Assembly: GCA_963575745.1 (NCBI GenBank)
Contig: CAUYUJ010000149.1
Coordinates: 1 to 64,000, forward strand
DNA from: Prorocentrum cordatum
Taxonomy: Eukaryota
Direction of reading: 5' to 3'
DNA: 64,000 nt
Below the pieces are notes generated by a model. That model did no database searches. It saw nothing but the letters and a program-made list of their open reading frames with translations, and was not told where the DNA came from. The position numbers were made by a program, and so were the translations under genes. This document shows positions 1 through 64,000 of the stretch, in pieces (position 1 is the stretch's first letter; each line of letters begins with the position of its first letter).

Positions 1-30
1 CATCAGCATCATCATCATCATCACCATCAG

Positions 31-100
<70 letters not shown>

Positions 101-335
101 ATCATCATCATCAGCAGCAGCAGCATCAGCATCATCAGCATCATCATCATCATCATCATCGTCATCATCATTCTCATCCTCATCCTCATCACCACCATCA
201 GCATCATCATCATCACCATCAGCATCAGCATCACCATCATCCTCCTCATCATCCTCATCCTCATCCTATCCTCATCCTCATCCTCCTCCTCCTCCAGCTC
301 CTCCTCCTCCTTGTTCGCCTCCGCCCCCTCCTCCT
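1..335. repeat. (CAT)n/(CAG)/(CCT)n trinucleotide microsatellite, intronic
   Basis: Directly visible CAT runs grading into CCT. Confidence 0.95.
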
Positions 336-453
336 CCTCCGCTCGCGCTCGCTCTCTGGCCTGGAGGCCCCCGACCAGCGGCAGCGGGAGCAGGGGCAGG
401 ATGGGGAGCCGCAGGAGGCGGAGAGGCGGGGGCGGGCACCGGCGGAGGGAGGC

Positions 454-623
454 CTCAGGGCGGCCTGGTACCTGAAGGCGGCCTCTGCCAGGTACTCCCG
501 CGAGCCGCCCAGCCCCACCCGACCACGCATCAGCTCCACGTGCGCGTGAGAGGAGACGTCGTTCGCGAACTGCAGGAGCTTGACTTCGTCGGGGCTCTTC
601 ACCACTCGCGCTTCCGCAAGCTC
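454..623 (-). CDS. PEPD: Xaa-Pro dipeptidase (prolidase, M24B) exon 5; gene continues beyond the window start
   Basis: Reads ELAEARVVKSPDEVKLLQFANDVSSHAHVELMR...EYLAEAAFRY, matching the prolidase 'E.RV.K...E...L......SS.AH...M....EY..E..F' segment. AG acceptor at 625-624, GC donor at 453. Confidence 0.85.
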
Positions 624-1873
624 CTCCCCGGAGAGGGCTGGCGGATGGAGGAGAAAGAACTATGCACACACACACACACACACCGAGTCTGGCCGGGCCC
701 ATCCTGAGCCCAGGATCGGTGCATACGCCCTCCTACCTTGGCCCAGAAGGCAAACAGTCGGGGCGTTGACCTAAGGAACCCTAAATAAGGAACGAGGCCC
801 CTTTTTTCCATAAGTTAACCTTCGACTTCCGATCGAAAACCTGAGGAAAACCCGAGGCAAGCCGCGAAACACCTAAGGAACGCGGAGCCCCTCCCCAACG
901 AAGAGGGTTCCTTCCTCAGGGCCCCGACTGTATGCACCGAGCCTGGGTCATGGATGGGCCTTGCCAGGATCGGTGCACGTGCACAGCTCTCTTCGCCCGA
1001 GCAGAGGGGCGTGAGACGAGCAGGTGCTGGCTGGCTCGCGCCCGCCGCTCCGCCCTGGCGAGACCAGAGCACAGGGGAAGGGCAGAGGCTCGGGAAAGGG
1101 GGGAGGAGGGGGGAGGAGGGAGGAGGGAGGAGGGAGGGGGGAGGAGGGAGGAGGGAGGAGGGAGGAGGGAGGAGGAGAGAGGAGGGAGGAGGAGGAGGAG
1201 GAGGAGGAGGAGGAGGAGGAGGACGAGGAGGACGAGGCGGGGAGACATCAAGGAAACGACGACCCAAGGTGGCACCAGAGAGGGGTGGCCTGCAAGCACC
1301 GGGGCCCGAGGGACATGGGCCCGGCACCTCGGGGTTCTCCAAGGACCGGGCTTGCCCTCCGGAACTGCTATGGCGGCGCGCACAAGGGGGTGGAGGGAGG
1401 GGAGAGGGCTTCTTAGAAGGAGGCGGCTTCTTAGAAAGCGCCGGCCTCACATCTATGGACAAGGCCCGAGCCTTCTGAGAAGCAGGGGTGCTTCTAAGAA
1501 GCCCTCCCCCCTCCCCCCACCCCCCTCTGCGCGTGGCTGACTGCTCTTGATGGCCCCGGGGCCCGCAACCCGGCCTGGGGGGGGCCGAACGCAGCAGAAC
1601 GAGTCAGGATCCCTCACCCTCGGGATCCCCATAGATCCGACGTCGTGTTTTTTTTTCAATACGGGGTCCCCGGAAGTCTCGACCCGTTCCCCAGGACCGG
1701 TGTTTCATCCCGATTCGCTTTGTTGACGGTCCCCGGGCCTGGCAAGGGCCCCTGGAGGCCGAAACCGCATTGATTTTTCCAGTACGTTGGATCTCTGGGA
1801 CCCCTGCCCCTCCGGATCCCTTTGCTTTTCACCTCGTGGCGAAGGGGGTCTCTGCTCCCGCACCCGCGGGCTC

Positions 1874-2033
1874 CTCCCAGAGCGCCCGGGAGCCCTCGGT
1901 GCTCACAGGGACCTCGAAGCCCGCCAGGTCCGGCCTCTTGGGCTGCAGGCCAGAGTCCCGGTTGGTCCCGTCCAGCACCAGCAGGCACGAGGCCTCCAGC
2001 TCCGAGGACACCACCTTCGCAGCCTCCGCGGGA
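1874..2033 (-). CDS. PEPD: Prolidase exon 4
   Basis: Reads (D)PAEAAKVVSSELEASCLLVLDGTNRDSGLQPKRPDLAGFE...RALWE, matching prolidase 'LL.L.G.N.DSG'. Joins exon 5 in frame via a GA donor (LWE|ELAEAR). The 5' boundary could instead be 2023. Confidence 0.75.
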
Positions 2034-3815
2034 CTAGCAAAAAAAAACCTCCGCCCACCCATCCAGGGAAGCACGCCTCCTCCCCTCTCAGGGGAGGCAC
2101 TGCCCGTCGCACGCCAGATGTGGGGCTACCTTTGCCGATGCCCTGTGCCTCACAAGAGAGCCATAAGCTCGCAAAACAGTTCACAACATAAACAGGCTGT
2201 CTGGCAACAGAGAAAACATTGGGGGCGCAAAAACGCTGAACACGGGGAAGCTTCAACGGCACGCTGTAAATCGCAATGGGGAACGGAAGCAAAGAGCAAG
2301 GCCAGAGACCTGCGGAATCGTCCGGAACGGCGGTGGTACGCAAGATGTGTTTGCCAGTCAATGGTTGTTTCGATGCTTGCAGATATCTGTTGGCGTCCAG
2401 TGCTCTGCCTGGGATGGGCTCTCGCCTTTAAACAGAGAACATGTTGCTCTGTCCTTTCCTCGTCCTCCCTCCGATCTCCCTCCCTTCTCCCTCCTCTTTC
2501 CCACCGGCTCCCTTCTCCCGCCTCCACTCCTTCTCTCTCTCATCATATCCCTCCCTCCCTTCCCCTCCCTCTCCATCTTATATATATTTTTGTTTATAGA
2601 TCCTTCTCTCTCTCCCTCTATTTCTGATGTATAGGTGTATCTCGTTACATCAAATGTCCTTCCTCTGATTCGACAATATCCACTCATGTCGTCCACTCTC
2701 TCCTCATCCACTGTTTTCCGTTATCATGTCCTTTGCAGGAAATTGTCTTGTTGGTTTTCCTGCGTGGTTGCAGTGAAGTGCGAATTTACGCAGATGCGAA
2801 CTACGACCCTCGCTCCACTGGGGTGCTGCCAGACGCAGCACTGTCGCCACTTTCCTGCGGTCCTGCGGTGTCTAAGAAGAACGCGGCCCTGCGTAGACCC
2901 AGCCTACTACCCGCGGCTCCCTGTGTGCTGCCGAAAGCAAAATCGTAGCAACGATCCTGCGCCCTTGTGGCCTGGATGGTCCAGTGGACTGCGATTTCAC
3001 GTAGATCTACACTACTACCCCTGCTCCCCCGGATGCTGCCAAATGTACTCTGTCGCCCCTCTTCCTGCGCCCTTGGAAAGTCCAACAGAGGGTCCCACAA
3101 GCATCCAAATGGGATCTCGCCTCCCTGAGTTGTGCTGAACGTCGGGGGCGCGTTGCATACGTCTCTGGGTAACTGTGCCGTTTTGAGTGATGTGCATGTC
3201 CTTGCCTAGCATGTCATGATATTGCCCATGTTGTTCGTGTGTCGCTCCTTCTACGCGAGTTGCAGACACTCGTGGTGGGACTCGAAGTGCCCATTCCTCA
3301 CACATTTCGCATCGATACCCATATTCCGCGAGGAGCAGCCACTACTCAATGCAAGTAAGAGGCGATGGGATGTACGCGCCCGTCCATCTTCTCAGAAGAG
3401 ATTTGAAACGAATCATTGATATTGGACAACACCGATTCCACTCTCAAAGTGAACAACAAATGATCGCGTAATTGCGTAGTCACCTTTTCCATCAGAGGTC
3501 AGACGCATATGATACCTCTACTATCTCAGGAAATACCTCGGTCTGACCGCCGCACCTCAGTTCACTTGAGAGGGGTCGCTGAGGGAGGCGGTGCGGCAAA
3601 AGGGGGAGGTGGCGACCGAGGACCGAGGAGGAGGAGGAGGAGGAGGAGGAGGAGGAGGAGGAGGAGGAGGAGGAGGAGCAGGAGCAGGTGGGAGCTGGAG
3701 CAGCAGGCGAGGGACCGCGCAGGGCAGGAGCGCGGCGGCGCAGCTCCGGCAGCAGCGGCAGGCCCTCCGCCCTGGAGGGGCCTCCTCGGACCCGCCCTCG
3801 CCGCCGCCCGCCAGC

Positions 3816-3838
3816 TCCACGAAGCGTGCCTCGTCGAC
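3816..3838 (-). CDS. PEPD: Prolidase micro-exon 3 (about 23 nt)
   Basis: Reads VDEARFV(D), continuing 'AYE|VDEARFV' (cf. prolidase Y.VD.V.Y.D). AG acceptor at 3840-3839, probable GC donor. 3' boundary uncertain. Confidence 0.65.
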
Positions 3839-4090
3839 CTCTGGAGGAAGGGAGGGAGGGAGGGAGGAGCGGGGAGGGGGGAGGGGAGGGGAAGGAGAGG
3901 AGGGAGGGAGGAGGAAACGGGCGTGCAGGCGTATGCGGATGCTCCGGCTCCAGCAGGGCCCCATCCTGGGCCCAGGGAGCGGTGCAGGCGCCCTCTCCTG
4001 GCTCGGCCAGGGAGCTGTAGTGAGCAGATCCTGAGCCCAGGAGGGGCCTCGCCAGGATGGGTGCAGGTGCCTCGTTCTCGCCGCCCGAAC

Positions 4091-4295
4091 CTCGTATGCC
4101 CGCTGGAACCAGGCCAAGGGCTTGATAGGGCCCATCCACGCCGCGTAGGACGGCGGGTAGTTCGGAACGAACAGCACAGAACGGCCGTCGGACACCCGCA
4201 GCGCAGCTCTGCAGCCGGGCTCCTTGACCCCGAAGAGGTACTGGAAATTGCTCTCCTGCTTGAAGTCCCAGACCGTGTCAGTGTCGTAGACCGAC
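4091..4295 (-). CDS. PEPD: Prolidase exon 2
   Basis: Reads SVYDTDTVWDFKQESNFQYLFGVKEPGC...GRSVLFVPNYPPSYAAWMGPIKPLAWFQRAYE, containing the aminopeptidase-P N-domain motif F.QES.F.YLFGV.EP. AG/GT boundaries. Confidence 0.9.
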
Positions 4296-4507
4296 CTCTC
4301 CTCTCGGGAGCGGCCAAGAGGGGGGTGTCCAAGAGGGGGGGGCGCAAATCATGGCCGGCGGCATGTGCGCGGCCCCAGGGGGGGCCGGGGACGTAATCGA
4401 ATAAGACGAGGCGCCATGAAATCTGGGGAAATACCATGGCCCACGCCATGATGTCCACCCCCCCCCTAGTCATCACCCCCCTCTTTGCCGCCCCCGAACC
4501 TCTCCTC
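4294..4507. mobile_element. Introner-like MITE forming prolidase intron 1
   Basis: 24-bp terminal inverted repeats at 4304-4327 and 4474-4497 (2 mismatches), flanked by the perfect 10-bp direct repeat ACCTCTCCTC at 4294-4303 and 4498-4507. Confidence 0.8.
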
Positions 4508-4720
4508 CCCACCCTCCAGGTAGACGACAGCGGAGCCCGGGACCTCCGAGCGCCTGCGCAGGCCCTCCAGCAGCCTCTCCCGGTTGTCCCTGTGCATGGA
4601 CATGGGCACCCGCAGTGCCCCCTCGCCAGCACAGAAGTACGCCTTCCCGCGCTCCCACCGGATGGTGCCACTGGCCTCCATGGATTCAGCCACGACCGCG
4701 CGCTCACGCGGCCTGAACAT
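4500..4720 (-). CDS. PEPD: Prolidase exon 1 (start ATG at 4720 or 4681)
   Basis: Reads ...GEGALRVPMSMHRDNRERLLEGLR...SAVVYLEGGEE, matching the prolidase N-terminus (L.VP......NR.RL...L......V.L.GGEE). GT donor at 4499, in frame with exon 2. Confidence 0.85.
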
Positions 4721-4984
4721 GCAACCTAAGAAGACGACACCCCTCTGGCTGGCTCGACGTCTCGCGGCGAGCGCTTGATAGAAGGCAACGGGGAGAAAGA
4801 CATACCCAGGGCGCACACGTCCTTTCCGGCACCAAGCAGTAGCCGCGACGGGCATGTGACCGCCCCCCAATCATGTGTCAGCATTTTGTTTGCGCGGGCG
4901 TGTTCACGGGTTGGGACCCCAAACGATGCTAGGAAAGTAACTATTCCCTGGCGGCGGCCACCGCTGATGATCGGGTGGAGGATC

Positions 4985-5023
4985 TCTGATGATGGTGCAA
5001 ATGCTGCTGCTGCTGCTAATGGC

Positions 5024-5069
<46 letters not shown>

Positions 5070-5194
5070 GTGATGATGATGGTGATGATGATGATGATAA
5101 TGATGATTTGAATGATGACGATGCTGCTGATGCTGATGATGACGGTGATTATGACGGTGATGGTGATGATGATGCTGATGAGATGATGATGATA

Positions 5195-5231
<37 letters not shown>

Positions 5232-5733
5232 CTATGATTACGATGCTCATGGTGATGACGATGATGCTGCTGATGGGGGTGATAATGATGATGTCGAAGA
5301 GGGTGATGCTGATAATGATGACGCTGCTGATAATAATGATGATGGTGATGGTGGTGGTGATGATGCTGATGCTGACGCTGATGCTGCTGATGGTGTTGAT
5401 GTTGCTGATGATGATGGTGATGATGATGACAATGACGATGATGATGCTGATGAACACGGTAACGGTGATGGTGTTGATGATGTTGATAATGATAGTGATG
5501 ATACTGATGATGCTGATGTTGATGGTGATGATGATGGTGATGATGGTGAAGGTGATGATGATGTTGATGCTGATGATGGTGATGCTGAGGTTGAGGTTGA
5601 TGATGATCGTGGTGATAATGTTGATGCTGATGCTGAAGCTGAGGCTGCTGCTGCTGATGATGGAGACGGAGATGATGGAGACGGAGATGGTGATGATGAC
5701 AATGACGATGATGACGATGATGACGATGATGAC

Positions 5734-5816
<83 letters not shown>

Positions 5817-5850
5817 GAGGGAGAAGGAGGAGGAGGAGGAGGAGGAGAAG
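4985..5850. repeat. Degenerate (GAT)n microsatellite
   Basis: About 830 bp of GAT/GCT/GGT triplets; source of the spurious poly-M/H/I ORFs. Confidence 0.95.
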
Positions 5851-7279
5851 GGGAAGAACGAGGAGGGAAAGGACGAGTTTCATTTCCAGTCGAGAGCTTC
5901 GCGAGAGCCATCGGCAACATGAAAGACCCATCCGGGCTAAGGTATTGGCCTATCCTTGTTGACAGGGTGGTGTCCTCCGCCCTCCTTTCACGTCCATGAC
6001 TTTGGCGAAGCCCAAAGTACACCTGCTATCAAAAGGGTGAAGACACGGGCGCTTCCCCTTGCCACCCCCAGCACAACCAATCCTGGCGCCCCTCCTCCCC
6101 CATCCTCCTCCTCCTCCTACCCCTCCTCCTCCTCAGAATCATAATCATAAAACGGAGAATCACCGCACGAAGCGCGCACCGAAACGCAAAAACGATAAGA
6201 GATCCGGTGCATCGGGGAGATCCTCTGTCCCCCCTCCCTCCTCCCTCCTCCCTCCCTCCCTCCCTCCTCCCCTCCCTCCTCCCTCCTCCCTCCTCCCTCC
6301 CTCCCTCCCTCCCTCCTCCCTCCTCCCTCCCTCCCTCCTCCCTCCTCCCTCCTCCCTCCCTCCCTCCCTCCCTCCTCCCTCCTCGAGCTCCCCCTGGGCG
6401 CTTCCCGTGCCCGCCGCCAAGAGGAGCCAGCACCGCAGCGGGAAGCCGTGCGAGGACTGGGGCGTGCGCCGCACCGGGCCGCATCGGCACGGAGGCCAAA
6501 GCGGACCGCATAAGGCGCGACGGGACGCACAGGGCCGCCACTCAGACCGTCAGCCAGCTAGAAGAAGAAAACTGCAATCAAGCGTCAAAAAGAAAAAAGG
6601 AAAGAAACAGCTAGCAAAAACAGAAAAAAAGAAAAGAAACGTCAAAAAGAAACAACAAATCAAACGTCAACTGAAAATCAGAAGCCAGAATGAGAAAAAA
6701 CGTCACAAACGTAAACTGTTGGCGCTCCGCGCGGGCTTCTTGAATCGGCGCGGGACCTCTCTCCCTGGCGCGCGGAGCGCGCCAGGGGCGGCTCCAGAGG
6801 CGCCGCCTGGGGGGCCCAGCGCGGATCCAAGAAATCCGCGCGGAGCGTGGACAGTTTATGTTTGTGGCGTTTCTCTTCTTCGATTCAGACCGTCGGCCTG
6901 CATCGTTCAGCATCGGATCGGGCCAGCCCAGATCGACATCGAATATCATCGGTCGGATCGAACATAGCCCTCCACTGGGTGCCCCCCGCCCTGCGGAAGG
7001 CCCTTGTAGTTAGACGGCCCAGCCCCGGCCCACCGAAAGTGCCCCACCGACTGGTCCACGGTAGAAGCAGGAACCTCGGCGCCGGTTCATCCCAGTCCAG
7101 CCTCCAACTCCTCCTCCTCCTCTTCAATATTCCTCCACTCTTGTTCCTTATCAATGATTTCTCCCCGTCGCACCCCGAGGCCAGCTTTTTAGGGCGGGCC
7201 GGGCGTTTCGCCTGAGATCTCCTCACCATCTATGACTCTGAAGCTTAAAAAGTGGCAACGGTTTAACAAATGCGGGTGG

Positions 7280-7600
7280 TTTTCGAAATGTGGCTCTCGC
7301 CTTAGCGCCGCGCACATTCGTTTTCAAAATTTGTAAGGGCTTCACGGATTAAGGACGGGTCGTTTTCAAAATGTGGCTCTCGCCGTAGCGCCGCGCACAT
7401 TCTTTATCAAATATTTGCAAGAGCTTCACGGATTGAGGGCGGCTTGTTTTCAACATGTGGCTCTCGCCTTAGCGCCGCGCACATTCGTTTTAAACAATTG
7501 CAAGAGTTTCACCGACTGAGGGCGGCTGCTTTTCAAAATGTGGCTCTCGCCTTAGCGCCGCGCACATTCGCTCTAAACATTTGACAGAGTTGTACGGATT
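7280..7600. repeat. Tandem minisatellite, about 83-bp unit, 4 copies
   Basis: ATGTGGCTCTCGCC(T/G)TAGCGCCGCGCACATTC at 7288, 7371, 7455 and 7538; the intervening sequences are also mutually similar. Confidence 0.9.
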
Positions 7601-7893
7601 CCCATGATGAGCGTAAGAAGTGGTGTTTTGGAAAGGTTCAGGATTACGCGGGTGCAACAGTTATGTTGATTCGCGGTGCTGAAGTCCCCATAAAAAGCGT
7701 TCTGGCACGATTCCGAATCGTCGAGACGCAGCAGTCAGGTGGATCCGTGGCGTTGAAAATCCCGAGAACGATGTTTTGGCATGCTTCCGGGTCTTCAAAC
7801 GGTTGTCTTCCAACGGGGCAGTTCCCTGTGAACAGGGAGCTTGGAAGGGAGGGTTAATTCCAACATCGTTGATGACTCTTGGGTTTACACTGG

Positions 7894-7924
<31 letters not shown>

Positions 7925-8161
7925 ATGTGTTCCTCCTCTCCTCCTCCTCCTACTGTCTCATCCTCCTCCTCCTCGTCCTCCAAATTCCTCGTCCTCTTCC
8001 TCCCTACTCCGCGCTCCCCGGTACTTCTTGGTCTAGGGCCATGGAGGCCCCCCGCGCTGCCGTGCCGAAGCGGGGTGCACCGAAGCAGACGTGCGCCATG
8101 AGGCAGGACGGAGACGGGCAGGAGAAGAGGGACCGGCCCCGAAAGGAGGACCTAGCGTTAC

Positions 8162-8720
8162 GTCGGGCATGTCCCTCTACAGGGGGAACGTTCAAAAATA
8201 GTCAAACAAATACTCTGGGGACGATTGTTTCACTATTTGTTTTTGACTATTTGGGGCTATGTTTTGACTACTTCTTATTTCTTCTTATTTCTCGTCCAAA
8301 GCCCGCCTGCAGGGGGACGCGCCCGACCCAAACCTTGCCCCCAGGCGCGGGGAGCCTCTGGATGGCCGTGCCTGGCCGCCGCCCGCCGCCCGCCGCGCCC
8401 CAGACCAGCTCGATGCCTGCCCCCACGCGCGCGGGCGAGCGCGGCGGCGCGCACCGGACTGGAAATCTGCCGCGCGGCCGGCGCCGTGCAGCAGGTTCTC
8501 GTGGCCCAGTGTGCCCCCAGCGCTTCAGGCCGTGGGGGCCTCCTGCTGAATACTGGGGTTAATTCGGGCGTGTCCCCCTACAGGGGGATTTTCGACGAAA
8601 ATTAAAAAGCACTCAAAAAATACTCCAAAATTGTCAAAAAACAAAAAAAAACTAAAAAATAGTCTCCAGACTATTTTTGACTATTTTTGAATATTCCTCC
8701 TGTAGAGGGACAGGCCCGAC
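8162..8720. mobile_element. MITE with about 45-bp terminal inverted repeats
   Basis: GTCGGGCATGTCCCTCTACAGGGGGAACGTTCAAAAATAGTCAAA at 8162 versus its near reverse complement ending ...CTGTAGAGGGACAGGCCCGAC at 8720. A third internal TIR-like copy lies near 8563. Confidence 0.75.
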
Positions 8721-10019
8721 TTGATACTGGGGACGCTTTCTGGGCCATGGGCACCGCTGGCAACATCCCACAGGTGTCGGGCACGCGCTGACGTCTACGA
8801 CGGATCCGTGGATCTGGCGCGTGGGCGCCAGATCCACGGATGGGGGAGGGTACGCAGGAGGCCAATGCCGCCTGATTTGACGACCCGAGCGCGCCGATGC
8901 TGCTCGAAAGCGGGACCCAACCCCTAATCCGCGCACCTCAATCGGGCGGGGGGCAATGGTGGGTGACCCAGCTGGGGGGTGAAGCAGAAGGCCCTCAAGG
9001 CTCAAGGGGCCCTTTGGGGCCCCTTTGGAAACCAGCCGGGGCCAAAAAAGGGGGCGTGAAGGGCCGCTTTAGGGCTCATTTCTTCACCGCCTCATTTGTG
9101 GATAAGCGCGGTCCACTACTCGCGAAGTAGCTACTCGCAAAGCATGTTGTCTTTCGGACGCTTGCGAGTAGGCACTCTGCGAATAGTAGAATTTGCTCGA
9201 TGACTTTAGCTCACCCGCCATTACCACCCGCAAGCCCTCATCCGCCAGAAAAGATGGTATACTATACCCAAAGGCCTCGTGGGCCGGTCGAGAGCCCTGG
9301 TCGTGGGTCTGGTCTACAAAACTCCCTCCCTGGGGCGTGGCTTCTGTCTGGTGAGAGTGACCCCCGGGCGGTGGTGTCTGACAGGGGCGCGGAGGGTACA
9401 ATGGGGGCTCGGCCGCAAGAAACCTCCGCAAGAAACCCAACCCTGAAATCCGCGATATGTTCAGTGAAAATCCACATGTGTCGATCGAAAATCGTCAAGA
9501 TTTGATTGGAAGCCCATCGAAATCCAAGAAACCCAGGGCACCCTGGCAAAATCCTACTGGTTTCTTGGCACGCGCCCCCACTGTATGGCACACCAACGAA
9601 AACTGAAGGACCTCCGCCCATGCTCTTGCCTTTCGTCGAGGGTGGCACGCGGACCCAGACTCCCGCCGCCATGATTTTGTTCGGAAGGTCGACCCCAGGA
9701 GGTCTCGACCCGTTCCCCAGGACCGGTTTCTCGTCCTGAATCGCTGTTTGACGGTCCTGCGGCCCAGTGAGGGCCCCCAGAGGCCGAAAACAGCGGAGAA
9801 CCTCCCGTCGCGGAGAGCCTCCCGTCGCGAAGAACCTCCCGTCGCGCAAAACCTCCCGTCGCGAAAAACAGCGAAAACAGCGGCAAACCTCCCGTCACAG
9901 CGCGAGGAAGTCTTGAGAGCCCCCGCCGCAGTGTTGGGGAGGGGCCTCCCCGCCCTGCGGCGGGGGGTGGCTCCTCCGCACCGGCGGCCCCGCAGCCCCC
10001 GCGGCACGGCCCGCACCTC

Positions 10020-10234
10020 AGGTCGGGCATGTCCACCTACATAGGAATTTGGGACGAAAGGGTCAAAATAGCGGTGACATGCTCAAGATACACACATCTA
10101 TATAGATATATAGAGAGACATATCTATATCTATACATATATGTGTGTATATAGATATATGTATATATTTACATATATATACACAACAGCAAAACACAAAA
10201 AATATTCCTCGTGTAAAAGGACGTGCCCGACTTA
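10020..10234. mobile_element. Short MITE of the same TIR family as 8162-8720
   Basis: GTCGGGCATGTCCACCTACATAGGAAT...ATTCCTCGTGTAAAAGGACGTGCCCGACTTAA. Confidence 0.6.
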
Positions 10235-10409
10235 ACCCGCACCCTTTTGGCCCGCCCGCGCCGGCACGGGGCGGCGCGCGGCGCCGCGGCAGCGCGGCGG
10301 GGTCCCCGCGGCCGCGGGCCGGCCGCGGCGCAGCGCGGGGAGGCGGGCGGGGGAGGAGTCCGGCAGGGGATCGAGGAGAGAGTCACCGCAGAGTGGTTGG
10401 AATTGGGGC

Positions 10410-10850
10410 ATCGAGGGTCCACGGGACATTCCACATCCTCTTGTGGGTGCAAGAGCAGGATTGTTGTTTGGGTCGTCGAGGACCCACGAGACCTGCCACG
10501 TTTTTTTCGGGGGTGCGGAAGCAGAGAGAGACGCAATAGAGAGAGTTGTGGTTGGGTCGTCGAAGATCCACGACACTTGCCACGTCTTTTTTTGTTGGAG
10601 GACGAAGAGAAAGACGCCATAGACAGAGTTGGGTTTTGTTTGGTCGTCGAGGATCCACGAGACCTGCCACGTCTTTTTGTTGGTGTGGAAGCAGAGAGAG
10701 AGAGAGTTGTTTTTTGGTCGTAGAGGATCCACGAAACTTGCCACGTCTTTTGCTGTTGGTGTTGAAGCAGAGAGAGACGCCATAGACAGAGTTCGCCGCC
10801 GGGGGGGCCAGCGCGGATCCAAGAAATCCGCGCGGAGCGCCGAAAGTTGA
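10410..10850. repeat. Tandem repeat, about 85-bp unit
   Basis: GGTCGTCGAGGATCCACGAGACCTGCCACGTC-like core repeated at least 4 times. Confidence 0.8.
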
Positions 10851-11775
10851 TTTTCATGGCGCTTTGTCTTTTTTGACTGTGGATCCGGCGAAGGAACCAA
10901 GTTCGGGGCAAACCAGGTCTGTAGTCGATCCCCTGCTCAGAGGAGGGTGGAAAGGGCTCGGGCTGGGGCCGCAGCCGCCTGCTCGTCGCGCCGAGGCTCG
11001 CGGGCGAAAGGCACACCCGTGGCCCGCAGTCGCGGCCTCGCGGGCCGTGCCCCTGATCGGCGGCGGCATCCGAGTCCTACCCCCACCAGCCATCGATTCT
11101 CGTGCATCGATGGGGGGCAGGGGCAGGGCTCGCATGTCGCCGCGCGCTCGACGGATTCCGAACCCCGCAGTAGGGGGTCGGCCACAAGAAACCTTCCACA
11201 AGAAACCCAACCCTGAGACCCCAGGACGTCCATCCACTTTTGGTGTGGGAACGTCACGCTTTGTGGAGCAAAACCACCGAAACCCAAGAAACCCAGGGCA
11301 CCCTGGAGGCAAGCAAGGGGTTTCTGGGCATGGGGCTCCACTGTATCCCACCAGCCGTCGATTGCCCTGTATCGATGGGGGGGCGTGGGCAAGACTCACA
11401 CTTCGCCGCGTACTCGACGGACTCCGAGCCCTTCCCCCCGCCGCCCAGCGAGTTACCTCCTCCTCCTCCTCCTCCTCCTCCTCCTCCTCGTGCTCCTCCT
11501 CCTCCTCCTCCTCCTCCTTTTCCTCTCCTCCTCCTCCTCCTCCTCCTCCTCCTCCTCCTCCTCCTCCTAAACCTCCTCCTCCTCCTTCTCCTACACTCAT
11601 TCCCACTCCTACCCATCCTGCTCTTACGCAAGTTTTCAGGCCTCGAAAACTCCTCCTCCTCCTCCTCCTCCTCCTCCTCTCCTCCTCCTCCTCCTCCTCT
11701 CTCCTCCTCCTCCTCCTCCTCCTCCTCCTCTCCTCCTCTCCTGATCCTGATCCTGCTCCTCCGACTACTACTCCA

Positions 11776-14320
11776 TCCTTATTCCTTATTAGAATATACT
11801 CCTACTCCCCCCTCAGGCCGGCCATTAGGGGCCGCATCCGGGGGGTCCCATCCTAACCTGTAAAAAACAATACAAAATCAACATTTTTCTTATTTTTTCC
11901 TCTCGACATGGACGTCCTGTCGTCCACGGCGATAATCCATTGCAAAAAAAACCACAAAGAGCACACGCGCGCGTTCATGTCAGAATCCTACCGAACACCG
12001 TGTGTTTGCAAGCATTTCAACATAAAAACATCAAAAACCCAATGCTTTTTCACAAAAATTGTACAAATTTCCCGCCCGGGCTCTCTTGCTGAAATCATAG
12101 GAAAACCATAGGAATCTTAAGAATTCTGTCAAATCCAGCGATTTCACGTCATCGCGCGGTGCACTCGCGATGCTCTGTCATGCACCCAGGCCGCGAATCC
12201 TGTGCAAAAAATACCACAAAGAGCACACTCGCGCGTTCATGTCAGAATCCTACCGAACACCGTGTGTTTGCAAGCATTTCAACATAAAAACATCAAAAAC
12301 CCAATGCTTTTTCACAAAAATGCTTTGGGGTGTCCTGTCAGACCGTCGGGCTTCCTCCGGCCACCTCTGGCTTCCTGCGGTGTACCGGGCCATTCTCGAC
12401 TCGTCTGGCAATGCGTGCGCGGCATTCAACACGCGCTCGCCAGTTCCCGTCGGCAACCGCCATCGCGGCCGCATCAGCTGTACCAAACCGGCTGGCCGGT
12501 GTGACTTCGGCCCCCAGTTGTGCCAGCTTTGCTTCTTATGTTGTGGGAGGGCGGGTGGGACTGGGCATGCCATGCTTGACTCGCTCGAGCTGGCTAGCTT
12601 GACTCCTACTCCTACTCCTACTCCTACTCCTACTCCTATCCTTATTCCTTATTAGAATATACTCCTACTCCCCCCTCAGGCCGGCAGATAGGGGCCGCAT
12701 CCGGGTGGTCCCATCCTAACCTGTAAAAAAACAATACAAAATCAACATTTTCTTATTTTTTCCTCTCGACATGGACGTCCTGTCGTCCACGGCGATAATC
12801 CATTGCAAAAAATACCACAAAGAGCACACGCGCGCGTTCATGTCAGAATCCTACCGAACACCGTGTGTTTGCAAGCATTTCAACATAAAAACATCAAAAA
12901 CCCAATGCTTTTTCACAAAAAATTGTACAAATTTCCCGCCCGGGCTCTCTTGCTGAAATCATAGGAAAACCGTAGGAATCTTAAGAATTCTGTCAAATCC
13001 AGCGATTTCACGTCATCGCGCGGTGCACTCGCGATGCTCTGTCATGCACCCAGGCCGCGAATCCTGTGCAAAAAAATACCACAAAGAGCACACTCGCGCG
13101 TTCATGTCAGAATCCTACCGAACACCGTGTGTTTGCAAGCATTTCAACATAAAAACATCAAAAACCCAATGCTTTTTCACAAAAATGCTTTGGGGTGTCC
13201 TGTCAGACCGTCGGGTTTCCTCCGGCCACCTCTGGCTTCCTGCGGTGTACCGGGCCATTCTCGACTCGTCTGGCAATGCGTGCGCGGCATTCAACACGCG
13301 CTCGCCAGTTCCCGTCGGCAACCGCCATCGCGGCCGCATCAGCTGTACCAAACCGGCTGGCCGGTGTGACTTCGGCCCCCAGTTGTGCCAGCTTTGCTTC
13401 TTATGTTGTGGGAGGGCGGGTGGGACTGGGCATGCCATGCTTGACTCGCTCGAGCTGGCTAGCTTGACTCCTACTCCTACTCCTACTCCTATCCTTATTC
13501 CTTATTAGAATATACTCCTACTCCCCCCTCAGGCCGGCCATTAGGGGCCGCATCCGGGTGGTCCCATCCTAACCTGTAAAAAACAATACAAAATCAACAT
13601 TTTTCTTATTTTTTCCTCTCGACATGGACGTCCTGTCGTCCACGGCGATAATCCATTGCAAAAAATACCACAAAGAGCACACGCGCGCGTTCATGTCAGA
13701 ATCCTACCGAACACCGTGTGTTTGCAAGCATTTCAACATAAAAACATCAAAAACCCAATGTTTTTTTTTCACAAAAATTGTACAAATTTCCCGCCCGGGC
13801 TCTCTTGCTGAAATCATAGGAAAACCATAGGAATCTTAAGAATTCTGTCAAATCCAGCGATTTCACGTCATCGCGCGGTGCACTCGCGATGCTCTGTCAT
13901 GCACCCAGGCCGCGAATCCTGTGCAAAAAATACACAAAGAGCACACTCGCGCGTTCATGTCAGAATCCTACCGAACACCGTGTGTTTGCAAGCATTTCAA
14001 CATAAAAACATCAAAAACCCAATGCTCTTTCACAAAAATGCTTTGGGGTGTCCTGTCAGACCGTCGGGCTTCCTCCGGCCACCTCTGGCTTCCTGCGGTG
14101 TACCGGGCCATTCTCGACTCGTCTGGCAATGCGTGCGCGGCATTCAACACGCGCTCGCCAGTTCCCGTCGGCAACCGCCATCGCGGCCGCATCAGCTGTA
14201 CCAAACCGGCTGGCCGGTGTGACTTCGGCCCCCAGTTGTGCCAGCTTTGCTTCTTATGTTGTGGGAGGGCGGGTGGGACTGGGCATGCCATGCTTGACTC
14301 GCTCGAGCTGGCTAGCTTGA
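11776..14320. repeat. Three near-identical tandem copies of an ~855-bp unit with an internal ~110-bp duplication
   Basis: TCCTTATTCCTTATTAGAATATACTCC at about 11777, 12639 and 13492. The ORF track repeats near-identical peptides three times; differences are mainly homopolymer and CCTACT length. Confidence 0.95.
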
Positions 14321-14639
14321 CCCCTCCCCCTACCCCCCCCCCCTGGACCTGGAGAGGGCGGGCCGAGCGTGGTCAGGGGGGTCTTTCTTGACTCCTGGAA
14401 GGGCCAAAAAACGACGACTCTCACGAGGATTCTGGCCCCGACGGGGGGAATCACTTTGGCCCCTCTGCTCTTCTTGAAAGCCAAAATCATTGATTTTACT
14501 ACGGTTTTGGCCTCATTTTGGCGCTCTGAGGGGGCCGCGCTCATCGTCCTTCATAGCAAAATCATTGTTTTTACGAAGGTTTTGGGCTCATTTTGTTCTT
14601 TTCAGGGGGCAGCTCGCACTGGCGCTTCCGAGGAGGTCG

Positions 14640-15545
14640 CAAGAGGCCCCAAGATGGCCCCAAGAGGCCCCCAGGAGGCGCCCAAAAGGCCTCCAAGAGG
14701 CCCCCCGGAGGCCCCCAAGAGGCCCCAAGAGGCCCCCAAGAGGCCCCCAAGAGGCCCCCAAGAGGCCCCCTGAGGCCCCAAGAGGCCCCCAAGCCCAAGA
14801 GGCCCCCTGAGGCCCCAAGAGGCCCCCAAGAGGCCCCCAAAAGGCCCCCAAGAGGCCCCCAAGAGGCCCCCAGAGGCTCCAAGAGGCCCCCAAGAGGCCC
14901 CACGAGCCCGAACGACTCACACCAGGGCGAGGGGCCCGAACGACTCACACCACGAAGAGCCCGAACGACTCACACCACAACTCCCGAACGACACACCAGG
15001 ACGAGGCGCCCGAACGACTCACACCACGAGGAGCCCGAACGACTCACACCACGACGCGGGCCTCGAACGACTCACACCACGAGGAGCCCGAACGAGTCAC
15101 ACCAGGAGGAGGGGCAGCGCTCATACAAGCCACCACGAGGAGCCCAAACGACTCACACCACGACGAGGGCCCCGAACGACTCACACCACGAGGAGCCCGA
15201 ACGAGTCACACCAGGAGGAGGGGCCCGAACGACTCACACCAGGACGAGGGGCCCGAACGACTCACACCACGAGGAGCCCGAACGACTCACACCAGGACGA
15301 AGGCCCGAACGACTCACACCACGAAGAGCCCGAACGAGTCACACCAGGAGGAGGGGCCCGAACGACTCACACCAGGACGAGGGGCCCGAACAACTCACAC
15401 CACGAGAAGCCCGAACGACTCACACCAGGACGAAGAGCCCGAACGACTCACACCACGAAGAGCCCGAACGACTCACACCAGGAAGAAGGGCCCGAACGAC
15501 TCAGACCAGGACGAGAAACCCCAAACGACTCAAACCACGAGGAGC
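14640..15545. repeat. Compound minisatellite: (GAGGCCCCCAA)n followed by (GCCCGAACGACTCACACCACGAGGA)n-like units
   Basis: Directly visible tandem units. Confidence 0.9.
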
Positions 15546-15739
15546 GCTTTCTCTCCCTCCTCCTTCGCCTCGTCCTTCTCCCGCTCCCCCCAAGGAGGAT
15601 GTACAAGGAGGCGGGAGGAAGGAGGAACAGGGGAGATATGCGGGGCCAAGCGGACACACGCCTGAAAAACACGACTGTCGGCATGCTTCGCGAGAGTTGC
15701 TGCTGTGAGATGGGCTGGCGGGGATGCGCGAAGCGTAAA

Positions 15740-16456
15740 GAATTATTAGTCTTATTATTAGTAGTAGTAGTATTATTATTAGTATTATTATTCGTCTGCT
15801 TCTTCTTATTCGTATTCTTAGTATTATTGGTAATATTAATGCCATGGTTATTATTATTACTATTATTATTGTTACTCGTCTTCTGCATAGTATGATTCGT
15901 CGTCTTTTTATTATTCTCATTATTCATAGTATTATGATTAGTATGATTCTTAGTATTCGTATCCTTATTATTATTGATAACAGTTTGCTTAATATTATTA
16001 TTCGTCTTATTATTCTTAATAGTCGTCTTCGTATTCTTAGTATTATTCTTATTCGTATTAGTATGGTTCTTATTATTATTCGTATTGTTCGTATTAGTAT
16101 TATTCTTAATATTATCATTAGTATTATTATACTTCGTATTAGTATTATAATTAGCATTGTTCGTCCTCTTCTTCTTATTATGCGTAGTATTAGTATGTTT
16201 CTGATTAGTGTGCTTCTTAGTCTGTTTATTATTCTGCTTATTTGTATTATTATTAATGTTAGTATTATGCTGCTTCTGATTATTCTTCGTATCATTCTTC
16301 TGCTTCGTCTGCATGTTCTTCTTATTATTAGTATTATTAGTATTAATATTATTCTTATTCGTCGTCTTACTATTATTCGTTGTCGTATTCGTCTTATCCT
16401 TCTTCTTCTTCTTCTTAATATTATTACTATTATTCCTGCTCCTCCTCCTCCTCCTC
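15740..16456. repeat. Degenerate (TAT/TAG/TCT)n trinucleotide tract ending in (CCT)n
   Basis: AT-rich triplet periodicity producing poly-I/N/L ORFs. Confidence 0.9.
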
Positions 16457-16457
16457 T

Positions 16458-18795
16458 TTATGCAGGGGGCTGGGCTAGATATATCGATGAAGACGACGGT
16501 GGTAGCCAGCACCACCCGATTGGCAGAGGACATCGCCACAGGCCTCAGGAAGAACGGGGTCCCCGCCACCGCGAAGGTAAGGTTCACGGACCTCGGGGTG
16601 GACTGCAACGCCGCTCGAGCTCGCAATAGGTTGCGAGGCGGGCAAAGGATGCAGAGCGGCGCCCGCAGAGCAGGGGCCATCATGCGTATGAGACGCCACG
16701 CCCGCCTCAAGAAGGTGACGCGCGGGCTCTAGGGTACTGGAGCCGAGGCGGAGGGCGCCTACGGTCACCAGGCGCACGGCCTCCCGCACTACGAGGTGCT
16801 CAGGCTGAGAAGGCAGGCAGCGAGGGCTGCTGCTGGAAAGGGTCCTGGGCGCTGCCTCACCACGACGCTGGCGATCGCCTGCGGTCGTGCCGGCCCAGCG
16901 AAGACGATCCAGGGGGAGCAGCTGGCGGCCTGGCTCGACCTCTGGGCTGGACACCCTGAGCTCCACCCGAGGATCGAGCGCTCATGGGCGAAGATTGCCC
17001 CACGCCTCCAGGCCGCGGGGGCTCAGCGTTGGCCGCTGGTGCGTGGCCCGCTATCGGCGACGGTGGCGACCCTCCACGATGCGGGGTGGAGGGCCCCACG
17101 CCCAGACCGATGGATCACCGACTCCGAGGCCGAGTGGCGCCTCCCACACTCGTCAAGCCCCGAGTTCTGCGACATGCTCGCCAGCCTCCCCGTGCTGCTG
17201 GACGAGTTCGAGGAGAGCATCGATCGCAGGCTGTGGGCGGGCGCATCCCGCCACCAGAGTGGCGACGACCTGGCCGCGTGGGGTGCCGACACGCTCCTCG
17301 TGCAGAGGGAGCAGCGGCGCTTCGAGGCCAATGGCGACGACGACCTCTGGGCGCTCAACCTTGCCGTCGTCACAGGCGCCCAGTGGACCAGAGACAGGCA
17401 GGAGGAGGCGGGCTACGAGCTCGAGTCCCTGCTGTGTGCGCGCGCTGCGGAAAAGAAAAAGAGAGCTTGTTTCACAGAATATGGTCTTGTGAGTGCAACG
17501 CAGGACATCCAGATTCTGATAAGTCCAGTCATCTGCTACCGAGTGCGGAGGCTGGGCACGAATCGTCTCCGTCTCTGTGGCTACGTGGCCTACCTAGTAA
17601 GGCTGAGACTACCCCCACCTTCGACCTCGACCTCCCTCCCCACCGTTTCGAATTCGGTAGTTTCTACCTGGCCCTGAGGGACCAAGACGGCTACCTCACC
17701 GTTTTTGGAGACGGGTCAGGGGGAAGGTTTTCCGATGACCCCCGCAGAAGACGAGTTGGCTCGGGGATCGTGGCCCTCGAGGCTCTCTCAGCAGGTGCCT
17801 GGCGCCCCGTGGCGGGTGTTGCGTGCGGGGTCGCGGGAGCCAAACAGACGGTTCCCCGAGCGGAGCTCACCGCCTTTGCTGAAGCCCTCGAGTGTTCCAG
17901 AGGTCCCCTGAGGTTTGTGTCCGATCAGAAGCCGATTGTGGATGGTTGGGCCAGAGGTCGGCATAAGTCGTGGTCGTTCAGGTTTGGGAATGCCGACCTC
18001 TGGGCCAGGATCGGCAAGGCTGCGCGCGAGCGTAACCCCGACCCCATCCTAGTCTGTTGGACCCCCTCCCACTTGGAGGCCCAGGACATCAGGTCCGAAA
18101 GGGAGTGGTTCTGGGCGGTAGGGAATGAGTGTGCTGACGAGCTGGCTGGCAGAGCGGCCGCTTCGTCGTGGTCCGATTTCGTCACGGCCTGTCCCGCCAC
18201 GGACCAGCGAGGCATTGAAGCTTTCCTGGTGAGGAGGCGGGCGCGGCGAGCGCTCGCGGATGTGATCCAGGCTGATCCGTGGACCGCGTCGCGCCCCTCG
18301 GCCCTCCGCCCTGCCCGCCCCCCCCAAGTTCGTGCTGGCGTTGAGAGCGTCCCAGCATGATTGGCGACGGGTCGGCTCCAAGTTTTACTGCAGGGCCTGT
18401 CAGGTTCTCTTGAACAGAGAGCGCGTCTTCTAGGCCGCCCATAGCTCTTGCACCCAGGCTGCCCCCAAGCATAGTATAGTCCCGTTGTTGGGGAGGCGTG
18501 TGATAGGGGGCCAGGAGTTGCATGATTCCCACTCCCTCCAGCATTGGGGGCTATATCATCTGACGTTTTGCTCCAAGTGCGGTCGTACAGCCACGACAGA
18601 CCCCAGGCATTTGGTTTCGTCGTGTGACCTCCCCACAGCCAAGGGAAGGCAGAATATGGCGAGAATTAAGAGGGGGGAGTACCCCCACCCCAGCGGGCCG
18701 CCAAAGTCGGTCCGAGCTGCTGCCATCGCCGATCTGCAGCAGTAAGCGAGTGGAGTCCCGACATTCGCCGTCGTTCACCCCAACGTTCCCAACGT
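16458..18795 (+). mobile_element. 5'-truncated, decayed non-LTR retrotransposon (LINE): RT C-terminus, Zn motif, RNase H, C-terminal Cys/His motif
   Basis: RT end KTTVVAS...FTDLGVD (16490-16605); CARCGKEKESLFHRIWSC near 17440; RNase H VFGDGSGG...QTVPRAEL...VSD...NADLW...WTPSH...GNECADELA (about 17700-18150); HDSH...FCSKCG...C at 18520-18630. Stop at about 16730 and frameshifts. 3' end runs into (CCT)n. Confidence 0.85.
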
Positions 18796-18857
18796 TCCTC
18801 CTCCTCCTCCTCCTCCTCCTCCTCCTCCTCCTCCTCCTCCTCCTCCTCCTCCTCCTC

Positions 18858-18890
<33 letters not shown>

Positions 18891-19486
18891 TCTGCTCCCC
18901 CTCCTCCTGCTCCCCTCTGCCTCCTTCTCCTCCTCTTGCTTCTCCTCCACGTCCTTCTCCCCCCTCCTCCTCCTCCTCTCTCATCCACCTCCTCCACCCT
19001 GCCCCCCCCCTCGTTGTCATCTTCGTCGCTCTCAGGGTCGGCGGCAACGGCCGTAAGGCCTTCGCAAGAAGCACCGGGATCGAACTCCGAGGTATCGCTC
19101 GGGGGCGTCTTCGAAGCAGTCTGAAGACTCTTGGAGTCTCGTGGGGCATCTTTCAGCCCGATGTTGGACCTCTTCGGGGCCTCTTGCGAGCTTCCTGGGG
19201 GCTCGCTGACTGTCTCGGGTGTCCTATATTGGGGCGGAGAGCTCTACATGTCACTTCGAGCTCCCCCTCTTGGGGCCATATCGGGCTCCTCCTGGGGCCC
19301 ACTTCGGCCGTCTTGGGCGCCTCGCCTCCTGGACAGTCTTGGGACTCTTTTTCGTTCACAAGAGGCTGGAAGCGGCTCCTGAGCGTTTGGTTGCGCTCCT
19401 CGGGCACTGGACGTGCTCCTAGGCTAGTGGCTGCTGCTCCTCAGCGGAAGCTGCGGGCCCCTTGTTGCCCCAGCACGAGTCCCCGC

Positions 19487-20082
19487 TCACAACGCCTCGC
19501 ACTCGCTTTCATCCTGGTCGACCCCTGCTGTCTGGAGTTCCGCTTCTGCTTGAGCCCTGTCCCTCGCGTCGATCTCCTTCATGATATCGGCTTTCAGATC
19601 CGCCAGCATCTGCTGCTGTTGAGCCCTTTCCCTCAAGCACGGGTACCTCTTAACGAGCTGCGTCGTGTACTTCACGAGCATTCCGGACGTAACAGCTGCG
19701 GTACCGCCTCCAGCGATAGCACCCGCGATGGGCGTGCCCAACACGGTGGCCGTGGCGCCGACGGTACCGACGGTGAGCGCGGCGCCGGTCTGGGCGAGGT
19801 ACAGCCTGAACTTCCTGGTCCTGCAGTTCTTGCAGTTTGTCTGGACCGTCGTGTTGGCGCCCTGGGCCGCGGCAGCCTCGTCCGCCTGCTCGGCCTCCAG
19901 CCGGTCCACCCGCTCTTGCAGCCGGCGGAGCTGGCCCTTGATCTCGGACAGCTCCTGTGGGCCCTGTGGGCCTTCACCACCCCGGGGTGCGCACCTGCGC
20001 CGAGCTCCAGGGCAAGGCTCCCGCGATCTGCGAGGGAGGTACGAGCAAGGAGCGCGAGCGCCGCGAAGACCACAAGCGTCAT
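19487..20082 (-). pseudogene. Intronless, frameshifted gene: signal peptide, coiled coil and Gly/Ala-rich hydrophobic hairpin; probable retrocopy
   Basis: MTLVVFAALALLARTSLA (ATG at 20082) shifts frame into ELSEIKGQLRRLQERVDRLEAEQ...GAALTVGTVGATATVLGTPIAGAIAGGGTAAVTSG...stop at 19487. SL-like motif about 100 nt upstream. Confidence 0.55.
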
Positions 20083-20178
20083 GGCACCGACCGCAACCAG
20101 GCGGCAAAGCGCGAACTCCTGTAGCGAACGCCGCAGATTTCCTGTGAGCGGCGAAGCTTGGGCCTTGGGCCGACGTGG

Positions 20179-20199
20179 CTCGAGCCGAAATGGCGGCGC
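20179..20199 (-). promoter_or_regulatory. Degenerate dinoflagellate spliced-leader (SL) copy
   Basis: Minus strand GCGCCGCCATTTCGGCTCGAG versus CCGTAGCCATTTTGGCTCAAG (16/21). Confidence 0.65.
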
Positions 20200-21269
20200 A
20201 GGAACAATCTTGGGACTCTTGGGCCGTCTTGGAGCCCACTCAGGGCCTCGTAGGCCGTCTTGGAGGCTGCTTAGAGCCCAGAAGCGGATATGCTAGAAGT
20301 GCGCGCCTTCCTCCGAGGATGACACGATGTTGACCCTCTTTGGGTCCTCTGGAGGGCCTTCCGAAGCGCTTCTGGGGCGGGTTGCAAAACTCCTGGGCCG
20401 CGTTGAAGCCATCTTGGGCCATCTTAGAGCGTTCGCGGGCCGTCTCGGGGGCCTCGTCGGCCCTCTTCGGTGCCTCTTGGGGTCCTACCCTTTTTGCTCG
20501 CCGCAGTTCAGCGAGGGCAACAGCTCGGAGGAAAAACTCATCCAATGGCGGCTGCCTGCATAAACAGGCCTCTGCTGAGAAAGACTCCGATGGCTCAGAC
20601 CACACGGGGGGGTAATGTGAAGACCCCCGATGGCTCAGACAACACGGGGGGCGGATGAGAAGAACACCGATGGCTCAGAGCACACGGGGAGCCAATACCA
20701 CAGCAGGAGCCCGAAAGGCTTCGAAGCGGTTGCCTGCATAAGCGGGCCTCTGCTATTTCTATGTATATATGCAATTACATATGTGCATGCAGATGCATAA
20801 ACATATACATAAACATATACATATATATATATAGGCCTAGACGTAAACATTTGCATATGTATATGCATATTCATATACATATGCATATACATACGCACAT
20901 ACACATACGCTTACATATACATATACATATGCAGATGCATATGCATATGCATGTCACCAGAACCCACGCCACTGGAACCCCCCCCCCCCTCCCAGGCAAA
21001 TCAGGCGTTCTGAGGCGGTTTCTAAGGTAATCCAATGGTTTTAGAAGCAAATCTACGCCACCACAACCCCCCCACCCTCCCACGCCACCAGAACCCACGC
21101 CACCGGACCCCTTCCCTCCCCCCCCGCCACCAGAACCCACGCAACCGGACCCCCCCCCATCGCCCCCATCCTCCCCCTCCCCGGCAAAGCAACCCTGGTC
21201 ACCCCCACCCCCTGAAACTCACACGCCCGATCGGCGGATTTACATATAAATATACATACACATACACGT

Positions 21270-24200
21270 ATAAATACCTATACGACCACCCTTCGGGTGA
21301 TGAGGAAATTGTGTGTGGGGGAGAGAGAGAGAGAGAGAGAGAGAGAAGGGAGAACCAACATCTGACTCAATCGATCTCACCATCGATCTCACTCAACGGA
21401 ACACCACGGGACACCACGGGACACCACGGGACACTTGTCGATCTCACTATCGATCTCACTATCGATCTCACTCAACGGGACACCACGGGACACCACGGGA
21501 CACCGCGGGACACCGCGGAACACCTCTCGATCTCACTATCGGTCTCACTATCGATCTCACTATCAATCTCACTCAACGGGACACCATAGGACACCACGGG
21601 ACACCACGGGACACCTCGGGACACCACATCGATCTCAGTATCGATCTCACTATCGATCTCACTTTTAGGGACACCAAGGGACACCACGGGACACCACGGA
21701 AAACCTGTCGATCTCAGTATCGATCTCACTATCGATCTCACTGTTTGGGACGCCACGGGCCACCACGGAACACCTCGGGCATCACATCGATCTCAGCATC
21801 GATCTCACTATCGATCTCACAATCGATCTCACTCACCAGAACACCACGGGACACCACGGGACACCACAGGACACTTGTCGATCTCACTAGCGATCTCACT
21901 ATCGATCTCACTCAACGGGACATCACGGGATACCACGGGCCACCACGGGTCACCACGGGACACCGTATCGATCTCACTATCGACCTCACTTTTTGGGACA
22001 TCACGGGACACCACGGGACACCTCGGGCACCACATCGATCTCACTATCGATCTCACTATCGATCTCACTCACCGGGACACCACGGGACACCACAGGACAC
22101 CACGTGACACCCGGGACGCCCGGGACACCCGGGACACCGCCCAGCCCAACTGGGACACCTCCCAGCCACCGGCGGACGGGAAACGGACTTTCGCTCGTAT
22201 ACTGACACCTGGGACACCCGGGACACCGCCCGGCCCAACTGGGACACCTCCCAGCCACCGGCGGACGGGCAACCGGACTTTCGCTCCTACTTCGGCCTAG
22301 CTACAGGAGGATCACGCGCAGCTTTGCCTCGCCCGCACGCACGACACGAACACGAAACCGAAACCGCTTTCCCGGTGGGGGGTCTCCGTTTTACTGAGAT
22401 CTCACCCCCCAACCTCCTCTCTCTCTCTATATATATATGTATATACACACGAATACATGTACATATACATACCTGAACAACCACCCTTCGGGTGATAAGG
22501 AGGTTGTGGGGGGGGAGAGGAGGGGGAACCAACATCTGACTCAATCGATCTCACTATCGATCTCACTCAACCGGGCACCACGGGACACCACGGGACACCT
22601 GTCGATCTCACTGTCGATCTCACTATCGGTCTCACTCAACGGGATACCACGGGACACCACGGGCCACCACGGGCCACCACGGGACACCGCGGGACACCGC
22701 GGGACACCTCTCGATATCACTATCGGTCTCACTATTGGTCTCACTATCGATCTCACTATCGATCTCACTCAATGGGACACCTTAGACCTTAGGACACCAC
22801 GGGGCACCGAGGAACACCTGTCGATAGAACCATCGATCTCACTATCGATCTCACTCAATGGGACACCACGGGACACCACGGGCCACGGCGGGACACCTGT
22901 CGATCTCACGATCGATCCCACTATCGATCTCACTTTTTGGGACACCACGGGACACCTCGGGGCACCACATCGATCTCACTATCGGTCTCACTATCGATCT
23001 CACTCAACGGGACACCATAGGACACCACGGGTCACCACGGGACACCTGTCGGGACACCTGTCGATCGCACTGTCGATCTCACTATCGGTCTCACTCAACG
23101 GGACACCACGGGACACCACTGACTACCCACCAGACCACCCCAACCAACCCGAAGAACCCAATTTGACCCGAATTTCGGGTTGGGGGGGGGTACGGGTTCC
23201 ATCTGTTTTTTCGCCGCTCCCAGACCCCCCCACACTGGAAATGGAAGGCAGATTGAGGTCTTCGGGTTGGGTTGGGGTGGTTTGGTGGGTGGTGAACCAC
23301 GGGCCACCACGGGCCACCACGGGACACCGCAGGACACCTCTCGATCTCACTATCGATCTCACTATCGATTTCACTCAATGGGATACCTTAGGACACCACG
23401 GGGCACCGAGGGAAACCTGTCGATCTAAACATCGATCTCACGATCGATCTCACGCAACGAGACAACAAGGGACACCACGGGACACGGCGGGACACCTCTC
23501 GATCTCACTATCGGTCTCACTATCGATCTCACTCACGGGGACACCACGGGACACCACGGGACACCTCGGGGCACCACATCGATCTCACTAGGTCTCACTA
23601 CACTATCGATCTCACTCCACGGGACACCATAGGACACCACGGGACACCACGGGACACCTGTCGATCTCATTCTCGATCTCACTATCGATCTCACTTTTTG
23701 GGACACCACGGGACACCACAGGACACCTCGGGGCACCACATCGATCTCAATATCGATACCGGGACGCCCGGGACACCGGGGACACCCCGGACACCGCCTG
23801 GCCCAACCGGCCACCGGCGGACGGGAAAACGCCCGGGACACCCGGAACACCCGGGACACCGCCCAGCCCAACCGGCCACCGGCGGACAGGCACCCGGACT
23901 TGCGCAGCATCGCCTCGCCCGCACGCACGACACGAACACGCAACCGAGACCGATATCTCCGTTTCACTGCGATCTCACCCCCCAACCTCCGATACATATA
24001 CATACCTATACGACCATCCTTCGGGTGATAAGGAGGTTGTGGGGGGGGAGAGGGGGGAAACAACATATGACTCGATCGATCTCACTATCGATCTCACTCA
24101 ACGGGACACCACGGGACACCACGGGACACCACGGGACACCACGGGACACTTGTCGATCTCACTATCGATCTCACTATCGATCTCACTCAACGGGACACCA

Positions 24201-26510
24201 CGGGACACCACGGGCTACCACGGGACATCACGCGACTCCGCGGGACACCACATCGATCTCACTGTCGATCTCACGATCGATTTCACTCAACGGGACAACA
24301 CGGGACACCACGGGACACCTCGGGACACCTGTCGATCTCACTATCGATCTCATTTTCGATCTCACTCAGCGGGACACCACGGGACACCTCGGGGCACCAC
24401 ATCGATCTCAGTATCGATCTCACTATCGATCTCACTCAACGGGACACAACGGGACACCACGGGAGACCTGTCGATCTCACGATCGATCTCACTGTCGATC
24501 TCACTCAACGGGACACCACGGGACTCCACGGGACACCTCGGGGCACCACATCGATCTCAGTATCGATCTCACTATCGATCTCACGATCGATCTCACCCAA
24601 CGGGACACCACGGGACACCACGGGACACCACGGGACACCGCCGGGACACCGCGGGCCCAGTCCCAACCACCGGCGCACGGGACACCACGGGACACCACGG
24701 GACACCGGCGGGACACCCGGGCCCAGTCCCAGCCACCGGCGGACGGGCACCCAAACTTTCGCTCAAACTTCGGCCTAGCTACAGGCGGATCATGCGCATC
24801 TTCGCCTCGCCCGCACGCACGACACGAAAACGAAACCGAAACCGCTGTCCTGGGGGGGGGTCTCCGTTTTACTGCGATCTCACCCCCCAACCTCCGATAC
24901 ATACCTATACGACTGCCCTGCGAGCAATAAGGAGGTTCGGGGGGGATTGAGATCAAATGCCCACCCTGACTGACCTCCAGCCTGTCACCTTGGATAAGAT
25001 ATAATAGGTTGGATTGGAAGAGATGGATTGGACAAGATAAGATGGATTGGATTGGCCCGCCGTAGGCGCAGAAACAAATGAATTGATGGATTGTGTTGGA
25101 TGGATTGGATTGGGTGGGATAAGATAAGATGGGACAGGATGGGTTGGGTAATACAAGATGTATTGAATTGGACAAGATGGATTCGATAAGATAAGCTGGA
25201 TTGGATAAGAAAACCCGCCGCAGGCGCCGACATAAATGAATTTATGGATTTGGTTGGGTGGATCTCCGTTTTACCGCGATCTCACCGCCCAGCCTCCGAT
25301 ACCTATACGACCACCCTTCGGGTGATAAGGAGGTTGTGGGGGTGGGAGAGGGGGGGGAACCAACATCTGACTCAATCGATCTCACTATCGATCTCACTCA
25401 ACGGGACACCACGGGACACCACGGAGCACCTATCACTAACTATCGATCTCACTCAACGGGAAACCACGGGCCACCACGGGACACCACGGGACACCGCGGG
25501 ACACCTCTCGATCTCACTATCGGTCTCACTATCGATCTCACTCAACGGGACACCACGGGACACCACGGCAAACCTCGGGACACCACATCGATCTCACTAT
25601 CGATCTCACTCAACGGGGCACCACGGGACACCGAGGGACACCTCGGTGCACCATTTCGATCTCAGTATCGATATCACTATCGATCTCACTCAACGGGACA
25701 CCACGGGACACCACGGGGCACCTGTCGATCTCAATGTCGATCTCACTATCGGTCTCACTCAACGGGACACCATGGGACACCACGGGCCACCACGGGCCAC
25801 CACGGGACACCGCGGGACACCTCTCGATCGCACTATCGGTCTCACTATCGATCTCAATATCGGTCTCACTCAATGGGACACCGCGGGCCACCACGGGCCA
25901 CCGAGGGACACCTGTCGATCTAACCATCGATCTCAGTATCGATCTCACTCAACGAGACACCACGGGACACCACGGGACACGGCGGGACACCTGTCGATGT
26001 CACTATCGATCTCACTTTTTGGGACACCACTGGACACCACGGGACACCTCGGGGCACCAGTTCGATCTCACGATCGGCCTCACTATCGATCTCACTTTTT
26101 GGGACACCACTGGACACCACGGGACACCACGGGACACCTGTCGATGTCATTATCGATATCACTATCGATCTCACTTTTTGGGACACCACGGGACACCACA
26201 GGACACCTCGGGGCACCACATCGATCTCAATATCGATACCGGGACGCCCGGGACACCCTGGACACCCAGGACACCGCATGGCCGAACCGGCCACCGGCGG
26301 ACGGGAAAACGCCCGGGACACCCGGTACACCCGGGACACCGCCCGGCCCAAACCAGCCACCAGCGGACGGGCACCCGGACTTTCGCTCCTAGCTACAAGC
26401 AGATCACGCGCAGCATCGCCTCGCCCGCACGCACGACACGAACACGAAACCGAAGCCGACTTCCTGGTGGGGGGGGGGTCTCCGTTTCACTGCAATTTCA
26501 CCCCCCAACA
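21270..26510. repeat. Higher-order satellite of GGGACACCAC and TCGATCTCACTA monomers, punctuated by a recurring unique block
   Basis: Hundreds of monomers. The block ...CGCCCGCACGCACGACACGAA...ACCACCCTTCGGGTGAT...AACATCTGACTCAATCG recurs near 21.3, 22.3-22.5, 23.9-24.0, 24.8-25.3 and 26.4 kb. Confidence 0.9.
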
Positions 26511-26579
26511 TGTACATATACAAATACATATACATATATATGTATATATAAACATAGACATACAGACATACATACATAC

Positions 26580-26638
<59 letters not shown>

Positions 26639-26718
26639 GATACATATGCATATACATGTACATGTACATGTACATGTACATGTACATGTACATGTACATG
26701 TACATGTACATGTAAATG

Positions 26719-26764
<46 letters not shown>

Positions 26765-27002
26765 AAAACATATACATATGCATATACATATACCTATACC
26801 TATACATGTACGTATGCACATACATATACATCAACATCTACATATTCATTTACACATGCATATGCACATACATATACAAATGCATGTGCATATACATGTA
26901 CATATACATTTACATGTACACATACAAATACGTATACACATACACATACACCAACATCTACATATACATCTACATCTACATATACAAATACAAATACAAA
27001 TG

Positions 27003-27043
<41 letters not shown>

Positions 27044-27765
27044 GCCTATAGATATACGTATACATATACTTATACGTAGACACATACACATGCCTACATA
27101 TACATACATACATATACATATACATATAGATGTACACATTCGAATACATATACGGAATCATACACATATACATGTACATATACATATACATATGCATGGA
27201 CACATGCATCAACATATACATAGACATGCGCATGTACATATACATCTACATCCACATATACATATACATATACATAAACATAAATATAGATATACAAATA
27301 CATATGCATATACATAGACATATGCATGTACATACCCATATGTATATATATGCATATCCTTATACATATACATATACACACATGTATACATATACATATA
27401 CATATACAGAAAGAGAAACATTTACATATACACCTACATGTCCATATACATGTACATATACATATGCAAATACATATACACATACATATACAATTACATA
27501 CACAAATACATGTGTTTGTATATACATATACAAGTACGCATACATAGCCATAAACACATGCATATGCAAACACACATACACATACATATGTATATATATA
27601 TGCATACACAATTGCATACACATTCACACTTGCATCGGCATGTGCATATACATGACCATTAACACACATTTACCCTGTATATATATGTGTATATATATAC
27701 ATATATATATATGTATGTATATACGTGTGTATGCATATATATATATATATATATATAGATGCATA
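26510..27765. repeat. (TACATA)n-type hexamer microsatellite
   Basis: Directly visible. Confidence 0.95.
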
Positions 27766-27769
27766 GAAA

Positions 27770-28395
27770 AACCAAGCCGAACCGAACACCGAAAACCGTG
27801 ACCAGACCGGACCGGACCGAACCAGCCAGAAACAACAACAAATCAAAAACCGAACCAGACCGAACCGAATTCACTCAAAACCGAACCAGAGCGAACCGAA
27901 CCGAGCCAAAACCATAACCAAACCCGACCGGGGCGGCCCCCGAAACGAACCGACGAGAATTCGAACCGGAACCGAACCGGAACCGGACCAGACCGGGACC
28001 CCCCCCGGTCCAGACAACCCCCGGTCCGGACACCCCCCGGATCCGAACCTCCCCCAGTCCGGATCTGGACCCCCCCCGGTCAAGACCCCCCTCGGTCCGG
28101 ACCCCGCCCGGTCCGGACGTCCCCCGGGCCGACCCCCCAGTCCGAACCTCTCCCCGGCCGGTCCGGACCCCCTCCCGGTCCGGACCCCCCCCGGCCCGGC
28201 CCCCGCCTTGCAGGGGTCCGGACCCCCTCCGGCCCGGACCCCACCCGGCCCATGCCCCCCCCCCGGTCCGGATCCCCCCCGGCGCGGACCCCCCCCAGTC
28301 TGGACCCACCCCGGTCTGGACCCACCACGCACGGTCCAGACCCACCCCGGTCTGGAACCCCCACGCACGGTCCGAACACCCGTCCGCACCCCCCT
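27770..28395. repeat. ACCGA / CCGGACCCC satellite array (copy 1)
   Basis: Repeated ACCGA and (T/C)CGGACCCCC units. The same array type, on the same strand, occurs at 37505-37920 and 59770-59850. Confidence 0.85.
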
Positions 28396-29078
28396 GCAGG
28401 TCTGCTGGGATGGCCGAGAGAGTTGTTGTAGCATGTAGCACATATAGTCAACGTGAGAGGTACTAACTCATACGATAATATGTTGCGATTAACAACTTAA
28501 CACTATACATATACATACTTAGTAGCCAACTTAATAAGTTAAATAAGTCGAGGTGTTTGTTCGGGCGTCCTGTTTTTGCCCTGGCGCCACGATGTTTGCT
28601 TGGCGTCGCCTGCTGGTCGGACCTGCGTTTTTTTGCTCTGTGCTTGTTTTCTGGGCGCGTTTGCTTGATGAAGACGCTGCGCGTTGTTCAGGTGCCACCT
28701 AAAAAAAACAACTTATCCTCCTCTTCCTCCTCCTCCTCCTCCCCCTCCCCCCCGCCGCCCCCCCTGCTCCTCATCATAACCCCTCTTCGGCGGATTACCC
28801 GCCTTCCCTCCTCTCTTTTGCATGCGCTGGCGGATCAACCGTTTTCTCTTTCGGCGGATCAACCGCTTTCTCTTTCATTTCTCCCATCTTCTCGGCGGGT
28901 CAAACGCCTCATTCTGCGGATCAGCCGCGCCCCCCTTTCTTTGCGGATAAACCGCACGCCCCCCCTCTCTCGAGTCCGCGGATCAGCCGCATTCCTTTCT
29001 CCCTCGGCGGATCACTCGCCTCCTTCCTCTTCTCCGCCCCGAGCGCCCGCAGCCTTTTTATCGAAGACGCCTACGGCG

Positions 29079-30988
29079 AATCACCGCCGCCCCCTGCCCT
29101 TTCGGAAGCGCCGATGCGGCCGACTGCTGTGGCCAGAGGTCTGCCAAGTTATTGGGCCATATGTTCCCCGAATCGGTCTTTACAGCCTTCGGGGAACACG
29201 TGGGGGAGGACGGGGAGGAGAGGAGAGATAGGAAGGGGGGGAATGGAGGAGGAGGTCTCTTGAGTGCCTTGTTGGCTACTCTGGGTTTATATTGGGCCAC
29301 ATGTGCGGTCTTGGAAGCATCTTGGGGGCCTCTTTGGATGCCTTGCGGCCTTCCTGTTCTGCCTGACGCCGTCTGGGCTGGGTTGGGGGCCTCTCTGTGG
29401 CCTCATTTGGGTTTATCGTGGCCGTAGACGCCAGCGTGGCCATCTTGGGCCGTCTTGGGTGCATCTTGGAGCCATCTTACCCGTCTTGGAGGCCATTTTG
29501 GCCGTCTTGGAGGCATCTTGGAGGCCATCTTGGGCCATCTTGGCCGTCTTGGAGGCCATCTTGGGCGTCTTGGACGCCTCTTGGGCCGCCTTGAGGCCTT
29601 CTTGGGGGCCTCTTGGGCCGTCATGGGGCCATCTTGGAGGCCTCTTGGGTGCTGTTGGGGCGATGTTGGGGACCTCTTGGGCCGTCTTGGGCTGTCGGAG
29701 AGCTGAAAAGAATAACATGCCAAAATCCTTCAAAAACCTGAGGAAAATCAATGATTTTAACCTATTCGGGCCTTCCTGGAGGGCGTCTTGGAGGGCTCTT
29801 GGGCCGTCTTGGAAGCCTTTTGCGGGCCTTTTGGGCCGTCTTACACCATCTTGAGGCCATCTTGGGCCGTCTTGGGTGCATCTTGGAGCCACCTTACCCG
29901 TCTGGGAGGCCATCTTGGCCGTCTTGGAGGCATCTTGGAGGCCATCTTGGGCCATCTTGGCCGTCTTGGAGGCCATCTTGGGCGTCTTGGAGGCCTCTTG
30001 GGCCGTCTTGAGGCCCTCTTGGGGCCTTCTTGGGGGCCTCTTGGGCCGTCATGGGGCCATCTTGGAGGCCTCTTGGGTGCTGTTGGGGCGATGTTGGGGA
30101 CCTCATGGGCCGTCTGGGGCCGTCGGAGAGCTGAAAAGAAGAACATGCCAAAATCCTTCAAAAACCTGAGGAAAATCAATGATTTTAACCTATTCGGGCC
30201 TTCCTGGAGGGCGTCTTGGAGGGCTCTTGGGCCGTCTTGGAGGCCTTTTGCGGGCCTTTTGGGCCGTCTTAGACCATCTTGAGGCCATCTTGGACCGTCT
30301 TGGGTGCATCTTGGAGCCATCTTACCCGTGGGAGGCATCTTGGAGGCCATCTTGGGCCATCTTGGCCGTCTTGGAGGCCATCTTGGGCGTCTTGGAGGCC
30401 TCTTGGGCCGTCTTGAGGCCCTCTTGGGGCCTTCTTGGGGGCCTCTTGGGCCGTCATGGGGCCATCTTGGAGGCCTCTTGGGTGCTGTTGGGGCGATGTT
30501 GGGGACCTCTTGGGCCGTCTTGGGCCGTCGGAGAGCTGAAAAGAAGAACATGCCAAAATCCTTCAAAAACCTATAGAAAATCAATGATTTTAACCTATTC
30601 GGGCCTTCCTGGAGGGCGTCTTGGAGGGCTCTTGGGCCGTCTTGGAAGCCTTTTGCGGGCCTTTTGGGCCGTCTTAGACCATCTTGAGGCCATCTTGGGC
30701 CGTCTTGGGTGCATCTTGGAGCCATCTTACCCGTCTTGGAGGCCATCTTGGCCGTCTTGGAGGCATCTTGGAGGCCATCTTGGGCCATCTTGGCCGTCTT
30801 GGAGGCCATCTTGGGCCAAGTTGGGGCAACAAAGGCATTGACAGACGGATTTTGGGAAAATTACGGGTGGCCGGCGGGACGGGCCGAAGCCCACTGGGGA
30901 GTTCTTCTAGAAAAAGAACCAAAACCAAAACCTGAATCGTCCAGCGCGCCGTGCACCCCTGTGGCAAGACCACAGGGGGCGGCGGATT
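29079..30988. mobile_element. Non-autonomous TIR element built of GGCCATCTTGG/GGCCGTCTTGG repeats with three ~400-430-bp internal units
   Basis: AATCACCGCCGCCCCCTG (29079-29096) versus CAGGGGGCGGCGGATT (30973-30988). The unit GAGAGCTGAAAAGAA.AACATGCCAAAATCC occurs at about 29698, 30126 and 30531. Confidence 0.65.
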
Positions 30989-31055
30989 GCAGCCTTGTCG
31001 GCCCGAGCTGCCGCGGGGCCGCGGCGCGTCTTGCTGCTGCACTGCCTGCCCGACA

Positions 31056-32502
31056 ATGGCGCTCCAGCAGGAACTCCTTCAGCGCGCCGAGGCGACGGGC
31101 CCCTTACTGCGCGCTGCCAAGGGCCAGGGAGAGGCCGCGTGGAGGCAGGCGTCGAGTACACAGGCTGCTCGGCTGGTCGAGCTCGTCGGACTGGTGCGCA
31201 CGCAGGGCCACTTGCTCATTTGCCTCGCGGGTTTGGCACAGCAAGACAGCTTCGCGCCTGCCGACGCCCAGCTGTTGCAGAACGCCTTGGCCACGGGACG
31301 TGGAAGTCGCAAAGCTTCGAGCGTTTCCCGTACTTCTTGAGTGGTGAAGTGTGGGCCGTGCTCAGCGACCCCAGCGGGGACGTCTTGCACAAGGCTCGCA
31401 CCGTTCTGTCGTTTCTCTCGTCGAAGCTGGGCCTCACGAGCCCGTCAGAAGGCACCTACGCGCATTTGACGGCCCTCGCGACGATCTGCGTAGAGGGTGC
31501 CCCGACGGCCCGCAGCATGAGCCCCACTTCTTGAAAGACACTTTTGACCACATCAAGACGGTGTGGAAAGGCTTGGTCAAGGCAGAGCCCTTGGAGAAGA
31601 TGGTCTCGCTCCCCGCTGACCCCAACGCGTTCCAAGCTGCGTTCCCCGCCACGTGGGTCGCTGCGTACGGCGACGGTGGCCCTGCAAGCATCGGAGTGTC
31701 TTACGTCGATGTCTCTGTGGTGGCTAAGGCGTTCAAGTGGCGGGACAGGCAAACTGGCCCCGCCTCGTCGCCCATGTTGCAGGCTATGCAGCAGGTGATG
31801 GGGCAGACGCTGCAGCACCCTCAGCAAGAGAGGCTCGCGAACGGTTCGATGTTGACGTTCACACAGAAGCAGCCGCGCAGCCTCGCTGGCGTGCAATCGG
31901 CGGCGACGTCGGCCGCAGGGCAGCTCGCGTTGACGGACTTCCAGCATCAGCAGCAGCAGCAGCTGCAGCAACAGCAGCAGATGCAGCTGCAGCAGCAACA
32001 AGACAACCACAACCTGCAGCTGCAGGTCAAGCAGCTCCAGGAGCAGCTGCAGGAGCAGCTGCAGCAGCAGCAGCAGCAGCCGCCGCCGCAGCCTCAGCCC
32101 CAGCTCGCCCTCGGGGACGGCCACTCGGCGGATGCCTCTGGGGGGGCTGCGACGACGAAAAAGGCGAAGAAGATTGACTCGGTGGAAGCCGCGGCAATGC
32201 ACGTGCACGCTGCCATGCAGCAGGAGAAGGAGACCAAGGCCCAGGCGAAGGCCAAGGCCCAGCCCAAGGCCAAGACAAAGACGAAGCGCGTGAAGAAGCC
32301 AGCGGCGGCCTTTGTTGGCAAGCCTGCGGTGGTGACCAAAATCAGCGTCGAGAACGCGCGCAGCCAGTGCGTCGCGCACTGCGGGAGGGGCCCTGGCTCG
32401 ACCAAGGCGTTCAAGTGGGGCCCGAACACAGGCTACACGAAGGAGACGGCCAAGAAGGCTGCCGAGCAATGGATCAAGAATCGGATTTGCATCGGCAGCT
32501 GA
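31056..32502 (+). pseudogene. Element cargo ORF-A (unknown family; poly-Q and K/A-rich tail), two frameshifts
   Basis: MALQQELLQ... / KSQSFERFPYFLSGEVW...KLGLTSPSEGTY / ...SLPADPNAF...WVAAYGDGGP...KKPAA...KISVENARSQCVAHCGRGPGSTKAFKW. Homologous to the ORF at 40.3-42.1 kb. Confidence 0.65.
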
Positions 32503-33096
32503 GGGGGTGACGGCTACGCGTAGCTGTCGGCACGAAGTGCCAGCGTGCATGTCAGTGCAGCCGTGCCGACGGGTGGCCGTCGGTATGAGCACTTTGCCAT
32601 GTCGTGAGTAATGCTACGGATGGCATCGGTTTTCAGTTTCTCTGTCTGGTGCGCGTTGCGCGCGCTCGTGATGGAGCTCGTTCTTCGGTGAACTCTTTTG
32701 GGCCTCTATTCGCACCACTGCTTTGCGAGAAAAGGCGTTTGGGGGAGAAAAAAAAAACCACAAAAAAAACTGATCAACTGCTATCAGCGGACCACCCGCT
32801 ACGTGCCATGTTGCGTCAGGTCGTCGTTCGTCGATTGCGTTTGCGTGTTGCGGCAGTGGCAGGGAGGTATGAGCAGGCATCTGGAGGGATGGCATGGTCA
32901 GAGTTCAGAGGGATGAGAACGAGGAAGGATCGGAGACCTGAGATTTGTATTGGTTGAGTCCGGTGGGCGGCGATGGCGTCGGGGTTGAGTTGTGCATTTC
33001 GAGGCGGGCTGGGGGGGTAGGGGCGTTCATCTGTTTTCGATGCCATAGCCGTTTGGGCCCAGGGTTGCGCGCTCGCGACGGGCTCGCAGGGGCGCC

Positions 33097-34362
33097 ATGG
33101 CGGCGCCGAAGAAGTCTGCCTTCGAAGACCTCCAGAGCTTCTTCGAAGAGGCCGACGATGCGTTCGATAAGATGGACGTCGAACGGACGCAAATGATCAG
33201 CTGCCTCGGGAAGGCGCTCGAGGAATCTGGCACCGTGGAGCCTGTCCGCGAGAGCCCGTTGGAGGAGCCTGCAGTTTCGAGCTCCTCTGCGTCGGCGACT
33301 CTGGAGGTGGAGGTCGGCAGTTCGGAGGTCGGCCGCACTCAGGTCGACTATGCTGCTCTGGGGCGCGCTGTCGACGAAGTTCTGGATGACAAGGCAGGCG
33401 AAGCGGAGGATCAGGTCCTTCCAGAAGGCGCGGCAGGACGCGTCCAGCAGTTCATGAACGCGGATCCTGACTTCGCTCGGATTGCCCTGCTCATGGCAAT
33501 GGACCCGCTCGCCGTGGACTGGAACGATCCCGCCGTCATCAACGTCGAGAAGACGTTGGTCTTGGAGTTCAAGTGCCACAAGAAGTTCAAGGCACGGGGC
33601 CCTCCTGGCCTGCTCCAGGGCGGGCCCAAGGAGTGGAGGGGCCAAGCCTGGAGGGCGAAGAGCGGTCGGTGGGGCTCCCGCGGCGGGCGCAGCATGCGGT
33701 TGGCAGAGTTCCAGGCGAAGTTCGGTAAGGAGCGAGGCACGCAAGCATGCCTGGAGGACGAGGGCCGACGCCGCAGTTTGCGGCAAAAAACCTGCGTTGC
33801 GAAGTTCGGCAAGGAGCGAGGCGCCGAGGCCTTCCAGGAGGACGAGGCCGAGCGCTCGAGCAATTGCAAGGGGATCGCGCGCATGATGGCGGTAGGCCGC
33901 CCAAAGTCCCAGCAACCCATTTTGGTGCCGCCGATGTTCGCGCCTCCAGCTTGCAAGGCATGCCTGCCGACGCCCAAGATGATGCCGCAAACCGCCCTGC
34001 CGATCGCGCGCACCGCGGACGCAGGAAAGGGCTCGGGCGAGCGGGCTGCCAAGGGCGAGAGCAAGCGCGCCAGGGAGGGCAAGGGCGATGGCGAGCAATG
34101 CAAGGGCGCCTACAAAGACGCGGACTATGGCAAGGGCAGGGGCGCGGATAAGGACAAAGGCAAGGGCGCCCACAAGGACGCGGACAACGGCAAGGGCGCC
34201 CACAAGGACGCGGCCAAGAGCAAGGGCAAGCACGGCAAGGGTTTCCTCTCCCCCACGCCCAAGCGTCCAGCGCCTCGGACGCCGTCGCCTGCTCGCAGGC
34301 CCAAGCGGCGGGCGACGAATCCACAGGGCGCCAGCGAGGGCAGGCCGTTGCCTTTTTTGTGA
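33097..34362 (+). CDS. Element cargo ORF-B, 421 aa, intact; RGPP..GGP..WRGQ.WR..SGRW..RGG motif and basic KG-rich repeat tail
   Basis: Long non-satellite ORF with a GCCATGG start; SL-like motif at 33043-33063. Confidence 0.7.
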   Translation: MAAPKKSAFEDLQSFFEEADDAFDKMDVERTQMISCLGKALEESGTVEPVRESPLEEPAVSSSSASATLEVEVGSSEVGRTQVDYAALGRAVDEVLDDKAGEAEDQVLPEGAAGRVQQFMNADPDFARIALLMAMDPLAVDWNDPAVINVEKTLVLEFKCHKKFKARGPPGLLQGGPKEWRGQAWRAKSGRWGSRGGRSMRLAEFQAKFGKERGTQACLEDEGRRRSLRQKTCVAKFGKERGAEAFQEDEAERSSNCKGIARMMAVGRPKSQQPILVPPMFAPPACKACLPTPKMMPQTALPIARTADAGKGSGERAAKGESKRAREGKGDGEQCKGAYKDADYGKGRGADKDKGKGAHKDADNGKGAHKDAAKSKGKHGKGFLSPTPKRPAPRTPSPARRPKRRATNPQGASEGRPLPFL

Positions 34363-34581
34363 CGCGCACTGTGGCGCTCGGAAAAGAAGATGAGTCCACT
34401 TCGGCGGCTCAACCGCCATGGCGGTTTATCCGCCTGCGTGCGCACGTGTGTCAGCGCGCGCGCGCCCAGCATTTCGTCGCACGTAGTTCGAACATGCAGC
34501 CGCGCAGCTTTTGTGCCGCATAGGCGTCTTGGCTCAAAACGCGCTTTGCAAATCGCATGTCGCCCCCTTCTGCCCCTCTCC

Positions 34582-34860
34582 ATGTCTGCAGCTGCGTCGG
34601 CCACGGCCGCCGAGATTGCGGGTGCAGTGCAAGCGGATGACGATGCGAGTCCGACGTGGACTATGCGGGGTGGCAAGTGCCCCTTTAGCTCGCAGTGCAG
34701 CAAGCGCAGCTCGACCGTCAAGAACTGCAACTCGCACGAGGAGGCCGTAGCGTCGGTGATCCGTCATTTGGAAACTTCACCTTGCCACGGGCTCGAGCGG
34801 CACGAGGCCGAAATGGCCGTGAAGGGCCCTATCCCCACCCCCTCCCCTCGCCCCCCCTCC
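34582..34860 (+). CDS. Element cargo ORF-C, small protein with a possible Zn finger (CPFSSQC...HLETSPCH); 3' end uncertain
   Basis: ATG at 34582, preceded by SL-like GCATAGGCGTCTTGGCTCAAA at 34518-34538. Confidence 0.45.
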
Positions 34861-34996
34861 TCCTCTTCCTGGCGTTGCTGCTGCTGCTCCACCATCTCAT
34901 CATCGCAGCATTTTCAGCTTCGGGTGGTCGGCGCGCCGTCCCGCGCCCCACTTCCCCTCCCCCGATTCGCCGCCTCCCCGCTCGCCTTTGTCGGCC

Positions 34997-36969
34997 ATGG
35001 AGCCACTCGCGAAACGACGGAGGATCCTCGATATGCTGGGCAGGCGGAACTTCAGCGAGAGAGACGTCGCAGCGGCGCTTGCCGCGCTGGGGGGCGATGA
35101 AGCGGCGTCTCGGCGAGATGCGCGGGAGTGCGTGGATACGTTCACAGAGGACGTTCTCGTTCAGCTGGCCCTGCAAAAACGAGGCGGCGACGCCTTTGAC
35201 CATTGCCAAGTATCAGCTTCTCCTCCCGACGTGCATTGTACAGTGCGCGGGCTTCAGGGAGGAGTTTGAGAATGCAGCGGCGAAGTCGCCAAATAGTTTT
35301 GACAGGCCGTGGCGCCTGGCGCTCTACATAGATGACGTAGTACCTGGCGATGTTTTGGGATTGAACAACAAGCGAAAGGCCACGTGCTGGTATATCGGCA
35401 TACTTGAGATGGGGCGCTATCTGCGACGCGAAGAGGCATGGCTGCCCGTTGGCGTGCTGCGCGCCACCACTGCTAAAGATGTTCAGGGAGGCTTCCCAGC
35501 CGCGGCCAGGGCGCTCCTGCGTTCCCTCCTGCTCGGGACCGACAGCGCGTCCACGGCTGGAGTCAGCGTGTCGCGCGGTGGCCAGCCAAGGATTTTGCAT
35601 TTCGGCTTCAGCGTTGGATCGGGGACGAAGTTGCGACGAAAGCTTTCTTCGATACGAAAGGTTTTGGCGGCATTAAGTGTTGTTCCATATCCTGCAAGAA
35701 CGTAGTGAAGCTGAGCAAAGATGGCGTGGCATATTCGCTGGCCAATCATCAGACTGACACGTACCTGGTCGATGTCTCGTGCTCTGACCCCTCGCAGCTC
35801 GACCCGATGACAGACGAGGGCGTCTGGCGCACGCGCGACATCCTGGATGAGGTGCGCAGGCGTGGGGGGCCGTTGAAAACGCTACAGACAACGACGGGGT
35901 TCCCTTCGAATGAGCACGGCGTCCTGGCCGACAGGGATCTCCGCCCGCACGCGCTCCCGCACTCTTGCCTTCTGCGCGATTGCATGCACGTGTACTTGGC
36001 AGGCGGCATCGTAAATATTGAGCTTGGTTTGCTTTTGAATGCGATTCACGAGTGCACCCCTGGGTTTTCCTTCCGCGTGCTCAAGACGCTCGCTGAGGCA
36101 GACTGGCACTGGAGCGCTGGAGGGTTAACCAGGAGCGAGTTCGCTGAGCTATTCAACGAGTCTCGGGAGAAGGCGTGGAAATCAGGTGGTACGTTTCGCG
36201 CGGGGGCATCTGAACTATTGTCTGCATACCCGTTCATCCGATATTTTCTCGCTGAGCACGTCCCCGTGCATAAGGTCCAGCTTGAGCGCCAGAGCTACTT
36301 TCGTCTGCGCGAAGTTCTGGGCAGCATCGTCGAGGCAAAGCACTATTCCACGCCATTGGCGATGAAAGATACCATGCAGAGCGCAGCTGGCCGTTTTCTT
36401 GACGCGCACAAGGCTGCGTACCGCGTCGATGCCACCGTCCCAAAACACCATTATCAGTGGCACGCTGTGTCAGGCCAGGAGGACGATATATTTCGCGATT
36501 GCTTTGTTCACGAAAGAACAAGATCGTGAAGCAATCAATGACTCACATCGCAAACACGGCAGCGTTCGAGGAGAGTTCGGTCCAGCAGCTTCTCGCCAAG
36601 GTGTTTCCATCGATGGACAAAGTCAGGATGACCGAATTGTGCGAGCCTGTGGCTGTGAGCCAGCCGCTGTCCGACAAGTGTGGCCAGCTTTGCGTCGTGT
36701 CCAAGCAGATGAGATGGCGGGGCTTGCTGCCCAGAGTTGGCAGCGGGGTTTTCGTTCAAAACGCGGCAGTTGAGATTCAAGCGTGCGCGTCCGTAGGTGG
36801 CGTTCTAGCGCTGATCGTGGGAACTCTTGCGCTGGTGCGCCGTGAGCCTCTCGGCGGGTATTCTATCTGGGCTAAAACGGGACAGACCAAGCTCCTTTTG
36901 CCCGAGGGGGCGCGCAAGGCGACTGGCTGCTTCCTCAAGAGCGACAACACGCTTGCGGTGATCCATTGA
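34997..36969 (+). pseudogene. Transposase 1, CACTA/EnSpm-Plavaka-like DDE; about three frameshifts
   Basis: WRLALYIDDVVPGD...GDE...KGFGGIKCCSISCKN...RDCMH...GASELL...PKHHYQWH...DCFVHERKNK: the order D, D + Cys cluster, DxxH, KxHxxxH, FxxER is typical of this transposase group. Confidence 0.7.
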
Positions 36970-37504
36970 GAGCGGAGAGAATCATCTGCTGCAGCGGATT
37001 ACCCGCTCGTCCTCCTCATCACCATCATCATCATCACCATCAGCACCACCGTCATCATCATCACCGCCGTTCCTGCCCCCTGCTCGACGTGGGGAAAAAC
37101 GCCCGCTAGCGGATGAGCCGCCACGTGCGTCGTTTTCCCGCCTCTCTTCCCCTTCTTCGCTTTCCTCCCCTCCTCTGTTCCCAACCCCTCCTATTTTCTC
37201 ATTGCCGCGAGTTTTTTTTCACGCGTGGGCCTCTCCAGTGTCTTTCGGAGGTTTGCTAACTTAAAGTAGTTATTTGGCACACTTGTAACCTTGGTATATG
37301 ACATCGTATGTGAGGTACATAACCGTAAGTATCCCTTACTTGATCAACTGGATGATCTTCTGGGCATGTCAACAGCTATAAGGTAGTTCAATGATAATGT
37401 ACACTTGCTCCGACATGTAAGTAGGGATACTGCTCTTATTGATATGGATACGGCTACTTATAAATCGTATCAACTACAACAACTTCCTCGGCCATCCAAG
37501 TGCA

Positions 37505-37920
37505 TCCCAGACCCCCCCCGGCCCGGGCCCCCCCCTGCCCAGACCCCCCCGTCCGGACCTGGTCCGGCCCCCCCCGGTCTGGACCCCCCCAGCCCGGGCC
37601 TCCCCGGCCCGGACCCCCCCGGCCCGGACCCCCCGGTCCAAACCCGGACCAAATTTCCCCGGTCGCCCCCCGGTCCGGGCCCGCGCTGGCCCGCGGCCCC
37701 CGGCCCGGACTCCCCGCCCAGTCCGGACATCCCCAGTCTGCACCATGGACCCCCCTTCGGCCCGGACCCCCCGGCCCCCCCGGCCCGGGCACCCCCCCCG
37801 GCCCGGGCGCCCCTCGGGCCCTGGCCTGCATGGACCTGCTCGGCCCGGGCCCCTTCGATCAGGATCCCGCCGGTCCGAAGCCCCCCATGCAGTGCTCTCC
37901 CCCAGCCCGGCCCCGCCTCC
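37505..37920. repeat. CCGGACCCC satellite array (copy 2), lying between elements 1 and 2
   Basis: Repeated CCGG(A/C)CCCCC units. Confidence 0.85.
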
Positions 37921-38513
37921 GGACTGGCCTGCTTTGCAGAATTGTGCGCAAAGCCACTTGCATGTTGGTTGCAAGTTTGGTTATAAGCCTGCCAAGCGCA
38001 ATTATAGAAGGGGCAACCACTGATATAACCAACGCAGTTGAATACTTGTCAGTTATAACTTTCAGAAGTTGGTAATTCGCTACATCAGGATGAAGCGTAT
38101 AGAAGTGACTTACAAACGCACTTGGCAACCCCATTTTAGTTTGTAGCATCTCTGGCACAATCAACATATACTCCAGGGAATCAACTGGCATGCAGTTAAT
38201 GATCAGATGCACCGCAACCGAGAGGAAACGGCCTGACCCTCCGAACACTTACGAGCACGGCGTCTCAACAAAGGGCGAGATGAGACCAGTTACGGGCCAA
38301 CTAGTTGTTTGCGTGCGGAGGCCTCGTCGCCGCCGCCGCGCCGCCGCCGCCGTCGCCGTCGCCGTCGCCACTGCCGTCGTCGTCGTCGTCGCCGCCGCGG
38401 CCGCTGTCGTCGCCGCCGCCGCTCGACCAGCGGACCCCGTCATTGTCGTCGCCGTCGTCGTCGGTTGTACTCTCCCTCCAGGGGGGCCTCGCGCGACGAC
38501 GATCGCGACGACC

Positions 38514-38556
<43 letters not shown>

Positions 38557-39199
38557 ACCCGTCGGCAGGCCTCGAAAGTTTGGAGGATGAGTACGACCGA
38601 AGACGACCTCTTGGGGGGGGGGAGAGGAGGGGAAGCAAGCGACGGCGGCGCGCTAGCCTCGAAGTCGCCGAAGCGGCACCCGCCCACCCCGCGGGCGCGG
38701 GCGCGGGCGCTGCCCCCCCCCCCTCCCACCCACCCGCGCTCCATCCCTCATCCGTCCTCCCCCTTTCTCTCCTCTATCCCCCATTCCTCCTTCGTTCTTT
38801 CTCCTCCCTCCCCCTCCCCGTCCTCCTCACCCGCCTTCTCCGCCCCCTCCGTCCCTCTCCTTCCTACTCCCTCCCTCTCTCCTCCGCTTCCTCCCCCCCC
38901 TCCCCCATCGCCCTCCCCCCTCTCGCTCCTCCCTCGTAGTGATACGGGCTGGTTTTCGGACTCGTTTGGCGCGAGCGCCATCACTGCATCAATCAGCTAG
39001 GGGCGCGAGCGCCCATGGCGGCGTGCAACCAGCAAGCCTGCGATTGCCACAACTCGTGGCCCAAAATACGAGTGTCTCACACTCTGCGGTGGCCCCGCAA
39101 TGGGGCCTTGCTCTGAGATTTCCCTTCCCTTACCCGTCCCCTGATTCCCCTCCACGCCGATCTATCACTGGCAGCCGTGCGCCGCCTATGATTTCACGT

Positions 39200-39406
39200 G
39201 CCTGACGAGGGCAGCCCCCGCTGCCTTCGGATCAACCGAATAGTAAAAGGCCTTATCGACCCGCTCACCGTCCTTCAAGGCCCTCCAGCGCTGGGTGGGA
39301 ACAGACGTGTAGATACTCTAACCCCAGCGGGGTGCCAGGCATATCGTAGATCGTCGTCGTCGCGCGTCGTCGTCGTCGCCGTCGTCGATGTCGTCGTCGC
39401 CGTCGC

Positions 39407-39437
<31 letters not shown>

Positions 39438-42061
39438 ATCGTCGCCGCCGTCGGCGGAACGATCCGCGCGAGGGGCCGGCCGAGATTTTTCGGGGTGGTC
39501 GGGCCAATCGGAAGACGGCTTGATGTTGAAGCTGCGGTAGCGGAACGGCTTCTGGGGGCTCGTCGGGGCGCCTGGGCACGCCAGGCTCGAGATCTTCGTG
39601 GGAGTGGTCGCCTGCGCAGCGGCCGCAGGGCGCCTGCGCACCGTCGTGGCCGCCGCGGCCGCCGCGGCGGGGCGCTTGAGGACCGCCTTCTTGCGCTCCT
39701 TGCCCTTCCCCGCCGCCGAAGCCCGCGCGCCCTTGCCCTTCTTGCCGTTCTTCTTGCCGCCCACGACGCCCAGGAACCTGGGCAAACATGGGCACGGGAA
39801 CGGCAGCAGCGGGGCGGGGGGCGGGGCTTCTGGAGTCGAAGCGCACCAGTCGTCCGAGCCGCGCCCCGCCGTGGCGACGAGGGGGGGGGAGCGCCCTCAT
39901 GCCAGACGGCAGTGGGCCCCGACCTTCGGAGACGAGCGAGGCGCCATCCAAGTTGCCCTGAGGCCCCCGATGCGGCCGGATGACGGCACCCACCCCCTCC
40001 CTCCCCCTCCCGCCCGACCGACCCTCCGCCACCCGCCCTCCACAACCCCTCCTCCACGATCCTTGATATATATGTATATATACATATGTATACATACATT
40101 TATTTATATATATATATGTGTGTGTATGTATGTATGTATGTATGTACGTACGTATGTATGTATGCATGCATGCATGTATGTATGTATGTTTGTATGTATG
40201 TATGTATGTACGTATGTATGTATGTATGTAGGTAGGTAGGTAGGTAGGTAGGTAGGTAGGTAGGTCCTAGATCACCCCCTTGATCTTCCCTGGCCGCTCA
40301 TCGGCCATGCCGTCGACGTCCAGCACGGGCCGCGCGGCGGCGTCGGCGGCCGAGGCTCCTCTCGCCGCGGGGGCAGAGGTCATGCATTTTGTGGTGGGAA
40401 GGGTGGAAGGGTATGGAGGCTGCCCATAGGGGTGGCTGGAGGGATCGCTCGAGGCAGCTAGGGAGGGGTTGGACGGGCTGTGGAATGGTGCGATGAGGGT
40501 GAAAGGGAGGGGAGGAGGGATTGGGGTGAGAGCGTGGGTTGTTGGCAGGATGGTGGCGTCGGCGGCTGGGGGAGGAGGGAGGGGGGGGGTGTTCTTCGGG
40601 AGATGGCTGTGGAGGAGTGGGGATTGCATGGAGGGCAATTGGCACAGCCCGCACTCCCAAGCCATCCAACCCCGCCGCCGTCGCCGTCGCCATCGCCGCA
40701 GTCCTTGTCGCCGTCGTCGCCGCCGCCGTCGTCGCCGTCGTCACCGCCGCCGCCGCCGTCGTCGTAACCGCCGTCGTCGCCGCCGCCTCCGATTCCTCCG
40801 ACTCCTCCTCATCGCCCTCCCCCTTACCCCCATCACTTATCCCCGCCGCCATCATTATCACCCCACTCAGTCCTGCTACGCCGTCCGCGGGGAACCCAAA
40901 GCCCGCTTGGGCAGGCGCCGCGCCGCCCTGCGTGGGCGCGACGGGGGCCGCCCCGCCTGGCTGCTGCGCAGCCGCAGCCTCCTGTGGCGGCGCCCCGAGA
41001 GGAGGGTGCGCCTCCGCGCAGCCACCCGTGAAGCCCTGGTAGCGCGGCTGGTAGTACTGCTGGTACTGCGGCTGGTGCGGCGGCTGGTACGGCACCATCG
41101 CACCGCCAAGATGCCCGTGGTGATGGCCATGCTGGCCTGGCTGCTGCAGGCCTGGCTGGCCCCTGAACCCGCCCTGACCCGTCAGCCGCAAGCCAGGGCA
41201 ATACGGGTCCCCTGCCTCATGCATGCCATCAGCGAGCCCGAGCGCCATCGACTGCCCGAGCCCCCCGCGCTGGCGCCTGACAGGGCGCGTGGGCTGCGAG
41301 ATCGCGTGGTGGGAGACGCGGCACGGCAACTTCTGCTGGAGCATGAAGATGATCGTCTCGTTCAGGGGGCAGGGCACGGGCGGCGCGTCAATCGGGTAGG
41401 CTTTGTCCCACACCAGCTTGTCCATCGTCGACAGATCCTGCGGGTTGTCGGGGTAGTGCTGCACTCGGCCGTGGTGCGGCAGGCGGAACCGAGCGCGCAG
41501 CATCGCAAGCTCCTGGCCGATGGCATCCTTCTGGCGAAGGCACTCGGTTGCGTCCTCCACGGGGCGCATGCCTGGAGGGGTCCTGCACGCGACCCAAACA
41601 CACCAGATGTCACGCTTGCAAGTCTCCGACGGGCTGACGAGCCCCATATCGTCGCACCGCTGGGACAGACTCTGGAGCGCCTCCGCGAAGGTGGTGTGCG
41701 GGGCCATCCACAGCTCCAACATGCCCTTGGTCATGTAGCGGTGGAAAGTCGGGCAATTCTGGCCAAGCTGGCGGCCGCCCGCGTGGCTGCCGCCGCCGCG
41801 TTGACCTGGCCGCCGCGGGGCGCCTGTGTCAATCTTGCCTTTCAGAATCTCGATGATTTCCCTGCGATCCGACAGGGGCAAGTCTGTGCCGTTCATCATG
41901 GACATGACCGCAGTTGCATCCGTGAGCTCGACCGTGTGCTGCGCCGCGGCGACCGTCTTGAAACGAGCAGCTGCGTCTGCGAGGTCCACCGTGCCGGCGA
42001 CTTCCTTCTGCACTTGCATGTGCTCTGCGATCTCGCGGCACGCCTGCGCGACGTGGGTCAT
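39200..42061 (-). CDS. ORF-A homolog (unknown family), interrupted in its C-terminal half by low-complexity and satellite inserts
   Basis: MTHVAQAC...GQNCPTFHRYMT...W...MGLVSPSETC...YPDNPQDL...WDKAYPIDAPP aligns by eye with ORF-A. Probable basic tail KKAVLKRPAA at 39.5-39.8 kb. SL-like motif at 42134-42149. Confidence 0.6.
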
Positions 42062-43478
42062 CGCACCAGCAGCCAGGGAAACGGAACTAGGTGAAGATAA
42101 ACAGCAATCAGCACGGTGCGCAATGCCCCAACGCTCGAGCCAAAAGCTAACTCCGCAAAGCAAGGGCAGGGCGGGTGTGGGGAGGCGGGCGCCGAACGCA
42201 TCTGCGCGCAGCGCCGTGCACGGCACGCCAGCGGCGCCCCGCCCCTGCGGCCCTCGCGTTGCCACGCCACCTGAAACAAATAACTATCAACACCGTCCGC
42301 ATGTGCATCGCCCCACCCGTCATCCTGCTCCTCCTCCTTCTCCTCCTCCCCCTCCTCATCATCATCATCATCCGCCTCCTCCTCCCCCTCCTCCTCCTTC
42401 TCCTGCTCCTCCCCCTCCCCTAATCGCAAGTGCGCAGCGCAAGCAGAGGTGCCTCCGCCTGGTCCCCACCCTCCCTCCATCACGCCTCTCCTCCGCCTGC
42501 TGAGCGAGGGGGGAAGGAGGGGTGGGGGGGGGGGGAATGGGGGAGGGCGCATCACCTCACGCTCCCACGTCACAGGGGAGAGGCTGGAGCCCCGCAAGCC
42601 CTCTAGTGCGCGGGTTGCCTACAGCGTCTCCTCTTCCAACCCCCTTCTTCCCCATCGGGGAGGGGTTTACCCACCCGCCCACCCCCTATACTTTCTCCCG
42701 CGGACATGGACGGGCGGGTCGCGAGAGGGCGATGCGTCCAGGATGGCCCAAGACGGCTCCAAGAGCGCCCCAGAGCTCAAGATGACCTCCAGGATAGCTC
42801 AAGACAGCCCGAGGCTCATTACGATCATCATTCCTTATCCTACTCAATATTTTCCTCCTCCTCGTCATCGCCCTCCCCATCACATCAATCGCACTTCTCC
42901 CCACTCCCTCGCCCACCCCTCCAGCCTCCTCCGTCCCCTCCCCCCTCCTTCGCACGGTTCGACTGTCACCGTATTTGGTACCGCACTTCTCGGATCACCT
43001 CAACTCGCCTGGTCGATGGGCTGGTGGGGGTACGTGAGGCGTCTAGACTTTCTCATCGTACATTCGGGGCGATAGCGATCGGCGAGCCGACTGCCCCGTG
43101 TCGTATGCGCTGGCAACTCAGGCGATGCTGGCGGGCACCTACGGCACTGCCAGCTACAGCAAAGCCTGCGGCGCGCTGGCAGGACAGCTGCTACGCTGGC
43201 GGGCGGGCGTCGGAGGAGGATGAGGATGAGGTGGGTGATGATGAAGGGAGGGGGTCCGGCCGTAGGGATGGCGGTGTTTGTTTTTTTTTGGGGGGGGGCC
43301 GAGGAGGCGACCTTTGGCGGTGGCCGACGCGCGCGACGGCGAGAGCCGACTGCCCGCGGGCAGCTTGGGCAAGAAGAGCCAGTTGAGACGGGGGGGGCGC
43401 GAAAGCACGGGCCAGCAACCAGCAACAAAAAAAAAACCTGACCGACGCGGATTCTGGCGAGCCGCCGTGCTCTACCCT

Positions 43479-44099
43479 CTACCCGCGCTTATGCGGCGGC
43501 ACATAGGGCGCCATGAGCGTAATGGCGCCCAGGTCCTCGAACTTGCGGGGCAAGAGGCGCTGGTGGACTGGCGGGCGGTCCAACTCGAAGCCGTACGCGG
43601 TCTCCTCGAACTCAGCGATGACGTCCTTCGGGCTCTTCTGGATGATGCGGCCAAGAATGCTGGCGGCGGCGTGCTTGGTAAAGCGCACGGTCTGATCCTT
43701 GCGAGCAAGCTTGCCCCTCAAATTATTGATCCTCACCTTCTGCTGCTCGATGGTATTCTGCTGGCGCTTGACTGTCGCCTCGCTGCTCTTCAACTGATTG
43801 GACTGCTGGCGCTTGGCGCTGATTGTTGCCTGCTGGCGATCAATCCTCTTTTGCTTGCTGATGATGGTCCTGCGCATCGTGCCAATAGTCCGCCTGTGCT
43901 GCTGGATGGTCACCTTCTGGTTCATGTTGCGCGTGACCACCGTCAGATGCTTGCGCTCGTACGTATCGATGATCTTGCCGATGTCGTGGTCGATAGGCTT
44001 GTCGGGTTTGCCCGCGGACTTGCTGCTGCTCGGCGCCTGAGTCGTCGCCTGCTTGTTGCTGCTGGTCGGCGCCTTAGTCTGCTTCGCCTTCGAAGCCAT
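43479..44099 (-). CDS. 206-aa basic coiled-coil protein, intronless, function unknown
   Basis: Clean ORF with a GCCATGG start and heptad-like 'TI..Q' repeats; SL-like TCAGTAGCCATTTCGGTT at 44157-44174. Confidence 0.65.
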   Translation of the reverse strand: MASKAKQTKAPTSSNKQATTQAPSSSKSAGKPDKPIDHDIGKIIDTYERKHLTVVTRNMNQKVTIQQHRRTIGTMRRTIISKQKRIDRQQATISAKRQQSNQLKSSEATVKRQQNTIEQQKVRINNLRGKLARKDQTVRFTKHAAASILGRIIQKSPKDVIAEFEETAYGFELDRPPVHQRLLPRKFEDLGAITLMAPYVPPHKRG

Positions 44100-45349
44100 G
44101 GCCGAGATGGCCGAGGATGCTGAGATCGTTTGGATGCCAGAACGACTGCTTAAGCAAACCGAAATGGCTACTGACGAAACGGGCTAGTTTCACAAGCGAG
44201 GCACCCCGTCGACCTTGCGAGTTTCTCTGGCGCGCAAACCATCCGCCCGCCTACGCGGAGGGCCAGGGGGCGCCCTATGTGGTGCCGAGGTGCAACTACC
44301 CCCATAGCCCCTCCCCTCACACCCGCCGAGCGCCAAACGAAAGCCCTTGAGCGCCGCCAGAGGGGGCTCGATGCGCATGGCCTGGGGCGCGCCCCGCCCC
44401 CCACCACCCACTCCACCCCCAGGCCACTAGCCATGCATTGACACGTTGACCCAGGTGCGCTCGATATTCCTAGCAAGGGCGCGGGGTGTCGGGAGGGGGA
44501 GGGGCGTCATTATTCCATGCGCACGAGGGGCCACGGGGGGGTGGAGGGGGGGAGGAACGCTATACTGAAGGTTTACAGCCTGCCGCTCCAACCCCATGCA
44601 CAATGTCGGGACCAATGCCCTGGACATGACCATCTGGATTGCTCCCATATGGCTCCAGGGCCCAGACGACGCGACACCCTAGCAGACGCCCATGTGCATC
44701 GTATCGTTCTCTTGGGTGCTTCCCGAGGCCTGCGGCTCCATTGGGTGGCTCCAAGCCTGCCAAACTCCCCCCCGCACGGCCGTGCGGCGCACGACGCAGA
44801 ATGCACATGCCACGCTGCGTACCTACGGAACTGGCCACTGAAAACGCTCGTGCGCGAACTGAGGGCAACAGAAACCAAGCAAGTTCCAATGCTTGGCGAC
44901 ATCTCGCGCAATGCAGCGAGAGCGACCGAGGCTCCTTGGGGCCTGGCGAAGTTCCCCAGCCAAAAGGCAACCACCGAGCAGGCGCGCAGCACCGTCGCGG
45001 GGAGGGGAGGGAGCCCCACAGAAAACAAATACCCAACACACGGTCGCATGCCCTAAGAAATCACATGCAAGAAGGGTTGGGGGAGGAGGGGTGCCATATC
45101 TGCTATTTCCCACCGCGCGCGGCGAAGACTCCGCCATCGTCGGGCGGCGAGGCTTGCCCTCGACAGTCTGTGAGCGTGCAACGCTGTTGCTTACGCACAC
45201 CTTAAACATGAATGCGCAGATGTACATATGCACGGATGGCGGAAGCAAGTCGCATTATCGGCGGCGCGCCTGGCAATGGCACGCGAGCGCCTAGAAAACA
45301 TGGCGGCGCGACATTCAGAGCTGATGGGGGGTGGATCGGACCAGTGAGA

Positions 45350-46990
45350 TACGTCGGTGTCGCCGTTCGTCGTTCGTCGCCGACGTCGAGATCGTCGCCG
45401 TCGTCGTCGCTGTCGTCGTCGCCGCCGCCGCCGCCGCCGTCGTCGTCGTCTCCGTCGTCGCCGCCGCCGTCGTCGCCGTCGTCGTACCCTCCCCCCCCCT
45501 CCGCCCCGCCCTCCTCACCATCCCCGTCATCGTCGTCATTGTCATCCCCCCCCTTCTGCAGCCTCCCCGCCCACCCTTATTTGCGCCCTCCACCTGCCCC
45601 AATCGTCAGTACACCCCTCATTCAGAATCCAGACATCCACCCTCTCTACCGAGCGCGCGCTGGCTGCTGGCCCCCGCTGGGCGCGGCAGCGGAGGACGCA
45701 CCGACGGATGCACATGAACGACTGCACGCCGATGCCGTTCGCGACCCCACGCACCTACCAGGCGCGGGGGGAGGGCGGCGGGACGACGGCGGCAAAAGCG
45801 TCGGCGACGGCGACGACGCCCTCGACGACGGCGGCGGCTGCGACGATGTAGACAATGACGACGACGACGACGATGGCTGCGGCGAAATTGACGAGAACGG
45901 CGGCGACAACGACAACGGCGGCGGCGACCGCGGCGGCTGCGGCGACGACATCGGCGGCGACGTCGGCACGGAGGCGGAGGAGAAGGAGGAGGACGACGAC
46001 GGCGACGAGCACCACGACGGCGGCGGCGGCGACGGCGGCGACGGCATCGGCGGCGACGTCGAGGCGGGGGAGGGCGACGCCGACTGAGGCGACGACGACG
46101 ACGACGACGGCGGCAGCTCCCTGCTCTATCAGAGGATCGCCGACCCTTGCTCTTAAGGCCCCCTCCCAGCTCCAAGTCGTGTTCGCCGTCGGCGGTGCCG
46201 CCGTCGTCGCCGCCGCCGATGTCGTCGTCGTCGTCGTCGCCGTCGTTGCCGCCGCCGTCGTCGCCGTCGTCGTACCCTCCCCCTCCCTCTCCGCCTCGCC
46301 CTCCTCGCCATCCTCATCATCGTCGTCATTGTCATCCTCCCCCTGCTGCAGCCTCCTCGCCCACCCTCATCAGCGCCCTCCACCCCGCCCCAATCGCCAG
46401 CACACCCCTCATTCAAAATCCAGACATCCACCCTCTCTACCGAGCGCGCGCTGGCTGCTGGCCCCCGCTGGGCGCGGCAGCGGAGGACGCACCGACGGAT
46501 GCGCATGAACGGCTGCGCGCCGAAGCCGTTCGCGATCTCACGCACCTACCAGGCGCGGGGGGAGGGCGGCGGGACGACGGCGGCAAAAGCGTCGGCGACG
46601 GCGACGACGCCCCCGACGACGGCGGCGGATGCGACGAGGTAGACAGTGGCGACGACGACGATGGCTGCGGCGAAGTTGACGAGAACGGCGGCGACAACGA
46701 CAACGGCGGCGGCAACCGCGGCGGCTGCAGCGACGACATCGGCGGCGACGTCGATACGGAGGCGGAGGAGAAGGAGGAGGACGACGGCGACGACGAGCAC
46801 AACGTCGGCGGCGGCGGCGACGGCGGCGACGGCATCGGCGGCGACGTCGAGGCGGGGGAGGACGACGCCGTGCCGCCGACGTCGCCGCCGCCGATGTCGT
46901 CGTCGTCGTCGTCGTCGTCGTGATCGTCGTCGCCGCTGCCGCCGCAACCGACGTCGCCACCGTCGTCGCCGCCGCCGCCGCCACCGCCGT
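45350..46990. repeat. Tandem duplication of an ~790-bp GTC/GAC-rich unit
   Basis: CCCTCATTCA.AATCCAGACATCCACCCTCTCTACCGAGCG... at about 45615 and 46406. Each copy has GTC tracts on the left and GAC tracts on the right. Confidence 0.9.
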
Positions 46991-47189
46991 CGTCGTCGTC
47001 GCAGGGCGCAACATACCGAGCACTACGGAATTGGGCGCGAGCGCCAGAGTTGTCTCGACCAGCCGTCCGCATTCGGCTAGTGGCTAACAGGGCGAGCCCT
47101 TCACTGATATCTAGGAGCAACACAGAATGCGCTGCACCTAAAGCAAAACTTTAAAATTGCAACTTGCAGCAATCGTATTCGGCCCAGCT

Positions 47190-47860
47190 TCACTCAGTGA
47201 GGCGCTTGATCTCGTCGCGGACCTCGAACGCGATGTGGTACCTCCGCTTCCGAGAACAGTGCGGCGGCGGGGCAGCCCCAATCTCATCCTCCAGCGCCTT
47301 GTAGATGAAGACGGCATTGCGGGCGCACTGAATGGCAACATCCATCGAGTCGAAGGTGCGGCCGAGACGAAGTAGTCGGGGGGGGGAGGCCACTGCCGCC
47401 TGCCCCAGGGGGCGGCGTTGGCGTCGAGGACGCCTCGGCGTCGGCGTCGCCCACCTTGTCAGATCCCGCCCCGTCGGCGTCGTCGCCCACCTTGCCAGGT
47501 TCCGCCCTGTCGGCTGGATCGGCGGCATGGCCCTGGCCGCCCTCGTCGCCGTCCTCTGGCGGGCCGAGCTCGTCGGAGTTGCTGGGCTTCGCGTCAAAGT
47601 CGGGCAAGTCGGGCAAAGCAGAGGGGCTCCCGCCAGCGCCAACCGCACCGCCCGAATTCGGATGCGTGCTATCGCGCGGTTCGGGCGTCCACGCATTCAC
47701 GGACGCCCTGGCCCACAGCCTCGACTGGTACGAGTCGTCGCTGAAGCCAGAGTTGCCAACAGCGTATTCGGCACCCGCCATCCCCTGGAAGGCGCAAGTT
47801 CAGACTGAGTTCGCTGTGCGAGGGCGCGCGGTCGGAAGCTTGAGCCACGTGTCCTACGAA
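47190..47860 (-). pseudogene. Possible decayed cargo ORF of unknown function
   Basis: Protein-like segments AEYAVGNSGFSDDSYQSRLWARASVNAW and AIQCARNAVFIYKALEDEIG...RYHIAFEVRDEIKRLTE in different frames. Confidence 0.35.
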
Positions 47861-49313
47861 TCCGCCTAAGCGGCAGGCACCAGGCCCTGTATGAGCTGCG
47901 GGCGAGAGCACTTAATGACAACAATATCATTAGCCTTCTGAGCCAATGAGGCCCAACGGGATACCTACTCGCTCGCCCAACACTTCTGATCTGTCTGTTT
48001 ATGCGTGATGGGCGGGAGGGAGGGCGGAGGGGGGGAGGTCGTTTACATGTCGGCTAGCTCGTCCCATTGTCAGCACAGTCGAGCCGCGCCCCTCCCCCCT
48101 ACCGAGAAGGCTGGATCTCTTGGGCTTTTGGAGTACCAGGCCTGCCCTCCTCCCCCTTATCGCACTTGCCACCCGCTATCGCCACCGCAATCCTCCTTCT
48201 CCTCCTGTTTCCATTCCCCCTCCCCATCCACCTCCCCATTCCCCCCCCCTCCCCCCTCCCCCTGGTTCCACCCGCGCACCCCGCCCGCCCGCTTGGTTGA
48301 TCAGTCCATGCACTTGTGCTTTCGGCCCCCCCGTCAACTCTCCAGGGCATCGTTTCTGGATGGGATGGCTGGGCGCTCGACTCGCCAATCATTGGTCGCA
48401 AGCCGCCGCTGCACATGCTGGGAATGACTGGGGGGGAGGGCTCAGGAAGTGGCGGGCGGTGACATGGCAGAACGAATGCGATAAGAAGGAGGGCGTTGGA
48501 TTGGGAAAACGAAATGGGAGGGGGCAACGCACGGGGGTCTCAAGCGGACCGTCGCCCAACCCGCACGAGGCCAGCGACCCCTGCTCTTCGGCGCCCACGC
48601 GGAGGCGCTGGCGCGGCCGAGGCAGGATCGGCCCCTGGAGGCCCGCTCGGATAAATGATTGCGTGGGTGTCGGCAGACGGGGGGATAGGGTGGCGGGAAT
48701 CGTCGTCGTCGTCGTCGTCGTCGTTGCCGTCGTCGTCGTAGTCGCCGTAGTCGTCGCCGTGGTCACGGCCGTCGCCGTTGTCGCCCTCGCAACGATCGCA
48801 AGGCCTGAGGAGCTGATACGCGCTGACACCCGCGCTGATACCCATCAAGTTGGAATGCGCTGATACCCGATCTAGCTGAGACATCCATCATCTGATACTC
48901 GCTGACACCCATGCGTGATACCATCAGCGCTCAACGCGCTGACACCAGCTGACACCCTGCTGATACCCCTGCTCAGGTGGCACATGTTGGGTGTGATGCG
49001 CAGTGATGGTGGGCGGGGTGTGCGGTGATGATGATGCATGTGTTTTTTTGCACGCACTTGATCGAGGGTTGGCGCGAGCGCCACCAGCTGCAATGGGCGC
49101 GAGCACCCTGCAGGTGGCGAGCGCGAGCGCTCGCACAGCTTGTATCAATCAGCGGGCGCGAGCGCCCCAAGAGCTGCGCAACCAGCAAGCCTGCGAAGAA
49201 ACCACAACAGCCGACGAGTGTACGTACTGAGCTCTGGCCGAGCGCCCTACGCGCCGCGCAAGGCCGAGCTACCCAAAAACTGCGCACTCTAACGATAGCC
49301 AAGGTCACAGCGT

Positions 49314-51159
49314 CTAAGCCTTAGCCTTGATGCCCTTCGCCTTCGCCTTGGCCTTGCCCTTGCCACGCCCCTTCCCCTTCTGCTTGCCCGAGGCCTTGGG
49401 CCTGGCGGTCGTGGCAGCCCCTACGGCCTTGCGCTTGCCACGCCCCGCGGCCTTGCCATCGGCGCCATCCGCAGCACCAGCGGCCGCGGGCACCTGGGCC
49501 GACCCGAGTCGGAGTGTGTCGGCCGAGAGAGCATCGCCCTCGGAATCGCGGGCATCGCTCTCGGGTTCGCCAACGAAATTCTCGGCATCGAAGATTTCCT
49601 GAAGACTCTCGGAACCAGCGAACGGTGCGACTCCAGCCGACGCCGCCGACTCCCTGGATACAAAGGCCTGGGGCGACTCGAGGCCGCTGGAAGTCATGCC
49701 CGAGCCGCCGCGGTCAAGGGCGGCCGAATCGCCCGCCGCCGATCCACTGGGCCCCGAGGCCCCTGCCTCCTCCGCCGCCGCTGCGGCCCCCGCAGCCCCC
49801 TCCTCCGAAGACTCCCCCAACGTCGCCGCCGCATCCTTCTCCGCCTGCGCGGCCAAGATGGGCTCCGCCACGTCCTCGAGCATGCCTGCGGCGCTGGCCC
49901 GACCACCCACCCACCCTCTCGCCCGTCCTCACGTTCCCCTCCATTCACACCTACTGACGCCCCGCCTCCCGTATTGTCCTCGTCCTGTCCTCCGCCACAT
50001 CGCCCTCCCCAGTGACCCACTGGGGAGGGCGATGGGAGTGGTGGCAACGGCCGTCTGGGGAGCCGAGTTTTCGAGCTGCGTCCAACCGTGGCGACGAGGA
50101 TGGCCCGCCCACCTGGCTCTGGAAACAAATACCTCAAACCACACAGCAAACAACTACTCGAGCTCGTGTGCGTTCTGATGAATTGGACAACCCATGGCCG
50201 TCGAGCTTGGACTGGATGTCAATGTGCGAGTTCATCAGGGCCTCGGTGTGCTCGATCTTCAGCACGAGCGTCTGCTTCGTGAGCCCCTCGGCGGTGCGAA
50301 CCTCCTTGAACTCTTGGAGGGCCTGCTCGAGCTTGGAGTGCGAGGCTGCAGCTTGCTCCAGGGCGCGCGCGGACACGTGGCCGTCGGCCTCGGGGCTGTT
50401 CGCAACCATGATGGACTCGGCCGCGTCGAGGATGCACTGGCCCATGCGCTCCTCCAGCTTGTCGCTCCTGTTCAGGATGCCCTTCGGGATCTTCGAGCCT
50501 TTGGGCGCGGCTGGCTCCGTCGGCTCCTTCGGCGCTGCCAGCGCCTTCGGCTTCTTCAAGGTCTTCGCCCCTGAGATGTGCCTCGCCCTGGTGCTCTCAT
50601 CCGTCACTTTCCTGTGGTTCGAGAACTTGTAGTTCGGCACGTACACGTACTCGATATCCGTCATAGCGCACGTCTTCCTGGGCGCCCGCTCCAGCAGGTT
50701 CTGGAAGGCGGCAGGGTCGCGCTTGAAGCGCGGTAACTCGCGGGCCTCATTGACCTCCATGAAGTCGCCCTCCTCGACGAAGTCGGCCACGTTCGAATCC
50801 ACGCGCTTGGTCTCCAACGTCTCCGTCATCACCTTCTGCAAGCCGGGCCCGTACAGCCCGACGGCCGTCCTGTAGAATCCGGCCCGCTGGTCGCCTTCAA
50901 CCTCGCAGAAGCATTCGAAGCCCGACACGTTGTTGCGGACGGTCTGAACGCGCTTCTTGAGGCTGTTGCACTTCTTGTGGCACGCGATCTCCCTGCGGGT
51001 GTCCGAGCCCTCCTGCACCACCAGCTTCTCGGCCTCGTCCGTGATGGTGTCACAGCACAGGTAGCAGAAGCCGAGATCCACGTCCTCGACCGCCACGAGC
51101 TGGCCGCTCGCCGCCGCCGCGTCGGGTCCAGAGGCGGATGCTGCTGGGGCGAGGGACAT
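49314..51159 (-). CDS. Cargo gene with an N-terminal CxxC...HxxC motif and a K/G-rich basic tail; probably two segments (50160-51159 and 49314-~49890)
   Basis: 341-aa ORF MSLAPAAS...CYLCC...CHKKCNSLKKR...YVYVPNY, then ...KGKGRGKGKAKAKAK. SL-like motif at 51229-51250. Confidence 0.6.
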
Positions 51160-51250
51160 TGCTCTGCACGAGCGCGAACTGCCTGCGATGCAGGGCTAAG
51201 CTTGACAGCGCGAGGTCAAGGATAATGACTTGGACCAGAGATGCTATGGG

Positions 51251-52065
51251 TGAGCATAAAGGCGCCCCATGCGGCCCATGATATACCTCATGCCCAAGAC
51301 GCCCCAAGGGAGGGGTCCAACGAGGCTCCAAGACGGCCCGAACGCGCTCCGAGAGGAGCCAAACCCGCCTGAGGTCGTTCCCATGCTGCCGAGGATGGCC
51401 TCGAGACAATCCGAGAGGACCGCAATGCGGCCCAAAACGGTTTCAAGATAACCCCCAGACGGCTCGAGAGGCCAGAAACCCAAGCAGCCCACGGGGACCC
51501 CCAACTTCACCCCCAGGCTGTCCGAGGGGCACCCTCGAGGGGCCAAGACGGCCCAAGGAAGACCCACGACGGCCCCAGGAGGCGTCGTCGCCGTCATCGT
51601 CGTCAGCGTCGTCGTCGCCGCCGCCGTCGTCGTCGCGGTCGTCGTCGGAGCGCCCCCGACCCCCGGGGCCCGCGGGCGCGGGGGCGGGGGCGGGGGGGGC
51701 CGAGCTCCGGAGAATCAGGGCCTAAATCGCTGGCAAGGCGGGGCGACCAGGATGGGGGGGCAGGATAGGGGAGCAGGACGAGAAGGAGAGAGGAGGAGGG
51801 GAAGGAGGAAGGGGAGAAATTATCACACCAGCCCTGTAGGGCGTGGGGTGGTCTAAAGCGCGTCCCCTTCCAACCCACCCCCTCGCCTTCGGGGATGGGT
51901 TTGCCCCTCCCCCTACACCCACCCCCTGGACCTGGACAGGGAGTTTCGCGAGGGGGCGGGGCTTCCAAGATGGCCCAATACGTCTCCAAAGGCGCCTCAG
52001 AGAGCCCAAGGTCACCTCCAAGATAGTTCAAGATAGCCCAAGATGCCTCAAGATGGCCCCCGAGA
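51251..52065. repeat. CCAAGA(C/T)GGCC-family interspersed repeat, related to 29079-30988 (opposite strand)
   Basis: Recurrent CCAAGACGGCCC and CAAGATGGCCC words. Confidence 0.55.
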
Positions 52066-52110
52066 CGACGACGACGACGACGATGACGACGACGACGACG
52101 GCGGCGGCCG

Positions 52111-52145
<35 letters not shown>

Positions 52146-53379
52146 GGGCCCAAAGAGCAAGGATCGGTACTCTAGGGGAAAGCCGCGGGGCGAGGGAGGC
52201 AGGGCAACGGCGGCCCACCCGAGGACGCGCCGTTCGAACCGAGCTGCTTCTCCACGAGCTGCTCGTTCTCCGCGGCCTGCGGCGGCGCGCGGAGGGGGGG
52301 GATGGGGAAGAGGGGGGAGGGGGGGCGGGGGTGGGGCGGAGGGAGGGGGTGAGGTTCGGATAGAGCGAGAGATGATGAGACGCGCGGCCCTCGGGCGACA
52401 GCGCGCCATGGGCCTCCAGCATGCCGCGCCCCGTACGAACAGTGTCACTGGGAAGATGCAACGGTGCCCAGGTACGGAGAGTGGACCAATAGGGCGGCAC
52501 AGGCGACAGCGACGACGACGCCGACGACGACGCAAGAAAGACGGGGCGGATAGGGCGATGGGCGGCGGCGCGCCGCCGCGGGCCTGGGCAGGAACGTGAG
52601 CGAGCACGTGGCCCTGGTCAGCAGCAGCAGCGTGTCCGCGATCACATCCTGCGCAGGCGGAGGGCCGATGCTTGCCGCAGCCGCATGCCGACGTCGCTGT
52701 CGCACCCGACGTCGGCGGCGCCCGCTGCCGCCACCCCGACCTCGCATTCCTCCTCATCCTTCCGACCCCATTTCATCCTCATTGACCTCGCCTACATCCT
52801 CCCCGACATCATCCTCGTTTCTACAATGCCCGACCGTGCATATACATATACGTAGATGCGTCGTCGTGCATGAGAGTGCGAGTTGAGCAGTGTGCAGTGC
52901 GTCCCTGGAGGGAGTACAAAGGATGTGATTTCTGGTGCCATCCAAAACCACATGTGCACATTTTGACCCAGTAGAGCTGTCAGTCAGCCTTGGTGAATGC
53001 GGCCGTGCGCCGACGGATGCCGACTGGCGCCGCCGCTGGCGCCCTCCAGTTGCGGGGTGCCGCGGCGTCAGTGAGGGGGCAACCCAAAGTCTTATCCTCC
53101 GACCATTGGACCTCGGTCGCAATGGAGCTCGACCACCTCCTCCTCCCCCCTCTCCTTCCTCCTCCTCCTCCTCCTCCTCCTCCTCCTCCTCCCCGCCCTC
53201 CGCATCTGGCCCCCCGCCCCCCGCGGCGGCGCTCCTCCGCTCGCGATGGTCATCGGGTCGAGGGGGTTCCACCGATCGGTCCAGTGGTAATTGCCACCCG
53301 CTGTGACGGCGGCCCACTCGGCGCTCGACCCAGCGAAAGAAGATGGTTGCGGGATGGTCTTTGGGGCCCACCTCCTGCC

Positions 53380-53676
53380 CCCCTCCTCGCCGTTGATCGT
53401 TGCCATTCGCATGCACTCATTGTACGCATGCTGGAGGAAGCTCGAACGGCCCGTCACCACGAGCTCGCGCCCGAACGTACGGCTCCTGACGCGGGCCTTG
53501 CACCACGTCAGATTCAAGATCCATTGCGCTTGCGATGCTGTGATCGTGCCTGATGGCAGGGGCTCGCGCACGGTGGCTATCGGGCCGAATACAGGGGGGC
53601 CGTACTCAGACATGCTGGTCGTGTGTCTTGAGCGCAAGAACACCTGCGGCGTGCTTGCCATTGCAACCGTCGCCAT
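53380..53676 (-). CDS. Possible small cargo ORF, weakly KH-domain-like
   Basis: ...ITASQAQWILNLTWCKARVRSRTFGRELVVTGRSSFLQHAYNECMRM resembles the KH helix-strand-strand-helix pattern but lacks GxxG. Confidence 0.3.
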
Positions 53677-54582
53677 CGTCGAAGCCGCGATCCAGACCCC
53701 CCCCCCGCGCGGGCTCGTGGGCGGGGCTGCGGGCGCAAGGGCGAGGGAGGGGCAGTGGGACTACGTCATTGGGAGGGTGGCGAGGAGAGGGGCGGCTGGA
53801 AGGGGGCGCTGGCAAGGGTGATGGCCCCCCTCTCGACGACGACGCTGCCAGGCGGCTGGCAGCGAGACAGACGCGGTCGAGAAAAGATCGGCGCGCTCTC
53901 TCCGCGCGCCACGCCCATCGCTCCAGGGGCAAGGCTGGCGGGCGGCAGCAAACGCACATATTTTCCGAGCTGCGTCAGGCAGTGGCGATGAGGAGCCCAA
54001 GGAAGGGTCGGGTCACGAAGGGGCGCCGTGCCGCCCCCGACTAGCCGTTCCCTTCCACCCCTGTCCTTGCCATCCAATGGCAAACCCCTCTCGGTCGCCA
54101 GCCCGACCTGGCCAATTGTCCGCTGGTTGTTTTGTTTATCCTCTGCGGGGTCTGCATTCAGTACGATGAGCGCGTGCCAAGCACACGCGCTCGCAAGAAG
54201 CAAGCGTCGTGCCCATCGGAGCTGCCGCATGTCTGAGCAGCTCCTCTAAACTTAACAGTGCCTAGATGCATGCTTTCAATAATTCCGAACCCGCCCTCCG
54301 TCAGCCTCTGAGAAAGGATCCCAAGACGGCCGCAGAGCGACCCCCCCTGAACCGCCCAAGGTGCCCTCAGCAAGACCCCGCCCGCCGTGAACGGCATGGC
54401 CACGTGGTGGGCCCGAGAACCCCCAGGATGGCCCCAAGAAGATAGCTTCGTTTCGATCCCAACGCTGCTCTCAGAATCGCCCGAGGGACCCCCCCACACC
54501 AATGCATCAACACATGCATCGTCCACCCCTTGCTCACCGCCAACCCCGTGGCTCCCGCAGCCCTGCTCCTCCTCATCGTCGT

Positions 54583-54632
<50 letters not shown>

Positions 54633-54814
54633 TCTCCCTCTCCCTCTCTCTCTCTCTCTCTCGCTCGCTCGTTGCCGCCACCTCCCTCATTGCACTCCTT
54701 GCATCCCTGCCTCGCCCCGAACCCTCCCCCTCGCCATCCCCCCTCCACCTATGCACCAAGGGGTCGCCGCGTGCGGGCGCTTGCCCACCATGACGAGTCG
54801 CCTAAAATTGGCAC

Positions 54815-58348
<3,534 letters not shown>

Positions 58349-58629
58349 GCATGGTGCCAAGCACTGAGCACAATGTGCTACGGATAGGGGTTGGGGGTTA
58401 TGCCAACGGCCCATCGTTCCAAACCCCAAGCCACACATAGGGCCCCTACCGCACGGCCTCACCACCGCAAGCCTCTTCATCTCCCCGCCGCCCACAGCCC
58501 CCAGGATACTGGTCAGTCATGAGCGCTTGGGGCGGGGTGCGTATTTCGACCAACCCATCCGTTGTTGGGGGCCGAACGGTCCTTCACTGTACCTGGGTGC
58601 GTGGCTGAAGTGAGGTTCCGCGATGCGTG

Positions 58630-59122
58630 TTGTTGGGTGGGTGGTGTTTGGGTGGCGGGTGGTGGGTGGTCAGTGGGTGGTGGGTGGCCGGTGGGTGGTC
58701 AGTGGGTGGTGGGTGGGTGGTGGGCGGGCGCGGGTGGGCGGTGGGTGGGGCGGTTGCGGGTGCGGGGGGGGGGCGGTTCGGAGGTGGGTCGGTGGGGGGT
58801 GATGGGGGAGGATGGTGGTGGGTGGGTGGTGGATGGTGGGTGTGGGTGGGTGGTGGGTGGGTGGTGGGTGGTGGGTGGTGGGTGGGTGGTGGGTGGTGGG
58901 TGGTGGGTGGTTTAAAATGGGTTGCATGTGGGTGGTGAACGGGTGGTTGGTTGCGGGTGGATGGTGGGTGGGTGGTGGGTGAGTGGTGGGTGGGTGGTGG
59001 GTGGGTGGCGGGTGGGTGGTGGGTGGGTGGTGGGATGGTGGGTGGTGGGTGGGTGGTGGATGGGTGGTGGGTGGGTGGTGGGTGGGTGGTGGGTGGGTTG
59101 TGGTTGGGCGGTGGGTTGGTTG
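58630..59122. repeat. (GGT/GGGT)n tract
   Basis: Directly visible; strongly G-skewed. Confidence 0.9.
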
Positions 59123-59987
59123 GTACCCTTGCCCGCGCCTCCGCCCCCTCACTCTTATCCGTAAGCGCGGGGCGCTGCGTGTGTATATATGTATATTCTA
59201 CGTGTCAGGCGCCACCGAGACATGCGTTTCCGAGCTGCGTCCAACTTCGGCGACGAGGCTGAGCTCGGGAAGGGGGGAGCCAAATCACGAAACCGACGAA
59301 CCCAACATTAACTGCAGACAAGCACAGACGACGACGCTAACGACGTCGACGACAGGGACGACGACGATGGACGATGGAAGCGAACACAAAAACGACGACG
59401 ATTACGACGACGGGTGACGACGAAGACAACCACCACGACGACGTTGACGGACGACATTCCGCCTCCTTCCTCCTTCATCGTCCCCGCATTCCCCGACATC
59501 CCCGAGACAGTTAGAGTAGCCAGAGAAGTTATGAAAAGTTAAGAACAAGTTAAGGGACAACTGAGAACAACTAATGAAAGGATACGAGAAGTTATGAAAT
59601 GATGTGAAAAGTTATGACAAGTTATGAAAAGTTGGGCAGGTTAGCTTGCAACTACACCGCAAATATAACACAAATGCAACACCCGAGCCCCAATTGCACT
59701 CTAACTTCTGTGTAAGTCTGGCCCAACTCATGTATACATCGCCTAACCCCAGATTCTGCAAAGTGGGCCCCTCCCCGTCCGGGCCCCCCCGGCGTGGAAC
59801 CCCCCGGCCCAGGCCCCCCCGGTCTAGACCCCCGGCCCAGACCCCCCCCTCCTTGAGACTCCAAGGTCGGTTAATTACGCGGGGTCGAATTATTTTACGC
59901 TTAACAACATAATTTTCTGCGGGTCGATCAATTAATAATGCGCAAGCCAAAAAATTAATCGACCCGAACTTTTCACGTTAAACTGGC

Positions 59988-62063
59988 TCAACTGGGAGGG
60001 GCCTCGCGGCGTTCCTTCCACAGCGCGCGCGCAATCGGCCGGCCACAAAACTTCGCGACGCATGCCGGCGAGAACGCACTCGCGGATCTCTTCTGACCCC
60101 TCCTTCGGCCAAATGCAGCTACAGATCCACCGAGACCCTCGCCCCTGTAGTTCCAGCGCTTCGCTGGCTCGCCGCCTTCCATGCAGAGCTCTAGAAACAT
60201 ACGCATTCTAGGCTTGACTATAAAATGCGCTGGGGGCGCGTCTTCCAAAGCGACCGCCTGCGCAGTGCATTTCATTGAACGCTCGCGATGAATGTCCACG
60301 CCAAACGGGCGGCTGCCAGACAGCGCGTCGCAAGACCGACTCAAGCCCGCCATCGCAGCGCGAACAGGCGATTCTACAGCTGCCCGCTGGTCGGCGCCAC
60401 CCCGACGATTCAGGAATGCATCCGCGATCTCCATCGCCCATGGAACCGCGTGCCTGAGCATCCCCGCGCCGCCCCTCATCTTAGCCGTCTTCGCCTTCCT
60501 CCCTTCACGACGCCACGCGTCAGCTTCGGCAAGCGGCTGGTCTTCTCACCTGGCGGCTGCCTGTCGTAGAACGCCAGCAAATGACGATGCAGCGTCAGCG
60601 CGCGGGCTTTCTGGGCAGCGTAAGCAACCTTTCTGCGCGTCACGAGATACCAGACCAAAGCGCCGACGCAGTCAGCCGCCACTCCCAGGTCAACGGCGCG
60701 CAGCCAGTCTAACTTCAGCAACTTGTCGCTTGCAAACGGCACTGGGAGGAGAGGGCACACAGTCGCGCCCGAAGCGATGATCTCCCTAATGATGTCCGAC
60801 CATGTGCGGCGATGCGTTCCCCGCGGCGCGTCTCTCCCAGTCTGCGACTTCACCTGAACGCGGGCTTCTGAAAGCGGTGGCGCCTCCTCTTCCTCAACCT
60901 CATTATCCTCCTTCTGTTCCCCCTGCTCCTCCATGCGCTCCTCCTTCTCCCGTTTTTCCTCCTCCTGCTCCTCTTCCTCCTTCTCCTCCTGCCCCTCCCC
61001 CCCCAGCCCCCCCCCCCCCCCCCTTCCTTCCTCTTCCCCTTCCCGCCCTTCCCCCTGCCTGCGGCAGGGGCCGCAAGACGACGACCCCCTGCGAGATGGG
61101 CGTTTTCACCCATAAGTCCCCCCTCCCGCTGGGGGATTTTCATCCACAAGCTCCCCTCCAAGAGGTGATATTGATCCATAAGTTTCCGCGGTGATTCGGG
61201 CGCCCACGGGCCTCGAACTTCTCGATGCTGCACAGGAAGCAAACCTCCTCGCCCTGCCAGCCAGGTAGTTTGAGCACCTCCTTCATCATCTCCCAGCCCC
61301 CCTTGATCTGGCAAAGCACCCCACCAATCGGTAAAGAACCCCGCTGCCGCTTCCTCCAGGCGTCTGTCGATTCGACAAGAGGGAGCCCGCCGCGCCGCGC
61401 CGTCGGCCGACGCTTCGCAGCAAGATGAATGAAACTCCATTGCACCACGGCAAAGATATCATCAAACGTGTTGGGGCCAACATGCTCTTTGAGGAACGCA
61501 GCGAGCGGCGCCCGCGTGTTTTTTTCCAGCTGCCTGCAGCCCCTGGCAACATGATGCTGACGATGTCTGCGGTCATTCATCGGCCCCAGAAGCAGGGGGC
61601 GCCGTCCTGCCACGCGCCCAGGGCCACGAGATCGTCGCAAACGCTCTCAACCCTCGCATTCTGCACGCGGCGCCAAGACACGCCGTCGAGATTCGATGTC
61701 TCCAGAAGCGCCCGCCGATCGCCAAAATGATGAAGCTTAGACAGGATCTCGCGCGGAAGCAGCATCGCAACATCCATCAGCTGCTCTGTTTCAGACTTGG
61801 GGGCCCAGCCCCTCACCTTGCAGCGATGCAGAGGAGGCCACCCCTCCTTGAAGAATTGGCGCCTGAATCTCCTGGATGCGTTTTTTCATGCCCGACGCGG
61901 TCCCAGAGGTCTGCAGGTCGGCACCTCCTGTCGCAGACGCAGAGACGGCGTCATTGATCAACTGAGCACCGCGCTGCCCGCTGATCACGCTGCTGCTGAT
62001 TAGGTCCTCCACGTTCGCTCTCAGCCGCCTCTGCGGTGGCAACTGCAGCATCTCGCAAGGCAA
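59988..62063 (-). pseudogene. Transposase 3, a more divergent member of the same superfamily; heavily decayed
   Basis: LVALGAWQDGAP...QIKGGWEM...CFLC...LDWLRAVDLGV...MRGGAGMLRH...VKPRMRMFLEL...WNYRGEG preserves the same motif order with catalytic positions mutated. Stops, frameshifts and an insert at about 60.85-61.2 kb. Confidence 0.6.
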
Positions 62064-62347
62064 CTCGCGCTTGGGAAGCGCGCCGACGGCCCTCGAGCCC
62101 CCCCGCGAGAGGCGAGTGCGACTACGGATATGCCCTGAGCCAATGATACGGAAGCGAACGGATGAGCATTTCTCTGCACCGCGCCCCTCCTGGAGGGGAT
62201 CCTTCAGTCCCGCGGCTCCGCCCCCTCAGCCGCGTGACCTTCCGCCCCCCCTCCGCTCCGCCCTCCGCCCACCACCGCCGTCTGTCCAACGCCTGCCCTG
62301 CTCTCCTGCAATGCCTCCATTCGCGCCGCGGCCACTGATGTCCGACG

Positions 62348-62408
<61 letters not shown>

Positions 62409-62674
62409 CCCCACCCGCACCCCGCCCTGCGGCGAGGGGGTTTGTTTCGAACCGGGGCGGGCAGAGAAACGCGCGGCCTCTCACGAGGGGGACCTCTGCA
62501 AGAAAGAATAGTGGCGCGTCATGTTTTTTCCATGCGTCGACGCGCAGGCTGCAATGAACGCAATAGCTGTGTCGGGCGAGGCAGTACTTCCCACCCTGCA
62601 TATGGAAGTAACTATGGATATGTATCGAGGCCCACAGATCAATCGAGGAACTTCTTGAAGCGCTTGAGCAACAG

Positions 62675-63560
62675 CTAAACTCCCTCGCACGCGTGCCCCA
62701 TCGCGCTGCGGGCGGCAACGGCCTCGCACTTCAGCTTCACGCACATATCCGCATCCTTGCCGACAGAAGAAACGCTGACAATTTTGGCAATGAGGATCTC
62801 CATGTTCGCCTCGTGGCCATCCGCATTGACCACGCACTTCTTGCATTCAACCGCCCAGTTCTGGAACTGAGCGCGGCCCGCTTGATCCTGATCTCCAGCC
62901 TGCGCGAGCAACTGGTTCTTCGTGTGTTTCAACTCCTCGAGCTGCTTCTAATACTTGCAGAGCGTTGATGAAGGTGCGCGAATCCTTCTCCACAAGCTTC
63001 TCATCGCCCATGTTGCGCACCAGGAAGTACCATTGCTTTCAAAGAGGCCTCTTCTTTTCATCTTCCATTACAGGCTATTCTTCTGCGGTGCCATGCTCAG
63101 CGCTATTCTCCTCCCACCAGTCCTGCACGAAGGCCACGGCCTCCTCGATGTTCTCAAAATCTCCGATGCTGAAGTCATTCGATGCCGGCGCCTGCGATGC
63201 GTTCTGGTACCCCCTCTTGCCAGACCAGGCGCGCACCTCCTCGTTCGTGCAAGTCTCTTCGAAGGTGGACATCCAATCTAGCGTCTTCTCCTTATCGCTT
63301 GCGAAGCTCTGCAAGCAGCGCCTCCGATCGCTTGGGTCTTTCATCCCGTTCCACATGGCCTGCGCTGCTTTGGCTGTCCCTGCAGCGGACGTAGTTTTGC
63401 CGTCGGCGCCCTTCCTCTCGGACTGGCAGCGGAGCCGCGCCCTCATTTTGTCGGCCTCGACCTTGTCGAGCCCGCTGCCCTTCGGAGCAGCCTTCGCTTT
63501 CTGTGCCGCTGCGGGGCCCGGCTTGCCATCGGTCTTCTTCTTCAGGGCCACGCTGCACAC
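62675..63560 (-). pseudogene. Cargo ORF of element 3 (unknown, basic N-terminus), frameshifted
   Basis: ALKKKTDGKPG...DKMRARLRCQ...LDWMSTFEE...GYQNASQ, continuing to LKHTKNQLLAQ...ECKKCVVNADGHEANMEILIAK. Co-oriented and directly upstream of transposase 3. Confidence 0.5.
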
Positions 63561-64000
63561 TGGCGCGATGAGAGCGCCCATCAGGAGCAGAGGAGCGACG
63601 CCGGCAGGGCCGCCCACGGCTGCCGCGAGCGCAAACACACCCAGCACTTGCACTCACAAAAGCTTCGGCAAGCCCGATCGCCTCGCAGCCTCAACACCTG
63701 CTAACGAATTGCAAGTTCATCGTCGCCGTCGTCGGCGTCGCCGAGGCATCCCCTCAAAGAGGGGTTCGCTTCTCTCCCCCCCAAGGGGTTCGACGCCCTC
63801 GCGGTCGTCTCCTTTCCCTCCCAGAAGGGTCGTTTCATCGCTCATGGCGGCGCGGGCTCCTCCACAAAGGGGCAACGCGTTCCCTCAAAAAGGAATCCAT
63901 CTCCTCGCACTCGTTCTCGCAAGGGCCCCCCCCCCTCGGCAAGGGGCCCGCCATGGCTGCGCCGCGCCCCGCCCCCCTTCAGGAATGAGCACCTGCCCCC

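Follow-up and report, generated by a model that had tools for sequence, protein, structure and literature searches.

Point mutations that wear down transposable elements (TEs) in one direction are known as C>T decay, the outcome of repeat-induced point mutation (RIP), methyl-cytosine deamination or APOBEC activity. Whether an element can decay as densely the opposite way, with a dinucleotide context of its own, is the question raised by a transposase-like gene in a 64,000 nt stretch of the Prorocentrum cordatum genome (contig CAUYUJ010000149.1, positions 1 to 64,000, forward strand), here called the window. Such decay would indicate a different chemistry, for which dinoflagellates offer an obvious candidate in 5-hydroxymethyluracil (5hmU), a base that stands in for thymine on a massive scale and the role of which is now being tied to transposon silencing. 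A preliminary description of the gene had listed seven codons altered by A>G or T>C at presumed conserved sites, one of them judged by supposed paralogs, and had added mismatches in spliced-leader relics as further signs of a T>C-biased inactivation. No description of T>C/A>G-biased TE decay in dinoflagellates was found in the open-access literature searched.

The relic gene and its family

At 60021-62078 lies the dead remnant of a transposase gene in two parts, the product of which has a predicted RAG1/Transib fold (Table 1). The copy is damaged by one stop and three frameshifts, two of the latter being changes in the length of A6/A7 runs. The relatives are likewise broken into two reading frames at the intron-like stretch. 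A tblastn search with the relic frames (E ≤ 1e-3) found no second copy within the window, and scans of metagenome contigs and viral contigs gave no DNA relatives. Inverted repeats of at least 16 nt flanking the relic were absent from 59300-62900, where the decay of the copy makes them hard to see.

Neither the relic pieces nor 10 full-length relatives matched Pfam at E ≤ 1, Plavaka/KDZ/CACTA (PF18759) included, and a sequence search of PDB chains gave no match for the family; a language-model lead of 0.91 pointed to a Plavaka cluster. For 66 other long frames, Pfam returned nothing but below-threshold RNase H and a TFIIA low-complexity match. An AlphaFold model of the full-length relative P0058 (alignment A5; pLDDT 86.6, pTM 0.86) had 45 PDB matches in Foldseek at E ≤ 0.001. 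Among the matches listed at this threshold were RAG1 chains, one BbRAGL and one HzTransib, with E values from 1.8e-7 (best) to 7.6e-4, TM of 0.33-0.53 and, where RAG1 was aligned by structure, 12-14% identity. As judged from this model, which is of the relative P0058 and not of the relic, the family is one of DDE transposases with a RAG1/Transib-like fold. It differs from RAG1, Transib and the RAG-like proteins in having no sequence-level match in Pfam or PDB, and no terminal inverted repeats were found for the relic. Invariant positions of the family alignment include two Asp, one Glu, several His and a CxxC pair. A candidate acidic triad is made up of D140, D242 and E498 (P0058 numbering), none of which varies among 25 members; the relic retains its first Asp and its Glu, the second Asp now being Gly.

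Table 1 Features of the window. Codons are written in the reading direction of the relic.
Feature	Position	Strand	Remarks
Transposase-like relic ('transposase 3')	60021..62078	-	Coding block 1, intron-like stretch, coding block 2; frameshift-aware protein-to-DNA alignment to P0002, P0004, P0016, P0020; tblastn
Coding block 1	61209..62078	-	N-terminal half; carries WQDG and KGGW; 2 frameshifts
Frameshifts of block 1	near 61886; near 61525	-	A6 run; A7 run
In-frame stop TGA	61577..61579	-	C>G; Ser in relatives
Intron-like stretch	60878..61208	-	Low complexity, G-rich on coding strand; alignment ends; P0004 read-through tail
Coding block 2	60021..60877	-	C-terminal half; 1 frameshift near 60499
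GGC (Gly) in KGGW	61296..61298	-	Asp in relatives and wider family (RGDW), invariant
CGC (Arg) in DWLR	60698..60700	-	Ancestral His (DWLH); no variation among 25 full-length members
AGA-ATG-CGT (R-M-R) in KPRMR	60201..60209	-	Ancestral KPKMH; two A>G changes
AGA codon of KPRMR	60209-60207	-	K expected
CGT codon of KPRMR	60203-60201	-	H expected
GGC-GAG-GGT-CTC (G-E-G-L) in YRGEGL	60132..60143	-	Ancestral YRDEDF; A>G twice, T>C once
Satellite	20900..26500	+	Units of ~79 bp; neutral control
Second transposase-like relic	34997..36966	+	Carries DCMH; 80-87% identical to P0171
DCMH	35978	+	In a gene named earlier as paralog
Third relic	~54815-58155	-	
DWMH	56628	-	In a gene named earlier as paralog

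The seven codons (DWL-CGC, KP-AGA-M-CGT, YR-GGC-E-GGT-CTC and KG-GGC-W) exist exactly as the preliminary description gave them, and the ancestral residues that it had proposed (H, K, H, D, D, F and D) are those of the close relatives (58-72% identity), which carry KGDW, DWLH, KPKMH and YRDEDF, motifs that the wider family also conserves. R or G is thus not native at these sites, all close relatives having D, H, K or F instead. D242, H323, K475 and H477 (P0058 numbering) are invariant in the 25 full-length members; in YRDEDF the two Asp and the Phe are consensus residues only, not invariant, among the same members, and the invariant Glu is retained in the relic. The Asp lost in KGGW is probably the second catalytic Asp of the transposase. 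Over the whole relic, His has become Arg at 9/12 conserved sites and Asp has become Gly at 7/23. An independent database protein, P0021, has four derived states in common with the relic, among them the Arg of KPKMR (formerly His) and the Gly of YRDxG (formerly Asp).

Direction and size of the bias

Ancestral states were taken from protein relatives, with no DNA of those relatives, and for this reason only non-synonymous changes were polarised. Among 572 aligned codons, 343 were polarisable and 229 were dropped, the relatives being in disagreement or gapped there. The polarised set consisted of 273 unchanged codons, 60 with an unambiguous single-base change, 4 ambiguous and 6 with multi-base changes. 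The 60 derived single-base changes were A>G in 31 cases and T>C in 11, with 3 G>A, a single C>T and 14 transversions making up the rest. Transitions from A/T to G/C therefore stand at 42:4 against the reverse (42/46; binomial p = 1.5e-10 versus equal per-opportunity rates). Per opportunity, A>G ran at 0.187, T>C at 0.072 and each remaining class at 0-0.014, with an A/T>G/C transition rate ratio of 12.2 (95% CI 4.4-47). The direction read earlier from single codons holds gene-wide, and the spectrum is neither symmetric nor dominated by C>T.

The counts were stable to the choice of relatives. The N-terminal half polarised with an outgroup gave 17:0, the C-terminal subsets that need distant outgroups gave 9:0 and 10:2, and enlarging the closest relative group left the counts unchanged except for one extra T>C. 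A weaker bias (8:4, unpolarised) was obtained in an out-of-frame comparison of 54 codons, the one comparison in the relic to reach beyond non-synonymous changes.

Sequence context and strand

Thymine after G (GT/AC) was mutated at 24/83 opportunities versus 18/225 elsewhere, an odds ratio of 4.7 (p = 8e-6). A>G changes had a 3' C at 18/43 opportunities and a 3' G at 3/50. Creation of CpG (CA>CG) was considered as the context and rejected, as it is asymmetric (5' C of A 13/43; 3' G of T 3/61) whereas GT/AC is symmetric.

The same preference is visible in the composition of the relic, where the observed/expected ratios are 0.60 for GpT, 0.66 for ApC and 1.26 for GpC, versus 0.77, 0.90 and 0.98 for the window as a whole. 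CpG has an observed/expected ratio of 1.01 in the relic, which indicates no CpG decay there. An index of GpC over GpT and ApC peaks at 60001-62000 (1.99 versus a window mean of 1.21, sd 0.38) and is also raised at 61.5-64 kb and 28.5-36 kb, so that the footprint extends beyond the relic.

On the coding strand A>G outnumbers T>C by 31 to 11 (p = 0.005), an asymmetry that fits the chromosome plus strand about equally well as the coding strand. Strand-coordinated clusters were absent from the relic, A>G and T>C being interspersed in 22 runs versus 17.2 expected.

Other lineages and other elements of the window

Changes derived in other lineages of the family numbered 5 A/T>G/C transitions versus 6 in reverse, which differs from the 42:4 of the relic (Fisher p = 0.0019), the relatives serving as controls being copies under selection and possibly from other species. 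Variants inside one cluster of relatives stood at 9:10. The A/T>G/C bias is derived in the lineage of the relic copy and is not a general trait of the family.

The satellite offers a crude neutral control, read from sub-motif matches with common variants excluded; its rare variants comprise 7 A/T>G/C transitions (0.0055 per site) versus 17 in reverse (0.0101 per site). The second relic, the best named relative of which is from Prorocentrum cordatum, shows the bias again, at 10:2 when polarised (rate ratio 6, p = 0.016) and 38:14 when unpolarised (p = 4e-4). The evidence for the bias comprises two relics of one window.

Two further supports of the preliminary description fell away. The genes with DCMH and DWMH, named there as paralogs, fall in the family of the other two relics, which has no detectable homology to that of the present relic (hhalign probability 0.4%), and for this reason the paralog comparison is an invalid basis for ancestral states. 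The spliced-leader relics, offered as a second line of evidence, are at chance level: the 21-mer had zero matches at ≤3 mismatches, the 15-mer had 3 versus 1.79 expected (30 of 100 shuffles reach 3), the 12-mer had 3 versus 3.54 expected, and no spliced-leader match adjoins the transposase 3 relic.

Origin of the bias

On balance it seems probable that a DNA-level, context-dependent A:T>G:C mutational pressure eroded a relic copy that was not under selection. The copy would have been freed from selection and then worn down chiefly by A:T>G:C transitions, with loss of the invariant second Asp, the two Asp beside the invariant Glu, 9/12 conserved His and other residues. Thymine, or a modified thymine, may mispair with guanine, preferring GT/AC, and in silent repeats the T:G mismatch would become established as C:G. 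We infer that mutation, and not biased fixation, is at work, and that dead or silenced repeats feel the pressure more strongly than other DNA. The direction seen may reflect a dedicated process of TE inactivation or a general mutation or fixation bias on whatever DNA of this G+C-rich genome is unconstrained.

A link with 5hmU is chemically plausible. In the available sections of the sources, dinoflagellate repeats are enriched in 5hmU and the base silences TEs (PMC11572971, PMC11071213), and 5-formyluracil (5fU), the oxidation product of 5hmU, pairs with G and gives T-to-C changes (PMC6100112). By an oxidised-thymine route, 5hmU on repeats would pass to 5fU, which would pair with G. The base-resolution map of 5hmU in B. 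minutum, as far as the available text describes it, shows no sequence motif (PMC11071213), so the GT preference is not predicted by this route. Oxidised thymine (5hmU to 5fU) is accordingly put forward as the chemical cause in a tentative and rather doubtful way. Unlikely, as we see it, is the broader idea of a heritable 'reverse-RIP' footprint, in which repeat-targeted thymine hydroxylation would steadily turn T to C, preferentially in GT, whether through 5hmU itself, through over-oxidation to 5fU or because modified T:G mispairs are poorly repaired. If it were true, transposase genes would have their codons for Asp, His, Lys and Asn destroyed, and the repeats, perhaps the genome, would move to high G+C.

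The main rival to a context-dependent mutational pressure is GC-biased gene conversion, or a genome-wide G+C drive, acting on every unconstrained site. Codon positions 1 and 2 of the relic, formerly kept A/T-rich by selection, would now be relaxing, with nothing specific to TEs. The relic is like such a case, or like the relaxation of a pseudogene, in its net A/T>G/C change at unselected sites of a G+C-rich genome. The genome of P. cordatum has 59.7% G+C (coding 65.9%), the highest of the dinoflagellates compared in the available part of the source (PMC10666404), so that a genome-wide push to G+C exists in that lineage. A/T>G/C transversions in the relic also exceed the reverse (4:1), the second, not detectably related relic leans in the same direction, and the dinucleotide index is elevated over wide stretches. 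What counts against this rival is first the size of the bias. A rate ratio of 12 (CI 4.4-47) implies an equilibrium G+C of 0.82-0.98, versus 60% observed in the window and 71% at third positions of the relic. The spectrum departs from the rate ratio that goes with an equilibrium G+C of 0.62 (1.63; p = 9e-7) and from a ratio of 3 (p = 0.0014), the third-position G+C of 0.71 implying 2.45; a ratio of 5 is only marginally incompatible (p = 0.05), and the upper range plausible for a fixation bias overlaps the confidence interval. Gene conversion moreover does not predict a GT/AC preference (odds ratio 4.7) or a difference between the strands (p = 0.005), the surplus is almost wholly one of transitions (42:4 versus 4:1 for transversions, the numbers being small), and the satellite 35 kb away leans opposite (7:17). 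With local composition exceeded and the nearby satellite free of the effect, a G+C drive is a possible but doubtful explanation.

Miscalling during sequencing or assembly is improbable as the source of the changes. Either 5hmU or a poor long-read consensus might produce T>C miscalls together with errors of homopolymer length, and two of the three frameshifts do lie in A6/A7 runs, the window holds very long homopolymers, and context-dependent, strand-skewed transitions resemble systematic miscalling. The four derived states of P0021 were, however, obtained independently, the in-frame stop and the 14 transversions are of another type, and the satellite of the same window is without a T>C surplus. 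The one published P. cordatum assembly, a possible source of the window, was built, as described in the available part of the paper, from Illumina and PacBio data (PMC10666404).

An origin by RNA editing and retro-copying, in which a transcript hyper-edited by A-to-I conversion was reverse-transcribed and inserted, would give A>G on the coding strand as the biggest class, as is seen (31/60), and wide RNA editing and many retro-copies are reported for dinoflagellates in the available text of the sources (PMC10666404, PMC12014239). It is nonetheless very improbable, as the intron-like stretch is still there, no spliced-leader relic exceeds chance, and the 11 T>C lie singly amid A>G on the same strand with no coordinated clusters. 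The fold of the element is that of a cut-and-paste DNA transposase, and the neighbours of the A>G changes (3' C 18/43, 3' G 3/50) are unlike the preference of ADAR.

Chance, hand-picking of codons or residues native to a subfamily carry a negligible probability: D, H, K and F codons do mostly change by A>G or T>C, seven of seven being expected about 1 time in 32 under symmetric transitions, but these readings are ruled out by the opportunity-normalised, whole-gene p of 1.5e-10 and by the uniform D, H, K and F of the relatives.

Comparison with known systems

The relic is like a product of RIP in that dense directional transitions wreck TE genes with few indels and leave both a dinucleotide context and a ratio footprint. 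It is unlike RIP, as set out in the available sections of PMC3318451, in its A>G/T>C changes (42:4), its raised G+C and its GT/AC context, RIP being C>T/G>A with G+C lowered.

In the footprints of APOBEC and ADAR, too, a dead mobile-element copy has diverged from its family mostly by one class of transition. Those of ADAR are A>G changes made on RNA, in strand-coordinated clusters. APOBEC footprints are described, in the available part of the source, as arising on retroelement cDNA, also in strand-coordinated clusters (PMC4866542). The relic is unlike both in its predicted DNA-transposase fold, its intron-like stretch, its interspersed A>G and T>C and its 3' C preference.

The marking of dinoflagellate TEs by 5hmU shares with the proposed mutational pressure a repeat-targeted modification of thymine and a T-to-C product, as given in the available sections of the papers (PMC11572971, PMC11071213, PMC6100112). 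It differs in that those sections cover silencing and mapping and not heritable mutation (PMC11572971, PMC11071213). If the 5hmU link holds, the relic would be the first evolutionary read-out of the modification and would suggest how Prorocentrum-type genomes came by their unusually high G+C. If biased gene conversion is at work instead, the locus would be a clean case of rapid G+C drive at relaxed codon positions. The ratio of GpC over GpT and ApC, highest over the relic itself, would under the 5hmU link serve as a simple index to find silenced DNA.

Structure and family of the relic gene

Database proteins 58–72% identical to the relic match across most of 62078–60021 on the minus strand, and the copy is dead yet its structure is well kept (see table). 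The two coding blocks are held apart by 331 nt, G-rich on the coding strand and with a C-rich tract at 60990–61025, which probably represent an intron, because the relatives are likewise divided into N-terminal and C-terminal reading frames at this position and one of them, P0004, continues through the stretch and enters block 2 in the wrong frame.

Features of the transposase relic
Feature	Position	Strand	Basis or remark
Coding block 1	62078-61209	-	Frameshift-aware protein-to-DNA alignment
Coding block 2	60877-60021	-	Frameshift-aware protein-to-DNA alignment
Frameshift	near 61886	-	Length change in homopolymer run (A6/A7 runs at 61886 and 61525)
Frameshift	near 61525	-	Length change in homopolymer run (A6/A7 runs at 61886 and 61525)
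Frameshift	near 60499	-	Third of three frameshifts
In-frame stop TGA	61579-61577	-	Single stop in the gene

The family occurs widely across the protein collections searched but carries no annotation there. HMMER, run exhaustively on the last 185 residues, gave 277 representative clusters at E<=0.001, while Pfam gave no family match for the relic pieces or ten full-length relatives, and a PDB sequence search matched no chain. Full-length members have approximately 540–600 residues, and in 25 of them the Asp of WxDG, the Asp of RGDW, the CxxC pair, DWLH, the Lys and His of KPKxH, and the Tyr, Arg and Glu of YRDEDF are invariant. The AlphaFold model of one full-length member (pLDDT 86.6) retrieved the RAG1 core, the amphioxus RAG-like transposase and the Transib transposase in Foldseek (E 1.8e-7 to 7.6e-4, TM 0.33–0.53), and a language-model search led to Plavaka and RAG1 clusters. 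By this predicted structure the family is a DDE enzyme with a RAG1/Transib-like fold, which bears out the label transposase used in the preliminary description. The clusters (P0058 and 276 others) have a confident RAG1/Transib-like fold prediction and no Pfam model, and lie mostly on short contigs of public assemblies. One 62-aa member of the closest relative cluster, P0176, is labelled as coming from a prasinophyte transcriptome collection, which could mean cross-contamination or transcription of the family. A search around the relic gave no terminal inverted repeats.

Substitution spectrum of the relic

The preliminary description had singled out seven codons (KG-GGC-W, DWL-CGC, KP-AGA-M-CGT and YR-GGC-E-GGT-CTC) as decayed from A/T to G/C. 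All are present in the window sequence, and close relatives carry exactly the residues it had assumed as ancestral, namely KGDW, DWLH, KPKMH and YRDEDF. Its basis for these residues was weaker than the inference itself, the supposed paralogs, one with DCMH at 35978 on the plus strand and one with DWMH at 56628 on the minus strand, belonging to a family without detectable relation to the relic (hhalign probability 0.4%).

The 572 relic codons were aligned to the relatives and kept only where independent groups agreed (three groups, one an outgroup, for the N-terminal half and two for the C-terminal half), leaving 343 polarised codons and discarding 229; the changes thus polarised are non-synonymous only and inferred from protein relatives. 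The codon was unchanged in 273 cases, ambiguous in four, and required more than one base change in six, while 60 codons had an unambiguous single-base derived change: 31 A>G, 11 T>C, three G>A, one C>T and 14 transversions. Per non-synonymous opportunity in the inferred ancestral codons, the rates were 0.187 for A>G, 0.072 for T>C and 0–0.014 for each other class. The A/T>G/C direction, rather than C>T, therefore holds gene-wide, with 42:4 transitions (A/T>G/C to G/C>A/T, here and below) and a per-opportunity ratio of 12.2 (95% interval 4.4–47), and the spectrum polarised against protein relatives is neither symmetric nor C>T-dominated. The binomial test gave p = 1.5e-10 for equal rates, p = 9e-7 for a rate ratio of 1.63 (equilibrium G+C 0.62), p = 0.0014 for a ratio of 3 (higher than the 2.45 that follows from the third-position G+C of the relic, 0.71), and p = 0.05 for a ratio of 5.

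Subsets of sites gave 17:0 in the N-terminal half with the outgroup included, 25:4 in the C-terminal half, 9:0 for C-terminal sites with distant-outgroup support and 13:2 for sites younger than the split from the sister copy; use of a larger closest relative group changed the counts by just one extra T>C. Conserved His became Arg in 9 of 12 cases and Asp became Gly in 7 of 23, with opposite-direction transitions in 1 of 26 Arg and none of 33 Gly. For the remaining codon positions, 54 codons read out of frame in P0004 gave 8:4, which is unpolarised and weaker.

Spliced-leader relics with mismatches in the same direction had also been claimed, and these did not hold up: with up to three mismatches allowed, the 21-mer leader is nowhere in the window; two shorter cores each matched three times, in line with chance (1.79 and 3.54 expected), and none of these matches adjoins the relic. 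In two of them the mismatch to the leader is a T>C or an A>G change, which is anecdotal. The direction itself is real and specific to the lineage of the relic, so that this part of the earlier interpretation stands and the spliced-leader part does not.

Controls and a second relic

Derived changes in other lineages of the family comprised five A/T>G/C transitions and six reverse, and variants inside one relative cluster were 9:10 (Fisher's test versus the 42:4 of the relic, p = 0.0019). Judged from these sequences, the bias is not a family trait; the lineage controls speak to this point only, because the copies are under selection and maybe in other species. In the satellite at 20.9–26.5 kb, rare variants included 7 A/T>G/C transitions (0.0055 per site) and 17 reverse (0.0101 per site), a crude control based on ungapped matches of two sub-motifs, common variants being left out as probably propagated. 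Over 21300–26300 the satellite units are about 79 bp, built of these sub-motifs (10 and 12 nt), with higher-order variants.

The evidence for the bias comes from two relics in one window. The second (34997–36966, plus strand) is transposase-like but not detectably related to the first, has about three frame breaks and is 80–87% identical to a 597-aa protein labelled Prorocentrum cordatum, which makes a Prorocentrum-like dinoflagellate the probable source of the window. Polarised with two outgroups it gave 10:2 (rate ratio 6, p = 0.016), and unpolarised 38:14 (p = 4e-4); the lineage of the named protein itself gave 2:2. The gene model of that protein omits a conserved stretch, 36377–36570, present in other relatives.

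Neighbour context and strand

In the relic, T was mutated at 24 of 83 sites with a 5' G versus 18 of 225 with other neighbours (odds ratio 4.7, p = 8e-6); viewed from the A strand, the values were 18 of 43 with a 3' C and 3 of 50 with a 3' G. The GT/AC>GC/GC preference is symmetric across both strands, whereas a CpG-creating preference is not. Independently of alignment, observed/expected values in the relic were 0.60 for GpT, 0.66 for ApC and 1.26 for GpC, against 0.77, 0.90 and 0.98 in the whole window. The CpG value of the relic, 1.01, indicates no methylation-type decay. A sliding GpC/(GpT,ApC) index peaks at 60001–62000 (1.99; window mean 1.21, sd 0.38) and is also raised, to 1.7–1.9, at 61.5–64 kb and 28.5–36 kb, so the signature is not limited to the relic. 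The intervals 61500–64000 and 28500–36000 carry long frames without Pfam match, e.g. 63078–63653 (minus) and 33049–34359 (plus).

On the relic coding strand A>G exceeds T>C (31 versus 11, p = 0.005 after normalisation), and in the second relic, on the opposite strand, the order flips (T>C 7, A>G 3). Because of this reversal the pooled asymmetry agrees about equally with the chromosome plus strand (p = 0.005) and with the coding strand (p = 0.018). A>G and T>C are intermixed along the relic (22 runs versus 17.2 expected), with no strand-coordinated clusters of change.

Origin of the bias

Neither chance nor native residues nor a family trait accounts for the pattern in the relic. The reading somewhat favoured here is a mutational pressure on dead or silent DNA, which would act at the DNA level, site by site over time, on sequence released from selection, because the changes are almost all transitions, neighbour-dependent, strand-skewed and interspersed.

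The rival to be taken seriously, although on balance unlikely, is biased gene conversion or a general push towards G+C. The closest named species is reported in PMC10666404 to have the highest G+C among the dinoflagellate genomes compared, relaxed first and second codon positions would shift towards G+C, and the few transversions lean likewise (4:1), but the size of the excess, the GT/AC context, the strand skew and the satellite control all oppose it. An assembly or base-calling artefact, for which the frameshifts in homopolymer runs might speak, is very improbable: the satellite is clean, and P0021, a decayed relative and an independent database protein, shares four derived states with the relic, two of them A>G, its own changes being of the ordinary kind. 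These shared states speak for a signal that is, in part at least, genuine sequence and that built up stepwise. RNA editing followed by retro-copying is scarcely credible: the intron-like stretch is still in place, no spliced-leader relic turned up, T>C changes are interspersed, and the predicted fold is that of a DNA transposase.

Mutational pressure of this kind would proceed through single T:G (or A:C) mispairs that become fixed as C:G. A candidate chemical route starts from 5-hydroxymethyluracil (5hmU), which replaces a large share of thymine in dinoflagellates (62.8% for a Prorocentrum species, cited in PMC11071213) and is described as concentrated on repeats, where it silences transposons (PMC11572971, PMC11071213). 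Oxidation turns 5hmU into 5-formyluracil, which ionises and pairs with G, the basis of T-to-C mapping of 5hmU (PMC6100112), so that 5hmU on repeats might be converted to 5-formyluracil and thence lead to T-to-C change. This route, one form of the broader mutational-pressure reading, is plausible in dinoflagellates but doubtful; base-resolution mapping in another species, as reported in PMC11071213, showed no sequence motif. Directional point-mutation decay of mobile elements is of a known kind, but here it runs in the reverse direction; no description of such A/T>G/C-biased decay was found in the open-access literature searched.

Other features of the window

A third relic (54815–58155, minus strand), which holds the DWMH at 56628, shares only about 34% identity with one of the second relic's relatives and is broken by a (CT)n tract at approximately 55970–56230. 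Microsatellites are many, with (CCT)n, (CT)n and (ATAC)n at 26.4–27.4 kb, and a poly-C tract of about 75 nt lies at 62345–62428. The reading frame 16960–18357 (plus strand) matches RNase H below threshold (E 2.7e-4, 21.6 bits versus a cutoff of 25.8) and may be a retroelement remnant.
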